IMG/VR virus record: IMGVR_UViG_3300028888_000112
Length of the DNA: 64,000 nucleotides
DNA from: an uncultured virus (IMG/VR IMGVR_UViG_3300028888_000112)
Lineage: Duplodnaviria > Heunggongvirae > Uroviricota > Caudoviricetes
Reading direction: 5' to 3' (one strand)
Shown: positions 1 to 64,000 of the stretch, piece by piece
How positions within the stretch are numbered: position 1 is the stretch's first letter
How the letters are laid out: each line of letters opens with the position of its first letter
Translations under genes and position numbers: made by a program
Notes under the pieces: generated by a model
What the model saw: the letters and a program-made list of their open reading frames with translations, nothing else
Database searches by the model: none
Told to the model about the DNA's origin: nothing

Positions 1-155
1 TAAAGGAACTTGAGGATAAGATTAAGATAACAGGTATTGATGAATCAATAAACTTAAAGAAGAAGACTTATTTTTTAAAGGGAATAAAAAACGCTAAATT
101 AGATTTTGAAATATTTGAACAATCTTTAAAGTTAGCGAAAAACGAATGTGTTTAA
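1..155 (+). CDS. 3' end of hypothetical protein (partial)
   Basis: Open frame KELEDKIK...AKNECV ending TAA at 153-155. Confidence 0.4.
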   Translation, partial: KELEDKIKITGIDESINLKKKTYFLKGIKNAKLDFEIFEQSLKLAKNECV

Positions 156-193
156 ACTGTTACATTGTTTAATAAATTAAAATAACAACAATT

Positions 194-1264
194 ATGAGTA
201 TGAGTGAATGGGCGGAAAGAGAGTGCCGTATCGCCTGCGGCAGAGAGAATCCAAATTTTGATTTTGATTCGGATGAGTTTGACTACGGATGTAGTTGTTA
301 CAAGTCAGCGTTGAAGGCTTATAAATCGCTGATGGAAGATGAGCATAGTAGTGCGAGTTTTGAATTCACAAAGAACATATTGATTAGGCTGTTGGAGGGA
401 CAACCCTTGACACCGATAATCGATGAGGACTTCTTTGATGAGAATGGAAATTTGCTATGTATGGATATGCCGAGTGATTATCCGAAAGAACGAGGATTGA
501 AATCGGAAACGCAATGTCCGAGAATGTCACATCTGTTTAGGAAAGAGAGCCTTGATGGTAAGGTGACGTACCACGATATTGACAGAAGTTACTTTGTGGA
601 TATAGAAAAACCGTCTAACACTTATACAACAAATGACAGTTTTTTGGATGAGATGTTTCCTATAACGATGCCGTACTATCCACAAGTCGGAAAGTTCGTA
701 ATATATGCGCAGGAGTTCCTGACCGACAAGAAGAACGGAGACTTTGACACAAGAGGGTTGATATACATGACAACGCCAGATGGAAAAAGAGTGGAGTTAG
801 GGTTGTACTATACCGAGATTGATGGGAAGTGGACACAGATACCGAAGGCGCAGTATGACGAACTGCTATCAAAACGGATAGACAAGTTGTGTGAGAAGGT
901 CGCTGACAAACTGATATGGACAACGTTGAGCAATTCGGTATCCGAAGATGAGAGCGACAGGCGAAACGCAGCGTATGCGAAAATGAGCGACGAGTGGAAG
1001 GAGAAGTACAGAAACTATCTTGTGGAGTTGTGTAAGTTCTTTGAGAATGAGGAGAACTACAAGTACAACACATTTGGCATGGAGCAAGCATTGAGCAGGG
1101 GCAAGAAGAAGGAGGACGAAGGAGATGCGAAGTACAGTGGTATAGAGCCGTTAAAGCGCATAGCCGAGCATATAGAGATACTGATAGAGACACTGAACAA
1201 CAAGATAGTTACAAAAGATGACATAGAATCGTTGCGCAAACATGATATTACTCTAAAAAGATAA
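194..1264 (+). CDS. hypothetical phage protein
   Basis: 356-aa ORF, A-rich leader, no recognised motif. Confidence 0.75.
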   Translation: MSMSEWAERECRIACGRENPNFDFDSDEFDYGCSCYKSALKAYKSLMEDEHSSASFEFTKNILIRLLEGQPLTPIIDEDFFDENGNLLCMDMPSDYPKERGLKSETQCPRMSHLFRKESLDGKVTYHDIDRSYFVDIEKPSNTYTTNDSFLDEMFPITMPYYPQVGKFVIYAQEFLTDKKNGDFDTRGLIYMTTPDGKRVELGLYYTEIDGKWTQIPKAQYDELLSKRIDKLCEKVADKLIWTTLSNSVSEDESDRRNAAYAKMSDEWKEKYRNYLVELCKFFENEENYKYNTFGMEQALSRGKKKEDEGDAKYSGIEPLKRIAEHIEILIETLNNKIVTKDDIESLRKHDITLKR

Positions 1265-1274
1265 ACGGACGCAA

Positions 1275-1457
1275 ATGCTAAAAGGACTACACAACCATTG
1301 GACTAAGAAGGGCGGCAGGCTGTTTCCGAAGAGAGCCTTCGGGAGTGAGGCGGAGGCTAAGGAGTTTATGAACGGCAACGGGGTGGAGCGGGCTATTTTC
1401 AATGCGTACAAGTGCTCCCTTTGCGGCAAGTGGCACATAGGACATAAAAACAAATAA
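1275..1457 (+). CDS. small putative zinc-binding protein
   Basis: C-terminal AYKCSLCGKWHIGH (CxxC..H..H). Confidence 0.6.
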   Translation: MLKGLHNHWTKKGGRLFPKRAFGSEAEAKEFMNGNGVERAIFNAYKCSLCGKWHIGHKNK

Positions 1458-1460
1458 ATC

Positions 1461-1694
1461 ATGACAGTATACAGAGTGATGACAAGTTTTACAAAGAACG
1501 ACTGCCTTCGGTTTTATATCATGCCGTACGACTTGTTCGGACACGTTCATGCCATTGGTTTTTGGAACGTGGTGCGGGAGTTCAGGTGCGGCATACTTAG
1601 ACTAAACCCGTTCAAGCTGCGCCGCAAGCTAAGGGAGCTGCGCGCAGCCGAGGCGTGGGCGGCAAAAGAGAAATGTTTAAAACTAATAAAATGA
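1461..1694 (+). CDS. hypothetical protein
   Basis: 77-aa ORF packed tightly in operon. Confidence 0.5.
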   Translation: MTVYRVMTSFTKNDCLRFYIMPYDLFGHVHAIGFWNVVREFRCGILRLNPFKLRRKLRELRAAEAWAAKEKCLKLIK

Positions 1695-2134
1695 AAGCAA
1701 AGAAGATTATAGGGTGATTTCGTAGCAGAAACTACGAAACGTGTCCGCAGCTTGACTCGCTGCTGCAGTCCTGCTTAGATAGCGGCATAAAGGCGGTTGT
1801 AAGGCGGCTTGGCGGGATTGACTCAAAGGACGGGGTTAAGAGAACGAACATCCCGTATTACGATGGCGATATATACCTAATGTACAGCAACGTTACAGAC
1901 CGTATTTTTTACGATTATTTTGATTCGGACGATCAGGGCGTATTTGTGGCAACAGAGAACGGGTGGCGCAAGCTGCTCTACACTCCGCACCGCGGGTACG
2001 TAGACGGCAGCAAAAAGCTTTTATATGAAAACGACACCAACTACTCAAACTATATGCTAAACGCGGCGGGAAAGAAGTTCCGCTATATAGGCAATATATA
2101 CGAGGACATCACGGTGCTTATTGACAAAGAGTAA
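1691..2134 (+). pseudogene. hypothetical protein interrupted by in-frame TGA at codon 9
   Basis: ATG 1691 (ATGA overlap with upstream stop) is in frame with ORF 1880-2134; the only stop is TGA 1715-1717 (IIG*FRS). Confidence 0.55.
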
Positions 2135-2173
2135 AAATCTGCACATTTTACTTGTTTGTAATAATACTTTTAT

Positions 2174-2210
2174 TACCTTTGTGTCAATGCAGATAACTGC
2201 AGAAACACGT
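2174..2210 (+). promoter_or_regulatory. Bacteroidota-type -7 promoter with conserved leader hairpin
   Basis: TACCTTTG then CAATGCAGATAACTGCAGAAACACGT, identical to 57351-57376. Confidence 0.65.
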
Positions 2211-2225
2211 TAAACAAAAGAGGTT

Positions 2226-2555
2226 ATGACAATGCAGTTTTTTAATTTGGGTAAGGCTCGACAGACTGAGGTTGAGCGTTTGATTAGCGTACGTAGGAAG
2301 CTTGCCGCGCTTGACGCGCAGAAGAAGGAGCTTGAGGCTGAGGAGGCTAAGCTCAAGGACGTCATCAAGGAGGAGATGAAGGCGAACAACGTAAAGACCT
2401 ACGACAACGGGGTTATTAGCATCACGCTGAAGGACGGTTATATCCGCCACGACTTTGACAAGGAGCGGTTCAGAGCGGACAACGCCGAGCTCTACAACAA
2501 GTACTTAAAGGACGTCGAGGTTAACGGCTCGATGCTTATCAAAATCAAAGGATGA
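2226..2555 (+). CDS. hypothetical protein (N-terminal coiled coil)
   Basis: 109-aa ORF after promoter. Confidence 0.7.
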   Translation: MTMQFFNLGKARQTEVERLISVRRKLAALDAQKKELEAEEAKLKDVIKEEMKANNVKTYDNGVISITLKDGYIRHDFDKERFRADNAELYNKYLKDVEVNGSMLIKIKG

Positions 2556-2701
2556 TGAGATTCATTGTTTTAAGTTTAGATGACGATAGGACGGTTTGCA
2601 GGGTAAAGCCTGCAGACCTCCTTGAGTTTGAGGGCGTGGAGTTTACAGACGTGCTTGACAATTTAGTAGACATAAATACTAACGATTATGAAAAACGGTA
2701 G
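2552..2701 (+). CDS. small hypothetical protein
   Basis: 49-aa ORF MMRFIVLSLDDD..., overlaps both neighbours; read by eye. Confidence 0.35.
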   Translation: MMRFIVLSLDDDRTVCRVKPADLLEFEGVEFTDVLDNLVDINTNDYEKR

Positions 2702-3080
2702 GTTTACAAAAGAGGATTTAAAGGATTTGCGCGCGGGGTACTACGTTTTAAACCGCGATGGAAGTCCGTGTCCAATTGAGAGCGTTGACGATACGGGGGT
2801 GGTTGTAGAAAGCGACCACCTCTCCGTGTCGGAGATCAGTGGTGTACCAATCACATGGGAGGTAATAGAGAAGATCGGTTTTAGACTATACGGCGGTACA
2901 TTTATGTACATATTCGTCATAGGAAAATACGATAGGGTTGTGTACAACCTTGACTCCAAGATGCTCTACGTGCAGAGGTTGTTTAACGGCAACAAGCACG
3001 CGGCGGTCAAGGCGGAGTACGTACACGAGCTACAGAAGGCGTTTGATGAGTACGAGGTTGATAAATCGTTCAAATTGTAA
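2688..3080 (+). CDS. hypothetical phage protein
   Basis: 130-aa ORF ending ...YVHELQKAF. Confidence 0.7.
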   Translation: MKNGRFTKEDLKDLRAGYYVLNRDGSPCPIESVDDTGVVVESDHLSVSEISGVPITWEVIEKIGFRLYGGTFMYIFVIGKYDRVVYNLDSKMLYVQRLFNGNKHAAVKAEYVHELQKAFDEYEVDKSFKL

Positions 3081-3102
3081 CGCAAGTTTTATATATTTAA
3101 GT

Positions 3103-3344
3103 ATGGGATTAGAGAACTTTACAATCGAGGAGTTTATTGAGAACTACACGCCGAAGATAGTAAGCTTGTACGAGCGACCTTATGACGATGGCATATATCA
3201 GACCGTGGCTGAGGATTTGACTACGGGGGGTAGTTTGACTTCAAGTTTGCCGACGACGACAGCATTTGGTTTAGCGGTGAGGATGGCGGTTACTTTTCTC
3301 CCGACGATTGGTATAGCGACGATTACGATAAATTAGGAGTATAA
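3103..3344 (+). pseudogene. small acidic protein with probable 1-nt frameshift near 3231
   Basis: MGLENFTIEE...DLTTGG continues with phage-like codon usage only in the shifted frame (FDFKFADDDSIWF...DKLGV*). Confidence 0.45.
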
Positions 3345-3391
3345 GATTATGAACTTAAAACATAGGAGTATAAGATTATGAACTTAAAACA
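3334..3391 (+). repeat. perfect 29-bp tandem duplication of a translation-start region
   Basis: TAGGAGTATAAGATTATGAACTTAAAACA at 3334-3362 and 3363-3391. Confidence 0.95.
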
Positions 3392-3737
3392 GATGATGGG
3401 ACGGCAGAGAGTGGCGGACGCAAGGAGAGACAAACTAAGCACCTCGTGGCTTAAAAACGACTACCTTGAAGCCATTAAAAAAACTCAATGGACGGATATA
3501 ACCGAGAGTATGTTAAAGCAGTCGGGGGTGTACGATTTGGTTGTGGATTATTTTCCAAAGGCGGCATTAGTTGATTTGCGCGGGGGAGGAGTTGCGTTTG
3601 ATCTAACCCGTTACGACAACGATTGGTTTTTTATAGACAATAAAGAGTTTGTGAGCAAGATGGACGCCATGCTTGGAGATAGTTGGAGTAGCGCAAACGT
3701 GGACGGTAAGTTTTTGATTGAATTTGGTTTAGGATAA
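3378..3737 (+). CDS. MNLK-leader protein (putative internal head protein)
   Basis: N-terminus MNLKQMMGRQRVAD. Confidence 0.7.
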   Translation: MNLKQMMGRQRVADARRDKLSTSWLKNDYLEAIKKTQWTDITESMLKQSGVYDLVVDYFPKAALVDLRGGGVAFDLTRYDNDWFFIDNKEFVSKMDAMLGDSWSSANVDGKFLIEFGLG

Positions 3738-3806
3738 CATAAACGCCACCGTTGTTGAAATGTAGCTTCAAGGCGCAAAAACAAAGCTGCAAAGGTTCTT
3801 TTAAGT

Positions 3807-3878
3807 TTAACTGAGTTAAACTTTTCTATTCTACAACTATCGGCTGCGTCCCAAAAGGATGCAGCCTTATTTTATTTC
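3807..3878 (+). repeat. left copy of ~70-bp imperfect direct repeat with terminator-like hairpin
   Basis: TTTTCTATTCTACAACT.TCGGCT...AAGGATGCAGCCT shared with 5199-5272. Confidence 0.85.
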
Positions 3879-3879
3879 A

Positions 3880-5198
3880 AATGTTGCGAGAAAACCGCGA
3901 TGTCTTCAGCTTTACGGATGAATCGCTATACTTATTTATTTTTTTATTTTGTATTTTAAAATATTATACATATTTTTATAAAAAACAAGATATATGATAT
4001 ATAAGGCATACAAATACCGAATCTATCCTAATAGTTCTCAAAAGGAGCTGATAGCGAAGCATATAGGTTGTTGTCGTTATATCTACAATTATGGACTTGA
4101 AAAGAAAATCAAGGTATATCAGGAATCAAAACAAGGAATTTCAAGATTTGAAATTTCAAAAGACTTGCCTAAATTAAAGAAGCAGAACGAAACCTCTTGG
4201 TTAAAGGAAGTGAACTCTCTTTCTTTACAGGCAAGCCTCGCGAATCTTGACATGGCTTTCACAAGATTCTTCAAGGAAAAGAAAGGATTCCCAAAATTCA
4301 AATCAAAGAAAGTTGGAAACCAATCCTTTCAAGTTGTTCAAAACTCAAAGGTTGACTTTGAGAATAACAAAGTGTTTTTGCCTAAATTCAAGTCTGGAAT
4401 TAAATGTATATTTCATCGTCAGTTTGAAGGTGAAATCAAAACATCCACAATAAGCAAAACCCCGTCAGGAAAATATTTCATATCAATACTTGTAAAGTTA
4501 AATGATGATAATCCAAAGAAAGTTCCGATTGATGAGAACCAAGCAGTCGGAATAGACTTAGGAATCAAAACATTTGCTACATTAAGTGATGGTACAGAAA
4601 TTCAAAACCCGAAGAATCTCAAAAAATCTATGAAAAGACTCAAGAGATTGCAAAGAGACGTTTCCCGTAAGCAGAAGGGAGGCAATAATAGAAAGAAGTC
4701 TGTAAAATTACTCGCTGTACAGCACGAGAAAGTCTCAAATCGGAGAAATGATTTTTTACACAAAACATCCAAATTTTTGATTGATAATTACGATACAATC
4801 TGTCTTGAAACTTTGTCTGCAAAGAATATGATGCAAAATCATAAACTTGCTCAAGCATTGTCCGATATTGCTATTGGAACTTTCAATAGTTACGTTGACT
4901 ACAAGGCAGAATGGAATGGTAAGAACATATTAAGAATTGGAAGGTTTGAACCGTCATCGAAAATGTGTGAATGCGGAAACATCTACAGAGACTTGAAATT
5001 GTCTGATAGGGTTTGGAAATGTCCGTCTTGTGGAAGGACAAACCAAAGAGACTTATTAGCTGCAAACAATATAAAGAAGTTTGCATTTTGTAAGAATAAT
5101 ACCGTCGGAACGACGGAAATCTACGCTTGTGGAGATATGAGTTGCGTTAGCAATTCAGCCCAAGAAGCACACAAATCTTTAGTTTGTGTGTAGTTCAC
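3880..5198 (+). mobile_element. IS200/IS605-family tnpB-only element (left end approximate)
   Basis: tnpB, AT-richer than flanks, right-end hairpin CACACAAAT-CTTT-AGTTTGTGTG followed by TAGTTCAC; no tnpA. Confidence 0.75.
3994..5193 (+). CDS. tnpB: RNA-guided endonuclease TnpB
   Basis: KAYKYRIYP N-terminus; RuvC residues in GIDLG, CLETL, RDLLAA; zinc finger MCECG...CPSCG. Confidence 0.95.
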   Translation: MIYKAYKYRIYPNSSQKELIAKHIGCCRYIYNYGLEKKIKVYQESKQGISRFEISKDLPKLKKQNETSWLKEVNSLSLQASLANLDMAFTRFFKEKKGFPKFKSKKVGNQSFQVVQNSKVDFENNKVFLPKFKSGIKCIFHRQFEGEIKTSTISKTPSGKYFISILVKLNDDNPKKVPIDENQAVGIDLGIKTFATLSDGTEIQNPKNLKKSMKRLKRLQRDVSRKQKGGNNRKKSVKLLAVQHEKVSNRRNDFLHKTSKFLIDNYDTICLETLSAKNMMQNHKLAQALSDIAIGTFNSYVDYKAEWNGKNILRIGRFEPSSKMCECGNIYRDLKLSDRVWKCPSCGRTNQRDLLAANNIKKFAFCKNNTVGTTEIYACGDMSCVSNSAQEAHKSLVCV

Positions 5199-5218
5199 TT
5201 AACGATGAGTTAATTTTT
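5050..5218 (+). ncRNA. putative TnpB omega/reRNA (5' boundary uncertain; guide ~5199-5218)
   Basis: Known architecture: scaffold overlaps tnpB 3' end up to the right end, guide comes from flanking DNA. Confidence 0.5.
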
Positions 5219-5272
5219 CTATTCTACAACTGTCGGCTACACTCTTCCAAGGATGCAGCCTATTTTTATTCC
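5199..5272 (+). repeat. right copy of ~70-bp imperfect direct repeat
   Basis: Aligns with 3807-3878. Confidence 0.85.
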
Positions 5273-5339
5273 ACTTTTGTGGTAAGTTATACAATATTTG
5301 TTATATTTGTAGCCGTTAACAAAAAAACACAAAAACACA

Positions 5340-6149
5340 ATGAGCGACTTAGTGATAAGTGGGTACAAGGACAAGGAGGAGATTGACTCGCCTTGCATCT
5401 CCCACGTTTACAACATGGACTGTCTTGAGTTTATGAAACAGCTTCCCGACAACTACTTCGACCTTGCAGTTAGTGATCCTCCGTATGGCGGGGGCAACGA
5501 CGAGGGTGCGTACAACCGTTTCGGCGAGCTTTTCAACAAGTACAAGCCAAAGGACGGTGAGAAAAAGGAGAAGGAGGTCAACCACTCGCAGGGTGGTATT
5601 TTTGCCAAGTACAACGATCCCGCCAAGAAGGAGGTTGAGGACAAGCTTGGCAGGATTGAGTGGGACGTTGCGCCAAAGGCGGAGTTCTTCGACGAGCTGT
5701 TCCGTGTGTCAAAGAATCAGGTTATTTGGGGTGGTAACTACTTCCCGCTCCCGCCAACCCGCTGCTTTTTGATTTGGAAAAAGCACGTCCCCGAGAACTT
5801 CTCGATGGCGATGTGCGAGTACGCGTGGACAAGCTTTGCAAAGAACGCGAAGGTCTTTGAGCTCCCGAGCACGGGCATACCTTACCGTTTCCACCCGACG
5901 CAGAAGCCTGAGGCGTTATACGCGTGGGTGTACAAGCTGCTCGCCAACAAGGGCGACAAGCTTTTTGATCCGATGATGGGAAGTCAGTCGTCCCGCGTTG
6001 CGGCTTACAAGATGGGCTTTGACTACTACGGGTGCGAGCTTTGCGAGGACTACTTCAAGCAGGGGGTTGAGAAGTTCGACCGTGAGTGTCTTGGGGAGGT
6101 CAAGGCTGCGGACGGTAAGATTATCAAGCAGATGAGCTTATTTGACTAA
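5340..6149 (+). CDS. DNA methyltransferase (N6-A/N4-C, beta-type motif order)
   Basis: SDPPYG catalytic motif, HPTQKP, FDPMMGS SAM-binding motif; C-terminal QMSLF. Confidence 0.9.
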   Translation: MSDLVISGYKDKEEIDSPCISHVYNMDCLEFMKQLPDNYFDLAVSDPPYGGGNDEGAYNRFGELFNKYKPKDGEKKEKEVNHSQGGIFAKYNDPAKKEVEDKLGRIEWDVAPKAEFFDELFRVSKNQVIWGGNYFPLPPTRCFLIWKKHVPENFSMAMCEYAWTSFAKNAKVFELPSTGIPYRFHPTQKPEALYAWVYKLLANKGDKLFDPMMGSQSSRVAAYKMGFDYYGCELCEDYFKQGVEKFDRECLGEVKAADGKIIKQMSLFD

Positions 6150-6154
6150 AAAAT

Positions 6155-6370
6155 ATGAGCAGGAGTTTCAAAAAGGTAGCGGGCGGGACGTACGTAGGCT
6201 GCAAGTCGCAGAAGAAGGGCAAGCAGGCGTGCCACCGCAAGTTTCGTCGCAACGGCAGCCTCACCAAGATGCGTGAGGCGATGGACGAGTGGGACTTGGG
6301 GGGTGACGGGAAGACAGTCTATACTTGGGACAAGAGCTCGGATTTGTACAAAAGAGTGGTAAGAAAATGA
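6155..6370 (+). CDS. small basic hypothetical protein
   Basis: 71-aa ORF MSRSFKK... Confidence 0.6.
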   Translation: MSRSFKKVAGGTYVGCKSQKKGKQACHRKFRRNGSLTKMREAMDEWDLGGDGKTVYTWDKSSDLYKRVVRK

Positions 6371-6678
6371 GCAGACCTTTCATATTTTTGCGGGAGAACA
6401 CACCCGAGGTGCAGCAGCGGCTTGCTGACGAGGGTTTTGATATTTGTTGCTGCGCAGACTTCAGCGGATCTATATGGCTGAACGGTTGTTTGTTAGGAAA
6501 GGACATTCACATACACGGTGTTGGCTACCCCGACGAGACGGACGATTATTGGAATCAGCCGTCCGACGTTGTGGTTGAGCGGGTGCTTGAGGACGAGCGG
6601 GAGTGCGGCAACGAGATTGTGGACTGCGGCACGGACGTAGACAAGTTTGTAACGGAGCTTCGGCGATTATACATTTGA
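6367..6678 (+). CDS. hypothetical protein
   Basis: Likely start MSRPFIFLRE within ORF 6325-6678. Confidence 0.65.
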   Translation: MSRPFIFLRENTPEVQQRLADEGFDICCCADFSGSIWLNGCLLGKDIHIHGVGYPDETDDYWNQPSDVVVERVLEDERECGNEIVDCGTDVDKFVTELRRLYI

Positions 6679-6723
6679 TTGCTTGCAAAAAAGTATTAGT
6701 TTTGTGCTATAAATAAATCAAGT

Positions 6724-7311
6724 ATGGAAAACAGTACGGTTATTTCGGAGGACTTTAAGAAGAAGATTTGGTTGGATTACCCGTTACCCGAGCGGCTTTC
6801 TGTTTGGGGTGGTGACGGGGTAAACACCGTGCCTCTTAAGGATATAGACGAGTTGATAACGATGTGCGTAGAGGACGTGGCGTCGGACATTGTTATACGC
6901 GGTGACATACGCGCCACGGGCATGTCGACGAAGATGCCTGAGGACACGGTTGCCGTGATGTACGCCAATATGGAGTACCCTTTTCAGGGTAACCGACAGG
7001 TCAAGGTCAGCTACGACTCGTCCACCAAGACGGCGTTGATGCGGTACACGCCCGCGATGATTGTGTATCAGCGCAAGATGCACGTTGAGGATATTGACAA
7101 GCTGCAGGGCGACCGACTGATATTCTTCCGTTACTACGTGATGAACAAGATGGCTGTGGTGGAGCTTAACTACCTCAAGACGATGAGCATGACGCTTGAC
7201 AACGGCGGGATTGACTTGGCGGTGCTTGAGGAGTTTGCTAAGGACACCGCGCAAAAGGTCAAGGAGTTAAAGGAAGACACGATATTATTGTACTCACCGA
7301 CAAACGGATAA
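6724..7311 (+). CDS. hypothetical protein
   Basis: 195-aa ORF after TAGTTTTG promoter-like site. Confidence 0.75.
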   Translation: MENSTVISEDFKKKIWLDYPLPERLSVWGGDGVNTVPLKDIDELITMCVEDVASDIVIRGDIRATGMSTKMPEDTVAVMYANMEYPFQGNRQVKVSYDSSTKTALMRYTPAMIVYQRKMHVEDIDKLQGDRLIFFRYYVMNKMAVVELNYLKTMSMTLDNGGIDLAVLEEFAKDTAQKVKELKEDTILLYSPTNG

Positions 7312-7316
7312 TAGTT

Positions 7317-8000
7317 ATGTTTGAGCAGCAGCTTTTGATGGATTTTGACAACGGTGGGACTACCATTGAGAGCGAGCCAACCGTTAAGGAAAAGAAGTAC
7401 AAGTACCGCATTGACAAGAAGCTGTTAAGGCTTTGTTGGGCGGGGGACGACGTGAGCAGCAAGGACGCGGCGAGAGCGGCGGCGGAGCTGAAGAAGTTTG
7501 CCAACGTTGTGCTCAAGCGGCACTTTTCAAGTTACACGTATATGGCGCGGGATCTTATAAGCGACGCCATGGCTGCAATATACAGAAAGCGCAGCTACTA
7601 CGATCCCAAGCGTGATCCGTACACGCTGATGTACTGCATCATACGCAACGAGATCGGCAACAAGATATTAAAGTACAGCAAGGAGTACCTTATTGAGGAC
7701 TACGTTGACTACTACAACTCCAACTCCACAGGCAAGGTGGAGTACATGGACGACATACCGAGGTGCGCGTCGAAGTATTTTGACGCTTTGGTTGGGGACA
7801 TAGACGAGAACTACGTTGTAGTGCCGAACAAGGACGTGACCGACCTGCTTGTTTATCTTAAGCTCAACGAGCACCGCTCGCGCATAAAAGCCGCGCCCGA
7901 GTTTATTGAGGCGGAGCAGCACTCGGTGAACGTGATGTACAACCTACTTAAAACAGTTATAGAAAATGGACAACAACAACAGCCTGCTCAGCAAGTCTGA
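7317..8000 (+). CDS. putative phage sigma factor (T4 gp55-like)
   Basis: DLISDAMAAIYRKRSYYDPKRDPYTLMYCIIRNEI resembles sigma region 2; no clear region 4. Confidence 0.55.
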   Translation: MFEQQLLMDFDNGGTTIESEPTVKEKKYKYRIDKKLLRLCWAGDDVSSKDAARAAAELKKFANVVLKRHFSSYTYMARDLISDAMAAIYRKRSYYDPKRDPYTLMYCIIRNEIGNKILKYSKEYLIEDYVDYYNSNSTGKVEYMDDIPRCASKYFDALVGDIDENYVVVPNKDVTDLLVYLKLNEHRSRIKAAPEFIEAEQHSVNVMYNLLKTVIENGQQQQPAQQV

Positions 8001-9432
8001 GCGTTTTAGCGAGGAGTACTGCTGCTCCGTGGTGCGCGTCGGGGAGCTTATTGACGTTCCCAACAGCGACAACTTTAAGCAGACGTTTGTAAACGGGGAG
8101 TCAATCGTGGTAAACAAGAACGACGTCCACGAGGGCGACGTGATGCTTTACGTCTCCAACGAGTGTCAGATCCACGACGAGTTTTTGTCTGCAAACAACC
8201 TGTACGCGGACTGGGAGATGAATGCAAATGAGGAGGAGATTAGGGTGTGGATCAAGAAGGATTCGGAGTTTCTCCTTTCCGAGAACTTTAAGAAGATGAA
8301 GGGCTATTTTGGAAAGAACGGACGCGTGCGTATGATCAAGCTTCGCGGCTGTCCCTCTTTCGGCGTGCTTTTCAAGCCAGAGTTGATGGTTAAGGCTTAC
8401 GGCGGATGGTTGAAGGATATAGATTGGGAGCAGATGGTAGGTACTGATTTTGACTCCGTTACGTTCTCACCTGACATGTGGCAGCCTACGACCTTTGTCA
8501 AGGCGTACGTTCCTCCCACCCACGGCGGACACTCGCGGACGGAGTCGAAGAAGGTTTCGAAGTGGGACAAGTTTGATAGGATGGTTGCGGGGCAGTTTAA
8601 GCTGCACTATGACACAGAGCTGCTCAAGAAGCACCTTGACCGCTTTACTCCCAACACGGTGATTGACGTTACGGTCAAGATGCGCGGCACGTCGTTTATA
8701 TGCGGCAACCTGCTTACAAACTACCCGAAGCCGTTCTACAGACTGCGGCGGCTGATCAACAAGGTCTTCAAGACAAGCATTCCCGAGTTCAATCAACGCT
8801 ACGGGATGGTATGCTCGTCCCGCAAGGTGATCAAGAACGAGTGGGCTAACACCAAGCACAAGGACGGTTACTACGGCGTGGATATATGGACGGAGTACGG
8901 CAATATAATCTACCCGTACGTGCCGCAGGGAATTACGGTTTACGGGGAGATCTGCGGTTACCTTACGGGCGAGAGCCGTATGATTCAAAAGGACTACGAC
9001 TACGGCTGCAAGTCGGGCGGGAACTTTCTGATGATATACAGGGTTACTGAGCACACGGACAGCGGTATAATAGAGTATCCGATTGATGACGTGATTATGT
9101 TTACCAACGTTCTTATCAACCAAATGAAGGAGCACGGGGATTCGAACGTCGCCCGCATTTTCAACATAAAGAACGTGCACCTTTATCACGGGAAGGTGAA
9201 GGGGTTTACGGACGCTGTGGAGCGACTTCCTGAGGTGCTTGCGCACACCTACAATATAGAGGGTAACGAGCAGTTTTGCGCCTACAAAGTGCCTCGTGAG
9301 GGGCTTGTGGTGAGGATCACAAACGACTTAGTTCCGTCCGCGTACAAGCTTAAGTCGACAGCGTATCTGTCCCGTGAGGCGGCAGAGGTTGACAAGGGTG
9401 CGGTTGATATTGAGATGGCAGAAAATAGTTAG
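7966..9432 (+). CDS. RNA ligase with N-terminal OB-like domain
   Basis: Motifs TVKMRGTS (I), VYGEICG (III), REGLVVR (IV), YKLKS (V). Confidence 0.8.
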   Translation: MDNNNSLLSKSERFSEEYCCSVVRVGELIDVPNSDNFKQTFVNGESIVVNKNDVHEGDVMLYVSNECQIHDEFLSANNLYADWEMNANEEEIRVWIKKDSEFLLSENFKKMKGYFGKNGRVRMIKLRGCPSFGVLFKPELMVKAYGGWLKDIDWEQMVGTDFDSVTFSPDMWQPTTFVKAYVPPTHGGHSRTESKKVSKWDKFDRMVAGQFKLHYDTELLKKHLDRFTPNTVIDVTVKMRGTSFICGNLLTNYPKPFYRLRRLINKVFKTSIPEFNQRYGMVCSSRKVIKNEWANTKHKDGYYGVDIWTEYGNIIYPYVPQGITVYGEICGYLTGESRMIQKDYDYGCKSGGNFLMIYRVTEHTDSGIIEYPIDDVIMFTNVLINQMKEHGDSNVARIFNIKNVHLYHGKVKGFTDAVERLPEVLAHTYNIEGNEQFCAYKVPREGLVVRITNDLVPSAYKLKSTAYLSREAAEVDKGAVDIEMAENS

Positions 9433-9467
9433 GGTAATCATATATAATTTTACACTACAAAAAACTA

Positions 9468-9932
9468 ATGAGCGATAATTACAGCACGGAGGTGTTAGCC
9501 CGCAAGATTGCGGAGGGCACGGCGAACAGAGAGGAGCGGGGGATAACCCTAAAGACAATCAGCACGCAGCTTGCCATCGAGATGGTGACAGGCTTGGAGG
9601 ACGTGCGGGACTACGTGGACGGGTTGAAAGACCTGCGGTCTAAGTTCACGCAGAAGTTCGTGGAGAAGGCAAACGAGGCTCTTGAGCTTGACGAGCTCGA
9701 CCTTGACGACATATTTAAGTACATGACCTCTATATCGGACAACGAGGTCAAGGTTGTGGAGGCGTACCGCAAGCTGCTGCAAGGCGGGCAGCTTTTCAAC
9801 GAGGACTCGATGAGCGAGCAGGATCGCATTATTGTGCGGTTGCTGCAGTCCTTCAAGGACAACACGCAGAAGAAGGAGTTTTACGAGATGGTAGCCAAGT
9901 ACATGGCGTCGAAAAACATCTCGTTAGACTAA
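9468..9932 (+). CDS. hypothetical helical protein
   Basis: 154-aa ORF. Confidence 0.7.
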   Translation: MSDNYSTEVLARKIAEGTANREERGITLKTISTQLAIEMVTGLEDVRDYVDGLKDLRSKFTQKFVEKANEALELDELDLDDIFKYMTSISDNEVKVVEAYRKLLQGGQLFNEDSMSEQDRIIVRLLQSFKDNTQKKEFYEMVAKYMASKNISLD

Positions 9933-9940
9933 GCGCGAAT

Positions 9941-9948
9941 TATATATT
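9941..9948 (+). promoter_or_regulatory. putative late promoter TATATATT (representative copy)
   Basis: Motif recurs upstream of structural and cargo genes (see findings). Confidence 0.55.
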
Positions 9949-10028
9949 TAGTTGAGTGTTAATAGTACACCGTAATAAATGTTTTATTATTATTGCAGTG
10001 GATTTAAAGGTTATTAAAGCGTAAAAAT

Positions 10029-10508
10029 ATGGAACGTGTTAGTGATGTGCGTGGTTCTTACGAGGCTATAAAAGCCGACATTGAGAAGATAAAGGACATT
10101 CTTCGCGCAGACGATAATACCACGGACGAGGAGATTGCGGAGCGTTTGGGGTACGATTACGAGTACTTTGACGCGGGCAGCATGGCGTTTTTTAAGGATA
10201 CGGTTAGCGAGGCTAAGTACGACTTGGAGGACGAGAGGGTTTCCAATAGTAAACAAATTAGAGATTCAAAGTCGTACCCTACTTTTAGGATTGAGGTAAC
10301 GGACGTTAATACGCCGTCAAATCCTGTTCTTGTGTTTATCGCCAACGACTTCACCGAGGAGGAGGCTGAGGACTTTTTGGCTGAGAACTACAATCAGGTT
10401 CGGTGGATTCCTGATAACCCGTACGGTTACAACGCCGCAAAGGTGTGGTGGGGTAAATGCGAGGGCGGCAACATCTCGTTTATGGCGGCATTGCAGAATG
10501 ATTATTAA
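10029..10508 (+). CDS. acidic protein with RVSD and QIRD motifs (putative head cargo)
   Basis: MERVSD N-terminus; internal RVSNSKQIRDS linker. Confidence 0.7.
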   Translation: MERVSDVRGSYEAIKADIEKIKDILRADDNTTDEEIAERLGYDYEYFDAGSMAFFKDTVSEAKYDLEDERVSNSKQIRDSKSYPTFRIEVTDVNTPSNPVLVFIANDFTEEEAEDFLAENYNQVRWIPDNPYGYNAAKVWWGKCEGGNISFMAALQNDY

Positions 10509-10530
10509 ATAATTATAAAAACATACGACT

Positions 10531-10842
10531 ATGAAATTTGTAGATGAATTGGGGTTTGAGGACATGTTGGATTTGGTTCGTTCAAGATCTGAAAGACGTG
10601 AGATTTTGGTAAATGCGACAAATTTAATAACGCTTGCTGCAATAGAGGGCGATGAGATATACGATATTATTGAGGAAGCTCTCGACAAATTTTACAAGGC
10701 TTTGGATATGGAGGAGCTTGAGCGGTTGTTCTCGGACGGTAATGGTGCAATAAACCGTTTGATTCCCAAAAATCTTGGTTACCAAAACTGGGATGAGCTT
10801 GGGACTGACGTATACAATAAACGACACGGAGGCAAACGATAA
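10531..10842 (+). CDS. acidic hypothetical protein
   Basis: 103-aa ORF. Confidence 0.65.
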   Translation: MKFVDELGFEDMLDLVRSRSERREILVNATNLITLAAIEGDEIYDIIEEALDKFYKALDMEELERLFSDGNGAINRLIPKNLGYQNWDELGTDVYNKRHGGKR

Positions 10843-10878
10843 GACGGTAATTGAGTAACAAATTAGATATTTAGACTT

Positions 10879-11202
10879 ATGTATTACGAAGAGTTATTAA
10901 ACGAGGAGCGTTGTGAGGAGTTGGTGGACGTATTGGATGTCTACTACGGTGACAAGCCTTGGACGGACGAGCCCGAGTGGGACGGTGTAAGCGTAGCGGA
11001 GGCGTACGACGAGTTCAAGGACGAGGGACGACGCGGTTTTGGCAGACAGGCGGATAAGTACGCTGACAAGATTGCGGCTGACGCGGTTATGGGTGTGCTG
11101 CCGACGAGCTCCCGAGACTTTAAAAGGATTTTAAAGTCGGAGCGCGTAACGTCGCACCGCAACCTTGTGAAGCCTTGGATGAAGGAGTTTGTTTTGGACT
11201 AA
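10879..11202 (+). CDS. acidic hypothetical protein
   Basis: 107-aa ORF. Confidence 0.65.
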   Translation: MYYEELLNEERCEELVDVLDVYYGDKPWTDEPEWDGVSVAEAYDEFKDEGRRGFGRQADKYADKIAADAVMGVLPTSSRDFKRILKSERVTSHRNLVKPWMKEFVLD

Positions 11203-11215
11203 AAATATACAAGTT

Positions 11216-11560
11216 ATGGTACGGTTTGAGGATTTGGAGATGCATACGGACGAGGACGGTGTTTACTACGAGCTGCGCAAGCCTGACGCGTGGGCGGACA
11301 TTTACCTGCAGATCATACAGGAGAGTAACGATGAGTGGTACGTCCGCGTTTGCGACGAGCCTCTTTCCGTGCGGTACAACCTCTCCAACGACTACGAGGT
11401 GGAGACCTTTGACACCCCGCAGCTTGCGTTTAACGAGCTGATAGGTGTCTTTTTGATGATACGCGGTGGTGAGCTGACCTTAGACGGGGTGTTTCCGTCG
11501 TGGAACGAAAACTTTGAGCACGACCGCATTAGAGAAATGATGGACTACGTTTTGGACTAA
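11216..11560 (+). CDS. acidic hypothetical protein, paralog of 11573-11959
   Basis: Shared F.DLEM..D, YEL, Y.QI.QE, W.VRV, F.TP..AF.EL, DRI.EM.DY. Confidence 0.7.
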   Translation: MVRFEDLEMHTDEDGVYYELRKPDAWADIYLQIIQESNDEWYVRVCDEPLSVRYNLSNDYEVETFDTPQLAFNELIGVFLMIRGGELTLDGVFPSWNENFEHDRIREMMDYVLD

Positions 11561-11572
11561 AAATATACGGCA

Positions 11573-11959
11573 ATGATGCGATTTGGAGATTTTAAAGCAG
11601 AGATACAGTTTCGCGACTTGGAGATGTATGAGGATGACGAGAAGTACATGGGTGAGTGTTGGTACGAGCTGACCGCATTCAACAATCCCAAGGCTTACGT
11701 ACAGATTGTGCAGGAGGAGGCGGGACACGACGATTGGTGGAACGTCCGTGTTAGCGGCTCTTACCTTGTGGATAGCAACCTTGATCCGATGTCGTTTGAG
11801 ACTCCCGAGGATGCTTTTGATGAGCTTATGGAGGAGTGCGCTATGATCGCAAACGGAGAAATGACGGTAGGTGAGGCATTCCCATACAATAGCGACCGCG
11901 ACTACGATCGTATTGTAGAAATGATCGACTACCTTTTGACGGGTAACAAACTGCGTTAA
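11573..11959 (+). CDS. acidic hypothetical protein, paralog of 11216-11560
   Basis: Same shared motifs as 11216-11560. Confidence 0.7.
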   Translation: MMRFGDFKAEIQFRDLEMYEDDEKYMGECWYELTAFNNPKAYVQIVQEEAGHDDWWNVRVSGSYLVDSNLDPMSFETPEDAFDELMEECAMIANGEMTVGEAFPYNSDRDYDRIVEMIDYLLTGNKLR

Positions 11960-11971
11960 TACTCAACAGCC

Positions 11972-13159
11972 ATGTCAAAGATATCCGAGCTAAACGATTT
12001 CAAGTTAGGCAGAGCGATGGGGGAGGTCACCGAGCGTGAGAAGGTGCTCAAGACGGACAACGTGTACTACAAGCGCGGGTTCAATCTTGGGCGCAAAACC
12101 CGCTCAAAGAAGACCTTGGAGGAGGCGCTTACCGACTCGCAGCTGCGGTCGCAGATAAAGGCGCTCATACAGGAGTACCGCAGGACAAGCGACTCCGCGA
12201 CCTACGCCAAGATAATCGACAAGTACCAACTCCTCTCCGACCGTCAGATAAAGGACGCGGACGACGAGGAGTTCACCCTCTTAGAAGACAAGAACGGCGA
12301 CACCGTTCTCGCGAAGAAGTACACCAAGGAGAACCTTACCGCCGCCAAGGACTACCTGAACGAAAACAGCGACCTTACCATCATCGGTAAGGACGAGGAC
12401 GGTAACGTCTACATCGGCGAAAAAGACGACAACGCGGAAAAGAAAGACGAGAAAGAGGTGATAGAGGACTCACTTAACAATAGGATGGAAAATCGAGTTA
12501 TGGCAACTGAAAAAAACGGTTACAAGCTGCTCCGCGTTAGCGACAGCAAGTACACGGTACACAAGGACGGCGACACGTCCTACACTCTGTACAAGGTTAA
12601 CGACCACTGGGGCTGCACGTGCAGCGGTTACTACTACAGAGGAGCGTGCAAGCATCTCGACATGCTTAGGGGACGCGTAGCAGACTCCGAGTTAGCCAAC
12701 AAAGAGACGCACACTCGCAAGGAAATAGAACAAGTGGCGGATACCTTTAAGACAATACTTGACGGGCGCACGTGGGCTTTAAGCGGCGACTACAGAAGAG
12801 GAGTAGACACGGTCGAAGGTGCAACGATAATCGTAGAGGACTCAGCGGACGGCTTCAAGGCGTTAGCGTCAAAGCTCACCAACGTTATGGTTGCGGACGG
12901 TAACACGATCCGCTGCTACCAAGACAACGTCCCCGTGGTGCTTATACGCGCTGCGGACGGACAGATGGCGACCTTCCTGCTCTCGACGACAGGCTCTGCA
13001 AACGAGAACAAGCGGCTGCGCGACGCTGCGAAGAAGAAGGGGATGCGCTTGGTGGAGAACGGTTTATTCCTTGCGGACGGTACGCTTTTGCGCACACCTG
13101 ACGAGCGAAGTATATATCAGTACATAGGAGAGCGGTACAAAGAACCGTGGGAGAGATAG
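11972..13159 (+). CDS. multidomain protein: SWIM zinc finger plus catalytically degenerate PolX palm/thumb
   Basis: GCTCSGYYYRGACKH; SGDYRRG; TTGS..N.RLR..AKKKG.RL.E.GLF; DE.SIY..IG..Y.EP.ER. Confidence 0.75.
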   Translation: MSKISELNDFKLGRAMGEVTEREKVLKTDNVYYKRGFNLGRKTRSKKTLEEALTDSQLRSQIKALIQEYRRTSDSATYAKIIDKYQLLSDRQIKDADDEEFTLLEDKNGDTVLAKKYTKENLTAAKDYLNENSDLTIIGKDEDGNVYIGEKDDNAEKKDEKEVIEDSLNNRMENRVMATEKNGYKLLRVSDSKYTVHKDGDTSYTLYKVNDHWGCTCSGYYYRGACKHLDMLRGRVADSELANKETHTRKEIEQVADTFKTILDGRTWALSGDYRRGVDTVEGATIIVEDSADGFKALASKLTNVMVADGNTIRCYQDNVPVVLIRAADGQMATFLLSTTGSANENKRLRDAAKKKGMRLVENGLFLADGTLLRTPDERSIYQYIGERYKEPWER

Positions 13160-13183
13160 ACGAATTTTAAAACGAAGGTTTAT

Positions 13184-13531
13184 ATGATAAAGTACGAGTT
13201 TTTTAGGAAGTATGAGCTACGCAGACTGTTATCGCAGATTCAAGACGAGCATGAAGCACTCTTCTTGAACTTTAAGTACCCGCTTGAGACTGTTAACGAA
13301 AAAACGGGTGAGTCGGTAGAGGGAGAGTATTTTTCGATAGTGTCCAAGGACGTGCATCCGTCGTTAAGGATGACGGGGTTGTACCCATCGTTCACTGTTG
13401 CGTTGTTTACTTCTGATCTTTACGCGGATGTAGCGTGGGCTAAAGACTACGACATTAACGACCTTGTTGACTATCTGTATGAGATGCAGACGGATGTTGG
13501 CGGTTATGATGTTTTGATTGACGGACTTTAA
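13184..13531 (+). CDS. hypothetical protein
   Basis: 115-aa ORF. Confidence 0.65.
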   Translation: MIKYEFFRKYELRRLLSQIQDEHEALFLNFKYPLETVNEKTGESVEGEYFSIVSKDVHPSLRMTGLYPSFTVALFTSDLYADVAWAKDYDINDLVDYLYEMQTDVGGYDVLIDGL

Positions 13532-13576
13532 ATCAAAAAAACTTAATAAAATACTAACTTTTAAATATAAGAGATT

Positions 13577-13828
13577 ATGGATTACAATGCAGCAGCGGAT
13601 TTGGCAATACAGTGGGCGACGCGTACCTGCGAGGACGCGGAGAACCTGTTGTGGGACATCTACGAGGGTTTGGACGATTTTACAAACGCAGGCTTTCGCA
13701 TGATGCAGGACAACGCGAACGGTGACTTGGTTGTGTACTTTGACAACGGTGAAAGCTTTAACGTGTCGGGTGCAACCCCAACCGAGATCATTGAGGTGGC
13801 AAACAGAGTAGTAGAGGCAATGTTGTAA
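13577..13828 (+). CDS. small acidic protein
   Basis: 83 aa, about 16 D/E versus 3 K/R. Confidence 0.65.
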   Translation: MDYNAAADLAIQWATRTCEDAENLLWDIYEGLDDFTNAGFRMMQDNANGDLVVYFDNGESFNVSGATPTEIIEVANRVVEAML

Positions 13829-13840
13829 ACGCATAAAGAC

Positions 13841-16171
13841 ATGAACAGAGTTAACAAAAGAGTAAGCGACATGGTTTCGCCCTTGTACCACGGTTTAGAA
13901 GACGGTGTGGTGTACAGGTTTTACGTTTACGAGGGGGGCGCGATAGCGGGTGAGGACTTTGAGTACGAGGACGACGCTATAGACTTCGCGCAAGACCTCG
14001 TTGACAGAGGTACGGACTACGAGGTTACGGTTGAGCGTCGTGTGTACGCAACGCCCGAGGACGCAAGCAAAGATTACCCCGTGGACTACGAGGATATTTG
14101 GAGCTCGGAGGACTACAAGGTTTCCGACTCTCGTGTCAGCGACATGACAAAGCCTGTGCATTTGCGGGGGTACGCCAAGATGCGCAGAGATGAGCGTCGC
14201 GCAAAGAACGCGGAGCTGAGGAACGAGGACTTTGAGGAGAAGGAAAAGGACGAGAAGCAGGAAGAGGTCAACGACTCGTACAGAGTAAAGGACGCGGTTG
14301 CGGACGTGCAGCGTGCCGTAGACGAGTTGTATGATTGCCGTTACGAAATAGGAGGTGTTGCCAAGCTGCTCGCACCAAGTGCCAAGCGAGGAGGCAGAGG
14401 CACAATATCTATCACCACAAACGCCGATGCAGTACGCAACAATGCACACGTTGACATATTCAAAGTGGAAAACGATCCCAAGGCGAAAGAAAGGCTTGAG
14501 GAGTTTTACAGTGATTACGCGAACACGGAATTGAAGATTGTTGGAGTGCGCTGCACTTACAACGGTTCGTACAGTGAGAGTATAGCCAACACAACTCCAA
14601 ATCATAACTGGGGAGAGCGTAACTCATACGACATGAGCAGCACCTACGCTCCGTCGGAGTGGGTAATAAACCTTGACGTGGTAGACAATAGCATCGCCGA
14701 CTCCTGTAAGATAAAGGATGGTTTTGCAACCATGTACAACGTTGGCTACAACGAAGATCCTTACAAACTTGCAAGACGCGTGGCACAGCGGGGTACTGTT
14801 TCTTTAAGTTCAAGACATCAGCGTCCACACGATGTGAACGTTAACGAGGACACCGTATTTCGTGTCTACAACGACGGCGACTATAAATACGATGACTTTA
14901 TGTCAAAGTATGGCGTTAACGACTCGCGCAAGATAAAGGACGCGGACGAGGCGGACACCGACACCGACGACGTGATTGACGGTTTGCTTATCATCACCTT
15001 TAAGGACGGCTCACAAGAGGACGGTTTAAACGCCATCAAAGAGCACGCCAACGAGCAGGGGGACGGTTACGAGACCTATGAGGTTAAGGAGCAGGACGGC
15101 AAGGTTGGCGTTGACATGTGCGCACAGACAAGCGATCCCAACGGCTTCGTAAAAGAGCTGCTTAAGGCTTGGGGGGTACTTGACGCGGTAGCGGACGTGG
15201 ACTTCAAGAAGAGCGACCTCATGGAGGAGGCGGAGCAGCAAGAGGAGGTTTCGGACTCACGCAAGATAAAGGACTCGACTTACGGCACAAGCTTCACGCT
15301 TACGAACCCCGTTAACGACTACAATGCGGCACTCGACTACCTACAGGCAGACGACATGACGCGGTATCTCAACAACGACTTGAACTACTTGGGCTTGAGT
15401 CACCTTGAGGGTAAGATAAAGGAGATCAAGTGGGTGCTTGAGGACGAGCAGACAGGTTACATAGTCCTTTACACGACAGAGCCGCTTGTACAGGAAGACC
15501 TTGACAAGATCTCGGAGTGGATATCGGGACAGTGTAGTGACGGTCTTGGTGAGGGCTTTGAGCAACAGGACTTCGCGTCGGGTGAAGACTTTGAGGAATA
15601 CGAGGATGAGGATGGTTACACACAATACGAAGAGGTAAACACTATGGCATCCTTTGACTGGGAGACAAACGACTACAAGCTCAAGTTGTACGACTCCGCA
15701 CGCGTAAAGGACAGCGGCGTAAAGGACTCTATAGACTTTGTGGCAATGCGCAGAGAGGTTGCGAGCACCATATACTCTCTTGAAAAGCTTGGTGAGCCCG
15801 TAACCGTAGACTCGGTTGCGGACTATCTGCACATAAACGAGTACGAGGCAGATCCTGCGATGTTAGACCGTTGGTACGACATTATAGAGGACGAGGTTGA
15901 AAACCAATATGAGCCTGACGCTGAAGACGTTTGGAGGAACGCGGAGGACAACTATCTGCTTGGCAGACGCGCCGACTCCCGCATAAAGGACGGCTGCGGC
16001 GAGGACGCAGAGTTGGTGGATAAGGTTAACAACACGGACATCCTCCGCGACAACAAAAACGGAGGCGTGTACGTTTGGGTTAACGGCCAAAAGAAGAAGT
16101 TCTCCACCAAGAAGGACGCTGAGGCGTACATAAAGAAAACCTTCAACGAGGACGGAACGCCTAAAAAGTAG
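13841..16171 (+). CDS. putative polyprotein with repeated D-S-x-[KR]-[IV]-K-D linkers
   Basis: 776 aa; seven internal linkers separating unrelated segments. Confidence 0.8.
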   Translation: MNRVNKRVSDMVSPLYHGLEDGVVYRFYVYEGGAIAGEDFEYEDDAIDFAQDLVDRGTDYEVTVERRVYATPEDASKDYPVDYEDIWSSEDYKVSDSRVSDMTKPVHLRGYAKMRRDERRAKNAELRNEDFEEKEKDEKQEEVNDSYRVKDAVADVQRAVDELYDCRYEIGGVAKLLAPSAKRGGRGTISITTNADAVRNNAHVDIFKVENDPKAKERLEEFYSDYANTELKIVGVRCTYNGSYSESIANTTPNHNWGERNSYDMSSTYAPSEWVINLDVVDNSIADSCKIKDGFATMYNVGYNEDPYKLARRVAQRGTVSLSSRHQRPHDVNVNEDTVFRVYNDGDYKYDDFMSKYGVNDSRKIKDADEADTDTDDVIDGLLIITFKDGSQEDGLNAIKEHANEQGDGYETYEVKEQDGKVGVDMCAQTSDPNGFVKELLKAWGVLDAVADVDFKKSDLMEEAEQQEEVSDSRKIKDSTYGTSFTLTNPVNDYNAALDYLQADDMTRYLNNDLNYLGLSHLEGKIKEIKWVLEDEQTGYIVLYTTEPLVQEDLDKISEWISGQCSDGLGEGFEQQDFASGEDFEEYEDEDGYTQYEEVNTMASFDWETNDYKLKLYDSARVKDSGVKDSIDFVAMRREVASTIYSLEKLGEPVTVDSVADYLHINEYEADPAMLDRWYDIIEDEVENQYEPDAEDVWRNAEDNYLLGRRADSRIKDGCGEDAELVDKVNNTDILRDNKNGGVYVWVNGQKKKFSTKKDAEAYIKKTFNEDGTPKK

Positions 16172-16174
16172 ACA

Positions 16175-16462
16175 ATGCGAAACGAGAGCTTTATCGGAGG
16201 GTACACCGCGGACGAGTTTGCCGAGCTGCTTTTAGAGCACCTCGACACCGCCGCAGAGCTGTACGATCTACTAACCGAGTTAGAGGAGCACTACGGCGGA
16301 GAGCTTGTAGAGGCTTCCTTTAACGCGGGGGAGGCGGTGGCAAACGGCAAGCTCCCAATAGTACGCGACTACGTTTACGCAGGCTACTACGGAGAGTACC
16401 ACCACCTTGCCTTTAAGAACGAGAACGGTGAACGCTTTGTGGAACGAGTTGCGTTTGAGTAA
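16175..16462 (+). CDS. acidic hypothetical protein
   Basis: 95-aa ORF. Confidence 0.65.
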   Translation: MRNESFIGGYTADEFAELLLEHLDTAAELYDLLTELEEHYGGELVEASFNAGEAVANGKLPIVRDYVYAGYYGEYHHLAFKNENGERFVERVAFE

Positions 16463-16505
16463 GCACTTTCTTTTATTGTCATTTTTTAATAGTTATTGAG
16501 AAGAG

Positions 16506-16543
16506 AACAGCCCACCGCTGAGATAGCAGAGGGCTGTTTTTTT
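16506..16543 (+). terminator. intrinsic terminator
   Basis: AACAGCCC...GGGCTGTT followed by T run. Confidence 0.75.
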
Positions 16544-16575
16544 GTTATACTTGCAAAAACAATTACAGCAGCAAT

Positions 16576-16890
16576 ATGACACGGTTATCCTTTAACTTGG
16601 CAGCAGGCTCCGACATTACGGAGGAGTGCTTTGAGAACTTTGTAAAGCCGCTCTTTGAGTCCCGTCTCGACACAAACACCACTGCGGAGGAGTGGCTATC
16701 CGACTTCCTTACCAACAACGGACTTTACGTCTGCGCAAAATGGGAGGCTAACTTTTTCAAAGACCGCAGCGATCTCTACAAGGCGCAGGCGGACGCTTTA
16801 GCCACCCGTGTAAAGGTTCTCCAAGCGGACGCGGACTACTTTCGCGGGATCGCTTTGTACTGGAAGGAGCGAGCAACTATCGAGAAATAA
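16576..16890 (+). CDS. hypothetical protein
   Basis: 104-aa ORF. Confidence 0.6.
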   Translation: MTRLSFNLAAGSDITEECFENFVKPLFESRLDTNTTAEEWLSDFLTNNGLYVCAKWEANFFKDRSDLYKAQADALATRVKVLQADADYFRGIALYWKERATIEK

Positions 16891-16950
16891 TCACAATTTA
16901 TTTGTGGTTTACTTTCTCTATATTATATTTGCTAAAAATAAAGCGGGTAT

Positions 16951-17112
16951 ATGAAAACGGACAGACACTTAGACGGCATCATTAGCGTGGTTTTAAAGCC
17001 GCTCCACTACACCACCAACGACGAGGTGAAGCGTATGGGGAGAAGCAGACACCTGAGCGACAATATGCGCAGTCTTTACAAGAACGAGGCACGCAGACGC
17101 AAGCTTGTATGA
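16951..17112 (+). CDS. small basic protein
   Basis: 53-aa ORF MKTDRHLDG... after TATATTTG promoter-like site; read by eye. Confidence 0.45.
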   Translation: MKTDRHLDGIISVVLKPLHYTTNDEVKRMGRSRHLSDNMRSLYKNEARRRKLV

Positions 17113-17220
17113 TACGGCTTGCGCACGAGCCACACAAACGCCCTACGTTGCAAAAACTAACGTAGCGTTGTGTGTTTGTTTGTCTTTCATTAATAACCGC
17201 GACTGAACCAAAACACAGCA

Positions 17221-18960
17221 ATGGAGACTTTACTTGAGGTACTTGACGAGGTGTTGTGCAGAACGGAGGTGGTGGACTTCCAAACCTTTGTCACCTCCCC
17301 AAACTTCTGCAACAACCACGACCTCTACGACTATTGGATAGAGAAGGGGATGAGCATAGATCCCAAGACGTCGGAGATTATCCTTGACGGCTCAATTGGT
17401 GGTGGTAAGACAACGTTCTCCAACTACTACTTTGCGTACAGGGTGTACTGCATGTTTGCGCAAGGCTCACCGCAGTCACAGCTTGGCTTGGCGTACAACA
17501 CGGAGATATACTGTCTTTACTTTTCCGTCAGCCTTGACATGGCTAAGAAGTCAGGCTTTCTGCAGTTGTACAACATCTTCAACGAGTGTGCTTGGTTCAA
17601 CGAGAACTACCCCATAGACAAGGGGTTGAGATCAAGTATCAGCTTCCCCAACAAGTTCCACATAGACTACGCGTCTACGGAGAGTCATCAGATAGGCTTG
17701 TCGGTGTGGGGATTCATATTAGACGAGGCGAACTTTAGAAGCGGTGGTGTAGGCACGGGTGTGGCTGAGGAGTACCAAGAGGTCACGCAGCTTTACAATC
17801 AGCTGATGGATCGTTTGGTTTCTCGTTTTAGCAACCCTGACGGCTCAGTCAATGCCTTGGCGATACTTATATCGTCCGCGAGTTATCAGTCGTCCTTTGT
17901 AGAGAAGCGCAAGCAGGTGGTAAAGGGGGACAGGTGGACTACGTGCATCACCTCCGTCAGCTACGAGGTTAAGCCTGAGCGGTACTCCAAGGAGACCTTT
18001 GAGGTGTTTATAGGCTCAGGCTCAGCAGAGCCGTGTATTATTGAGTCGGACGAGCAGAGGACGCAGCTTTTTGCGGCTATTGGAGTTCTTGGTACGGGTG
18101 AGGAGGAGAAGTTTATACGGCACGTGCCTATCAACCTTAAGAAAAACTTCAAGGACAACATAGCTTTAGCCTTGCAGAACCACTGCGGTGTGCCTACGAT
18201 GATTGTGGGTTCGTTTATGTCAAACCTCAAGTATCTCTACGACAGTTACACGGAGGACATACCGACCATTTTCACAACGGAGAGCATTGAGGCTTCCAAC
18301 GAGAACGACACACAGATAATTGAGTATTTAATTCCCAACAACATACAGTTTGCGGAGCGACCGCACAGTTTGTATCTTGACATGAACCTAACAGGTGACC
18401 GTGGCAACCTTACGTGTTTCCGTTATGATGGCAAGAACGCCAAGAACCTTGATGTTCACACGAGGGTGTTCAGCATAAAGATTGTGCCGCCGCACTACCC
18501 TTACGCCACGAAGATAAGCAAGGTGCAGCAGTTTGTTTTTGACATCTCGCAGTTTGTGAACTTGGTGTCGTTTGCCTCTGACCAGTATCAGTCGGAGCAG
18601 TTGCGGCAGGAGGTGACCACTGAGCTTGGGCTTGAGAACATACGGATATCGCTTGACTCCACAGACAAGCCGTACATGCATTGGCAGCGCGGCTTGGTTG
18701 AGGGGCGGATAAGGCAGCAGAAGGACACGCTGCTTGAGCAGGAGGTGCAGGAGGCGATACACGACTACAAGAGGCATAGGGTGGTAAAGGCTAAAGGCTC
18801 GTCGGACGACAACCTGCAAGGCAACGTAGGCGCGTTCTTTCTATCCGACACGTACGGTAAGACGGGCGGCTCAATCGCCGACCTGTACACGGAGAAGATC
18901 AACCTTATAGGCGGCAAGGCGATAAACAGGGTTTTAAGCGAGCTTGGGTACACGAGCTAA
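17221..18960 (+). CDS. terL: terminase large subunit
   Basis: Walker A GSIGGGKT, Walker B FILDEANF, nuclease-domain acidic motifs LYLD, SDQYQS, SSDD; head-module context. Confidence 0.85.
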   Translation: METLLEVLDEVLCRTEVVDFQTFVTSPNFCNNHDLYDYWIEKGMSIDPKTSEIILDGSIGGGKTTFSNYYFAYRVYCMFAQGSPQSQLGLAYNTEIYCLYFSVSLDMAKKSGFLQLYNIFNECAWFNENYPIDKGLRSSISFPNKFHIDYASTESHQIGLSVWGFILDEANFRSGGVGTGVAEEYQEVTQLYNQLMDRLVSRFSNPDGSVNALAILISSASYQSSFVEKRKQVVKGDRWTTCITSVSYEVKPERYSKETFEVFIGSGSAEPCIIESDEQRTQLFAAIGVLGTGEEEKFIRHVPINLKKNFKDNIALALQNHCGVPTMIVGSFMSNLKYLYDSYTEDIPTIFTTESIEASNENDTQIIEYLIPNNIQFAERPHSLYLDMNLTGDRGNLTCFRYDGKNAKNLDVHTRVFSIKIVPPHYPYATKISKVQQFVFDISQFVNLVSFASDQYQSEQLRQEVTTELGLENIRISLDSTDKPYMHWQRGLVEGRIRQQKDTLLEQEVQEAIHDYKRHRVVKAKGSSDDNLQGNVGAFFLSDTYGKTGGSIADLYTEKINLIGGKAINRVLSELGYTS

Positions 18961-19019
18961 AGGCTTAAACAAGGTATATATTACAAGAGTAAGGTTTAAC
19001 ATTTAAAAACAACACAATC

Positions 19020-19505
19020 ATGGCAAAGTACACATTGGATGATTTGAAAAACTTGAAGAAGGCTGAGATAGTAGACCTTCTTAAGAAAGATGGCATGGAG
19101 TTTGACGCGTCGCAGACTGCTGTTGCGCTGCGCAATCTTCTGTTAGACGCAGAGGAGACTGCAGCCCCCGCAGAGGATGCTGCACCTGCAGAGGCAGAGC
19201 TTGACCTGTCGGGTTTAGCTCCCGCAGAGGAGGCTGCAAAGGAAGAGCCGCAGGCTGAGGTCGCTCCTTTGGAGAAGCCTGAGATTGAGGACGCTAAGGC
19301 TGCGAAGGCTGCCGCTGAGGAGAAGGCTATCAAAGCTGCCGCAGACCGCGCTTTTGAGGCAGAGCTTGCCAAGCGCATGGGGCGTTTTGGAAAGGTGCGC
19401 GCCACAAGCTTTGACTTGGAGCTTGCCCGCAGACGCGGCAAGAACACAAAGGCTACCTTTGAGGAGGAGCTTCGCGCTCGCAGACTGCGTTTCAACAAGA
19501 AGTAA
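19020..19505 (+). CDS. Ala/Glu-rich protein, possible head-associated
   Basis: Between terL and portal; helical N-terminus, acidic linker, basic C-terminus. Confidence 0.7.
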   Translation: MAKYTLDDLKNLKKAEIVDLLKKDGMEFDASQTAVALRNLLLDAEETAAPAEDAAPAEAELDLSGLAPAEEAAKEEPQAEVAPLEKPEIEDAKAAKAAAEEKAIKAAADRAFEAELAKRMGRFGKVRATSFDLELARRRGKNTKATFEEELRARRLRFNKK

Positions 19506-19518
19506 AAACTGACGGCAG

Positions 19519-21084
19519 ATGGTAAACGTAGAGGGTTTCTTTAGTGCGATAAAGTCCGCGTTGGGCATACCTTTGGGTACGTCTTGGCGCAAGGGGTACG
19601 GGTTGGATGGTGACACGTCTACGGTGTCGTCTTCGGAGCTGTCGGAGAACCCTTATGCGCAGGCGATCTGCGACATCACGGCGGACGACGTGTGCCGCGG
19701 GGAGGAGCCTGTGTCGTACAACTACGAGCTGCCTGCGGACGTAGAGGACTTGCCCGACGACGTCTTTGAGGTGCTTGAGTCGTTTAAGGCGGAGCTGAAC
19801 TCGATTGTAAAGTGGGTAAGCAAGGACTTGCAGTACCGAGGGGTGTCGGTCTTTAACGCCACCTTTGACAAGGAGACAAACAAGGTCTACCTGCTTCCAA
19901 ACCTGAAGGAGCTTAAGTTCTACCTGACAAAGGACAAGAAGATTGTTGCGTACGACTACAAGGACGTGACAAAGGAAAACGTTGAGGACGTCATTATCTT
20001 TATCAACTACGAGAAGGACTCGCTGTTGGAGATAGACAAGTTCAACAAGAACGTGGACGATACGTTAGCCTTTGAGGTTAAGCCCACCCCGATGCAGTTC
20101 AAGAACGCGCAGTCGACGCTTGACGCGTTGAACCTGTTGGAGAACGCGATGAAGCGTTACCGTGCGCAGCTAAGCCGTCTGTTCCGCTACGCTACGGTGG
20201 ACGTTGGCTTGTCAAGCGGTGACGTGCAGAAGGATGTTGTGGAGGCTATATCGGCGGCGTTGAACGCGGACTCGATGAACCTCACATCGACCACCAACGA
20301 GGAGTACAATGACAACATCCCAATCATACCAACCCGTAACGGAAAGGGTGAGCCTACGGTGCATATTGAAACGCCGCAGGGTGAGATCAAGGAGATGGCG
20401 GACGTCAAGTACTACCTTGACAAGCTTAACCTGCTTACAAGATTCCCCGCGACGTATATGGACTTCTCGCAGGCTTTGGACGGCACGGCGGCGAGTCTTA
20501 TACGGTCGGACTTGCGGTACGCCAAGCTGTGCAACTCGATCAGGACGCTTATAGAGAGGACGATCAACACCTTTATTGCGCAGACGAAGTCGCTCAGCAA
20601 CTACAAGGTGGTGTTCAGCTTGATACAGCTGCCTACGAGCGAGGACGACGACGTACTGCAGGCGATGGACAACTACACCACGCTTGCGTCCAGCCTTGAG
20701 GAGTTTGTGATGGGCAGCGATCCCGAGGAGTCGATATCGATCAAGGTGCACAGGCTGAAGATGATCCAAGACCTGTTCAACGCGTCAGTTAAGTCTCCTG
20801 TGCTGCAGGAGTGGTTCAACAACTACCTCGACTACCTTGAGGAGCTTAGAGAGGCTCGTGAGAAGGGGCAGACGTTGGACGAGGCTGAGGCTGAAGGCGG
20901 TGACGATGGCGACTTTGGTGACTTCGGAGGAGGTGACGAGGGCGGCTTTGAGGACTTCGGCGGCGGCGGAGACATGGATCTCGACATCGGTGGCGGTGAC
21001 GAGGAAGGCGGCTTGGACTTAGGCGGAGGAGAAGATTTAGGCGGTGGTGGTGATATAGAAACCATTGCACCGCAGACGGAGTAA
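19519..21084 (+). CDS. portal protein (T4 gp20-like)
   Basis: DVKYYLDKL...RFPATY and IRSDLRYAK resemble gp20 blocks; Gly/Asp-rich tail; synteny. Confidence 0.75.
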   Translation: MVNVEGFFSAIKSALGIPLGTSWRKGYGLDGDTSTVSSSELSENPYAQAICDITADDVCRGEEPVSYNYELPADVEDLPDDVFEVLESFKAELNSIVKWVSKDLQYRGVSVFNATFDKETNKVYLLPNLKELKFYLTKDKKIVAYDYKDVTKENVEDVIIFINYEKDSLLEIDKFNKNVDDTLAFEVKPTPMQFKNAQSTLDALNLLENAMKRYRAQLSRLFRYATVDVGLSSGDVQKDVVEAISAALNADSMNLTSTTNEEYNDNIPIIPTRNGKGEPTVHIETPQGEIKEMADVKYYLDKLNLLTRFPATYMDFSQALDGTAASLIRSDLRYAKLCNSIRTLIERTINTFIAQTKSLSNYKVVFSLIQLPTSEDDDVLQAMDNYTTLASSLEEFVMGSDPEESISIKVHRLKMIQDLFNASVKSPVLQEWFNNYLDYLEELREAREKGQTLDEAEAEGGDDGDFGDFGGGDEGGFEDFGGGGDMDLDIGGGDEEGGLDLGGGEDLGGGGDIETIAPQTE

Positions 21085-21143
21085 AAGATATATATTACTG
21101 TTAGTGGTTTTCACTATAATCAGTTGTTTGTTGTTGTTTGGGT

Positions 21144-21174
21144 AGGGGCGGATATAAAGTCCGCCCTTATTTTT
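21144..21174 (+). terminator. intrinsic terminator-like hairpin
   Basis: AGGGGCGGAT/GTCCGCCCTT then ATTTTT. Confidence 0.65.
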
Positions 21175-21218
21175 AAAAACAGCGGCAGGCGGCTAAAAAC
21201 AATAAAAGGACAACAAAC

Positions 21219-21788
21219 ATGGATTTGACGAACATTGCAAAGGTTATGCGGGGGGAGTTTGGAGTGCCGCCCAGTCCTCAGGTTGAGGAGACAGACGTGG
21301 TTTCGGAGGAGACTCCGAGGAGCTGCGTTTTGTTTGAGTCGATAAGGACAGCCGCCGCTGAGCGCGGGGTTGCGGACGACGACACGTATTTTAGGCTGTA
21401 CATAGACAGCAAGCTTGAGTCTTTGGGCGACAGCTCGCGTGTGTGCGACTATGTTGATAGGAAGCTTGCGGAGTACGGGGTAAGGGACTTCGGCGCGGAC
21501 ACGCCCCCCGAAAAGGGGGCGGGCGAGGCTGACACCAAGCCTATAGCAAAAGAGATCGAGGACGCGATGCTGAAGTCGGTAGAGAAGGCTTTTGCGGACG
21601 TAAAGCAGATAGAGAACGCCTTGTCGCTGACGGGGGTTGAGTCCGTTGTTGACACCCACGTTATAGGGAAGACGGAGTGTATAAGGGTTAAGGTTACCGA
21701 CGGTGCGGACAAGGTGCGCAGGGCGATGGAGAGCCTTGGGTTTAAGTACAAGTCCAAATATAAGGACTGCTACCATTTTGTATATTAG
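21219..21788 (+). CDS. putative prohead core/scaffold-associated protein
   Basis: Between portal and protease; carries LGDSSRVCD, GVRD, KVTD motifs. Confidence 0.55.
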   Translation: MDLTNIAKVMRGEFGVPPSPQVEETDVVSEETPRSCVLFESIRTAAAERGVADDDTYFRLYIDSKLESLGDSSRVCDYVDRKLAEYGVRDFGADTPPEKGAGEADTKPIAKEIEDAMLKSVEKAFADVKQIENALSLTGVESVVDTHVIGKTECIRVKVTDGADKVRRAMESLGFKYKSKYKDCYHFVY

Positions 21789-21809
21789 AGAGAGTAAGCG
21801 GGGTGTTGT

Positions 21810-22712
21810 ATGTATAAGATGGGGTTAGGCGGTTTTGGGTACAGGAAGCTGTTAAGCGAGAAGCAGTTTTTGCAGGTGCAGAGGCGCGCCCGACAGTTGA
21901 TGAAGTACGGTACGAACCTTGAGTCGATCTTTGTTAAGGAGCAGACGATCATGTACAAGACTCGGTCGAGCGAGTACGACAACAACAGCTACGTGTACAC
22001 GCAGAGGGTTTACATAGAGGATGCGTCGTTTGAGAATATCATAAACGCGAGGAACTATAAGGACATAGAGAAGATAATGCTTAACGGTGGGCTTAAAGTC
22101 CACTGTAACTGTTTAGCCAAGGGGACTAAGGTTTTAACAAAGGACGGTTATAAGGCTATTGAGGACGTTATACCAAACGTTGACTACGTGCTCTCATCGG
22201 ACGAGAAGTGGCATATAGTGGCTGAGGTAAGGGAGTCGGAGCTAAAGGGCAACTGGAAGAGGGTTAGACTTCAGTACAGGGACGAACCGCTTATTATAAC
22301 CACCGACCACAAGATTATGTGGGAGGACGGGGAGATGCGAACTCTTAAGGAGTACAAGGACGGGGACAGAGTACAAGGGGTGCTGTGTCCGCTTGGGGTG
22401 GTGCGTATAGAGGACGCTGAGCCGCAGGTGGGGTACGACGTCTGCTTGTTTGACGAGCCGCACAACTACGTGGCGAATGGGGTTATTGTGTCAAACTGCC
22501 CTGCATTTCACTACTGGGGGTATAAATACAAAGCTTGGAAGATGGGGTACGGTTTGGAGAAGGAGCTGCGGCGACCTGTGATAAGGAACCCGCACGGCAA
22601 GGGTTACGTGTGCAAGCACTTGTACTTTGTGCTGCAGACGTTTCCGTTCTACGCGAAGGAGCTTGCCGCCAAGTTTGGCAAGTACTGGGAGAATGAGCTT
22701 AAAAAACGGTAG
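21810..22712 (+). CDS. SWIM-type zinc finger protein containing a mini-intein
   Basis: Exteins join as HCN-CPAFHYWG...CKHL. Confidence 0.8.
   Translation: MYKMGLGGFGYRKLLSEKQFLQVQRRARQLMKYGTNLESIFVKEQTIMYKTRSSEYDNNSYVYTQRVYIEDASFENIINARNYKDIEKIMLNGGLKVHCNCLAKGTKVLTKDGYKAIEDVIPNVDYVLSSDEKWHIVAEVRESELKGNWKRVRLQYRDEPLIITTDHKIMWEDGEMRTLKEYKDGDRVQGVLCPLGVVRIEDAEPQVGYDVCLFDEPHNYVANGVIVSNCPAFHYWGYKYKAWKMGYGLEKELRRPVIRNPHGKGYVCKHLYFVLQTFPFYAKELAAKFGKYWENELKKR
22110..22496 (+). other. mini-intein (129 aa, no endonuclease)
   Basis: CLAKGTKV start, TTDH block B, YDV...HNYVANGVIVSN end, Cys +1. Confidence 0.9.
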
Positions 22713-22754
22713 GTGGTATTTATATATTATAGTGTAACAATTAAACGCAAGATT

Positions 22755-23012
22755 ATGAGAAGGATTAAGGACAACGGTGGGCGCAGACCTGTTTGGATGC
22801 GGGTTGGGATTAGCTTGGACTGCACGGCTGAGGAGGCTGAGGCTATAATGAGCGGTGAGGGTGCTGACCTGATAAGCGAGATGGTATACGAAGGACGTTT
22901 CAGTCTTGACGGTGACGCGTACGTACCTGACTCGGTTGTAGAGGAGTACGACGCGGCGTACGGCACTAACTACGGTGCGTACGGGGCGGACGAGATTGCT
23001 TACACGTTGTAG
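22755..23012 (+). CDS. small acidic protein with MRRIKD leader
   Basis: Likely start ATG 22755 after TATATATTA at 22721. Confidence 0.7.
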   Translation: MRRIKDNGGRRPVWMRVGISLDCTAEEAEAIMSGEGADLISEMVYEGRFSLDGDAYVPDSVVEEYDAAYGTNYGAYGADEIAYTL

Positions 23013-23075
23013 GGTGTAAAAAAGTTATTAACGCTTTATTGATATTATATATTACAGTTAGCAAAAAGTAATTGT

Positions 23076-23774
23076 ATGGATAAGATTCAGACAATACGGC
23101 GTGGTAAGATGAAGATTTGCGACAGCGTAAAGCTTGACAACGGTACTACGATTCCCACTTTGATGGGGCAGTGCTCGGAGGTTGACGTTATGTCGCAGAA
23201 CGGTTATTACTACAAGGCGGATTTTTGGCGCAATATACTGAGTCAGCAGTACGTGGTGGACGCGATTAAGAATCGGGACATGCTTGGTATGGTGGAGCAT
23301 CCGACGGACGATGAGGACTACTTGAAAACTCCTTATGATCGTGCGAGTCACGTTATATTGAAGGCTTGGGTTGAGGACGATGGGAATCCGTGGGCTCAGT
23401 TCGGTTTGTTAAACAACGAGCAGGGCAACAACATAAAGGCTCTAATAGAGGTCGGGCATCGTACGGGCGTGTCGAGTCGTGGTCTTGGTGAGATGGCTAC
23501 GGACGACAAGGGGCAGTACGTCACCGATGACAATTATATGTTCATCACATGGGACATTGTAAGGTCGCCTAATTTCGCCGACCTAAAGCTTGACAAGGTT
23601 ACGGACTCCTTGAGACAGTCACCAATCTTCAAGGAGCTTGTGCAGATGAACCAATTGCGGGATTCTGCAGACGAACATTACTCGGGCTCAAGTTTGGCGA
23701 AGAGTATGCGGACTGCGATAGATGCTTTGAAGGATATTGAGCGCGTTTTACTTAGTAACGAACTTAAACATTAG
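23076..23774 (+). CDS. prohead core protease (T4 gp21-like)
   Basis: NGYYY, GMVEHP, ASHVI, GVSSRGLG, WDIVRSP motifs; directly upstream of capsid gene. Confidence 0.9.
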   Translation: MDKIQTIRRGKMKICDSVKLDNGTTIPTLMGQCSEVDVMSQNGYYYKADFWRNILSQQYVVDAIKNRDMLGMVEHPTDDEDYLKTPYDRASHVILKAWVEDDGNPWAQFGLLNNEQGNNIKALIEVGHRTGVSSRGLGEMATDDKGQYVTDDNYMFITWDIVRSPNFADLKLDKVTDSLRQSPIFKELVQMNQLRDSADEHYSGSSLAKSMRTAIDALKDIERVLLSNELKH

Positions 23775-23779
23775 CAGAA

Positions 23780-25333
23780 ATGAGTGAATTAATGACATTA
23801 GGCTCGTGCTTGTCGACTCAGCAGAAGAATTGGAACGACAGCATTAGCGCGGCTCACCGCGTAGCTGACAGCTACATGAAGTGCGCCGAGATGGACGAGA
23901 CTTCTAACGACGTGCGCACCCTTGGGTTCACCGCACAATTGTTGAACAACTTTGCCGCAAAGCACGGCTCTTTTGAGAAGGCTTACAACGCTTTTGGTCG
24001 CGTAAGCGATAGCGCAGCCATTTCGAATCCCTTTGATTCTCAAGGACATGTGTCGAATTTCGGTCCTTGGATCATGGATGTGTTCCCGCTGATTACCGCG
24101 TGGTATCCAGAATTCCCGTTGAAGGATTTGGTGTCTGTGCAGGAGATGGAGAAGCCGCTTGCTTGGATGTTCTTCTCGACTTTGAAGACAGGCACAAACA
24201 AGGCTGACACCACTATTGGTGAGGTTGTTGAGACTGCTACAGGCATGCGTACCTTGAAGGCGCGCTACGTAACAGGCGAGATTTTTGGTGAGGCTATCAC
24301 TGCCGCTGACGTGCGCTTTGACTCTACCGAGAAGGTTTCGCAGGTTATGCTTGCCTACGCTCCTATCAACTTGGCTGACGACTACAAGGAGAAGCTGCTG
24401 CTTAGCATCACCGTTGGTGGCACAGCAACAGAGTACTTCTACCACAGCGACAGCCAAGGCGTGATCACCTTCGCTTACGACAACGCGGGTACGGAGACCG
24501 TTAAGGATGGCTTGAGCCTTGAGATCGAGACAGGCTTGCTGACATACGCTGAGGCTAACGACGCTACAGCAACCACAATCCAAAGCATCGACGCCAACTA
24601 CGTGTGGGATTTGGACTACGCTACCACAGACAACATTCCTCGCGTTAAGGAGGACGTTGAAAAGGTAGAGATGGTTGCCAAACCGCGTGCCTTGATGCTT
24701 GAGTGGACACTGTTTGCTGAGTACCTGAAAAAGACTCAGTTCGGTCAGGACATTCAGCAAGACAACCTGCGCCGCTGCCTTGACCTGATGTACCAATATC
24801 AGGTTAAGTACATACTGGATGACATGTACACCCACGCTAAGGGCAACAGCGGAGCGGTTACCAACATCAACATCCCGTCGAGCTCGACTTACAGCACTGA
24901 CGTTAAGGTACAGCAGGTGCTTGAGCAGCTGAACGCCGTAGCAAACGAGATCGAGATCCAAAGCGGTCGCATGAGCGGCAACCGTATTGTGATAGGTCGC
25001 GGCTTCAAAGCCTTCTTGGAGTCTTTGCCGACAACCTACTACAAGGCAACCGCCGACAACTCGAAAGCCTTCAGCTCACCGCGTGAGATTGGCGAGTTTG
25101 GTGGATTCAAGGTTTACTACAACCCGTTCTTCACCAACACATGGGAAGGCTTCATGACCTACCGCGGCAGCGAGTTCTACGACGCAAGCTACTACATGGG
25201 CATGTACATGCCGCTGACAACCACCGACACCGTAACACTTGGTGTTACCGCAAAGCAGAGCTTTGTGTCGATGGAGGCTTACAAATATCACAAACCAAAC
25301 TGTGTATTCAAGCTGAAGTTCCAAGCCGCCTAA
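23780..25333 (+). CDS. major capsid protein (T4 gp23-like)
   Basis: 517 aa; DLVSVQEMEKP, VAKPRAL..EWT, FKVYYNP, YMP blocks. Confidence 0.9.
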   Translation: MSELMTLGSCLSTQQKNWNDSISAAHRVADSYMKCAEMDETSNDVRTLGFTAQLLNNFAAKHGSFEKAYNAFGRVSDSAAISNPFDSQGHVSNFGPWIMDVFPLITAWYPEFPLKDLVSVQEMEKPLAWMFFSTLKTGTNKADTTIGEVVETATGMRTLKARYVTGEIFGEAITAADVRFDSTEKVSQVMLAYAPINLADDYKEKLLLSITVGGTATEYFYHSDSQGVITFAYDNAGTETVKDGLSLEIETGLLTYAEANDATATTIQSIDANYVWDLDYATTDNIPRVKEDVEKVEMVAKPRALMLEWTLFAEYLKKTQFGQDIQQDNLRRCLDLMYQYQVKYILDDMYTHAKGNSGAVTNINIPSSSTYSTDVKVQQVLEQLNAVANEIEIQSGRMSGNRIVIGRGFKAFLESLPTTYYKATADNSKAFSSPREIGEFGGFKVYYNPFFTNTWEGFMTYRGSEFYDASYYMGMYMPLTTTDTVTLGVTAKQSFVSMEAYKYHKPNCVFKLKFQAA

Positions 25334-25353
25334 CGGATGGGAAGCATAAAAAG

Positions 25354-25385
25354 AAAAGCACTCACGGAAGTGGGTGCTTTTTTTT
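25354..25385 (+). terminator. intrinsic terminator after capsid gene
   Basis: AAAAGCACTCAC-GGAA-GTGGGTGCTTTT plus T run. Confidence 0.85.
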
Positions 25386-25455
25386 GTTGCTTTTTTGTTG
25401 GATATAATAAACGCTTTGTTACTTTTGTGTCCGATAATAAAAAGCAGAGGGAGTT

Positions 25456-25980
25456 ATGAACTTAAGGGAGCTTTTTGGAAGGAGGAGGCTGCAGCCTATA
25501 TACGATATGGCTGTGGAGCAGGACTACTTTGATGACAAGTGCTTCTCGCTGTCGCCGCAGGTGTACACCAACATGGCGAAGATATGCCTGTACAACGACT
25601 ACGGGCTGCAGAAGCATTGGGTTAAGGAGATGGTAGTGGAGTTGAAACCCGTGATGCAAGCAAAGATAAAGACGGACAAGAGCAGGTCGCAGTACAAGAA
25701 GAGGAGGGTTTTTGTTAAGGCGTTCATAACGAGCTACCTTGGCGCGGGGTACGAGGAGTACGACTACCCCACTATGAAGAACTTCTTTGTGGCTGCGATA
25801 ACCGACGAGGGCGACAATATAGCCGACTTTGATATAGAGGGTACGGTTAACGCGTGCAGGGAGTGTTTCACGAAGTACTTAGACAAGCTTAAAAAGATAG
25901 ACTTTGACAACTACTACACGGAGTTGTGGCAGTACGGGTTGGAGTTTGTGGACGACGTTAGACAAGTAAAAGGACTGTAA
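25456..25980 (+). CDS. MNLR-leader protein (putative internal head protein)
   Basis: MNLRELFGRRRLQPIYD-MAV. Confidence 0.7.
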   Translation: MNLRELFGRRRLQPIYDMAVEQDYFDDKCFSLSPQVYTNMAKICLYNDYGLQKHWVKEMVVELKPVMQAKIKTDKSRSQYKKRRVFVKAFITSYLGAGYEEYDYPTMKNFFVAAITDEGDNIADFDIEGTVNACRECFTKYLDKLKKIDFDNYYTELWQYGLEFVDDVRQVKGL

Positions 25981-25983
25981 GGT

Positions 25984-26580
25984 ATGCTTGAGGACTTGTA
26001 CAAGGATAGGTTAGAGCCGTTGGCGGGGAACTTAAACCGCCCCAATTGGGACATCTTAATAGACGTCAACAACAGCGGGGTGCTTTTTGAGTCGGCGTTG
26101 GACGCGCACAAAGGCTTCGTGTGGCGCATAAAGGAGGACGTTGGGGGAGTGCCCGCTTTTGAGATGGTGCGCGACAAAATGCAGTACAAGCGGTACACAA
26201 ACGTTGACAAGTACGGGTTGCTTGGGTTGAGTCAGATAAACGTAGCAGACAGGCGGGTAATCCTCACCGAGGGGGTGAGCGACTACTTCACCGCCAAGCG
26301 GTTGTGTCCTGAGCGGAACGTGCTTGGGGTGACGACGCTGAGCGGCTCGCGGGTTGCGAAGGCGGTGCTTGTTAACTTGTTTGACGAGTTCACGATATGC
26401 GCCGACAACGACGCGGCAGCCGTCCGCAACACGGGCACGGCGAACGCGGACAGGTTTAGAGCGTTTTTGGAGTCTTACGGAAAGAGGGTGGTGGTCTTTG
26501 TGCCCAAGGACGGGTACAAGGACATCTCCGATAACTTTATAGGGTTAATGAGAAATGGCAGAGGTAAGGAAGGCTGTTAA
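25984..26580 (+). CDS. DNA primase, TOPRIM domain only
   Basis: VILTEGVSDY and ICADNDAA; no zinc-binding domain. Confidence 0.75.
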   Translation: MLEDLYKDRLEPLAGNLNRPNWDILIDVNNSGVLFESALDAHKGFVWRIKEDVGGVPAFEMVRDKMQYKRYTNVDKYGLLGLSQINVADRRVILTEGVSDYFTAKRLCPERNVLGVTTLSGSRVAKAVLVNLFDEFTICADNDAAAVRNTGTANADRFRAFLESYGKRVVVFVPKDGYKDISDNFIGLMRNGRGKEGC

Positions 26581-27016
26581 GAAAAAGAGGGCGGCGGCTA
26601 AGCGGAAGACCGTTAAGCCTGCGGTGAGCAAGCCGTTGTCTAAGAAGGACGAGACTATTAGGAAGATAGCGGAGCTTGCGGGGCGGCTTGGGATGAGCAC
26701 GATCACGGTGGGCTCAAAGATGAACTCCAAGGTGGAGGTTGCTGACGAGCCTGCGGCAAAGCATCCGTACGTAAAGCGGGGCGACAAGGCGATCAGCGCG
26801 ACGGCTACGAAGTCGGCTGCTGACAAGGCGGTGATTGAGGAGCACAAGGAGCTGTACGAAAGGTTGACAAGCTGCACCGACTTGGATGAGTTCTCCCGTA
26901 TATATAAGAGGTACGCGGAGCTTGACGTTAAGGTTGCGAGGCTTACGAGCCACGACGACTGTGCTGTTGAGCGGTGCAAGTACGAGAGCAGGTACAAGAT
27001 GGTAACAACTACTTAA
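26555..27016 (+). CDS. hypothetical protein with Lys-rich N-terminus
   Basis: 153-aa ORF. Confidence 0.65.
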   Translation: MAEVRKAVKKKRAAAKRKTVKPAVSKPLSKKDETIRKIAELAGRLGMSTITVGSKMNSKVEVADEPAAKHPYVKRGDKAISATATKSAADKAVIEEHKELYERLTSCTDLDEFSRIYKRYAELDVKVARLTSHDDCAVERCKYESRYKMVTTT

Positions 27017-27020
27017 TAAC

Positions 27021-27299
27021 GTGTATATGAACAGAGCGATTGAGGACGCTGCGAGGGTGCGCGTCGGGTACTTTGTGGAGGACGAGTACGACGGGGGAGT
27101 GACGCATTTTAGGTCGCTTGACTCGGTGCGGGAGTTTGTGGCTAACGTGGGAGCGAAACGGTTCTACGCCTACGACTTGGACGACGAGGACAATATTGTG
27201 AAGATAAAGGCTGTCTACATGGACAGGTACAGGGAGAGGGACATTGTGGACAGGCTTTTGGCGAACAAGAGCGGCGGCAACTTTGTACAAACGTTTTAG
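27021..27299 (+). CDS. hypothetical protein
   Basis: 92-aa ORF. Confidence 0.6.
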   Translation: MYMNRAIEDAARVRVGYFVEDEYDGGVTHFRSLDSVREFVANVGAKRFYAYDLDDEDNIVKIKAVYMDRYRERDIVDRLLANKSGGNFVQTF

Positions 27300-27302
27300 A
27301 TT

Positions 27303-27449
27303 ATGGGCAAGTCTTACAACTGTGGCTTCCGCGACAAGCGGTACTTCGACACAAAGAAGAAGGGCTACAAAAAAGGAAACTGTCACACGGGTGACGACAA
27401 CAATAACGAGAGTTACAACAATTTAAAAATTAAACATTTTAAAGGTTAG
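27303..27449 (+). CDS. small basic protein
   Basis: 48-aa ORF MGKSYNCGFRD... fills operon gap; read by eye. Confidence 0.4.
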   Translation: MGKSYNCGFRDKRYFDTKKKGYKKGNCHTGDDNNNESYNNLKIKHFKG

Positions 27450-27453
27450 TTTT

Positions 27454-28632
27454 ATGAGTACAACAACAGCAACGGTTTCGGTAGAAACCAAGGAGCTACT
27501 GCGGGTTTTGAACCTTGCGGGCAAGTGTATCAGCAGCAAGCCGAGCATGCCTATTTTGGGGGACGTGCTGCTTGCGCACAACAACGGGAGGTTTTTGGTA
27601 AGCGCGTCAAACGCGGAGCTGTGGATTGACGTTCCTGCGGAGATGCGGCTTGACGAGGGCGAGCTTGACAGCGTGTGCGTCAACTACGCGATGCTTAGGA
27701 ACGCGGCTGCGACGCTGCCGCTTGACGTGACGCTTAAGATGGTTTTCAACGAGGGACGCTTGAAGGTGGACTACGGCAAGGGCAAGTTCTCCGTGGTGAC
27801 AGATCCCGCGTCGGACTACCCGATCCCCAACTTCAGGGTTGAGGCGGAGAACGCAAGCAAAGCCGCCGTGTGCCGCTTTAAGACGAGTGACGGGTGGTTG
27901 ATCAACAACATGCGGCTTGCGCGGACGTGCGCGGCTGTGGAAAACATACGCCCCATTTTGAACGCGGTGTGCGTGGACGTCTTCAAGGACAAGGTAAACG
28001 TGGCGAGCACGGACTCGATGGTTATGTACTACAACAGCAGAGAGCTGACCGAGGGCACGCTTACGGCTGCGGACTTCGAGGACAAGGCGCAGATGATTTT
28101 GTCGCTGTCTACGGTGGACGCTTTAACGGCGTGCTTTGGGAACGAGGAGTTGGACGTCGCTACGGACGGAACGCATATATCGGTGTACTCCGAGACAGGC
28201 ATCAACCTTGTCGCCCGTCTTGTGGAGGGCAAATACGTTCCCTACGAGCAGATTATCTTCTCGCAGGCTGACAGCGAGTGCATAAAGGTGGCGGTGGACG
28301 ACATGCTTGGCGCACTTAAGCGGTGCGGCGTGTTTGCGAGCGAGGTGAGCCACATGGCAATCCTTTCCGTGGACGGGGAGAAGGTGCGCGTCACCGTCGA
28401 CAACCTTGACTACGCCACGGACTGCAACGAGGAGGTCACCCGTCTTGCGGGCAGCACGTTCAGCGGCGACCTTAAGATAGGGTTCAACTTAGTCAAGCTC
28501 TACTCGCAGCTTGGAGCGACGACAACGCAAAACGTCGTGATGCAGCTCTCGGAGGCGAACAAGCCTATAATCGTAAAAGAGGACAACGAGGCTTCTAAGC
28601 TCGTTCTTCTTACCATGCCGATGTCTATTTAA
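27454..28632 (+). CDS. dnaN: DNA polymerase III beta sliding clamp
   Basis: 392 aa; MPILGDVLL, DYP, RPILNAV, ASTD, RLVEGKY, IGFN, LTMPM. Confidence 0.92.
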   Translation: MSTTTATVSVETKELLRVLNLAGKCISSKPSMPILGDVLLAHNNGRFLVSASNAELWIDVPAEMRLDEGELDSVCVNYAMLRNAAATLPLDVTLKMVFNEGRLKVDYGKGKFSVVTDPASDYPIPNFRVEAENASKAAVCRFKTSDGWLINNMRLARTCAAVENIRPILNAVCVDVFKDKVNVASTDSMVMYYNSRELTEGTLTAADFEDKAQMILSLSTVDALTACFGNEELDVATDGTHISVYSETGINLVARLVEGKYVPYEQIIFSQADSECIKVAVDDMLGALKRCGVFASEVSHMAILSVDGEKVRVTVDNLDYATDCNEEVTRLAGSTFSGDLKIGFNLVKLYSQLGATTTQNVVMQLSEANKPIIVKEDNEASKLVLLTMPMSI

Positions 28633-28644
28633 CTTAAACCAAAC

Positions 28645-28687
28645 AAGAGCCTTGTTGGGGCTAAAACAAGCCTTAGCGGGGCTCTTT
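28645..28687 (+). terminator. hairpin between dnaN and methyltransferase
   Basis: AAGAGCCTTGTTGGGGCT/AGCCTTAGCGGGGCTCTT. Confidence 0.5.
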
Positions 28688-28704
28688 AAAATAAAGACAC
28701 AGGT

Positions 28705-29383
28705 ATGGCTATAAGCGAAGTATATAATTGTGACTGTTTAAAATACATGAAGGATCTGCCTGACAAGTTTTTCGATCTTGCCTTGGCAGATCCTCCATAA
28801 AGAACCGTACGGAATATTCAGCGACAAGAAGCGCAATATAAGCAGCAACGTCGGTAAGCTAAGCAACCGCGCAATGTTTTATGACGCGGAGAAAATAAAC
28901 AAGTGGGACGTTGTGCCCGAGCAGATTTTCTTTGACGAGCTGTTCCGTGTGTCAAAGAATCAGGTTATTTGGGGTGGAAACTACTTCCCGCTCCCGCCTA
29001 CGCGTTGCATGGTTGCTTGGGACAAGTGTCAGCCGTGGGAGACGTTCAGTCAGATAGAGCTTGCGTGGACGTCGTTTGACTACCCCGCGAAGCTTTTCAA
29101 GTACGACAACAGAACGACGGACAAGATCCATGCTACGCAAAAACCTGTAGCGTTGTACGTGTGGTGCTTGAAGACGTTTGCGAAGGAGGGGGACAAGATC
29201 TTCGATCCTATGATGGGCTCTCAGTCATCAAGGATAGCCGCGTACAAGATGGGGTTTGACTACGTTGGGTGCGAGATAGACGGTGACTACTTTGAGCGGG
29301 GCTGCAAGCGGTTTGAAAGGGAGTGCCATGGGGTTGTGGAGCAGTCCGACGGCAGCACGGTGCAGCAGCTGAATCTTTTTTAA
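28705..29383 (+). pseudogene. DNA methyltransferase with 10-nt insertion in DPPY motif
   Basis: MAISEVYNCDC...ADPP*, then PYG...HATQKP...FDPMMGS in the shifted frame. Confidence 0.85.
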
Positions 29384-29393
29384 GCAAACAGAC

Positions 29394-29430
29394 AAACACC
29401 AATCTACAAGTAAGGTAGATTGGTGTTTTT
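29394..29430 (+). terminator. intrinsic terminator
   Basis: AAACACCAATCTAC/GTAGATTGGTGTTT. Confidence 0.75.
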
Positions 29431-29502
29431 GCTTCGGGTTTTGATATATATATGTAAAGTACTTTTAGATTGTTTTTTTGTGTTACACAAAAACTAAGCT
29501 TT

Positions 29503-29877
29503 ATGGTAACGTCTATTGATTTACAAACGAAGTGGTTTGAGGTTTTGATTGCCTTTTTGCAGGAGTCAAGCGAGTACACGGAGAAGCAGATTATAGAGTC
29601 CAAGATTCCTGACTGCATGGCGATGCGGTGTGGTTTGGTGGGCGTGCTGCAGCATTTTGGCTTATGCGACTCGCGCATTTGTCGTATAAGCGGGATGACG
29701 AGCGGACAGGTCTACCGCGCCAAGCAGCGCATCCTTACCTTTGAGCGTGAGGGCAACATCTCCTTCAAGCGGCTAATGGAGATCCTTAAAAAGCTCGTGC
29801 AGAAGAAGATTAAGGAGCAGGAGGTTGAGTGGGAGGAGATGATGCAGATGTTTGACAAGGAGCTCGGTCTTATATAG
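29503..29877 (+). CDS. putative helix-turn-helix protein
   Basis: GLCDSRICRISGMTSGQVYRA HTH-like segment. Confidence 0.55.
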   Translation: MVTSIDLQTKWFEVLIAFLQESSEYTEKQIIESKIPDCMAMRCGLVGVLQHFGLCDSRICRISGMTSGQVYRAKQRILTFEREGNISFKRLMEILKKLVQKKIKEQEVEWEEMMQMFDKELGLI

Positions 29878-29905
29878 GGCTGACGGACTTTGTAGTTAAC
29901 CAACG

Positions 29906-29939
29906 AACGGTGCATACGGTTATGCGCTGTTTTTCTTTT
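29906..29939 (+). terminator. intrinsic terminator
   Basis: AACGGTGCATA/TATGCGCTGTT plus T run. Confidence 0.65.
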
Positions 29940-30144
29940 CGATTCTTACCGCATACGACACACGCATTCGAACTCCCTTTAAATGTCGCATAGTTATTCT
30001 CTTTGGTACTTGGATAACCGTTGCCGTGTCTTCGAACCCGACGTACCTTGGCGGTGTCAAAAGGGGGACACAAATGCGCATTGAATTATCCTTGGAGACA
30101 AGAGAGAAACAAAAAACGAAAAAACAATTTAAAAGTACAAAAAC

Positions 30145-30627
30145 ATGGAGAATGGAAACGGATGGTTGTCGCCTTATGAGAGCGCAACCTTAATGCAGAG
30201 AGAGGCTCGCAGACCTAACGGTACAGGGGTTACGGGCATCGTATTGGGTAGCGCCGCCTTGCTTACGGGCATAGGCGCGTGGATTTTCGGTGGCTGCTTT
30301 GCGAGCGGCAAGGCTAAGGCTAACACCGAGCTGATTAGGATGAACGCTGAGCATCAAAACGAGATGTTCCGTCTGCTTGGCTCGTCTATTGTTAACGAGC
30401 GCAACGAGCGTATGCGTCAGCTGCCTACGCTGCAGAGCTACATTGACGTGCAGACGAACCCGACTCAGTCGGGCACTGCTGTGAGCAGTGCGATGTCGGA
30501 CGCCATTGCGTTTGCGCAGGCGGTCAACAACAACGGCGGCATAAACGACGCGGTTCAGCAGAGTTCTTACTTGAGAGTGCAACCGATATCTGTAAAAGAT
30601 TGCGGCTGCGGCTGTGGTGGTAACTAA
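30145..30627 (+). CDS. hypothetical protein, Gly-rich hydrophobic helix and CGCGCGG tail
   Basis: 160-aa ORF. Confidence 0.75.
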   Translation: MENGNGWLSPYESATLMQREARRPNGTGVTGIVLGSAALLTGIGAWIFGGCFASGKAKANTELIRMNAEHQNEMFRLLGSSIVNERNERMRQLPTLQSYIDVQTNPTQSGTAVSSAMSDAIAFAQAVNNNGGINDAVQQSSYLRVQPISVKDCGCGCGGN

Positions 30628-30689
30628 AATGGCTTTGTGTGGGGCTAAACAAGCCTCACACGCCTTTTAAACGTTTAGTCTTTAAGAGT

Positions 30690-31025
30690 ATGTTTAACAG
30701 AGGGTTTTCTTTTGACACGGGCAAGCTTGTGCCGACCTCCAAGATAGCGTTGAAGCTGTCGTGTTTGAGTGCGTGCGCCAACGATATCGAGAAGGCGGAT
30801 AGGTTGTATGAGTATATGACTCGGGACTTGAAGGACTTGCCTGACAGCGAGCCTACTATGCCGAGTGGTATACAGCGGTTTAAGATGGGGGCGGACGACA
30901 TTATAGGATGGGTGTCCGAGCACAAGGACTTAATACAGCAGGGGATAGGCTTGATTCAAGGGTTAAGGAAACCCGCCTCGGCAGCGGTTGGGGTAGCCGA
31001 CGTGCCGCCGATACCAAAAATTTAG
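30690..31025 (+). CDS. hypothetical protein
   Basis: Likely start MFNRG within ORF 30639-31025. Confidence 0.65.
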   Translation: MFNRGFSFDTGKLVPTSKIALKLSCLSACANDIEKADRLYEYMTRDLKDLPDSEPTMPSGIQRFKMGADDIIGWVSEHKDLIQQGIGLIQGLRKPASAAVGVADVPPIPKI

Positions 31026-31031
31026 TGAAGT

Positions 31032-31223
31032 ATGAAACCAGCAATGATTACTTTTTACGTCTACGCGGAGGACAACAGCGAGGCGGAGCGGCTGCAGAGA
31101 GAGCTGTACGAGTTTGTAAACAGTAAGTACGAGCAGGGCGTGCTGATTACCGCCGACAAGCTGCGGGAGGCGATTCATAGGTTTAAGGACAGCGTTTTGG
31201 TTAGCAACTTTTTAAAGAAGTAG
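31032..31223 (+). CDS. small hypothetical protein
   Basis: 63-aa ORF in operon. Confidence 0.65.
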   Translation: MKPAMITFYVYAEDNSEAERLQRELYEFVNSKYEQGVLITADKLREAIHRFKDSVLVSNFLKK

Positions 31224-31226
31224 GAC

Positions 31227-31421
31227 ATGGATGAGAGAGTACCAAGGAACATCTTTGAGCAGATACTGTACGGGCAGCTTGCGGTAAACGACAACGTGGT
31301 CGCGTTGGCTAAAAACGTAGAGGTGTTAGCAGACCGCGTGGAGGACATAATGACGCTGTTTTCTGCCAAGTGCGTGGACGTAGAGAAGGCTAAGAGTGTT
31401 CCAAGTTTATCAACAGACTAA
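31227..31421 (+). CDS. small coiled-coil protein
   Basis: 64-aa ORF in operon. Confidence 0.6.
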   Translation: MDERVPRNIFEQILYGQLAVNDNVVALAKNVEVLADRVEDIMTLFSAKCVDVEKAKSVPSLSTD

Positions 31422-31435
31422 AAGAGGAATGAGTT

Positions 31436-31846
31436 ATGGCAACAATTAGCGCAACATTGGCGGCGGGTTCGGTAGCCTCGCCGTACTTTTATCAGGTGAA
31501 CGTCTCGGAGACTCTTTGCAAGAGCTCCTGCAGCGGTGCTACGCCTGACTTCTCGCCTACCTTTGTTTTGATGGGGTACGCGAGCGTTGGGGCGGGGCAG
31601 TATATGGCGACGATAGCGGTGCACGGCACAATATGCTACGTGCCTTGCGGCTGCTCGGCGTGCTGCACGAAGAGTCAGCTTGTGAGTCAGACGTTTTCGC
31701 TGCCCTTTTACTCAGAGACCGCGCCTACAAGCGTGACTGTGACGCAGGGGGCAAGCGTTAACGAGGTGGCAACCAAGGGGTGCGACAGATGCGGTAACGT
31801 GTTTGTAAGCGAAACCCCGCTTGTGTTAACCGTGGAGACAGCTTAA
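31436..31846 (+). CDS. Cys-rich hypothetical protein
   Basis: LCKSSC, CYVPCGCSACC, GCDRC. Confidence 0.7.
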   Translation: MATISATLAAGSVASPYFYQVNVSETLCKSSCSGATPDFSPTFVLMGYASVGAGQYMATIAVHGTICYVPCGCSACCTKSQLVSQTFSLPFYSETAPTSVTVTQGASVNEVATKGCDRCGNVFVSETPLVLTVETA

Positions 31847-32136
31847 TGAGGCTTATAGCGGTAGCGGTAGCGTGTGCGGTGGTGGGCGCACTGATGAGTC
31901 ACCTCGGACTTGGGGTGGCGGTTAGCAAGGTGGCGTGCAAGGTGCTCTCGTGCACCAAGTGCGCGACCTTTTGGCTGACGGTGGTAGCGTGCTACGTGTT
32001 AGGCGTAGGGGTTGCGGGGACTGTGTGCGCAGCCGCCGCCGCCTGCTACTGCTCGCTGTGGGCTGAGCTTGGGTTTGTGTGGTTGAACCAAAGGTACAAC
32101 GAGTTATGGGAGAGACTGACAAAAGGGCAGCGGTAA
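31846..32136 (+). CDS. Cys-rich membrane protein
   Basis: Hydrophobic helices, CTKCATFW. Confidence 0.65.
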   Translation: MRLIAVAVACAVVGALMSHLGLGVAVSKVACKVLSCTKCATFWLTVVACYVLGVGVAGTVCAAAAACYCSLWAELGFVWLNQRYNELWERLTKGQR

Positions 32137-32219
32137 AGCCGAGGAGCGTAACAACGCGTCCGACGGGGGTGTACAAGCCGCTGCCGAGGATTAAGTTAAA
32201 CTGTGTAAAATGCAAATAG
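32106..32219 (+). CDS. small protein ending CVKCK
   Basis: 37-aa ORF MGETDKR...LNCVKCK; read by eye. Confidence 0.4.
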   Translation: MGETDKRAAVKPRSVTTRPTGVYKPLPRIKLNCVKCK

Positions 32220-32686
32220 AGATGAGTGAGATTAGCAAAAGACTGATGGACGTTATAACCCGCGTAGAGCCAAAGTACGGGGTTATGGTGTTGGACATGT
32301 TTGTCGACGACGTCGGCAACGAGCGTGCCAACGAGATTATTGAGCTCTCGGAGGGGATGATAAAGTACAAGAACTACCTGACCGAGGGGGAGGCTAAGCA
32401 GATTGTGGACGCTATGATCAACTTTGACGGCACAAAGGGTGCAAGGTGGACTGCGGACGAGTTCAAGGACGTGGTTAAGAGCGTGGGCGGCAAGTGCGAG
32501 ATGGACGGGGAGTACAATTGGTGGGCGATGTACGTCACCGCGCAGATGGTGCGCTCCGACGAGTGGGGCGTGCTTAGAACCTACGTTGAGCCGTCAAAGG
32601 AGGCGGTGTTGTGTTACGAGCTTGCGAAGGCGAAGCTGCTCGACAAGGACAGAGTCTACAACGTGCGGCGGTACTTTGAGGTGTAG
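32210..32686 (+). CDS. hypothetical protein
   Basis: 158-aa ORF with YNWWAMYV...SD and A..KL.DKD. Confidence 0.75.
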   Translation: MQIEMSEISKRLMDVITRVEPKYGVMVLDMFVDDVGNERANEIIELSEGMIKYKNYLTEGEAKQIVDAMINFDGTKGARWTADEFKDVVKSVGGKCEMDGEYNWWAMYVTAQMVRSDEWGVLRTYVEPSKEAVLCYELAKAKLLDKDRVYNVRRYFEV

Positions 32687-32709
32687 GGTGCGGCTGCAAC
32701 GGCTTTAAG

Positions 32710-32741
32710 AAAAGGGCTTATTAAAAAATAAGCTCTTTTTT
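32710..32741 (+). terminator. intrinsic terminator
   Basis: AAAAGGGCTTATT/AATAAGCTCTTTT. Confidence 0.7.
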
Positions 32742-32764
32742 GTTGTTTATAATAACACCTTTAT

Positions 32765-32804
32765 TATATTTGCAGCAATACTCAATATTGGGTAGAGGAC
32801 ACGT
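32765..32804 (+). promoter_or_regulatory. Bacteroidota-type -7 promoter with variant leader hairpin
   Basis: TATATTTG...CAA-TACTCA-ATAT-TGGGTA-GAGGACACGT. Confidence 0.55.
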
Positions 32805-32818
32805 AAAGAGAAAAGACC

Positions 32819-33199
32819 ATGGATGCAGAAAACTTAACGATGGTAAGGGTTAACGGGGTAGAGAAGTACGTTAGCTTTTACACAGGCAAGCTACTCAACA
32901 AGGTAAGGGAGCGGCTTGATGAGTATGTTAACAACGAGTACACCGACGATGACATTGAAAAGCAGTGCGATCACGTTATTGACAAGTGCTGCGGTGACAA
33001 TGTCAGTGTGTGGTTTCAACCCGTAAGCATTGAGAGGCGGTACGACTTTGGAGTGAACAGGGCTTTGTTTGACATCCTTGCGTTAATAAGGATGCGCAAT
33101 CCCAAGACGGGGAAGGTTATGGAGCTTAGCCACATATTTGCCGACTTTGAGTACGAGTACGGCATCTACGACGAGTGCGCTTACAACGGGTGCAAATAA
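32819..33199 (+). CDS. hypothetical protein
   Basis: 126-aa ORF. Confidence 0.7.
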   Translation: MDAENLTMVRVNGVEKYVSFYTGKLLNKVRERLDEYVNNEYTDDDIEKQCDHVIDKCCGDNVSVWFQPVSIERRYDFGVNRALFDILALIRMRNPKTGKVMELSHIFADFEYEYGIYDECAYNGCK

Positions 33200-33215
33200 T
33201 CGGACTTTTAGAGTT

Positions 33216-33596
33216 ATGAACGGCGCGTGGATCAGTCACATAAACGAGGCTTATGATATAGGCGAGGAGTACAGGGCGGTGTTCGGGAAGGCGATGCCGA
33301 GCGGGAAGTTCTTCTGTCCGTTTCACGCCAACGTAAACACGCCTGCGGCGAAGAGATACTACAACGGGATCAAGTGCTACTCGTGCAACAAGTTCTACAC
33401 GGTGTACGACTTTTTGAGGGCGTTCAACCCGAGCAGGCTTGAGGCGTTAAAGCAGACGGTGACGGTTGACGCGGCTTATGTTCCGACGGGGAGCGTACCT
33501 ACAAAAGAAAGGATTACATTTGTGAGCTATGAGCCGACGGAGCGCATAGAGGATATATTAACGAAAATTGTAACTGCTAATGGACTTGAGGTTTAA
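33216..33596 (+). CDS. primase-type CHC2 zinc-binding domain protein
   Basis: FFCPFHANVNTPA...KCYSC; likely start ATG 33216. Confidence 0.75.
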   Translation: MNGAWISHINEAYDIGEEYRAVFGKAMPSGKFFCPFHANVNTPAAKRYYNGIKCYSCNKFYTVYDFLRAFNPSRLEALKQTVTVDAAYVPTGSVPTKERITFVSYEPTERIEDILTKIVTANGLEV

Positions 33597-33789
33597 GGAC
33601 GGCGAGGAGCTGAGCTGCAAGGTGCTCGTAAGGGGTAAGACCTTTTTGTTTGTGCGTGACAACAAGACGGGCGAGTACAAGATTTTAAACACGGAAAGAT
33701 TACCTAACAATGAAAACAGCAAACTACAACAACAAACATGTGCTGACTCTGTTGGAGACGGAGGAGGAGCTGACGAGGCTAAGGAGTAA
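33580..33789 (+). CDS. small hypothetical protein
   Basis: 69-aa ORF overlapping neighbours. Confidence 0.45.
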   Translation: MDLRFKDGEELSCKVLVRGKTFLFVRDNKTGEYKILNTERLPNNENSKLQQQTCADSVGDGGGADEAKE

Positions 33790-36298
33790 GCTTGACGGTG
33801 TAAGCGCGGTCGCCGTCAACCTTGAGACCACGGGGGTGGACTACGACAAGGACAGCATAGCGGGGGTAAACGTAGCGTACGAAACCCCGCGGGGGGTGGT
33901 GTCGGTGTACGTGCCGATAAGACACACCGTGGGGGTCAACCTTAAGGTTGAGCCCGTGCTTGCCTTGGTGGGCGAGCTTATCAAAGACAAAAAGGTGCTT
34001 TTCTACAAGCGGGACTTTGCGTTTTCCTTCCTTGAGAAGGAGGGGGTGGAGGTTGGCTTGAACGACACGCACGACGTGCAGATTATGCTGTACCTGTGCA
34101 GCAACAAGTCGTGTCCGACGCGGAACGAGTTTGCGAGGCTGTACTTTCCCGACCTTGAGGTGTTCGACATAGACGTGACGGCGATGGAGTTCTCGGCGAG
34201 GAATCCTGAGGTTGCGTTTATCTTTGCGGCGCAAAAGGGGGTGCTGAGCTTTTTGCTTGCGCGGTACGTGTGGGCGCACTTTCCGATGATAGGGGAGATC
34301 TACAAGCTTGACAACAAGTCGAGTGAGGTTGTGCGGTGGTTCAGCAAGACGACAAGGATTTGTTTTGATAGAGGGGTTGTGAGAGAAAAGCTGCAAGCCG
34401 CAAACGAGGCGATAGAAAGCGTTAAGTTCCAAGCGCGTAGCGTTCTTGGGTACGACATAGACTTAAGCGACTACGCGGCGCGTATTGAGGTGCTGCGGGG
34501 CTTTATTAATATAGATTCCAACGCGACGACGATAACGAGCAGCATGCTTGCGAAGTGCAACCACCCGATAGCGCGTTTGTTTGAGCGGTACGGGGAGTTG
34601 GCTTCCTACAAGAGCGTGCTTGAGAAGATGCTTGGCGTGGACGGGGACTCGATGAGGATTCACTACGCTACGGTCACCGCGAAGACGGGACGGCTTACAA
34701 GCGGGCATCTGCTTGGCAACTCGTACTTCACCGACTTCAATATACACAACGTTCCCAAGGATGAGGTTGTGCGGTACGTGCACAAGACCGACGACGGGAT
34801 TGGGTTTACGGTTGACGACAACAAGGAGGGTGCGGTTAAAGAGGTGAAGTGCAAGGGGGGACTGCGGGACGCGTTTGTGCCCCCGTCCGACGAGTACGTG
34901 TGGGTGTCGTGCGACTACAGCGGTGAGGAGATGTGCTTGGTTGCGAACTTCAGTCAGGACGAGAACTTGTTAGAGCCGATACGGAACGGTGAGGATATTC
35001 ACTCCTACGTGGCGGAGAAGGTGTTCGGGGTAAAGGACGCGGAGAGCAGAACGAAGACAAAGCAGCTAAACTTCTCCGTGTTGTACGGTGCGGGTGAGTA
35101 CTCGGTGGCTAAGCAGTTAGGCGTAAGCGTGGACGAGAGCAGGGCGTTGCTTGAGAAGTATTTTTCCACGATGCACAAGCTTGCGGAGTGGAGGGATCGG
35201 ATGATTCGGCGGGCGCGGCAGAAAGGGTACGTGTGCACGCTGTTCGGGCGACCGAGGATGTTGTACGCGGACTATCAGTCGAGCGACAGGTTTGTGCGGG
35301 AGGCTGCGGACAGGTTTGCGTGCAACTCGCCTATACAAGGGTGCACGCCGCTGCACGGGCATCTTGAGACTAAGGACTGTGCGGTGCGGATGGAGAAGGC
35401 GGTGGGACGGAAGCAGGTTGGTGCGGACGGGAAGGAGTTTATACCAACCCATCGCGGGGACGCAGAGCCGTTGTTTGTGCTGTTCAGGAGCGGGGACTAC
35501 ATAATATGCGACAACAACCACGGGTTGATATACGGCAGCAAGAGGCAGCCAAAGGTAGCGTCCATGCGGGGGTGTTTTGGCAGAAAGCGGGTGTGGTTAG
35601 CACCGTTAAGGCGGAAGTCGCTTAGGTTCAATTGGAGCGTGATCAGGAGGTCGCTTGCGGAGTGCGCGTCGCTGTTTGTGCTGACGTGCATGAGGGACGA
35701 CGTGATTAAGAGGAGCGACAAGAACATAAACAGCGCGTTGTTCAAGCTTGCGTTGTTTGGGCGGTGGTTTGATGCGGACTACAAGGCTGCGATCAGCATG
35801 CGCTCTGTAGCGTCCGTGTTTGGCTACAACGTTGTTTACAGTGAGTGGTTGGATAAGTACAGGGTAACGTTTAGAAGAGCCCGCAAAAGCCGCGTAAAGA
35901 GGGTTACTTGGTGTTTCGGTGAGTCGAGGAGGGTTGAGGTTGGAACGTGCACGGCTGTGGACGGGTTTCAAACGTACGTCAACCAAGGGTTTGTAAACAA
36001 GAACACGGGGGCGGACATATTGAGGATTGTGCTGTGCAGGTTCAAGAAGTTGTTTGACGAGGACGCTGAGTGGGCGGCAAACGTTAAGTTCGCGTGCACG
36101 ATCCACGACGAGTGCAACTTCTACGTACGGAAGGAGTATTTGAGGACGGCGTGCAGAAAGATATACGACACGATGTACTTTGAGCACGAGCTGTTGACGC
36201 TGCCCGTAAAGGGGAACTTATCCGTAGGAAAGGATTGGGGACATCTTGTAGAGATTGGCGTTGACGATATTGACGAGTCTAACAAAGTAAAAATATAG
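33710..36298 (+). CDS. polA: family A DNA polymerase with intein
   Basis: TGRLTS, motif A CDYSGEE, motif B RTKTKQLNFSVLYG, NSPIQG, motif C TIHDE. Confidence 0.92.
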   Translation: MKTANYNNKHVLTLLETEEELTRLRSKLDGVSAVAVNLETTGVDYDKDSIAGVNVAYETPRGVVSVYVPIRHTVGVNLKVEPVLALVGELIKDKKVLFYKRDFAFSFLEKEGVEVGLNDTHDVQIMLYLCSNKSCPTRNEFARLYFPDLEVFDIDVTAMEFSARNPEVAFIFAAQKGVLSFLLARYVWAHFPMIGEIYKLDNKSSEVVRWFSKTTRICFDRGVVREKLQAANEAIESVKFQARSVLGYDIDLSDYAARIEVLRGFINIDSNATTITSSMLAKCNHPIARLFERYGELASYKSVLEKMLGVDGDSMRIHYATVTAKTGRLTSGHLLGNSYFTDFNIHNVPKDEVVRYVHKTDDGIGFTVDDNKEGAVKEVKCKGGLRDAFVPPSDEYVWVSCDYSGEEMCLVANFSQDENLLEPIRNGEDIHSYVAEKVFGVKDAESRTKTKQLNFSVLYGAGEYSVAKQLGVSVDESRALLEKYFSTMHKLAEWRDRMIRRARQKGYVCTLFGRPRMLYADYQSSDRFVREAADRFACNSPIQGCTPLHGHLETKDCAVRMEKAVGRKQVGADGKEFIPTHRGDAEPLFVLFRSGDYIICDNNHGLIYGSKRQPKVASMRGCFGRKRVWLAPLRRKSLRFNWSVIRRSLAECASLFVLTCMRDDVIKRSDKNINSALFKLALFGRWFDADYKAAISMRSVASVFGYNVVYSEWLDKYRVTFRRARKSRVKRVTWCFGESRRVEVGTCTAVDGFQTYVNQGFVNKNTGADILRIVLCRFKKLFDEDAEWAANVKFACTIHDECNFYVRKEYLRTACRKIYDTMYFEHELLTLPVKGNLSVGKDWGHLVEIGVDDIDESNKVKI
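35342..36004 (+). other. divergent intein (221 aa) in PolA
   Basis: Insert splits NSPIQG/TGAD; begins Cys, ends TYVNQGFVNKN, Thr +1. Confidence 0.8.
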
Positions 36299-36300
36299 AT

Positions 36301-36543
36301 ATGTTTTTGGTTATTAACGATGAGTTTAAGGGGGAGAGGCTGATAAACTTTGACAAGGTCAAGAGCGTGCAGCCTTTCACGGAAACCAACTACTTAAAGG
36401 GAGACGGTTTCAAGTTTGCGAGATCGTTGAATAAGACCGTACTTGAGTACGTTGACGGCACGTCGGACACGTTATGCGTGTCGTACGACGTGCTAAAGCA
36501 GCGGATGACGGGGGCAGCGTTGGTTTCTGAAGTTTTAGTTTAG
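36301..36543 (+). CDS. hypothetical protein
   Basis: 80-aa ORF. Confidence 0.65.
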   Translation: MFLVINDEFKGERLINFDKVKSVQPFTETNYLKGDGFKFARSLNKTVLEYVDGTSDTLCVSYDVLKQRMTGAALVSEVLV

Positions 36544-36741
36544 CATAGCCTGAGCGTCTTCAAGCATCACCTTGCGTGCGGCGGCGACAAGTGTAGCTTT
36601 AAGCACGGGGTTCTTGCAGGCGGTGAGCAGCATTTCGACAATGGTTTTTGGGGTTGCGTCTGCAAGGACGCACTTGTTGGTAAGAAGAACGAATTCCTCG
36701 GAGTTGTTAATAAAGTCAAGTGCTGCCTCTTTTGTTTGCAT
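36535..36741 (-). CDS. small hypothetical protein (minus strand)
   Basis: 68-aa ORF in a gap with no convincing + strand gene. Confidence 0.5.
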   Translation of the reverse strand: MQTKEAALDFINNSEEFVLLTNKCVLADATPKTIVEMLLTACKNPVLKATLVAAARKVMLEDAQAMLN

Positions 36742-36904
36742 AGTTGTAAAAATTATGTCGCAAGATAGAAAAAGTTGTTTATGTTTGTATTCGGTAATGA
36801 ATCTTTTTTGTTTACGTGGGCGGGCGGATTTGTGAAGATTTTGCGATCCGTCCGTTTTTTGTTTTATATATTAGATTGATGTTTAACTTTAAAGTAAAAA
36901 CGAT

Positions 36905-37534
36905 ATGAATTTAAAACAATCTTTCAAGATTATAGACGCACGTCGTGGGGATGCGCGCAAGCCGTCGAGGATTCGCGACATGGCTGTGCGCGACATGGCG
37001 GTGCGCAATGAGAAGGCTATAAACAACGCGGCTACTGCGAGAAAATTGGATTTTGTTGCCAACAACCCGTGGATATACAACCTGACCGCCGATCCTAACG
37101 CGCAGGTTGTTAAGGATGCGGTGGACTTCTTTGACACCGTGGAGCATCTTATAAAGCAGGGGTACAACGATTGGGTGAGCGGTGCTATTGATGAGTGCAG
37201 AAAGGCTACCGATTTGGGTTTGGATCGGTCGAATAGAACCTTTTATATATGGGGTTACAAAAGAGAATTCTTAAATGTTAATAAAGCAGCTACAAGTTCA
37301 AGTGTGCGGGTAGAGTATTCGCCTGACGAGCTGCAGCTTAGGCTTTTGGATTACAATGCAGCTATTGGCGGTAACGCAAGCAACGAGGAGATGGGTGGGT
37401 TTATAAAAGTGTTCAACACTTTTACTTACGCATACGACGAAGATCCTGATGAGCGTATAATCGCATTTACAGAGCAGTTCTTTGGAATAGTTGAAGGGGA
37501 GTTCGGCTCAAGCGAAATTGAGACGAGCTTGTAG
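36905..37534 (+). CDS. MNLK-leader protein
   Basis: MNLKQSFKIID...SRIRD-MAVRD-MAVR; 15-nt tandem repeat at 36974-37003. Confidence 0.75.
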   Translation: MNLKQSFKIIDARRGDARKPSRIRDMAVRDMAVRNEKAINNAATARKLDFVANNPWIYNLTADPNAQVVKDAVDFFDTVEHLIKQGYNDWVSGAIDECRKATDLGLDRSNRTFYIWGYKREFLNVNKAATSSSVRVEYSPDELQLRLLDYNAAIGGNASNEEMGGFIKVFNTFTYAYDEDPDERIIAFTEQFFGIVEGEFGSSEIETSL

Positions 37535-37575
37535 ATTCGGTTGCGTACACGATTTGATGGAGGACTAAGGGCTTT

Positions 37576-38199
37576 ATGAAGGCGAAATTTGAGTTGGTTT
37601 TGATTGTAGTGGTGTTTGTGCTACTGATGCTTTTAGCCGCGCTTGGGGCGCGTTTGGAGGCGTTAAGGGGGGAGTACGCTAACGCGATGAACAACTACAA
37701 GGCTTACGACGAGCTGCTTGCGCGTCGGCTTGACTCCGCAAACGCGAGGAACTACGCGCTCAAGCTCACAAAGGAGCAGCTTGAGTACTCGCAGGACAGC
37801 GTGGTGCGGAAGTTGGACGAGGTGCGCAGAGAGCTCAAGATAAAGACGAAGAACCTTGAGCGGCTTGAGTATATAGAGTCTGTGACCGTGCGTCACGACT
37901 CTATTTTTACTACGGACACGATCTTTATTGACGGGGTGGACGTAGACACGACGCTTGCGGACGCGTGGAGGGTGGTCAGGGTTAGGCTTGGTTACCCGAA
38001 CCGCGTTGGGGTGGACACGGAGTTTAAGAATGAGCTCAGCGTTGTTGTGAGCAGCGAGAAGCAGACGATAAAGCCGCCGTCGAAGATTTTCTTTATACGT
38101 TGGTTTCAAAAGAAGCAGCGCATGGTGAAGATCGACGTGGTGGACGCGAACCCGTACGCGTCAGTTAAAGAGCAGAGATTTGTGGAAATTGTTAAGTAA
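37576..38199 (+). CDS. putative spanin-like membrane protein
   Basis: N-terminal TM helix followed by coiled coil. Confidence 0.5.
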   Translation: MKAKFELVLIVVVFVLLMLLAALGARLEALRGEYANAMNNYKAYDELLARRLDSANARNYALKLTKEQLEYSQDSVVRKLDEVRRELKIKTKNLERLEYIESVTVRHDSIFTTDTIFIDGVDVDTTLADAWRVVRVRLGYPNRVGVDTEFKNELSVVVSSEKQTIKPPSKIFFIRWFQKKQRMVKIDVVDANPYASVKEQRFVEIVK

Positions 38200-38252
38200 T
38201 AATTTTGTTATAACAAATTATTTATTACTATTGCAAAGGAATTTAAAACGAT

Positions 38253-38555
38253 ATGGTTATGGAGTACGAGGTAAGGGTTGATTTCTGCGGGTGTGAGGAG
38301 ACCTGCTTTGTTGAGGCGGACTCGCCCGAGGAGGCGGAGGATCTTGCGGTTGACGAAGCCGCCGATCTTCTTTATATCAAGGACGTTATTGAGGCAAACG
38401 ACGGTGGGTTTAGCGTTGTTGTAGGCTTTGACTCGTCTAACGGACACGCAGAGCAGACGTACGACGAAGAGGTGCGAAGCGAGCACAAGGCAATAGACAA
38501 CGCCTTCGAGGACGCGATGTACGATATAAGCGTGGTTGATGTAAAAACAATCTAA
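38253..38555 (+). CDS. very acidic protein with internal repeat
   Basis: Paralog of 38659-38964. Confidence 0.7.
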   Translation: MVMEYEVRVDFCGCEETCFVEADSPEEAEDLAVDEAADLLYIKDVIEANDGGFSVVVGFDSSNGHAEQTYDEEVRSEHKAIDNAFEDAMYDISVVDVKTI

Positions 38556-38658
38556 CCATACGCGGCACGTAAACGATAGCTACGGTAACTACGACGCGCT
38601 TACAAACGGGGAGTGATTTATATATTCAAATAAAGAGTGTTAATTTAAAAATATTATC

Positions 38659-38964
38659 ATGGAATACGAAGTAGTAGTTGGTTTTGCGGGTTACATAGGG
38701 GTTGAAGAGACTTACACTGTGGACGCGGATACAGAGGATGAGGCAAGGGTGTTCGCATTAGACGAGGCGAAGGACGACTTGACAGTTGAGGACGTTGTAG
38801 ATTTGGACGACGGCGAGTACGAGGTTACGGTGGGCTTTGGTGGTTATATTGGTGCTGAGGAGACCTACACGGTTGCGGCAGACAACGAAGGCGAGGCGGA
38901 GGAGCTTGGTTTGGACGAGGCTGCGTTTGACTTATCTGTAAACGATATTAGCTTAGTGGAGTAA
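38659..38964 (+). CDS. very acidic protein with two internal repeats
   Basis: YEV.VGF.GYIG.EETYTV.AD...EA....LDEA twice. Confidence 0.75.
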   Translation: MEYEVVVGFAGYIGVEETYTVDADTEDEARVFALDEAKDDLTVEDVVDLDDGEYEVTVGFGGYIGAEETYTVAADNEGEAEELGLDEAAFDLSVNDISLVE

Positions 38965-38983
38965 CTTTAAAGCGTAAGCGGTT

Positions 38984-39265
38984 ATGGCAAAGGAGGTAAA
39001 GAACGCGAGGCTACAGCGGATATTAAACCGCGAGGGGATCAAGGACGTGGTTATCTTGTTCGTAGACGGGGCTGCGAAGGCTGTTTCCGACGACGATTTC
39101 ACGGACGAGGTTTTGAGCCGCTCTTACGAGAACAACATAGCCTACGTACCGTCTTTCAATCGCATGACGGTGGAGGAGTGGGCTGACTTTGTTAGAGAGG
39201 CGTACGCGGAGGGACTTGAGAACTACAACGACCTTCAGGATTACAAAAACAACCGTTTGTTTTAA
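38984..39265 (+). CDS. hypothetical protein
   Basis: 93-aa ORF. Confidence 0.65.
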   Translation: MAKEVKNARLQRILNREGIKDVVILFVDGAAKAVSDDDFTDEVLSRSYENNIAYVPSFNRMTVEEWADFVREAYAEGLENYNDLQDYKNNRLF

Positions 39266-39297
39266 AGCTTAAATAAAACGATCAAAATATTAGAGTT

Positions 39298-39579
39298 ATG
39301 AACTTAAAGCAAAGACTCGGAAAGAGAAAAATAAAGGACAGTAAGGGTGGTGGGTACGTTGCTATGTGGACGAACCTTTACAATCCCTCGCGGTCAGTCC
39401 CTGTTGCGATGTCAAACGACTACGACAGAATGAAGGAGTACATAAACCAACATTGTGAAATCTACGTAAGAGAGCAGGGGGCGAGGATTCAAGACGGTGG
39501 CGACTTTAATAAGACTGTCATTTTCGAAGATGGAGGGGTTTACAACCTTTGGGTTAAGGAAGATATTGAGGTTTTGTAG
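39298..39579 (+). CDS. MNLK-leader protein
   Basis: MNLKQRLGKRKIKD. Confidence 0.75.
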   Translation: MNLKQRLGKRKIKDSKGGGYVAMWTNLYNPSRSVPVAMSNDYDRMKEYINQHCEIYVREQGARIQDGGDFNKTVIFEDGGVYNLWVKEDIEVL

Positions 39580-39609
39580 TTGCTTACTAAATAATAAAAT
39601 ATTAGAGTT

Positions 39610-40008
39610 ATGAACTTAAAACAGATATTTGGACGGTATAGAATATTTGACGCGGTAGGCTCGGATAAGTTCGGGTACAACGTCCGCGTCACCTCATACG
39701 AGGTTGTTGACGGTTTGGGACGTTACAATTGCCGTTACAGCGAAGCCAACGGCAACATTAAGGTTGACGTAAGGTTTATCGCTTGGATTAAGCAGGAGGG
39801 TACTAAGCCTGTCAAAATAGACGAATTTGTGCTTAACGACAACTCAATCTCTGACGAGGAGTTCGGGTTTTTGACAGACGGTAACGACGAATTCCGACAG
39901 GCGGTGCTTGCTGAGGCGCGGCTTTTCAAACAAGGCATGGCAAGCGGGGACTACCGTGGCTTGGGCATTGATTGGGACGGAGGTTTTTATTATACTTACG
40001 AAAAATAA
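39610..40008 (+). CDS. MNLK-leader protein
   Basis: MNLKQIFGRYRIFD. Confidence 0.75.
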   Translation: MNLKQIFGRYRIFDAVGSDKFGYNVRVTSYEVVDGLGRYNCRYSEANGNIKVDVRFIAWIKQEGTKPVKIDEFVLNDNSISDEEFGFLTDGNDEFRQAVLAEARLFKQGMASGDYRGLGIDWDGGFYYTYEK

Positions 40009-40017
40009 CACGGAGCT

Positions 40018-40491
40018 ATGAACTTAAAGAGACTAATGAGGGTTAAGGACTCGGAGAACTACGAGTTAAACTGGGACGCCGTTTTGCACATAACAGCAGG
40101 TAACGCAGACTCGGACATTTTGCTTGACGTGCTTGACCATGGTGAGCGAGCGTATGGCGACCGTAATAGGGACGTCTTTAGCGAGTACGAGAGTCGGTTT
40201 GACAGATATTTGGATAGTGCCGAAAAGTCGCTAAGGGTAAACGAGGCTGATAGTAGCAGTGAGCGGAGAGAGCTCGAAAACAAGGCTTGGATACGTGCAA
40301 ACTTTAAAGCGTTGCAGAGTATGCTGCCCGACGCAGACACCTTTGCGAAGTACTATCACAATTATCTGCGGGCGGTGCGACGCATAAAACCAAGCGACAA
40401 GGCGTTCTTGGAGAGCTTTGTAAAGGACGTAAGAAAGGTTAGTCCGTACGGAGAGTACGACCGTGGTGACAATGTTTTTTATCTCAAATAG
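40018..40491 (+). CDS. MNLK-leader protein
   Basis: MNLKRLMRVKD. Confidence 0.75.
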   Translation: MNLKRLMRVKDSENYELNWDAVLHITAGNADSDILLDVLDHGERAYGDRNRDVFSEYESRFDRYLDSAEKSLRVNEADSSSERRELENKAWIRANFKALQSMLPDADTFAKYYHNYLRAVRRIKPSDKAFLESFVKDVRKVSPYGEYDRGDNVFYLK

Positions 40492-40570
40492 CGCAATTAA
40501 TAGTCTATGCACGGTTCAGATATCTACGACTGTTTTGTAGAGATTGTTAAATAATTAAAATATTGGAGTT

Positions 40571-41317
40571 ATGAACTTGAAGAAGTTAATGAGGATTAAG
40601 GACGCTAAGAGTGAGGCTGAGAAGCAGTTTAATATTTTGCTTAAGAAAGTTTGGCGCGGCGACTATTCTTCGGCACAATATATTGACTACCCAAAGTGGA
40701 AGGCAGTGGGGGTTTATTTTGATGAAGTACCGCTTGGAGATGGTCGATCCTTATGGTTAAGGATCGACTTTGAACAGAATGACCCACGGCGCGTTAGTGT
40801 AGCATTTGAGGTTGGCACAGAAGCAGCTAGAACGGGATGGTTTTTAGACTTTAAAAAGAATGTTGTGCCGTACAAACGCACGGGAAAAGAAAAAAGAATA
40901 AATTCTGAAGCCTTTGAGTTGTACAAACCCGATTTTATTAAGTATTATAAAAATTACATAACACAGGACGTCATTGACGGTATGCGGGAAGAGTTTAATA
41001 AGAAAATGGGGAATTACTTGGATAAGAGTCAAATGACCTCGTTAAAGTCTAAGTTGAAAAATATTTTATACAGCTGCGGTCAAGACGCGAGCGACTTTGA
41101 TTATGATGTAACTGAAAGGGATACGATTCGCGTGTACGGGTACTTTAAGGCGTACGGAGACAGTTATGGCGCAACTTGTTACTATCGAGACGGTGTGTTT
41201 GACGGTATGGACAATAGCGGTTCGGAGAGTTTGGGTAACAGAGTCCGCAGTATAGCCAACGCGATATATAGAGAGACAAAGGTTCCCAATGTTGTGGTTT
41301 CAATATCGTATGATTAA
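40571..41317 (+). CDS. MNLK-leader protein
   Basis: MNLKKLMRIKD. Confidence 0.75.
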   Translation: MNLKKLMRIKDAKSEAEKQFNILLKKVWRGDYSSAQYIDYPKWKAVGVYFDEVPLGDGRSLWLRIDFEQNDPRRVSVAFEVGTEAARTGWFLDFKKNVVPYKRTGKEKRINSEAFELYKPDFIKYYKNYITQDVIDGMREEFNKKMGNYLDKSQMTSLKSKLKNILYSCGQDASDFDYDVTERDTIRVYGYFKAYGDSYGATCYYRDGVFDGMDNSGSESLGNRVRSIANAIYRETKVPNVVVSISYD

Positions 41318-41361
41318 TTTTATTTTGCAGAGCTTTTTAAATAAGATAAAATATTAGAGTT

Positions 41362-41634
41362 ATGGTGGATTATAACTATGATGATTTAAGTTATTCTGAA
41401 AGAATTGGAATAATAGAAGATTATTATTTTTATTATGAGTTTGGAGATGTAATAAGAGATGCAAAAAAAATGTTTTCTGACGAAGATAAAGTTTGGGATT
41501 ATTTAGATGGATATATAGATGATATTGTTTATGGCAATTTTTCCAAACCTCTACATTCTTGTATTAAAGACAAGTATGATAAAGAGATGCTTTTTTGGGA
41601 TTTAAGACGTTACGTTAAGGGAAAATATTTATAG
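41362..41634 (+). CDS. acidic Tyr-rich protein (AT-rich gene)
   Basis: 90-aa ORF directly after the conserved element. Confidence 0.65.
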   Translation: MVDYNYDDLSYSERIGIIEDYYFYYEFGDVIRDAKKMFSDEDKVWDYLDGYIDDIVYGNFSKPLHSCIKDKYDKEMLFWDLRRYVKGKYL

Positions 41635-41674
41635 ATTTGTGGAGATTGTTAAATAGAATTAAAATATTAGAGTT

Positions 41675-41986
41675 ATTGACAACGCTAAAAAACCTATTGG
41701 ATTTTATAATTATTTAAAATCTTTTTTAAATGAGTTTCGTCTTATAGATGACGAAGTAATTGAAGATGAATCTTTGTTTTACGAAGATGAAGAACAAAGG
41801 AGTGCTTTTGAAACAGGTGTGATACGAGGTGAGAGTATGAGTCTTGAATGGACGTTCAATACTTTGTTACTAAAGTTTATTTATTTTTTAAATAAAAAAG
41901 AAATAAATGATGATACCTTTAGTTTAGATGATGCTGATTGGAATAAACTTCGTATAGAATTTATTGAATATTTTAAAAAATCATAA
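41675..41986 (+). CDS. acidic protein with ATT at the expected start position (AT-rich gene)
   Basis: Frame open from ATT 41675 into ORF 41774-41986. Confidence 0.5.
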   Translation: MDNAKKPIGFYNYLKSFLNEFRLIDDEVIEDESLFYEDEEQRSAFETGVIRGESMSLEWTFNTLLLKFIYFLNKKEINDDTFSLDDADWNKLRIEFIEYFKKS

Positions 41987-41994
41987 TATACATT

Positions 41995-42513
41995 ATGCAC
42001 AGTTCAGTCATCTACGACCATATAGTCCGAGCCTTATTCGCAATGATAGGCGGAATACTCGCATACATAGAGCCGCTTCAAGAAGTGATGTATGTGGTGT
42101 TCGCAACCATATTGGTTGATGTAGCGACCGCGTATCTGCTCAGCCGACGGGTTGCACACAAATACAAAGGAGTATCGCACGGCAAGATTCAGTCGCAGCG
42201 GTTGAAGTCCATGGGGCGGACGGTGGTCGGCATTTTGGCTATTATACTGCTGCTGCAGGGGATCGATCAGTACTGCTTTGTGTACGCGGACTTAAAGCTT
42301 CCGTATCTTGCGGCGTCCGCGTTTTGTATGATACAGGTTGTGAGTATCCTTGAGAATATGAGCAGCTGCAACGACGCGAAGTGGGCGAGGCTGCTGCAGA
42401 AGATACTTGTGGACAAGACCGCAAGGCACTTCGATATGACGGCGGGGGACTTCATTAAAGAGGTGCAGGATATGAAAGCAGAAGAGAATGAAAAAAGTAA
42501 GGGTAAAAAATAA
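41995..42513 (+). CDS. putative holin
   Basis: Several TM helices, VVSILENM motif, charged C-terminus. Confidence 0.7.
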   Translation: MHSSVIYDHIVRALFAMIGGILAYIEPLQEVMYVVFATILVDVATAYLLSRRVAHKYKGVSHGKIQSQRLKSMGRTVVGILAIILLLQGIDQYCFVYADLKLPYLAASAFCMIQVVSILENMSSCNDAKWARLLQKILVDKTARHFDMTAGDFIKEVQDMKAEENEKSKGKK

Positions 42514-42519
42514 GGTGCT

Positions 42520-43248
42520 ATGCGAGTAAATATTGATGCTAATACTGCTACTGATATTCAGAGACTGCGTGAGCTGCTTACAACCATTAAGGTGAGAGGC
42601 TTGGAGGGAGGCTTGGGTGTGTCGGAAAATCACTACCAATCAAAAAATCAGTTTAGTTTTGAGTTGGTGGACGGCATGGATAGAATTATTGGTGGCGGCG
42701 GACACATAAAGGAGTATTGGGGGTATTTAAAGGAGGACGGTGCGTGGTATGAGTGCAACGTTTGTATAAACGGTGACTATCGTCAGTATGCGACAGGCAT
42801 CACGGATAGATGCTCTTTTAAACCGCTGTATATAGATTCGCTTGAGGAGAGCGGATACGGCAAGCACCGCGCAATGAATGCGGACGAGCGCAAGCTTGTG
42901 CTTGAGTATCTAAAGTGGGTGCTTAATGGTGTCAAGACGTACCCCGAAACCGAGCTGCAGAAAGACTTTCTGCCGCTTGTAAGCGAGATTGTTAAAGGAA
43001 AGCGTAAAACTATCGATGGCACTGAGGTTTATAAATACAGTGCGGTTTTAGGCAACAAAGAGATAGAGATTTTAGACCAATATGATAATTTTTGCGGCTC
43101 GATGGCTTTTTCGGAAACGGATGGTGCGTACAATCTGCACGTAAAAAGAATCTCGGTTTACAAGTACGAGAAAGACTTGGTGTTTGACATCGACAACTGC
43201 GAAAATGTTATTGAAGAAGGGGTTGATATAATAATCAATTTAAAGTAG
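42520..43248 (+). CDS. hypothetical protein
   Basis: 242-aa ORF. Confidence 0.7.
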   Translation: MRVNIDANTATDIQRLRELLTTIKVRGLEGGLGVSENHYQSKNQFSFELVDGMDRIIGGGGHIKEYWGYLKEDGAWYECNVCINGDYRQYATGITDRCSFKPLYIDSLEESGYGKHRAMNADERKLVLEYLKWVLNGVKTYPETELQKDFLPLVSEIVKGKRKTIDGTEVYKYSAVLGNKEIEILDQYDNFCGSMAFSETDGAYNLHVKRISVYKYEKDLVFDIDNCENVIEEGVDIIINLK

Positions 43249-43254
43249 AGTGAT

Positions 43255-43890
43255 ATGAACTTAAAGATGTTAATGCGTGTAAGGGATGCGAAAAATATCG
43301 TATTTACAACAGCCGAAGGTTTTAGGTTTGAAATAACCGAAAATGCCAAGGGAAGATTTAATGGTAGTTTCTATGTTGCCGATTGCTCGCACATGGGCGA
43401 TATAGATAGAGTAGAACAATATATAAGGAGTTGTGGTGGAAGTATCAGAGAACACTATTGGAATGGTAGAGATGGTGGCGAGGCTTATGTTTTGTTTTAC
43501 GCCAACGATGTAAGAGCATACGCGAATATTATTAGTGCGGCGCAGCGAGGTCTTGAAAAATATTTAAATGTTATTAAAGATTGGGTGGTCAGTGTTGATA
43601 CGGAAGATTATCATATTGTAAACAACAACGGAGTTTTAAAGTGGGAGTATGCGGGACGAATGAAAGAAATAATGTTAGCGAGAAAAGCAGAAGCCGAGCG
43701 TGAAAGGCAGATAGCAAAAGAAAGAGCCATAGAAAGATATAAAGGCTATATTGAAGAGGTAAATGGAGAGATTTATTATTATCACAGGGACGGTTCGTTA
43801 TTTAATAAATATCCTGCCCATGAGTTTTACGACAAGTTGTACAAAGATTACGGTATTACACCCGAAGAGATGGAGCAGTGTTTTATATGA
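43255..43890 (+). CDS. MNLK-leader protein
   Basis: MNLKMLMRVRD. Confidence 0.75.
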   Translation: MNLKMLMRVRDAKNIVFTTAEGFRFEITENAKGRFNGSFYVADCSHMGDIDRVEQYIRSCGGSIREHYWNGRDGGEAYVLFYANDVRAYANIISAAQRGLEKYLNVIKDWVVSVDTEDYHIVNNNGVLKWEYAGRMKEIMLARKAEAERERQIAKERAIERYKGYIEEVNGEIYYYHRDGSLFNKYPAHEFYDKLYKDYGITPEEMEQCFI

Positions 43891-43937
43891 AACTAATCCT
43901 TTATTTTAATTAAAGTTTTTTAAAAAAATAAGGCACT

Positions 43938-44771
43938 ATGAACTTAAAGAGGTTAATGCAAAGTCGTGGTATGATACGCGACGCTAAGATATCGGAGAAG
44001 GACTTTAGCAAGTCCGTGACGGGGGTTGCGTACAAGGTGTTCCGTTTTAAGGACGGCAAGCTGTACCCGCCGATGGTAAGCAATATAGGCGGCACGGACA
44101 CGCCTGTTGGAGTTTGGCTTGACGCGGAGGAGGGAGAGTTTGCGGGCTTATCAAAAACGGGACGTCCGCAGGTTGTAAACTCGCAGTCATCGAGTCAGCC
44201 CTTGGCGTACCGACCTGGCTGGCACTTAGGCGATCTGCCGCGCGCAAAGCAGTTCGACCGTAAGGTTAGTTGGGTAGAGGTGGAACAGCCGCTTACAGGC
44301 GACGTAAAGACAACACGCGACGAGCTAACCTTAATGAGCCTCGCGAAAAACGAGAACTTGGGTAAGTATTTTTACTTAAAGGATAGCGGCAAGTATGTGC
44401 AGATTGTAAACGACAACGCGCCGTACTTCCCTTACGATTTTGTGTGGGCGGAGTGCGACTATGCTGCGGACGTAAACTATCAGGACGAGGCGGATGAGAT
44501 GGGGTACATGAGGACGAACCCCGACGGCACGTTTTATCGCGGCAACTCCTTTGTGCACTCGCTTGCGGGGTTGAAGCATCTGCCCGAGAACGGGTTCTAC
44601 CGTTACAGAACCAATCCACGCCCCGACACCGTGCCTTGGGTTATCACGGGGGCGATGAGGGTTAACCGCTTGCTTGACGACTTTGATGTGAGCGACATTC
44701 TTGGCGGCAACGCACCCGAGCGGCAGGGAGGCAACCTGACGCTTGAGGAGATGGGGTTGGCGCAGATCTAA
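43938..44771 (+). CDS. MNLK-leader protein with conserved globular domain
   Basis: MNLKRLMQSRGMIRD; AYKVF, KLYP, LAYRPGWH, VWAE, YRYRTNP. Confidence 0.8.
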   Translation: MNLKRLMQSRGMIRDAKISEKDFSKSVTGVAYKVFRFKDGKLYPPMVSNIGGTDTPVGVWLDAEEGEFAGLSKTGRPQVVNSQSSSQPLAYRPGWHLGDLPRAKQFDRKVSWVEVEQPLTGDVKTTRDELTLMSLAKNENLGKYFYLKDSGKYVQIVNDNAPYFPYDFVWAECDYAADVNYQDEADEMGYMRTNPDGTFYRGNSFVHSLAGLKHLPENGFYRYRTNPRPDTVPWVITGAMRVNRLLDDFDVSDILGGNAPERQGGNLTLEEMGLAQI

Positions 44772-44812
44772 GTATATATTATAGTAACATTTTAATTTAA
44801 AATTTTAAAAGT

Positions 44813-45235
44813 ATGAACGGGCGTTTAGCAGATAACCTTAAGGAAAGGATAGAAGACAAAATACGATCCTTGAATAGGACTTACGAGCACGAGTACAAGC
44901 GAAACAACGATGAGTTTATGCATAGTCTCATGTATAAGGGTTATAATATGTATGACTATGATTATAATGGCAGTTACGTGCTTATTGTTGACTTTATGTC
45001 GCAGGGTGCGAGTCCTGCCGAGATACTTGAGGGTTACGGTCAGGATATAGCGCAGTTTGAGGATGATTGGAGGTCTGCGGGCTACGAAACATGCTTTTTG
45101 AAGGCGACCTCACGTGACGATAGAGGCAACCCTGTGTATTACGACTTATCGGTAATGGATATGCTGCAAGAGCAGCTTGACAACGGTGACGAGCCTACGG
45201 GGTACGACGAGAGTGTGTTTGAGGACGATTATTGA
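44813..45235 (+). CDS. acidic protein with MNGRLAD leader
   Basis: 140-aa ORF after TATATATTA at 44773. Confidence 0.7.
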   Translation: MNGRLADNLKERIEDKIRSLNRTYEHEYKRNNDEFMHSLMYKGYNMYDYDYNGSYVLIVDFMSQGASPAEILEGYGQDIAQFEDDWRSAGYETCFLKATSRDDRGNPVYYDLSVMDMLQEQLDNGDEPTGYDESVFEDDY

Positions 45236-45283
45236 TTGTTGGAAATACAATATTGTAACAAAAACTTTAAAAATCTAAATATT

Positions 45284-45733
45284 ATGGAAAAGATAGCAGA
45301 TGGCAACTACGAGGACAAGAGCTACTCGGTAAAGTACGAGGAGGTTGTGGACGCTTTTTTGGCTATGCTGACAAGCGACTTTAATGACAAGGATATTCAA
45401 ACCGTCAAGGATGGGTTCTACCTGCTGCTTACCGCAGACATGGTGGACGCTGCCTTTAAGGAGGCTAAGCGCAGCTTAAAGGATGAGGTTTCTGATTCAC
45501 GCAGGATTAAGGATAGTGCGGTTGATATTGAGGACGCTGTTTACGAGAAGTTTATAAACGCGTCAGCAGAAACGCGCGACGAGTTGGTTGAGCTTATCGA
45601 CAAGAACTACGACATGGAGGAGTTTGAGTCAACGGACGACCTTGCGAACTCGCTCTACAACTACTTAGACTTTCTTTTGCCGCAGTTGTCGGACGATGCG
45701 GTTATTGACTTGCAGGATAGTGGTTATTTGTAA
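45284..45733 (+). CDS. two-segment acidic protein with EVSDSRRIKD linker
   Basis: MEKIAD start; same linker type as the 776-aa protein. Confidence 0.75.
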   Translation: MEKIADGNYEDKSYSVKYEEVVDAFLAMLTSDFNDKDIQTVKDGFYLLLTADMVDAAFKEAKRSLKDEVSDSRRIKDSAVDIEDAVYEKFINASAETRDELVELIDKNYDMEEFESTDDLANSLYNYLDFLLPQLSDDAVIDLQDSGYL

Positions 45734-45845
45734 ATAATATACAAGAGGTTCAATTTTGCGAACATACTTCGGTGGATGGCGCAGACCTATACAGGTTTGC
45801 GCCTTTTGCTTTTATATATTAGAAGTAACAAAAACGTTTTTGAAG

Positions 45846-46313
45846 ATGGATAAGCTAAAAATTGTAACCGAGCTCAAGAAGTACTTTAAGGTACAGGAGC
45901 TTGTAGATAAGCTTACGTATCAGCGGTGGGGGGAGTCTGCGTGGAACTTCCTTGACGGTAGGCTGCTTGAGGTTATTCTTATACTGCGTCGCGACATGCT
46001 TAAAGTGCCGCTTGTGTGCAACGACTGGTTGTACGGTGGCAAGAACGAGCAGCGCGGTTTGCGGACGAACCTGAGTCCGTTGGTAAAGCAGAAGACGGAT
46101 AAGAACGTGTTATATTTGTCGCAGCACTGTCTTGGCTGTGCGGTTGACCTTGTGTCGTCGAAGATGACGGCGGAGGATATGCGCAAGCTAATCGTTAAGA
46201 ACGCGGACAAGCTACCGTGCAAGCTGCGAGTAGAAGCTGACGTGAACTGGTTACATATAGACGTGATGGACGATATAACGAAAAAGGACAAGGTTTACTT
46301 ATTTAAGGCTTAG
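45846..46313 (+). CDS. endolysin, peptidase M15 family
   Basis: RGLR, SQHCLGCAVD, WLHID zinc-ligand motifs. Confidence 0.8.
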   Translation: MDKLKIVTELKKYFKVQELVDKLTYQRWGESAWNFLDGRLLEVILILRRDMLKVPLVCNDWLYGGKNEQRGLRTNLSPLVKQKTDKNVLYLSQHCLGCAVDLVSSKMTAEDMRKLIVKNADKLPCKLRVEADVNWLHIDVMDDITKKDKVYLFKA

Positions 46314-46315
46314 TT

Positions 46316-46711
46316 ATGTTGTGGACTAAGGATAGCGATTTGGAGTTGTTTTTGGCGTTTTACGACAAGAGCGGCATTCCTATTGACGTAACCAAGGAGT
46401 GGTTGTCGATGGAGGTGAAGGTGGGGCGTGCCTTGTTTGATGCGGACTCAAATCCGCTTAAGGAGGTTGTGGACGAGGAGACGGGGGAGACTACCGTTGG
46501 GGAGTTTACAAACTGCTACATAACCACCTACGACGGTGAGGTTGGGATCATGGTTGTTATTCCGTCGGACTCGCTTGACTTTGGCACGGTGTACGTGCGG
46601 AGCTGCGTGCACGAGGCTAACGAGCACTACCCCGACGGCTATAAGGACGTGTGGAACGTTTGGATTCCGATGGACTTGGCTATTGTAACGGAGAAGGGAC
46701 TTAATCAGTAA
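46316..46711 (+). CDS. putative structural protein
   Basis: 131 aa, beta-rich, first gene of fibre cluster. Confidence 0.55.
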   Translation: MLWTKDSDLELFLAFYDKSGIPIDVTKEWLSMEVKVGRALFDADSNPLKEVVDEETGETTVGEFTNCYITTYDGEVGIMVVIPSDSLDFGTVYVRSCVHEANEHYPDGYKDVWNVWIPMDLAIVTEKGLNQ

Positions 46712-46715
46712 GAGC

Positions 46716-47825
46716 ATGGATAGGTTGGAGGTTTTTACGACAAACGGCACGTTTTTGAGGGTTAACATCCCTTTGATAAACGTTGCGGACAACGGCAAGA
46801 AGTACGTGTCGTATGCTGAGGAGCAGGAGAAGACGGAGGATGAGAGGGCGCGTGCCCGACACAACGTCGGGATCACGGACGAGATGTACGAGTTTATAAA
46901 GAAGGGCGGCGGCGACACGCCTGTTGTGACGGGTGATATAGAGGTGGACGAGCTGACAATGAAAAAGCGGCTCAACCCCGAGACGGGCAACAACGTGATC
47001 TACTCCGTGGACAGTCTGCTTGACGACGAGAACGGGATCACGGTGATGGGCACAAACGTCGGCAACCTGCACAGCGGGGACAGGATCGAGTGCGGCTCTA
47101 CCATTTGGGACGTTATAAGGCGGATAGTTACGAACGTGATAGACGTTGTGGCAACCACGCCGTCCGTAACGCTTAGATCAAGCAGCAGCGTGGGCACGGT
47201 TGAGTTGGGCTCGTCGCTGACGCAGACGCTTTCGGTATCGTATGCCGACGGCTACTTTAGCGGAGCGAGCGGGTACTCGTACAGGCTTAACGCGGGGTGC
47301 GCTCAGGGTGCTACGGTGTTCAAGAGGAACGGTGCTGTTGTGGAGGCTACAAACACGACCGTCTTTGACGTGGTTGGCGGCTTTAGCTTTTCGTCGGTGA
47401 CCGCTTACGGGGCGAGCACGGCTGTGCCGAAGAAGAACGACGGTACGGACTCGTCGGTGCGTATATCGGCGGGGGACGCTGTGTCTAACGTGATAACGGT
47501 GACGGCTTCAAAGAAGATATTTTACGGTAACGCGACTGCGCTGCCTGCGGACAACGCTGCGGTGCGCGCGTTGGGTAGCAAGTGGAGTGCGGCGGGGGGC
47601 ATCAACCTGCCCAATATAGGCAGCGGCTTTGTTGTTGTGCTGCCGACGGAGCGCAGCCTGACGGTAGCGGTTACGGGTAACAATCAGTATCTGTACCCCG
47701 ACAGCGACTTTACAAGAGGAACGGTTACGGTGGTGTACGCGAACGGTGCGGTAGAGGTGTATAACGCGTACTTGTTTAAGCCCGCGACCGCAATGGATAC
47801 GAATGTTGTAATAACGATAGGGTGA
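46716..47825 (+). CDS. putative fibre/decoration protein
   Basis: Ser/Thr/Gly-rich, beta-rich composition. Confidence 0.6.
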   Translation: MDRLEVFTTNGTFLRVNIPLINVADNGKKYVSYAEEQEKTEDERARARHNVGITDEMYEFIKKGGGDTPVVTGDIEVDELTMKKRLNPETGNNVIYSVDSLLDDENGITVMGTNVGNLHSGDRIECGSTIWDVIRRIVTNVIDVVATTPSVTLRSSSSVGTVELGSSLTQTLSVSYADGYFSGASGYSYRLNAGCAQGATVFKRNGAVVEATNTTVFDVVGGFSFSSVTAYGASTAVPKKNDGTDSSVRISAGDAVSNVITVTASKKIFYGNATALPADNAAVRALGSKWSAAGGINLPNIGSGFVVVLPTERSLTVAVTGNNQYLYPDSDFTRGTVTVVYANGAVEVYNAYLFKPATAMDTNVVITIG

Positions 47826-49546
47826 TGGCGAATAGTTTTGATTTATCGGTAAACGTGCGGAACGCTAACCCGTCCGCCAATATAGACCATTATTACGGCA
47901 CTTACGAGAGTGTTGCTGCCGCTTGCGCGGGTGTGCCGAAGGCGGTGCGCTTGAAAGGTAAGACCGTTGGTATTATTATCGACGGATCTGTAGTGGAGTA
48001 TTGGTGGAGGTCGGGGATAGAAGATTCTGACTTGGTTGTAAAGTTCGGAGTAAACACCACCACCGAGGATGGGTACGTAGAGGAGGTCACTGACATCGAG
48101 GAGGGCAGCACGGGGGTTCTTATAACGAAGGCGGAGCACAAAAAGGGTGACACGCCGCTTGTTCAGTGCTACTTGAATGGTTCTTTGATTCTGCTTGACA
48201 TCTCCAACGACGGGGGCGACATAACGGTTTCGTGGGAGGATATAACAAGTCTTACTCCAAGCGACGTTTTGGATATTGTAATCGTGAGTTCGGACTACGC
48301 TGAGGAGTTTGGGGCGGACGATCCGCTTGTTGTGTCGCTTGCGACTGCCGAGTGCGGGGAGAACCCGATGGTGCAGTGCTTTTGGGACGGAGGCTTGGTG
48401 TTGGTGGACGTTGTCAGGGTTGGCAACGACCTGCACATAAACGCGAGTGAGGAGGTTGAGATTACCGACCTTAAGCCGCTGACGGTGGTTTTGTGCAAGA
48501 ACACGTTTGCGGCTGAGTTTGCGAACCCCAACGAGGGGCACAGCTGCACAATATCAAAGACAACCCACGGCAAGGGTGACAAGCCGTTGGTTCAGTGTTG
48601 GGTTGACAACAAGGTTGTGTTGTTGGATATAGAGAACAGCGGCGGCGACATAACGATATCGTGGGAGAACAGTGAGGACGTCAGCGCATTAAGCGTACTT
48701 AGGATCGTCATTGGCAACGGAGAGGTGAGCAGTCAAACGCGTAGTCTCGACGACTTGGCTGAGATTGCGTGGAGCGGCTCTTACGACGACCTTAAAGACA
48801 GACCTGTGTACGCTGTGCGCTTTGTAAACGCTGCGGGCGGCACAAGCGTGACGCTGCCCGCGTCAAGACACAAGTGCGGCGCAAACGCTATGGTGCAGTG
48901 CAGGGTTGGCGGGTACGTGGCGCAGATAGACACGGACGTGGATGCCAACGGCAACATCACGGTGTCTTGGGGTGTGGCTGAGCTGATAAGCTCGCAGACA
49001 CCGCTTGACATTAGCGTTGTTGGGCTTAGAACGCCTACGCACGACTTTAACGAGGAGATTGTGGTTGACAAGTCCACGATCACGGTTACCATGTTAGACG
49101 AGAGCAGTCGGGACGAGGTTGGCGAGCTTGTGGAACGCTTTGACGTTGGCAGCAGGCTTACGCTTGAGAGCTTCAGCGGGTGGGTTGCGTACTCGGACAA
49201 GTACGAGGTTGGCAGTTGGTTTGCCAACGTAGGCGAGGAGGACGCGGAGTACACCGTGCTGTTAAGCGGCAAGGAGTACGAGCTCAGCTATCGTCTGCTT
49301 GTGACTTGGACAGCGTCGCAGAGGACGGAGGTTGTGGACGAGGTGTACGAAACGGTACGCTACGGCACAACGGTGTCGCTTAGCGGGGTGACGTACCACG
49401 ACGAGGACACGGGGGTTGACCACTCGGTTGAAGAGTGGCAGAACCCTGATAATATAGGAACGCTTGCGGGTGATTTATATATTATGAATGGAGCGTACGC
49501 GAGTGCGGTCACCCTTGTAGGTATAGTTAATATTGTTGAGGGGTAA
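47825..49546 (+). CDS. putative fibre protein with four copies of a ~70-aa domain
   Basis: Repeats P(L/M)VQC...D......I..SW. Confidence 0.65.
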   Translation: MANSFDLSVNVRNANPSANIDHYYGTYESVAAACAGVPKAVRLKGKTVGIIIDGSVVEYWWRSGIEDSDLVVKFGVNTTTEDGYVEEVTDIEEGSTGVLITKAEHKKGDTPLVQCYLNGSLILLDISNDGGDITVSWEDITSLTPSDVLDIVIVSSDYAEEFGADDPLVVSLATAECGENPMVQCFWDGGLVLVDVVRVGNDLHINASEEVEITDLKPLTVVLCKNTFAAEFANPNEGHSCTISKTTHGKGDKPLVQCWVDNKVVLLDIENSGGDITISWENSEDVSALSVLRIVIGNGEVSSQTRSLDDLAEIAWSGSYDDLKDRPVYAVRFVNAAGGTSVTLPASRHKCGANAMVQCRVGGYVAQIDTDVDANGNITVSWGVAELISSQTPLDISVVGLRTPTHDFNEEIVVDKSTITVTMLDESSRDEVGELVERFDVGSRLTLESFSGWVAYSDKYEVGSWFANVGEEDAEYTVLLSGKEYELSYRLLVTWTASQRTEVVDEVYETVRYGTTVSLSGVTYHDEDTGVDHSVEEWQNPDNIGTLAGDLYIMNGAYASAVTLVGIVNIVEG

Positions 49547-49579
49547 TATAGACGTTAAATATTTAACAAGTAAATAGTT

Positions 49580-51055
49580 ATGAAGATTTACAACGATTTG
49601 GATTTACAGGGCAACAAGCTCATAGGGGTTGCAAACCTGCCTAACGACTTGTTGGATGTCAAGCTGCTGCACGCTGACTTGGCTGCAAATCCGCCGCTTG
49701 TGCCTACGTACGCTGAGACGTCGCAGGGTAGCGGTGTTTATGAGTGGATAGACATTCCTGAGTACGGGACTGTAACTCCCGTTGGTACTGAGAACCCCTC
49801 GGAGGAGGGGTGGTACACCCGCAGCGGATCGGGTACGGAGTTAGATCCGTATGTATACACGCTGACCACCGACACGACGGTGGTGTCGGGCACGACCTAC
49901 TACAGAGCTCAGCAGGTTGAAAGGTTTGCGGCTTTGTGCTTTGCGTACCGCGCGTCGGACGGCTCGATAGTTGTTACTGCGGTAAGCATTGCGGACTTCT
50001 TGCAGGAGGCTGAGTTTAAAAACGGTTTGGAGGTTACAAACAGCGGTGAGGTAAACGTCAAGATCGATCCCACTTCGGAGTCGTACTTGACCGTGGGTGC
50101 TAACGGTGTTAAGCTGTCGGGCATCAGCTCTGCACTGGGCAGCCTTGATATAGACCACATCACAGTCCCGCGTGATATATACACTTACTACAATATTGGT
50201 AAGATCCAAAACGCGTCGGGTACAACGCCACAGAAGGTTGCGAGCAGCGGCAACACGCTGAAGCAGCTTTTTGACAACTTGTTCAATATGGACGAGCTGC
50301 AGCCGAGCATTACAAACGCGCCGTCGATTAGCATTTCGATCAGTCAGCCTTCTACAGCCAACAAGCTTATAGGCACGCATCTCAGCTCGGTGTCGTACAC
50401 GATAACGACTTACAACGGCAAGTACACCTACCAAGCCGACGGCTCAACGGGTGTTACTTGGACTAACAGCTACGACCTGACGGGTTCGGACATCGCGAAC
50501 ACCACCGTCAACAGCAAGACGGGCACGCTGACGCTTACGTCGGACTACGTGGTTGGAAAGACAAGCTCGGCGTTTACGTTTGGGGTTGAAGGTAGTCATA
50601 GTGCGGGTACGGTGGCTAAGACAAACCTTGGCAACGACAGCGATCCTGAGGTTAAGATTGCGGCGGGTACAAAAACAGGTTCGGGCTCGTTTAGCGTTAG
50701 CGCAATTTACCCTGCATACTACGGTTTCTGCAGCTCTAACGACGCGGACGACGCGCAGAGCATGCTTAGCAGCCTGACGCAGATATCAAAAGCCACAAGC
50801 GGCGTGTCGGGGACTACCTACGATTTGTCAACCGTAACAAACGAGGCGGGCAACGGGAAGTACTTTTGGATGGTTACCAAAGGGGACAGCACGGCTGAGT
50901 CGCTGACCGTGTCGGTTGTTAACGCTGCGGTTTCAAAGACGCTGACCGTTCCAAGCGACTCGACAATAAGTATGGGAACGTACAAGGTTTACATCTCAAA
51001 GAGTCCGTATGATCTCGGAACTCAAAACATTGTGATGCATATAACAGGTTTGTAA
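49580..51055 (+). CDS. putative fibre/decoration protein
   Basis: Ser/Thr-rich; ENPSEEGWY...DTTVVSGTTYY segment. Confidence 0.65.
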   Translation: MKIYNDLDLQGNKLIGVANLPNDLLDVKLLHADLAANPPLVPTYAETSQGSGVYEWIDIPEYGTVTPVGTENPSEEGWYTRSGSGTELDPYVYTLTTDTTVVSGTTYYRAQQVERFAALCFAYRASDGSIVVTAVSIADFLQEAEFKNGLEVTNSGEVNVKIDPTSESYLTVGANGVKLSGISSALGSLDIDHITVPRDIYTYYNIGKIQNASGTTPQKVASSGNTLKQLFDNLFNMDELQPSITNAPSISISISQPSTANKLIGTHLSSVSYTITTYNGKYTYQADGSTGVTWTNSYDLTGSDIANTTVNSKTGTLTLTSDYVVGKTSSAFTFGVEGSHSAGTVAKTNLGNDSDPEVKIAAGTKTGSGSFSVSAIYPAYYGFCSSNDADDAQSMLSSLTQISKATSGVSGTTYDLSTVTNEAGNGKYFWMVTKGDSTAESLTVSVVNAAVSKTLTVPSDSTISMGTYKVYISKSPYDLGTQNIVMHITGL

Positions 51056-51075
51056 AAAGATAAAGAGCTACGGTT

Positions 51076-51633
51076 ATGGCAGATAAAAAGACTTCAAGTA
51101 CGACAAAAAATACGAAGACGCAGTTAGGCTTAACGCTTGCGCCTGCGGCGAGCTCGTACCCGATCTCCTACGTAGAGGACAATTGGGACGTAGTAACGGA
51201 TGCGGCTTCCGCTCTTGGGGTGCGGCTTGGTGGTACGGGACAGTACGATCAGCACACCATCAACGAGGCGTTGGCGAGCGGTGCTACGATAGAGTACGAC
51301 TACGACACGTCGGACTCGGTTTTTGATCCGACAACGGACAAGGGCATTCCTTCGGTTAACGCCTACGTCAAAGTGCCGTCGTACTACTACATGACCTTTG
51401 ACAACACGGAGGAGGTAGACGGAGTGGTTACTCCGTTAGATCCGCCCGCGCACGCGCTGACGATTCCGATTACGGCGTGCGGCAACTGTCCTATTGTGCA
51501 GGTTGTTCAGGACGGACACGTGGTATTTTGCGACATAGATGTTAATATTGGCACGGGATCGGTGACGATTAATTGGGGTACAACAATCACGGTTAACGCG
51601 TCGCATCCTTTGTACATTTCAATAATTGGTTAA
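51076..51633 (+). CDS. putative fibre component
   Basis: N-terminus shared with 51637; C-terminal PIVQV domain. Confidence 0.65.
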   Translation: MADKKTSSTTKNTKTQLGLTLAPAASSYPISYVEDNWDVVTDAASALGVRLGGTGQYDQHTINEALASGATIEYDYDTSDSVFDPTTDKGIPSVNAYVKVPSYYYMTFDNTEEVDGVVTPLDPPAHALTIPITACGNCPIVQVVQDGHVVFCDIDVNIGTGSVTINWGTTITVNASHPLYISIIG

Positions 51634-51636
51634 CAA

Positions 51637-52572
51637 ATGGCTGTAAATCCAAAAACGAGTAGTCAGGACAAGAACGCGAAGACGCAGTTAGGCTTAACGC
51701 TTGCGCCTGCAGCAAGTTCGTACCCGATCTCTTACGTAGAGGATAATTGGGACGTAGTGCAGAGCGGCAGCGACTTGGCGGCGGTTCTTGGAGCGACTGG
51801 GCAGTTTGATCAGCACTCGATAAACGAGGCGTTGGCGGGCAACAGCGGCGGCGGTGACACGTACAGCGGAGCTGCGACCGTCACCGTAGGCGGTATTGCC
51901 ACGGGGCAGACGTTTACAAACGCGACGTTCCAACAGGTGGTGGACGCGCTTATCAACCCGTACGCAAAGCCGTCCGCTACGCTCACGTTGAGCGTTTCAA
52001 CGGCGCAGGAGTACGGTGCGACAATAAGCAGCGTCACAATGTCGGTGGCTGCCGTCAAGAACACAAACCCGATCTACGGAATCAAGTTCAAGGTTGGGGA
52101 CACGGTTGTGGACACGCAGACGGGCAGCACGGTTGCGGACGGTGGAACGTTTACGTATACGTACTCCACATCCTTTAGCACCGACACGACGTTCAGTGTG
52201 ATTGTGTCGGACGACGAGAACTACTCGGCGAGCGGCTCAAGCACGGACTCAAAGACGGTAAGCTTTAGCAAGCACGTTTACTACGGCAGCGTATCGAGCA
52301 CAACCGCTCCTACGTCAGGCACGGGGCTGTTGCACGCGGCAAGCGTGTCAAGCGGGGTAAACATCACGACGGCGAGCGGCGAGTACGTTGTCTTTATGTC
52401 GCCCACCTCAAAGACGAGCATACAGCAGCTTATTATTGGAACTTGGTACGATATAGCGACAACAAACAAGGGCACGGTAACGTTTACCTTATCGACGGGG
52501 GCAACGGAGACCTATTATTGCTATATGTCGAATCAAATGGTGGCGGCAACCGAAAAGTATAAATTGGTATAG
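51637..52572 (+). CDS. putative fibre component
   Basis: Shared N-terminus KTQLGLTLAPAASSYPISYVEDNWDVV; Thr-rich. Confidence 0.65.
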   Translation: MAVNPKTSSQDKNAKTQLGLTLAPAASSYPISYVEDNWDVVQSGSDLAAVLGATGQFDQHSINEALAGNSGGGDTYSGAATVTVGGIATGQTFTNATFQQVVDALINPYAKPSATLTLSVSTAQEYGATISSVTMSVAAVKNTNPIYGIKFKVGDTVVDTQTGSTVADGGTFTYTYSTSFSTDTTFSVIVSDDENYSASGSSTDSKTVSFSKHVYYGSVSSTTAPTSGTGLLHAASVSSGVNITTASGEYVVFMSPTSKTSIQQLIIGTWYDIATTNKGTVTFTLSTGATETYYCYMSNQMVAATEKYKLV

Positions 52573-52574
52573 TT

Positions 52575-53840
52575 ATGGCAGTAGGATTTGGAACGCAGAT
52601 ACAGAGCAACTTGGCAAGCAAGCATCTGCTTGATGCCGATAATATAAAGGGTGGTTTTTGCGTTGTTGAAAGCAGTAGCGTAAGAGACGCTTTGCCTGTG
52701 GCAAACGGAAGCGACGACGGCGTTGTTGTTGAGGGCAGCTTTGTTTTCAATAAGGGGGACGGCAAGTTCTATCAGTACAAGCAGACAAGCTCATCACCGC
52801 TTACTTACGGTTGGGTAGAGGGGTTGGGAGTACCATCGAACGTTGTTAAGTACACTTATGATAGTTCGTCGGATACCAACACAATCAACTTGCCTGTAAA
52901 TGCCATTTTTAATGACGATATTATTCCAACCAATGGGACGCAGGTTAATTTGGGTGGCAGTGATAATTACTTTTACAAAGGATTTATATCAAAGCTATTC
53001 GTTAATAATGCTCAAGCCACAAATGGTTTTAATGTTTTTACTGAATCAGGTTCAATAGGTGAAGGGGATTATAGAAAAAACACGTGCACTTTTGAATATG
53101 ACCCGAGAGATAGTGTAGGAGCTATAAAATCACATTATTACCATTATTACGAAGGCGAGGAATCGGAGTCAACTTATGTAGTGACGTTCCCTTACAAAAA
53201 GGATGGAGAATTAGCCTTGCTTGAAGACATTGAGTACAATACCGCAGGTGCAACTAACAAAGCATCAACAAAAATGTATCTTGTCGGTGCAGAAAGTCAA
53301 GGTAGTAGTCCGCAGACATATTCTAACTCAAATTGTTATATTGGTACTGACAACTGCTTATATTCGGGTGGTACAAAAGTTTTGACAGCTCACCAAGATA
53401 TTAGCGGCAAAGCACCAAACAACCATGCGTCGTCGGCGACTACTTACGGTGTTGGTACAAGCAGCAACTACGGACACATGAAGTTGGGTGCTGCGAACCA
53501 AAACGGCGCAACAGCCGCAAACGGTGTATGTGCGCCAAACGGACACACTCATAGTCAATATCTGACAAGCCATCAAACGGTTACTTCAACAAGTAACGCG
53601 TGTTCAATAATGCAGGCGGGTTCGAAACAAACTTTTAATTTGCCGCTTCGTTATGTTGGAAGCTCAAGAGTGCCTGCTACATATTATGTGAGCAGCATAA
53701 CATCCTATGGTCTTGGTACACCCGTTACAGGTTCGTTTGTTGCGGGGGACACCATTTTTTTCGCAGAATATAGTGGTACGATTGCAGCTTGGTTTTTTAA
53801 TGGTTCGTCTTGGAGTTCTATAAACTTAAAGAAGGCTTAA
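52575..53840 (+). CDS. putative tail fibre protein
   Basis: LTAHQDISGK, NHASSATTYG, GHTHSQY fibre-type motifs. Confidence 0.7.
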   Translation: MAVGFGTQIQSNLASKHLLDADNIKGGFCVVESSSVRDALPVANGSDDGVVVEGSFVFNKGDGKFYQYKQTSSSPLTYGWVEGLGVPSNVVKYTYDSSSDTNTINLPVNAIFNDDIIPTNGTQVNLGGSDNYFYKGFISKLFVNNAQATNGFNVFTESGSIGEGDYRKNTCTFEYDPRDSVGAIKSHYYHYYEGEESESTYVVTFPYKKDGELALLEDIEYNTAGATNKASTKMYLVGAESQGSSPQTYSNSNCYIGTDNCLYSGGTKVLTAHQDISGKAPNNHASSATTYGVGTSSNYGHMKLGAANQNGATAANGVCAPNGHTHSQYLTSHQTVTSTSNACSIMQAGSKQTFNLPLRYVGSSRVPATYYVSSITSYGLGTPVTGSFVAGDTIFFAEYSGTIAAWFFNGSSWSSINLKKA

Positions 53841-53889
53841 TTATATATAATAGTAAAACAAGCATTTAAACATTTAAAAACGTGCAATT

Positions 53890-55236
53890 ATGAGGGTTTT
53901 GAGCAAGTTAGACATGGGCAACAACAGTATAGAAAATGCGAGGTTTGAGTTAGTACCGACTATACCAAACGGTGTGGAGGATAATATTGTCAAGATTGGC
54001 GCAAGCGGAGCGTTGGTTGATAGCGGTGTTAGTATCAGTGAGGTTGGTGGTGGTGGCGATATGTCGAACTACTACACCAAGACGGAGGTTGATGCCGCTC
54101 TTGACGAAAAGCAAGACGTTATTGCAGACTTGGCTGATATACGGAGCGGTGCTGCTTTGGGTGCTACGGCACTGCAGGAGCATCAGGATATCAGCGGCAA
54201 GCAGGACGTGCTTGTTAGCGGCACAAACATCAAGACGATCAACAATCAGTCGCTACTCGGTGATGGTAACATCACCATTGAAGGCGGTGGCGGTTCGGCG
54301 GTGCAGTCGGACTGGGAGCAGAACGATAGCTCGGCGGACGACTTTATCAAGCATAAACCCGACTTAAGCGGTTACGTAACCGAGAGCTACGTCTACGAAA
54401 TGGGTTTTGTGACAAGCAACGAAATTGCCGACTTTGTAACAGAGTCTGACGTGGCAAATTACCTGACCGAGAACAACTACACCACAACGAGCGACATTCC
54501 TGACGTGAGTGACTTTGTAACCGAGAGCCACATCTACGAAATGGGTTTTGTGACAAATAGTGATATTGCGGATTTTATAACAGAGTCTGATGTAGCTAAT
54601 TATTTAAGTAATGAAGGATACGTAACAAGCAGTGATCTTTCAAACTTTATAACGGAGACCGATGTAGCTAATTACTTGAGTAACGAAGGATACGTAACAA
54701 ACAGTGATCTTTCAAACTTTATAACGGAGACCGATGTGGCTGAATATTTAAGCAGTGAAGGTTATATGACGCAGTCAGATGTTGCTGATTATTTAAGTAA
54801 TGAAGCTTATGTAACTGAAAGTTTCTTAAGTGATACTGGTTATGTAACCGAAGAGTTTTTGAGCACCAACGAATATATTAATGCGTCTAATATTGAAGAT
54901 GCCATCAGTACTTACCTTAGTGATTTTATCACAGGCGACGTATTGGTTAAGTATGTTACGGAGATTGATGCAAAGCCCAACTACGCGACGGTGGAGATAA
55001 CCGATACGGATACTCAGGGAAGCTACACTTACACGATTGATACAAGCTCTTTGAATGTAGGAGCACTACCAATTGTGCAGGTAACGTACAACGGACAGGT
55101 TCTCTTTACGGATATTACCGTAACGATAGACTCGTCAAACAGCGAGATTGTTGTAACTTGGGATGACACCAAGTACTCGGTTGACTCAAACAACCCGTTA
55201 ACGGTGGTAATCATCGGTCAAGCTCCTGCGCAATAA
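53890..55236 (+). CDS. putative fibre protein with FxTExDVAxYLSxEGY repeats
   Basis: KQD.LVSGTNIKTIN.QSLLG.GNI motif; tandem peptide repeats ~54360-54870. Confidence 0.7.
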   Translation: MRVLSKLDMGNNSIENARFELVPTIPNGVEDNIVKIGASGALVDSGVSISEVGGGGDMSNYYTKTEVDAALDEKQDVIADLADIRSGAALGATALQEHQDISGKQDVLVSGTNIKTINNQSLLGDGNITIEGGGGSAVQSDWEQNDSSADDFIKHKPDLSGYVTESYVYEMGFVTSNEIADFVTESDVANYLTENNYTTTSDIPDVSDFVTESHIYEMGFVTNSDIADFITESDVANYLSNEGYVTSSDLSNFITETDVANYLSNEGYVTNSDLSNFITETDVAEYLSSEGYMTQSDVADYLSNEAYVTESFLSDTGYVTEEFLSTNEYINASNIEDAISTYLSDFITGDVLVKYVTEIDAKPNYATVEITDTDTQGSYTYTIDTSSLNVGALPIVQVTYNGQVLFTDITVTIDSSNSEIVVTWDDTKYSVDSNNPLTVVIIGQAPAQ

Positions 55237-55266
55237 TGATAGCGCGTTAAACAAACGGTGGTTGGC

Positions 55267-56085
55267 ATGAACAAGTTTTCAATTTGCGCGTTAGCCAAGA
55301 ACGAAAACGCCTACATCAACGAATGGGTTAAGCACCACGTTGATTTAGGCGTTGACTTTATTTATTTGTACGACAACAACGACTCGACCGCTCCGTTTGT
55401 CGGGGACTGCATAGATCCCGCGTATCGTGATAAGGTCATGATCATAAACCGCAACGACGAGAACCTGCGCACAAGACAGCAGACGATTTACAACGATTGG
55501 ATTAAAGAGCACTACTTGGAAACGGAGTACTGCGCGTTTATTGATATAGACGAGTTTATTGTAACGGACTCTCTTAGTGGTTTGGTTGCCAAGATGCCGT
55601 CTGATTGCAATATAATGGTTTTAAACTGGGTTAACTACGGTGACGACAATATTATTGAGGGGGACGAGTCGCAACCCGTGCGAAAACGATTCTCAAAGCC
55701 CGCGTACAAGAACTCGGCGTTTTGGAATCGCACGGTCAAGTCCATACTGCGCTGCGATCCCGACAAGAGCTTTGTGGCGTTAAACGCGCACGGCTTTAAG
55801 CAGCGGCACGCAAAGCAGACGTCGTACTGTGACTGCAACGGAGACCACGTGAGGCTGATATCGAGTCTTAAGTTTGCCGTGGATGCGTTTACGCACCACG
55901 AGTCGTATATTGAGCACTACTCAACCAAGTCGCTGTCCGAGTATCTCAAGTACAAGGCAAACCGCATAGGAGTGGTGTGGAACACGGACACGGGCAAGGT
56001 TAGTTATTTTTTTCGAGTAAACATTAAAACTCCCGAAAAGTTACAGTATATTGCGGACTATTATGCGGATACTTGTAACGGGTAG
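55267..56085 (+). CDS. glycosyltransferase (GT-A fold, GT2/GT92-like)
   Basis: KNE..YI.EWV.HH, LYDN, FIDIDEF DxD motif. Confidence 0.85.
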   Translation: MNKFSICALAKNENAYINEWVKHHVDLGVDFIYLYDNNDSTAPFVGDCIDPAYRDKVMIINRNDENLRTRQQTIYNDWIKEHYLETEYCAFIDIDEFIVTDSLSGLVAKMPSDCNIMVLNWVNYGDDNIIEGDESQPVRKRFSKPAYKNSAFWNRTVKSILRCDPDKSFVALNAHGFKQRHAKQTSYCDCNGDHVRLISSLKFAVDAFTHHESYIEHYSTKSLSEYLKYKANRIGVVWNTDTGKVSYFFRVNIKTPEKLQYIADYYADTCNG

Positions 56086-57040
56086 TGTCGGGTTTATTGG
56101 TTACCATCTTTGCACGCGGCTTGCGGCGGACGGACATGAGGTTGTCGGGTTAGACAACTTTAGCGACTACTACGACGTTTCCTTAAAGGAGGACAGATTG
56201 GCGAACCTGCTGCGGCTGAGCAACTTCCGCTTTTATCGGGCGGACATAACGGATGCGCACGCCTTGGAGAAGGTTTTTGTTTACGGCTTTGACGCTGTTG
56301 TGCATCTTGCTGCGCAGGCGGGGGTGCGCTACTCGCTTGAGAATCCGTCCGCATACATGCAGACAAACGTAGTAGGGTTCTTTAACATTCTCGAGTGCTG
56401 CAGACAGTACGGCGTAGAACGCCTTTTATTTGCCTCGTCAAGCAGTGTTTACGGAAATAAGGACGGTTGTCGCTCAAGCGTGGAAAGCAACGACACAAGC
56501 CGCCCTTTATCGCCGTATGCGGCAACAAAGAAGATGGACGAGGTGCTTGCCTACTCTTACGCTCAAAACTACGGACTTAAGACGACGGGGCTGCGATTTT
56601 TCACGGTATACGGCGAGATGGGACGACCTGATATGGCTTGCTACAAGTTCGCGGAGTGCTTAAGGCAAGGCAGACCTGTCACCTTATACAACGGCGGGGA
56701 CATGTACCGCGACTTTACCTACGTTGGGGACGCTGTTGAGTGTGTCGTCCGCATACTACCCCTAAGCAGTCCGCAGTCGGTTTACAATATAGGCGGCGGC
56801 AAACCCGTCTACCTGCTCGACTTTGTCGACGAGTTAAGAAAGCAGATGGAGGCTGCGGGGCTTATTCCCAAAGACAAGTACGCCTACGACCTGCTCCCGA
56901 TGCAGAAGGGCGACGTATATAAGACGTTCGCCAACACAGCGGCTTTAAAGAGGGACATCGGATATATCCCCAACACCACCCTAAAAAGCGGACTGAAGGC
57001 TTTTGTACGATGGTACAAAGAAAAAAGTTTAAATAGATAA
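56063..57040 (+). CDS. NAD-dependent epimerase (UDP-glucuronate 4-epimerase-like)
   Basis: ILVTGSVGFIG, HLAAQAGVRYSLENP, ASSSSVYG, YAATK, GRPDMA, RDFTY. Confidence 0.9.
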   Translation: MRILVTGSVGFIGYHLCTRLAADGHEVVGLDNFSDYYDVSLKEDRLANLLRLSNFRFYRADITDAHALEKVFVYGFDAVVHLAAQAGVRYSLENPSAYMQTNVVGFFNILECCRQYGVERLLFASSSSVYGNKDGCRSSVESNDTSRPLSPYAATKKMDEVLAYSYAQNYGLKTTGLRFFTVYGEMGRPDMACYKFAECLRQGRPVTLYNGGDMYRDFTYVGDAVECVVRILPLSSPQSVYNIGGGKPVYLLDFVDELRKQMEAAGLIPKDKYAYDLLPMQKGDVYKTFANTAALKRDIGYIPNTTLKSGLKAFVRWYKEKSLNR

Positions 57041-57105
57041 TACTTTTTTATTGCATATAACAAAACTTTTATTACTTTTGTTATCATATTTAAAATAACA
57101 ACGAT

Positions 57106-57321
57106 ATGAGAACAAGAGTTTTAAGGTTTTTATTGGCTGCGATAATGACCTTGTTGGCTTGCGAAGCGCAAGCCTGCAGAAGCGCAGAGGTGGGCAAGCC
57201 CGTTTGGAGTGAGAGAAACAAAGCGTTTAAAAAGCTGTCGAAAAAGAAACGGCAGAGGTGCAAGACCTGCGTTGTTTTCAAAGAAGCTAAAAAGGCTAAA
57301 AAAAGTGGGTACAAAAATTAG
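57106..57321 (+). CDS. small basic protein with signal-like N-terminus
   Basis: 71-aa ORF after TACTTTTG. Confidence 0.5.
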   Translation: MRTRVLRFLLAAIMTLLACEAQACRSAEVGKPVWSERNKAFKKLSKKKRQRCKTCVVFKEAKKAKKSGYKN

Positions 57322-57339
57322 GATTTAATAAAAATATAT

Positions 57340-57376
57340 TATTTTTGTGCCAATGCAGATAACTGCAGAAACACGT
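57340..57376 (+). promoter_or_regulatory. Bacteroidota-type -7 promoter with conserved leader hairpin
   Basis: TATTTTTG plus 26 bp identical to 2185-2210. Confidence 0.65.
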
Positions 57377-57390
57377 AAAAGGAAAGAGTT

Positions 57391-57660
57391 ATGAAAAGGT
57401 ATTTTTTCGAATTGTACCCCATTTGGAACTTCACGCCGAAGTCCCTGCCTGATGGGTGGTACTTTGCCGAGAGCGCGGAGTACGGATCTTTGATAGAATG
57501 CGAGCTTGCTGCGGTGCAGAAGGCGCAGGAGTTTTTCAAAGAGAAGTTTGTGGAGTTTGACGGGGCGATGGGCGACGTCAGCATTGAGCTTTTCTCGGTG
57601 TACCGCACCAAGGTTGTGAAAAACGAAAAGAATCTAACATTAAAAACATGCGGAATATGA
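57391..57660 (+). CDS. hypothetical protein
   Basis: 89-aa ORF. Confidence 0.6.
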   Translation: MKRYFFELYPIWNFTPKSLPDGWYFAESAEYGSLIECELAAVQKAQEFFKEKFVEFDGAMGDVSIELFSVYRTKVVKNEKNLTLKTCGI

Positions 57661-58313
57661 GCAAGACGGTAGCATTTGACTTAAGGTACAAGGATGCTAT
57701 TGAGTCGGGAGAGGCGGTTGTAACCACCCGTAACGGGAACAGTGTGGATATTATAAATTGGGAGTGGTCGGTGGACTTCCCCATTCTTGTAAAAAATCAC
57801 AAGCAGCTGCATGAGCCGCAGTTGTACAACGCAAACGGCAAGAAGAGGGAGTTTTATCAAAACTACACGCAGCCGAGGAGCACTGATTTGGTAGTGGTCT
57901 TTAACAAACCAACGGCGAGCGTGCCGACGGACATCAAGTTGGACGTAGGCTTGGTGCTGTGGACTAACGCGGATATGTCGGACGAGCTGGCAACAAGCAA
58001 CCGACTGCTTGGTTACCAAAAGTTAAGCGAGCCTGTTCCGCTTACGTGGAGCATTAGCGATTTTGCGACAAAAGAAACGTGCCAACGGCTTTCGAATATA
58101 CTAAAGAACTCAAGCTGTTACTTCAAGTCGTACTCGGAGGAGCTTGAGGATTGGGCGCAGCTTGACACGGTTTGTCTGAGGCGAAACTTGAAGGCGGACT
58201 GCATGTTCTTTGAGCGCAGACACAAGGACGTGCCATATATTGCGAGTCTGTACCTCCTTGTGCGGAACAGCAGCAATGACATAATATTAACGCAACGCAT
58301 AATAGTAGAGTAG
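57657..58313 (+). CDS. hypothetical protein
   Basis: Likely start MSKTVAFD. Confidence 0.65.
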   Translation: MSKTVAFDLRYKDAIESGEAVVTTRNGNSVDIINWEWSVDFPILVKNHKQLHEPQLYNANGKKREFYQNYTQPRSTDLVVVFNKPTASVPTDIKLDVGLVLWTNADMSDELATSNRLLGYQKLSEPVPLTWSISDFATKETCQRLSNILKNSSCYFKSYSEELEDWAQLDTVCLRRNLKADCMFFERRHKDVPYIASLYLLVRNSSNDIILTQRIIVE

Positions 58314-58315
58314 CC

Positions 58316-58573
58316 ATGAGTAACGAGGACATTGTAAAAACTGTGTGTGAGGTAGTAAAGGAGAAGCTCCTCAGCTTTAAAGCCATTGTAACTGTTGCCG
58401 AGCGCACGGCGCAGGCAACCATTCAGGCTAAGGACGAGATTTTCGACGCGCAGATCGACTACGTGTTGAAGACGCTCGACGACAACAAGTACGACTACAA
58501 CAGCCATGCGCGGGCAGCCTTCGGGATTTTTGCAAAAAAGCTGAAGGAGCGGATGAGAATAATAAACAGTTAA
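58316..58573 (+). CDS. hypothetical protein, paralog of 58587-58790
   Basis: YN.HAR..F.IFAK.LKE shared. Confidence 0.65.
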   Translation: MSNEDIVKTVCEVVKEKLLSFKAIVTVAERTAQATIQAKDEIFDAQIDYVLKTLDDNKYDYNSHARAAFGIFAKKLKERMRIINS

Positions 58574-58586
58574 AATACAAACGACT

Positions 58587-58790
58587 ATGAGCAATGGGGA
58601 AATTTTAAATTTGGTAAAGGATGAGTTTAGTATTGTCGACGTTATTGGCAGTACAATCCTTCGCATAAAGGACGAGGACACAAAGGCGCGGATCGATGAT
58701 CTGCTGCGGTATATGGACTGCGAGGCTTACAACGAGCACGCCCGTGAGGGGTTTAGAATTTTTGCAAAAAGGCTAAAGGAGATATTGTAA
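58587..58790 (+). CDS. hypothetical protein, paralog of 58316-58573
   Basis: YN.HAR..F.IFAK.LKE shared. Confidence 0.65.
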   Translation: MSNGEILNLVKDEFSIVDVIGSTILRIKDEDTKARIDDLLRYMDCEAYNEHAREGFRIFAKRLKEIL

Positions 58791-58829
58791 TAATAAACCT
58801 TTAGTTATATTTGCGCAAACAAATATTGA

Positions 58830-59144
58830 ATGACTATGTGGAACGAGGTTAAGAACCGCACAAGGCGTGCCTTGGTGGAGCGCAGACTGCGCAAGAGTAT
58901 AGCGGACAGCATTTTATCGCAGAACAAGCTGACAGTCGGCAACCTAAACGACTACGCCAACCTTGCGATGCGGTTGAGCGACACGGACGCTGACGCTTTT
59001 CAAAATTGGGCGGACGAGTCTTTCGCAAACGAGGAGGGCACGGTCTTTGACGTGGTGATAACCACCAAGGACAACGCGGATGAGAGCGCGGACTACGTGT
59101 ACAACTCCAACGGAGGGTTTGCCGCCAACTTCTACAAACAGTAA
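58830..59144 (+). CDS. hypothetical protein with basic leader ending SIAD
   Basis: RRLRKSIAD-S followed by acidic body. Confidence 0.65.
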   Translation: MTMWNEVKNRTRRALVERRLRKSIADSILSQNKLTVGNLNDYANLAMRLSDTDADAFQNWADESFANEEGTVFDVVITTKDNADESADYVYNSNGGFAANFYKQ

Positions 59145-59156
59145 ACAAGCAAGACA

Positions 59157-59540
59157 ATGACAACAACAACAACAAACGTAAACGAGGTGGAAGCCATTCG
59201 GCATATTGCCGCGCAAAAGGATAACCACTTGGATGAGCTTTACAACACCATGCTTGCGATGACGGATGTGCTTGAGGACATGGAGCTCCCGCTGAGCAAG
59301 AAGAACGAAACGATCCTAAACGTGGAGTACTTGGTGGTGCGCATCCGCTTTCTTATTAACGACGAGGTTAAGCGCATAGACCGTGCCCTGCAGACGGACG
59401 AGGTCAAGGGCAAGCTTGCGGTAAAGACCGAGTTTACAAAGCGCAAGCAGTACCTGCTTGGACTTGTAGCAAGACTGAATGAGATTAGAGAGGATATGAA
59501 TACGTTGTCAAGAAGTTATTACAATTTGAAATTTTCGTGA
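59157..59540 (+). CDS. hypothetical coiled-coil protein
   Basis: 127-aa ORF. Confidence 0.65.
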   Translation: MTTTTTNVNEVEAIRHIAAQKDNHLDELYNTMLAMTDVLEDMELPLSKKNETILNVEYLVVRIRFLINDEVKRIDRALQTDEVKGKLAVKTEFTKRKQYLLGLVARLNEIREDMNTLSRSYYNLKFS

Positions 59541-59580
59541 TTTTTTAATTTTATGTTTAATTTTTCTAATTTTTTGTACT

Positions 59581-60357
59581 ATGGGACAATTGATTGAGTA
59601 TGGACAGAAAGTCCAAAAAGTGGGCATAGAGCGTTTCGACTGTGCCCAAGGAGTAACCGTTAAGGCTGCGCTGCTTAACTACAAGCAGCCGTATGCGAGA
59701 AACATTGCGTATGACGAGGTTAACCGTTGCTTTGTTGAGTGCGACAGAGCGATGGCGTTGAAGTACGGCTTAAACCCGTCTCCACGTTATTACTTTTTGG
59801 TAGCCGCGTTTGCGACTGATCTAAACGGCAACGTTATCGGCGACAAAGAGGTCAAGGTAACGTATATGCAGATGAAGAATCAGCAGTACGAGCACTTCCT
59901 TGCAGCAAGTAACAACTTGGGTGGATGGGATGGTTTGGTAACACTCACCAAGGTTGCGAAGAAGGGAGAGGGCGGCAAGGACTTCTCTTATGTGGAGGCG
60001 ATGCCCGCGTCTTCGCAGGCGGACGGCTTTAAAACCATTTCACAGACGCTGCGTGACCGTATCAACAAGCTCGCTACCGACGAGGAGCTGCTCAAGGTAT
60101 CGATTCACATGATTGACGCGGTGACAGGCTTGTACGAGGATAAGTACTTGGAGCGCATTGCGCAGAATAAGCAAAACGCCGCACAAACGGCTTCAGTGCC
60201 ACGGTCTGCGCCGCAGCAGTCGATTAGTCAACCTGCACCACAGCAAGCGGCACAGCAGCCTAAAACGGCGGCAATACCGCAGACGGCACAACCGACTGCC
60301 GCCGCACCAAGTGATGACATAACACCTATTAACGGGGATGATCTGCCTTTTAATTAA
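59581..60357 (+). CDS. putative single-stranded DNA-binding protein
   Basis: Gln/Pro/Ala linker and DDLPF tail; near recA. Confidence 0.55.
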   Translation: MGQLIEYGQKVQKVGIERFDCAQGVTVKAALLNYKQPYARNIAYDEVNRCFVECDRAMALKYGLNPSPRYYFLVAAFATDLNGNVIGDKEVKVTYMQMKNQQYEHFLAASNNLGGWDGLVTLTKVAKKGEGGKDFSYVEAMPASSQADGFKTISQTLRDRINKLATDEELLKVSIHMIDAVTGLYEDKYLERIAQNKQNAAQTASVPRSAPQQSISQPAPQQAAQQPKTAAIPQTAQPTAAAPSDDITPINGDDLPFN

Positions 60358-60408
60358 GACCTAAGCAAGTCTTGAAACTACTTTAATATTTCTAAATCAA
60401 GTAGTGTC

Positions 60409-60891
60409 ATGTACATACCATCAAAAAAGGTAGTTAACGAGTACGGCAAGTTCGACTCGGAGGGGGAGTGGGAGTGCTTTAAGCAAAAGATACTGCCCAT
60501 GTCCGATGCGGGTTGGATTGACGGACTCGACCGTCAGGTGAGTTTTGAGATTATACCAAAGTTGACTATAAAAGTACCTGTCGTTCTTAAAACGAAGATA
60601 AAGGTTGTAGAGCGCGTGTTGGAGAGAGCCGCAGAGTACACCTGCGACTTTTTCTACCACGACAAGCGGGACGACACGACGCATATAGTTGAGTTTAAGT
60701 CTCGGTACTCAAGCACCGCCCGCGACTACCCGCTAAGGCGCAAGCTGATCAAGCGGTTAATATGCGAGTGGAACGAGAAGGAGGGGCGGACGAAGTACGT
60801 TTTTGATGAGTACAAGGACACCGACTTGGTAAAGGAAAAGAAAGTACGAACCAAAAAAACAAAGAGTTATGGCAAAAAAGGAAAAAGTTAG
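60409..60891 (+). CDS. PD-(D/E)xK nuclease (DUF1064-like)
   Basis: FDS..E, RQV.F, YTCDFFY, IVEFKS. Confidence 0.7.
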   Translation: MYIPSKKVVNEYGKFDSEGEWECFKQKILPMSDAGWIDGLDRQVSFEIIPKLTIKVPVVLKTKIKVVERVLERAAEYTCDFFYHDKRDDTTHIVEFKSRYSSTARDYPLRRKLIKRLICEWNEKEGRTKYVFDEYKDTDLVKEKKVRTKKTKSYGKKGKS

Positions 60892-61822
60892 TATAATGGA
60901 CGAGTACGCAAGCGACAGACCGTTGGTTATGCACTCTACAGGCATTAAGGCTTTAGACGATATCAGCGGCGGCGGCTTGATGGAGGGCGCGTTGTACGCC
61001 TTTTGGGGAGAGCCTGGGACTGGCAAGTCCTCGCTGTGTGCGCAGATAGCGAAGAAGTTTTGTGACGACGGTTTCCGTGTCGCGTATATTGACTCGGAGA
61101 AGTCGCTCAACGACGTGCAGAAGGAGATCTACGGTCTTACCGAGTACTGCAAGGACACCGAGGCTAAGGGTGACCGTCTGCTGCGACATTTGAACACGGT
61201 TGAAACCTTTAAAAGGTGCGACAGCTGTGTTAAGGATCTTGTTGAGGAGGGAATCACCAAGCTTATTATCATCGACTCGGACTCGGAGCTTTTAGCCCGC
61301 AACGTCGAGGAGATGGACGTTGAGTCAAAGGTGATCGGCGAGCACGCAAGGCAGTCGCAGATTATGCTTAACAACTTGAAGGTGCTCGTGCACGAAAACA
61401 ACCTGATCGCGATTGTGCTTTTCCAAGCGCGTGCGAACATACAGACGTTTGCGGCGTACGGTGCGCCCGACAAGAAGCAGGCGGGCGGTTTTAGCGGAAA
61501 GCACATCCCCGACGCCATTATGAAAGTGGGCAAGGGAGCTACGTTAAAGGATAACGACAACAAGCCGATAGGTCACATAATGAAGCTGACGTTTGAGAAA
61601 AACAAGATTTACAAGCCCGAGTCGACGGAGGTGCAGTTCTTGTACGGTTACGGCGTAGCTATCAAGATTGGCGCAATTGACGCGGCTATAGAGCGTGGCT
61701 TAATCGAGAAGAGCGGCAACAGCTATCTGCTTGGGAACGGCAGCAAGTACGTCGGCAAGAAGGCGTTGTACGATATGAGCGACGAGGATTTTGAGTATTT
61801 GGACAGCATTTTAAGCGAATAA
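60869..61822 (+). CDS. recA: RecA/UvsX-like recombinase
   Basis: STGI..LD, GEPGTGKS, YIDSE, IIIDS, KNK. Confidence 0.9.
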   Translation: MAKKEKVSIMDEYASDRPLVMHSTGIKALDDISGGGLMEGALYAFWGEPGTGKSSLCAQIAKKFCDDGFRVAYIDSEKSLNDVQKEIYGLTEYCKDTEAKGDRLLRHLNTVETFKRCDSCVKDLVEEGITKLIIIDSDSELLARNVEEMDVESKVIGEHARQSQIMLNNLKVLVHENNLIAIVLFQARANIQTFAAYGAPDKKQAGGFSGKHIPDAIMKVGKGATLKDNDNKPIGHIMKLTFEKNKIYKPESTEVQFLYGYGVAIKIGAIDAAIERGLIEKSGNSYLLGNGSKYVGKKALYDMSDEDFEYLDSILSE

Positions 61823-61826
61823 CACT

Positions 61827-62258
61827 ATGGCAAAGAAAAAGTTTTTTGAATCGGACGATCAGATTGTTAAGCTGATCACCGAGCGTGCAGTGGTTAACGG
61901 CTTGACCGAGTGCGGGGTAAACGTACAGGTTATGTCGACCACAAAGCAGAAAGAGGTAATCAAGGTGGGTAAGGCATCCGATCCCACGGAGTTTCTAACC
62001 AAGACAGACAACGCGGTGCAGCTTTTTGTATACGAGGAGGTCTTTTTGGAGCTTGACGAGGAGTTGCAGAAGTTCTTGGTTGAGTTTGCCTTTGACGGGG
62101 TTTACTACGACTCCGACAAGGATCGCGTGATGCTTGAGAAGAACCCGTACGTTCCGCTCTTTGACTTGCGCCGCAAGTACGGGGAGCGTGCGGACGAGCT
62201 GCTTGAGGCTGCTTACCTTGCGGTAAAGCAGAAGGCTGACAAAAACAACGAAGAGTAA
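61827..62258 (+). CDS. hypothetical protein
   Basis: 143-aa ORF. Confidence 0.7.
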   Translation: MAKKKFFESDDQIVKLITERAVVNGLTECGVNVQVMSTTKQKEVIKVGKASDPTEFLTKTDNAVQLFVYEEVFLELDEELQKFLVEFAFDGVYYDSDKDRVMLEKNPYVPLFDLRRKYGERADELLEAAYLAVKQKADKNNEE

Positions 62259-62272
62259 GGATGGCTTGAGTT

Positions 62273-62536
62273 ATGGCAGAAAACGCAAACAAACCGAAGA
62301 CCGAACCCGTTGATCCGATGAAGGAGATGGTTGAGGAGGCTATCGCGCAGATAGCCGACGGGTACGACAGCCCCGCGATCAGGGCTGCGTTGGAGAAGTT
62401 TTGGAAGGAGTACCTTAAGGCGACGTTTGACGACCTGAGAGGTAAGCAGGACGCTTTGGTGTCGCTGATCGCCTTGGTTGGCAGTCAGGACAACCGCATC
62501 ATGAGGTTGCTTAACTTTATACTTGCGGGCAAGTAG
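62273..62536 (+). CDS. hypothetical protein
   Basis: 87-aa ORF. Confidence 0.65.
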   Translation: MAENANKPKTEPVDPMKEMVEEAIAQIADGYDSPAIRAALEKFWKEYLKATFDDLRGKQDALVSLIALVGSQDNRIMRLLNFILAGK

Positions 62537-62566
62537 ACAGAGATTCTTTCGTCTTGGTTTTATAGG

Positions 62567-62604
62567 AAGAGCGGACATTTATTTTAAGGGTGTCCGCTCT
62601 TTTT
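62567..62604 (+). terminator. intrinsic terminator
   Basis: AAGAGCGGACATTT/GGGTGTCCGCTCTT plus T run. Confidence 0.75.
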
Positions 62605-62643
62605 ATATATTAGAATGTATGTTTGTCTTTTAAACAGAGTATT

Positions 62644-64000
62644 ATGACAGAGAATCGCAGAAAGGTGCAGCTGCACAAGAAGGGTGATCAGTCGGATCAG
62701 TGGATTCCGCTTACCGTAGGTAGCTGTGTTCACCTAACGGACTATAAAAACGATCCAAACGTAACGGGGGCTATAACAAACGCGGTGGATGCCGTAAACG
62801 AGAACGAGTACGACGACTTGAACACGGCGTTGATGAAGCTTGAGAACAGACCTGACTTTGTGGGTGCTACTTCGTCGGAGGACGGTGAGCGCGGCTTAGT
62901 GCCTGCGCCTCTTAAGGCGGACGCGGAGAAGTTCCTTAAGGGGGACGGCACGTGGTCGACGGTTGAGGGTTCGGAGATTGGCGACGGTGAGGTTACGATC
63001 ACGGTAAACGGCACGCCGTACGTGTTTACGATGAACCAAAGCGCAAATCTGCAGATAGATATTAACATTCCCCAAAACCCTGTTATCTTCCAAGGCACGG
63101 TGGATCGCACGGGCATAAACGGCACGTCAACGCCTCTTCCTGCTGCGGGTGCTACAAACAACGGGCACGAGTACAAAGTGACGGAGGACGGCACTTATCA
63201 GGGCGTGTCGGCAAAGGTAGGCGACACGCTTATAAGCAACGGGGTGGCGTGGGTTAAGATTCCGAGCGGTGACGAGCCGAGCGGTACTGTGCTGTCGGTT
63301 GCGGCGGGCACAGGCTTGCAGACAAACCTTACAAACGGCGCGCCCATAACGGAGAGCGGGGAGCTGTCGCTTGTGAGCGTTAACCTTTCGGGGGCGACTG
63401 TTGGCAACAACACAAACACGACACCGCAGTTTGGTGACACGTTTGTGATTCCCAAGTTTACGTACGACGAGTACGGCAGGGTGACGACGGTGTCGGATGT
63501 TACGATGACGCTGCCGAGTGCGCAGTCGTACTCGTTAGCACCTGCGACGACGAGCACCCTTGGTGGTGTTATTATCAGCACGGGGTTAAGCGTTCAGTCG
63601 GACGGCACGCTAACGGTAAACGCGGCGAGCAACGGCACGCTTGGTGGTGTCAAGCTTGGGTACGTAAGGCAGTCGGGGGTTGCGGCGGACGAGCGCAAGT
63701 ACGCGGTTGAGGTTGACGGCAACGGCAAGGCGTACGTGGACGTGCCGTGGGTGGAGTACACGAACGCTTCTGCGGCATCGGGCGACACTACGCTGTCGCT
63801 TGTTACGACGGGCGACAAGTACGTTTGGAATAACAAGCCCGATATAGGCAGCGGTGCGACGGATGCCGCGGCAGGCAACCATACGCACGCCGTTAGCATT
63901 GGTACGGATAGCGGTGCTACGGTGGGCATAAACCTCGCGTTTGGCTCACAGTATAAAATAACCGCAGGTGGTGAGTCGTTTGTGTTTACAACGCCGCAAG
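62644..64000 (+). CDS. tail fibre protein (partial, runs off window)
   Basis: Open frame from MTENRRK; GLVPAP...FLKGDGTW, PATTSTLGGV, AAGNHTH motifs. Confidence 0.8.
   Translation, partial: MTENRRKVQLHKKGDQSDQWIPLTVGSCVHLTDYKNDPNVTGAITNAVDAVNENEYDDLNTALMKLENRPDFVGATSSEDGERGLVPAPLKADAEKFLKGDGTWSTVEGSEIGDGEVTITVNGTPYVFTMNQSANLQIDINIPQNPVIFQGTVDRTGINGTSTPLPAAGATNNGHEYKVTEDGTYQGVSAKVGDTLISNGVAWVKIPSGDEPSGTVLSVAAGTGLQTNLTNGAPITESGELSLVSVNLSGATVGNNTNTTPQFGDTFVIPKFTYDEYGRVTTVSDVTMTLPSAQSYSLAPATTSTLGGVIISTGLSVQSDGTLTVNAASNGTLGGVKLGYVRQSGVAADERKYAVEVDGNGKAYVDVPWVEYTNASAASGDTTLSLVTTGDKYVWNNKPDIGSGATDAAAGNHTHAVSIGTDSGATVGINLAFGSQYKITAGGESFVFTTPQ

Follow-up and report, generated by a model that had tools for sequence, protein, structure and literature searches.

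What could an uncultured phage of 140 kb, equipped with a T4-type head, use a gene for that appears to string eight unrelated small modules into one chain? Such a gene, encoding 776 amino acids (ORF776), is found a short way ahead of the genes for terminase, portal, protease and capsid protein in the 64,000-nucleotide stretch of DNA analysed here, which we refer to as the window. Our analysis suggests that ORF776 is probably a cargo polyprotein that is targeted to the head and cut after Asp by the prohead protease. A preliminary description of the locus had proposed a reading of this kind, and it was favoured at every point that sequence and homology analysis could test.

Eight modules joined by a repeated linker

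The layout of ORF776 is given below, with an arrow marking proposed cuts here and throughout.

13841..16171, + strand: polyprotein ORF, ATG start, 776 aa (ORF translation)
13841..13870, + strand: N-terminal leader MNRVNKRVSD, 10 aa, ending R-V-S-D↓M (sequence)
13871..14119, + strand: module 1, aa 11-93, acidic, without a family match
14120..14143, + strand: linker 1, VSD-SRVSD, aa 94-101 (with the preceding K, KVSD-SRVSD, aa 93-101)
14144..14266, + strand: module 2, aa 102-142, MTKPVHLRGYAKMRR..., basic and then acidic; kept in most homologues
14267..14293, + strand: linker 2, VND-SYRVKD, aa 143-151
14294..14692, + strand: module 3, aa 152-284
14693..14719, + strand: linker 3, IAD-SCKIKD, aa 285-293; crossover with linker 4 in L014
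14720..14914, + strand: module 4, aa 294-358; missing in P0002/L014
14915..14941, + strand: linker 4, VND-SRKIKD, aa 359-367
14942..15247, + strand: module 5, aa 368-469, the family's most conserved module
15248..15274, + strand: linker 5, VSD-SRKIKD, aa 470-478
15275..15685, + strand: module 6, aa 479-615, GQCSDGLGEGFEQ family; also a common stand-alone protein of ~135-150 aa
15686..15727, + strand: linker 6, LYD-SARVKD-SGVKD, aa 616-629, with three sites
15728..15967, + strand: module 7, aa 630-709; missing in P0005
15968..15991, + strand: linker 7, RAD-SRIKD, aa 710-717
15992..16168, + strand: module 8, aa 718-776, the sole basic module (pI 8.75)

The leader and all seven linkers were found where the preliminary description had placed them. 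Its claim that the segments between them are mutually unrelated is likewise supported, as comparison of all eight with each other gave a best BLAST E-value of 0.45 and a best phmmer score of 6.5 bits. The modules are small (41-137 aa), and most are very acidic (pI ~4.05). ORF776 as a whole matched no Pfam family, and nothing rose above noise when the eight segments were searched against Pfam and PHROGs and all but module 2 against NCBIfam; the modules themselves are without a Pfam match and received no assigned function in family and structure searches. Similarly, a cluster look-up returned no informative name, one member being labelled 'hypothetical protein', and the ESM Atlas gave no feature matches and only generic small-domain look-alikes from a low-confidence model (whole-protein pLDDT 0.47), among them ferredoxin-like look-alikes of module 5 at TM 0.5-0.6. 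Disorder propensity at the linkers was not significant, with 0.087 of random placements equalling or exceeding the observed value (a sequence-propensity heuristic). A scan for promoters and terminators gave nothing informative.

The seven linkers share the general nine-residue form [VI]-x-D-S-[RK]-[KR]-[IV]-K-D, and their number in ORF776 is far above chance. For example, ORF776 contains the single-site pattern [RK][VI][KSAR]D[SAGMN] nine times, against 13 times in the other 18,708 aa of the 97 window ORFs that are 50 aa or longer; when ORF776 was shuffled 10,000 times, the pattern turned up 0.09 times on average and never more than three times. Double motifs number six in ORF776, by a regular expression that does not capture the seventh linker, RRAD-SRIKD, and one in the remaining window ORFs (mean 0.0016 and maximum 1 in 10,000 shuffles). 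Single sites also fall within the first 30 aa of nine of the 97 window ORFs, where 0.74 would be expected, and there they end the leaders. Additional motif-bearing genes in the window include the following.

45284..45733, + strand: two-module protein with leader MEKIAD↓G and linker VSD-SRRIKD at nt 45488-45514
39298..44771, + strand: low-GC island with six small genes starting MNLKxL..R[VI]xD↓[SA]; these MNLKxL-type genes start at 39298, 39610, 40018, 40571, 43255 and 43938
21219..23012, + strand: motif-bearing head-module genes, portal to protease, namely p189 (LGD-SSRVCD) and p99 (MRRIKD↓N)

The linker of the two-module protein had been described as that of ORF776, and indeed its EVSD-SRRIKD is the sole double motif outside ORF776 in the window; the second module of this protein also closes polyprotein P0064 (43% identity, E 1.6e-19). 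Variant motifs reported at 10029 (MERVSD↓V and KQIRD↓S) and 21219 (LGD-SSRVCD) are present as well. The linkers are also alike as DNA, as the preliminary description had noticed, following GAC TCN ... RTA AAG GAC with synonymous differences. Within ORF776 the P1′ Ser codon is TCN in 7/7 cases and the P3 codon is ATA or GTA in 7/8, while Ser appears as TCT, TCG, TCC or TCA and Arg as CGT, CGC or AGA. This synonymous variation shows that selection acts on the peptide. Purely DNA-level conservation was considered as the main signal and rejected, since AAG and GAC are codons that the phage favours, and those for Ser and Arg are not constant.

One might suppose that the chain is never cut, and that it is delivered and active whole with its linkers serving only as flexible spacers and recombination joints. 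Such an arrangement has a parallel in the vRNAP of phage N4, a polyvalent protein packaged unprocessed according to PMC5512222, and the recombination role of the linkers, described below, stands by itself. Nevertheless, a spacer needs no invariant Asp and [VI] at fixed spacing, as seen across 158 canonical linkers of the family (found with a pattern that fixed D-S and the final D and left the remaining positions free). Nor does it need to match conserved sites in capsid protein and protease, and the selection on the peptide shown by the synonymous variation also speaks against it. We consider an uncut chain improbable.

Matching sites in the protease and the capsid protein

Two features downstream of ORF776 bear on the proposed cutting of the linkers.

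23076..23774, + strand: S77 (T4 gp21-type) prohead protease with conserved ICD16↓S, VTD177↓S and LRD196↓S
23999..24010, + strand: R-V-S-D77 in the propeptide of the capsid protein (gene 23780-25333), the proposed maturation site

That 23076-23774 encodes the prohead protease had been predicted earlier, and the product does match Pfam PF03420 (Peptidase_S77; 1.2e-8) and PHROG 207 ('head maturation protease'; 3.4e-26). Its catalytic-serine segment, GVSSRGLG, aligns to GVASRGLG of T4 gp21 chain 5jbl. Pfam likewise identifies T4-type head genes here (Gp23 1.4e-19, Portal_T4 1.3e-7).

The preliminary description had further stated that the linker motif matches the predicted capsid maturation site. 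Indeed, [VIL]-x-D↓S is present in the capsid propeptide and at both ends of the protease, and is kept in relatives down to 45-51% identity. The N-terminal propeptide of the capsid protein contains two such sites, RVAD↓S at aa 27-30 and, 17 residues ahead of the first conserved block, RVSD↓S at aa 74-77. All 4/4 aligned capsid proteins (43-72% identity) keep Asp77, and no [LIV]-x-E occurs within residues 1-100 of the capsid protein. Asp77 could not be aligned to Glu65 of T4, as a profile of the four capsid proteins matched T4 gp23 in its C-terminal part only. In the protease, K-I-C-D16↓S lies near the N terminus and K-V-T-D177↓S and L-R-D196↓S near the C terminus. All three sites are invariant in 3/3 aligned proteases (47-74% identity), and the proteases of L021 and L022 carry matching motifs in corresponding places. 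In T4 and SPN3US, N-terminal propeptides are removed and the protease cuts itself at its C terminus (PMC9026906; PMC10052503).

P1 is Asp at all candidate sites in ORF776 and its family, and the (L/I)-x-E rule of T4 does not hold for them. Asp at P1 blocks cleavage by T4 gp21 in the account given by PMC9026906, and we propose that Asp specificity may represent a change relative to that enzyme, one for which no published precedent among S77 prohead proteases was found. A different cutter, whether a host protease, an unrecognised phage enzyme or Asp-Ser self-cleavage, would accommodate this failure of T4 gp21 to cut after Asp, and we infer the specificity of the S77 enzyme here. It is nonetheless very improbable: S77 is the sole peptidase family found among the window ORFs and the sole peptidase among 148 of the 150 largest ORFs of G001, a complete 142-kb relative, and the motif flanks the S77 protease where S77 enzymes cut themselves. 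The MPTase-PolyVal domain (PF18818) is absent from G001, and ORF776 contains no in-cis peptidase.

A mosaic family that recombines at linker DNA

Linkers were present in 48 of the 163 homologous proteins retrieved, and 46 had at least two. Leaders of the M[KR][RQ][VI]xD type open 31 of these 48 proteins, the commonest being MKRVKD, whose 6 residues fall below the 10 needed for T4 targeting; P0035-P0037 have no leader and start with module 6. Cutting 30 proteins at their linkers yielded 161 modules in 60 families, arranged in differing orders. A search for reshuffled homologues, as the preliminary description had suggested, thus returned mosaics with altered module order, and not homologues that are always collinear and full length. 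By homology the linkers also do not lie inside domains, as had been expected, with a linker internal in 0/77 module copies and all 11 copies of module 2 beginning directly past one. The module 5 family accounts for 27 of the 161 modules and has 43 copies in 45 polyproteins, and homologue P0008 includes LPD11 (1.9e-29). An HSP-based count of non-collinear homologues (37/71) was discarded, being inflated by gapped alignments through acidic tails.

The position of the gene is kept in G001, where the interval from a Pol-beta-thumb protein to the terminase is occupied by three proteins with several linkers each (686, 774 and 584 aa); the counterpart of the 21219..23012 region there encodes a 411-aa protein with three linkers and has two MNLKxLMDSKKIKD genes. 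In IMG/VR, a DNA pattern for V-x-D-S-R-K-I-K-D was found in G001, in its duplicate and otherwise just at two chance sites. A whole-protein scan of IMG/VR was empty, its patterns having fallen in acidic low-complexity runs, and an alignment centred on module 5 led to G001. Searches of cultured phages and plasmids by tblastn with ORF776 and module 6 gave 0 matches, and hence no cultured relative. The sole pointer to a host is the binning of L027, which hints at Bacteroidales.

The preliminary description had raised the idea that linker DNA allows module swapping, and comparison with close relatives shows this directly: the linkers are joints for module loss, gain and exchange between phages. Of 14 ends of DNA homology, 13 are no more than ~5 aa away from a leader or linker, and the overlaps there measure 6-23 nt. 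For example, linkers 1 and 4 contain DNA breakpoints relative to L014, L016 and L017, linker 6 contains one relative to L016, and a module of 245 nt is inserted at linker 5 in L016. Junctions with relatives that are 88-90% identical in DNA are hybrid linkers.

Module 6 extends this picture beyond polyproteins. Its stand-alone relatives begin and end at linker residues: of 78 such proteins no longer than 200 aa, 58 have their first residue opposite query aa 476-479 and 49 have their last opposite aa 617-620. Stand-alone relatives of modules 1-5, 7 and 8 were not found; shorter homologues of aa 1-478 comprised five matches, all shorter linker-bearing polyproteins, and those of aa 619-776 a single truncated chain. 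Module 6 gave 0 matches to PDB sequences. The preliminary description had linked the GLGEGFEQ motif of this module to mobile-element proteins, and its context bears this out. In P0049 the module is joined to ArdA (9.5e-23), HIRAN fusions occur in four of 29 scanned proteins above the Pfam cut-off (a fifth, P0159, falls below it), and in mobile elements of Clostridia module-6 genes adjoin genes for ArdA, DUF4314, DNA methylase, YodL and LPD28.

These data also bear on whether ORF776 could be scaffold or core filler, chopped like gp22, gp67 and gp68 of T4 into fragments that exit ahead of DNA packaging or in its course and do nothing in the next host. T4 core proteins are indeed cut into several fragments, most of which leave the head (PMC9026906), and the strong acidity of most modules (pI ~4) and the motif in head-module proteins between portal and protease would suit such a function. 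Yet an assembly component is expected to be conserved, whereas here 30 proteins hold 60 module families, and even phages with 88-90% DNA identity differ by module losses, gains and reorderings, with no conserved collinear order. Moreover, module 6 is a folded domain common to ArdA-linked genes of conjugative elements, and P0008 carries LPD11. We judge a scaffold function unlikely. The acidic pieces of a cargo polyprotein could themselves be expelled like scaffold fragments.

A proposed route from prohead to host

As a cargo polyprotein, ORF776 would be made late as one 776-aa chain that enters the assembling prohead. The S77 protease would then cut after Asp in [VIL]-x-D↓(S/A/G/M), in both halves of each linker, to give eight modules of ~5-16 kDa with near-native ends, plus basic spacer peptides of 5-11 residues. 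The modules may stay with the DNA, enter the host alongside it and act at entry; module 6, at least, belongs to a family with links to antirestriction genes. The 27 nt of the linker have a second role as joints of module loss, gain and exchange. Several observations sit less easily with packaged cargo, namely the short 6-residue leaders, the leaderless P0035-P0037, the acidity of the modules, the non-significant disorder, the Asp at P1 that blocks T4 gp21, and the searches that gave neither a function for any module of ORF776 nor stand-alone relatives of modules 1-5, 7 and 8.

Processing might instead take place in the cytoplasm without packaging, by the S77 enzyme or another protease, the ORF being a compact route to eight equimolar small proteins. 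Expressed by itself, T4 gp21 acts in vivo on a protein of the host (PMC12991175), implying that such proteases can cut outside proheads, and some family members do not have the N-terminal leader. However, the gene sits within the late head-gene block, where antirestriction-type modules made late would be of little use to the producing cell, and the leaders resemble the targeting-plus-cleavage tags of T4. Cytoplasmic processing is, in our estimation, a poor prospect, and we continue with the reading of ORF776 as packaged cargo.

The internal proteins of T4 (IPI, IPII, IPIII and Alt) offer the nearest comparison for the tag. As set out in a review (PMC9026906), they depend, as ORF776 is proposed to, on an S77-type protease, have a short N-terminal leader ending at the site, share this site with the capsid-protein propeptide and the protease itself, and are variable, non-essential-looking cargo small enough for the portal; the review presents the capsid targeting sequence as the way in which T4-like phages load varied proteins. 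ORF776 differs from them in joining up to eight modules in one ORF with internal double sites, in having Asp at P1, and in its mostly acidic modules, the T4 internal proteins being described as basic (PMC9026906). No sequence homology to them was detected in the phage collection.

The polyvalent proteins (Iyer, Burroughs, Anand, de Souza, Aravind 2017; PMC5512222) resemble ORF776 in other respects. According to that paper, they combine many unrelated domains per polypeptide with extensive mosaicism, lie beside virion genes and are proposed to travel with the DNA. The eight dissimilar segments of ORF776, in a mosaic family, fall within their range of two to 15 unrelated domains, and a common domain pool is hinted at by LPD11 in P0008 and from the module 6 family, which is found beside or fused with ArdA, LPD28 and YodL. 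Processing of polyvalent proteins was proposed to occur by an in-cis zincin-like MPTase domain (PMC5512222), whereas ORF776 has no in-chain peptidase and instead a standard 9-residue linker putatively cleaved in trans. In the same paper 'linker' has 0 occurrences and 'prohead' one. Our search of open-access papers and bioRxiv found no description of linker-joined cargo polyproteins.

Similarly, in the giant phages phiKZ, 201phi2-1 and SPN3US, a prohead protease of the gp175/gp245 type cuts many head proteins, ejection and inner-body proteins among them, with several cuts per chain; the host receives the ejected cargo, and the protease removes its own C-terminal propeptide (PMC10052503). There, A-x-E cuts break up and remove N-terminal propeptides, and a single mature C-terminal part of the chain remains (PMC10052503), whereas in ORF776 every stretch between sites forms a module of its own that can be exchanged, and P1 is Asp, not Glu.

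If the predicted cuts occur, a T4-type head would take in, from one gene and in fixed proportions, a set of small proteins that can change, by an exact sequence rule, and the cargo set would evolve through linker recombination. An Asp-specific enzyme would widen the S77 prohead proteases, of which the members studied cleave after Glu, and tag and linker together would be a defined means of packaging foreign proteins in phage heads. The ~60 module families without assigned function would become candidate entry-time counter-defence factors, a set that includes the widespread GLGEGFEQ domain found beside ArdA in mobile elements of gut Clostridia. In retroviruses, the Gag and Gag-Pol polyproteins enter an immature particle and are cut inside it by the virus's own protease, a course of maturation within the particle like that proposed here. 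The proteins are unrelated, and the pieces of Gag are structural and fixed in order, whereas those of ORF776 would be accessory and are shuffled.

A broader and quite tentative reading, which we think doubtful as a whole, is that the linker might be a general cassette joint by which domains are loaded, freed, delivered and exchanged. Any domain placed between two linkers would enter the capsid, be freed by the prohead protease and reach the next host; the switch from Glu to Asp at P1 would be a private cleavage code of the lineage; and phages sharing the 27-nt joint would exchange cargo modules by recombination there. The cassette exchange would recall that of integrons, but at the level of protein domains. 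As pure speculation, the Asp switch could evade host sensors of Glu-specific prohead proteases, such as the activation loops of CBASS described in PMC12991175.

A linker-bearing polyprotein beside the head genes

A terminase-to-capsid gene series begins about 1 kb downstream of the 776-aa ORF, with all of these genes on the same strand:

13841-16171, + strand: 776-aa polyprotein ORF, leader MNRVNKRVSD followed by seven linkers
17221-18960, same strand: large terminase
19519-21084, same strand: T4-type portal
between portal and protease, same strand: three small head-module genes
23076-23774, same strand: S77 prohead protease
23780-25333, same strand: gp23-type major capsid protein

The window, from an uncultured phage, is strand-uniform, and the longest contig given in the query protein's own record is 140,339 bp. 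A complete relative phage, G001 (142,338 bp, direct terminal repeats), whose capsid protein is about 70% identical to that of the window, has three proteins with several linkers each (686, 774 and 584 aa) in the polyprotein slot.

All seven linkers listed in the preliminary description lie at exactly the residues it gave. They are built as [VIL]-x-D-S-(x)-[RK]-[VI]-[KS]-D, with a third site in linker 6, and the pattern is not due to chance. The double motif occurs six times in the ORF; 10,000 composition-preserving shuffles averaged 0.0016 and never exceeded 1. The single site occurs nine times, compared with 13 in the remaining 18,708 aa (97 window ORFs). The eight segments between linkers (41-137 aa, most modules being very acidic, with a pI of about 4.05) had been described as mutually unrelated; comparing them with each other likewise detected no similarity, and none matched Pfam, PHROGs or NCBIfam.

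The motif also closes an N-terminal leader in 9 of the 97 window ORFs (0.74 expected), the majority of which start MNLKxLMR[VI]KD|[SA], where the bar marks the proposed cut after Asp. These small genes have in common a conserved ribosome-binding site plus ATGAACTTAAAR; all nine share ...GAGTTATGAACTTAAAR, and six are located in a low-GC (0.37-0.42) island at 39298-44771. Upstream of one of these genes, 3378, a perfect 29-nt tandem duplication (3334-3391) comprises the ribosome-binding site and the MNLK leader start.

Modules as units of homology and exchange

A word-indexed search returned 30 proteins at E <= 1e-3, and an exhaustive phmmer search over 1.84 billion representatives returned 359. 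The linker was present in 48 of 163 fetched proteins, 46 of which contained two or more. These 48 proteins hold 188 linkers, including 158 with the canonical 9-residue spacing; among the latter, in which the search regex itself imposed D-S and the final D, P3 of the first half is V or I in 150, R or K stands ahead of the second half in 156, and P3 of the second half is I or V in all 158.

Judged by homology, the ORF segments are independent modules. When 30 proteins were split at the linkers, the resulting 161 modules fell into 60 families, with module 5 nearly universal, module 2 common and the others variable. Reshuffled homologues, which the preliminary description had anticipated, were found: module 5 precedes 2 and 4 in distant homologues and the query reads 2, 3, 4, 5, so homologues are not always collinear. 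That description had also considered that linkers might fall inside domains; by homology they do not, with no linker inside any of 77 module copies from 45 other polyproteins. For module 5, 34 of 41 copies with a preceding linker start within 5 residues of it, and 41 of 43 with a following linker end within 8. Module 6 is, on alignment, the sharpest case of a linker-bounded independent unit: among 78 stand-alone relatives (<=200 aa), residue 1 aligns to query aa 476-479 in 58 (linker P1' is aa 479) and the last residue to aa 617-620 in 49 (the first Asp of the next linker is aa 618). The second module of the two-module protein at 45284-45733 is the terminal module of polyprotein P0064 (43% identity, E 1.6e-19). 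A crude propensity test for disorder at linkers was not significant.

Module swapping at linker DNA, as previously proposed, was borne out by comparing the query DNA with three metagenomic relatives (L014, L016 and L017; 88-90% identical). Homology ends at ORF aa 7/92, 294/361, 99/361, 625/681, 156/358 and 467/469, the last accompanying an inserted 245-nt module, and of the 14 ends, 13 are no more than about 5 residues away from a linker or the leader, aa 681 being the outlier. In the relatives, the alignments on either side share 6-23 nt, and the junctions are hybrid linkers, in which the left half of linker 3 meets the right half of linker 4, linker 1 is joined to linker 4, or the leader is joined to linker 1. 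Linker codons vary synonymously, and selection therefore acts on the peptide. Their uniformity within the query gene exceeds that expected from codon bias, as would result from repeated exchange between linkers.

The linker motif and the prohead protease

The earlier match of the linkers to the predicted capsid maturation site extends to both partners, as the same motif is found in the capsid propeptide and at the protease termini. Two copies occur in the capsid protein, RVAD|S (aa 27-30) and RVSD|S (aa 74-77), with the second 17 residues ahead of the fold's first conserved block; four capsid proteins (43-72% identity) all keep Asp77 despite a variable surrounding propeptide. In the protease, one site (K-I-C-D16|S) is close to the N terminus and two more (K-V-T-D177|S, L-R-D196|S) are in the C-terminal tail; all of them are invariant in three proteases (47-74% identity) and also present in further relatives (48-51% identity). 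These positions fit known S77 behaviour in T4 and SPN3US, for which the relevant passages describe loss of an N-terminal propeptide from capsid proteins and self-removal of a C-terminal propeptide by the protease (PMC9026906, PMC10052503), as well as a cut site near the N terminus of T4 gp21 itself (PMC9026906).

The motif is thus repeated at positions typical of S77 cleavage, and cutting after Asp in [VIL]-x-D is inferred as the most likely activity of the S77 enzyme; [LIV]-x-E is absent from residues 1-100 of the window's capsid protein. Asp at P1 sets this system apart from the known ones compared here: a passage of PMC9026906 reports that it blocks T4 gp21, and no pairing of 'prohead protease' with 'after aspartate' was found in the searched literature. 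Cleavage by a different protease, or by the polyprotein itself, seems highly improbable. No peptidase family besides S77 was detected among window ORFs, no non-S77 peptidase in 148 of the 150 largest G001 ORFs, and no zincin MPTase of polyvalent proteins in G001.

Two window head-module proteins from the portal-protease interval, p189 and p99, carry the linker motif; in G001 their counterpart, 411 aa long, has three linkers. That the chain is processed in the cytoplasm and never packaged is regarded as distinctly unlikely.

Several further proteins stood out in the window and its relatives. In one relative (L021, 5829-7247), three paralogous 153-154-aa proteins lie between the portal and a protease 51% identical to that of the window, each beginning MF..V.CKRGVKV[IV]D|S...RVKD|, a double-site leader. 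Just upstream of the polyprotein (11972-13159), a 395-aa protein with a C-terminal DNA polymerase beta thumb (2.2e-14) and a CxC...CxH stretch contains two internal motifs, RVSD|S at aa 188-191 and RVAD|S at aa 235-238, with similar sites in its G001 orthologue, and may be another protease substrate. The 300-aa head-module protein at 21810-22712, in the portal-protease interval, reads ...HCN|CLAKGTKVL ... GVIVSN|CPAF and seems to hold a mini-intein (Pfam Intein_splicing weak, E 0.0092, aa 205-229; Hom_end_hint 4.2e-5 in the G001 orthologue). G001 (L008:5240-6748, L012:13379-18856) also encodes a second, LAGLIDADG-containing intein and a 1825-aa BspA-type leucine-rich-repeat protein.

Putative delivery and module functions

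We propose that the chain would be made late and taken into the prohead core, where the S77 protease would cut both halves of every linker, leaving small modules to remain in the head and enter the host along with the DNA. According to PMC9026906, T4 IPI, being small and compactly folded, would be able to pass the ~30 Å portal without unfolding, which offers a rationale for the proposed cleavage of the chain into small modules. In working, this resembles the T4 capsid-targeting-sequence and gp21 system and giant-phage ejection proteins, and in architecture it resembles polyvalent proteins. Unlike all three, it concatenates many exchangeable cargo modules by a standard double-site linker, and whereas polyvalent proteins have an MPTase in cis, here the prohead protease would act on the linkers in trans. 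An uncut polyvalent protein, which would share that architecture and leave every linker intact, is improbable.

In GTDB species genomes, 140 of 189 candidate stretches are relatives of module 6, which thus belongs to a large family. Nearly all of them come from gut Clostridia, where one genome frequently has several; for example, Acutalibacter caecimuris has seven listed loci on seven contigs. The suggested link of module 6 to mobile elements held, in that the family is fused to or found beside ArdA genes. One homologue (P0049) joins it to an ArdA antirestriction domain (9.5e-23), and 4 of 29 scanned proteins join it to HIRAN above the Pfam cut-off, with one weaker match. In two Clostridia loci (L038, L077) a GLGEGFEQ-domain gene of this family (281-284 aa) directly follows an ArdA-domain gene, and the conserved block downstream encodes DUF4314, a C5 methylase, a D12 (N6 DNA) methylase, ArdA+LPD28 and YodL+DUF3846. 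Iyer et al. 2017 (PMC5512222) describe this gene set for establishment regions and polyvalent proteins. Together with LPD11 in homologue P0008, these neighbours and fusions point, through guilt by association, to modules acting at DNA entry, roles that would fit delivery from the capsid. A scaffold-like filler, cut and then expelled, is an unlikely account of the same chain.

Module 2 (14144-14266; MTKPxHLRGYAEKxRxKRR...), 35-45 aa long and basic before it turns acidic, occurs in the majority of family members, at times duplicated in tandem. In the sequences inspected (window; P0012, P0014, P0018-P0020), its first residue after the proposed cut site is Met, and it may bind DNA or the core. A related fragment with terminase and portal, L027, is 78% identical over module 6 and was assigned to the bin of a Paludibacteraceae MAG, at best a weak hint of such a host for this phage. 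Elsewhere in the window, a protein with a sigma-70 region 2 domain (7317-8000; 4.9e-6) may be a late-gene sigma factor. The N-terminal domain of a 356-aa protein (194-1264) matches Tad3, a type I Thoeris inhibitor (2.2e-17; 5.1e-21 in the G001 orthologue), and a TnpB / IS605 OrfB-type gene lies within the phage at 3994-5193 (OrfB_IS605 2.1e-29, plus HTH and Cas12f1-like TNB domains).
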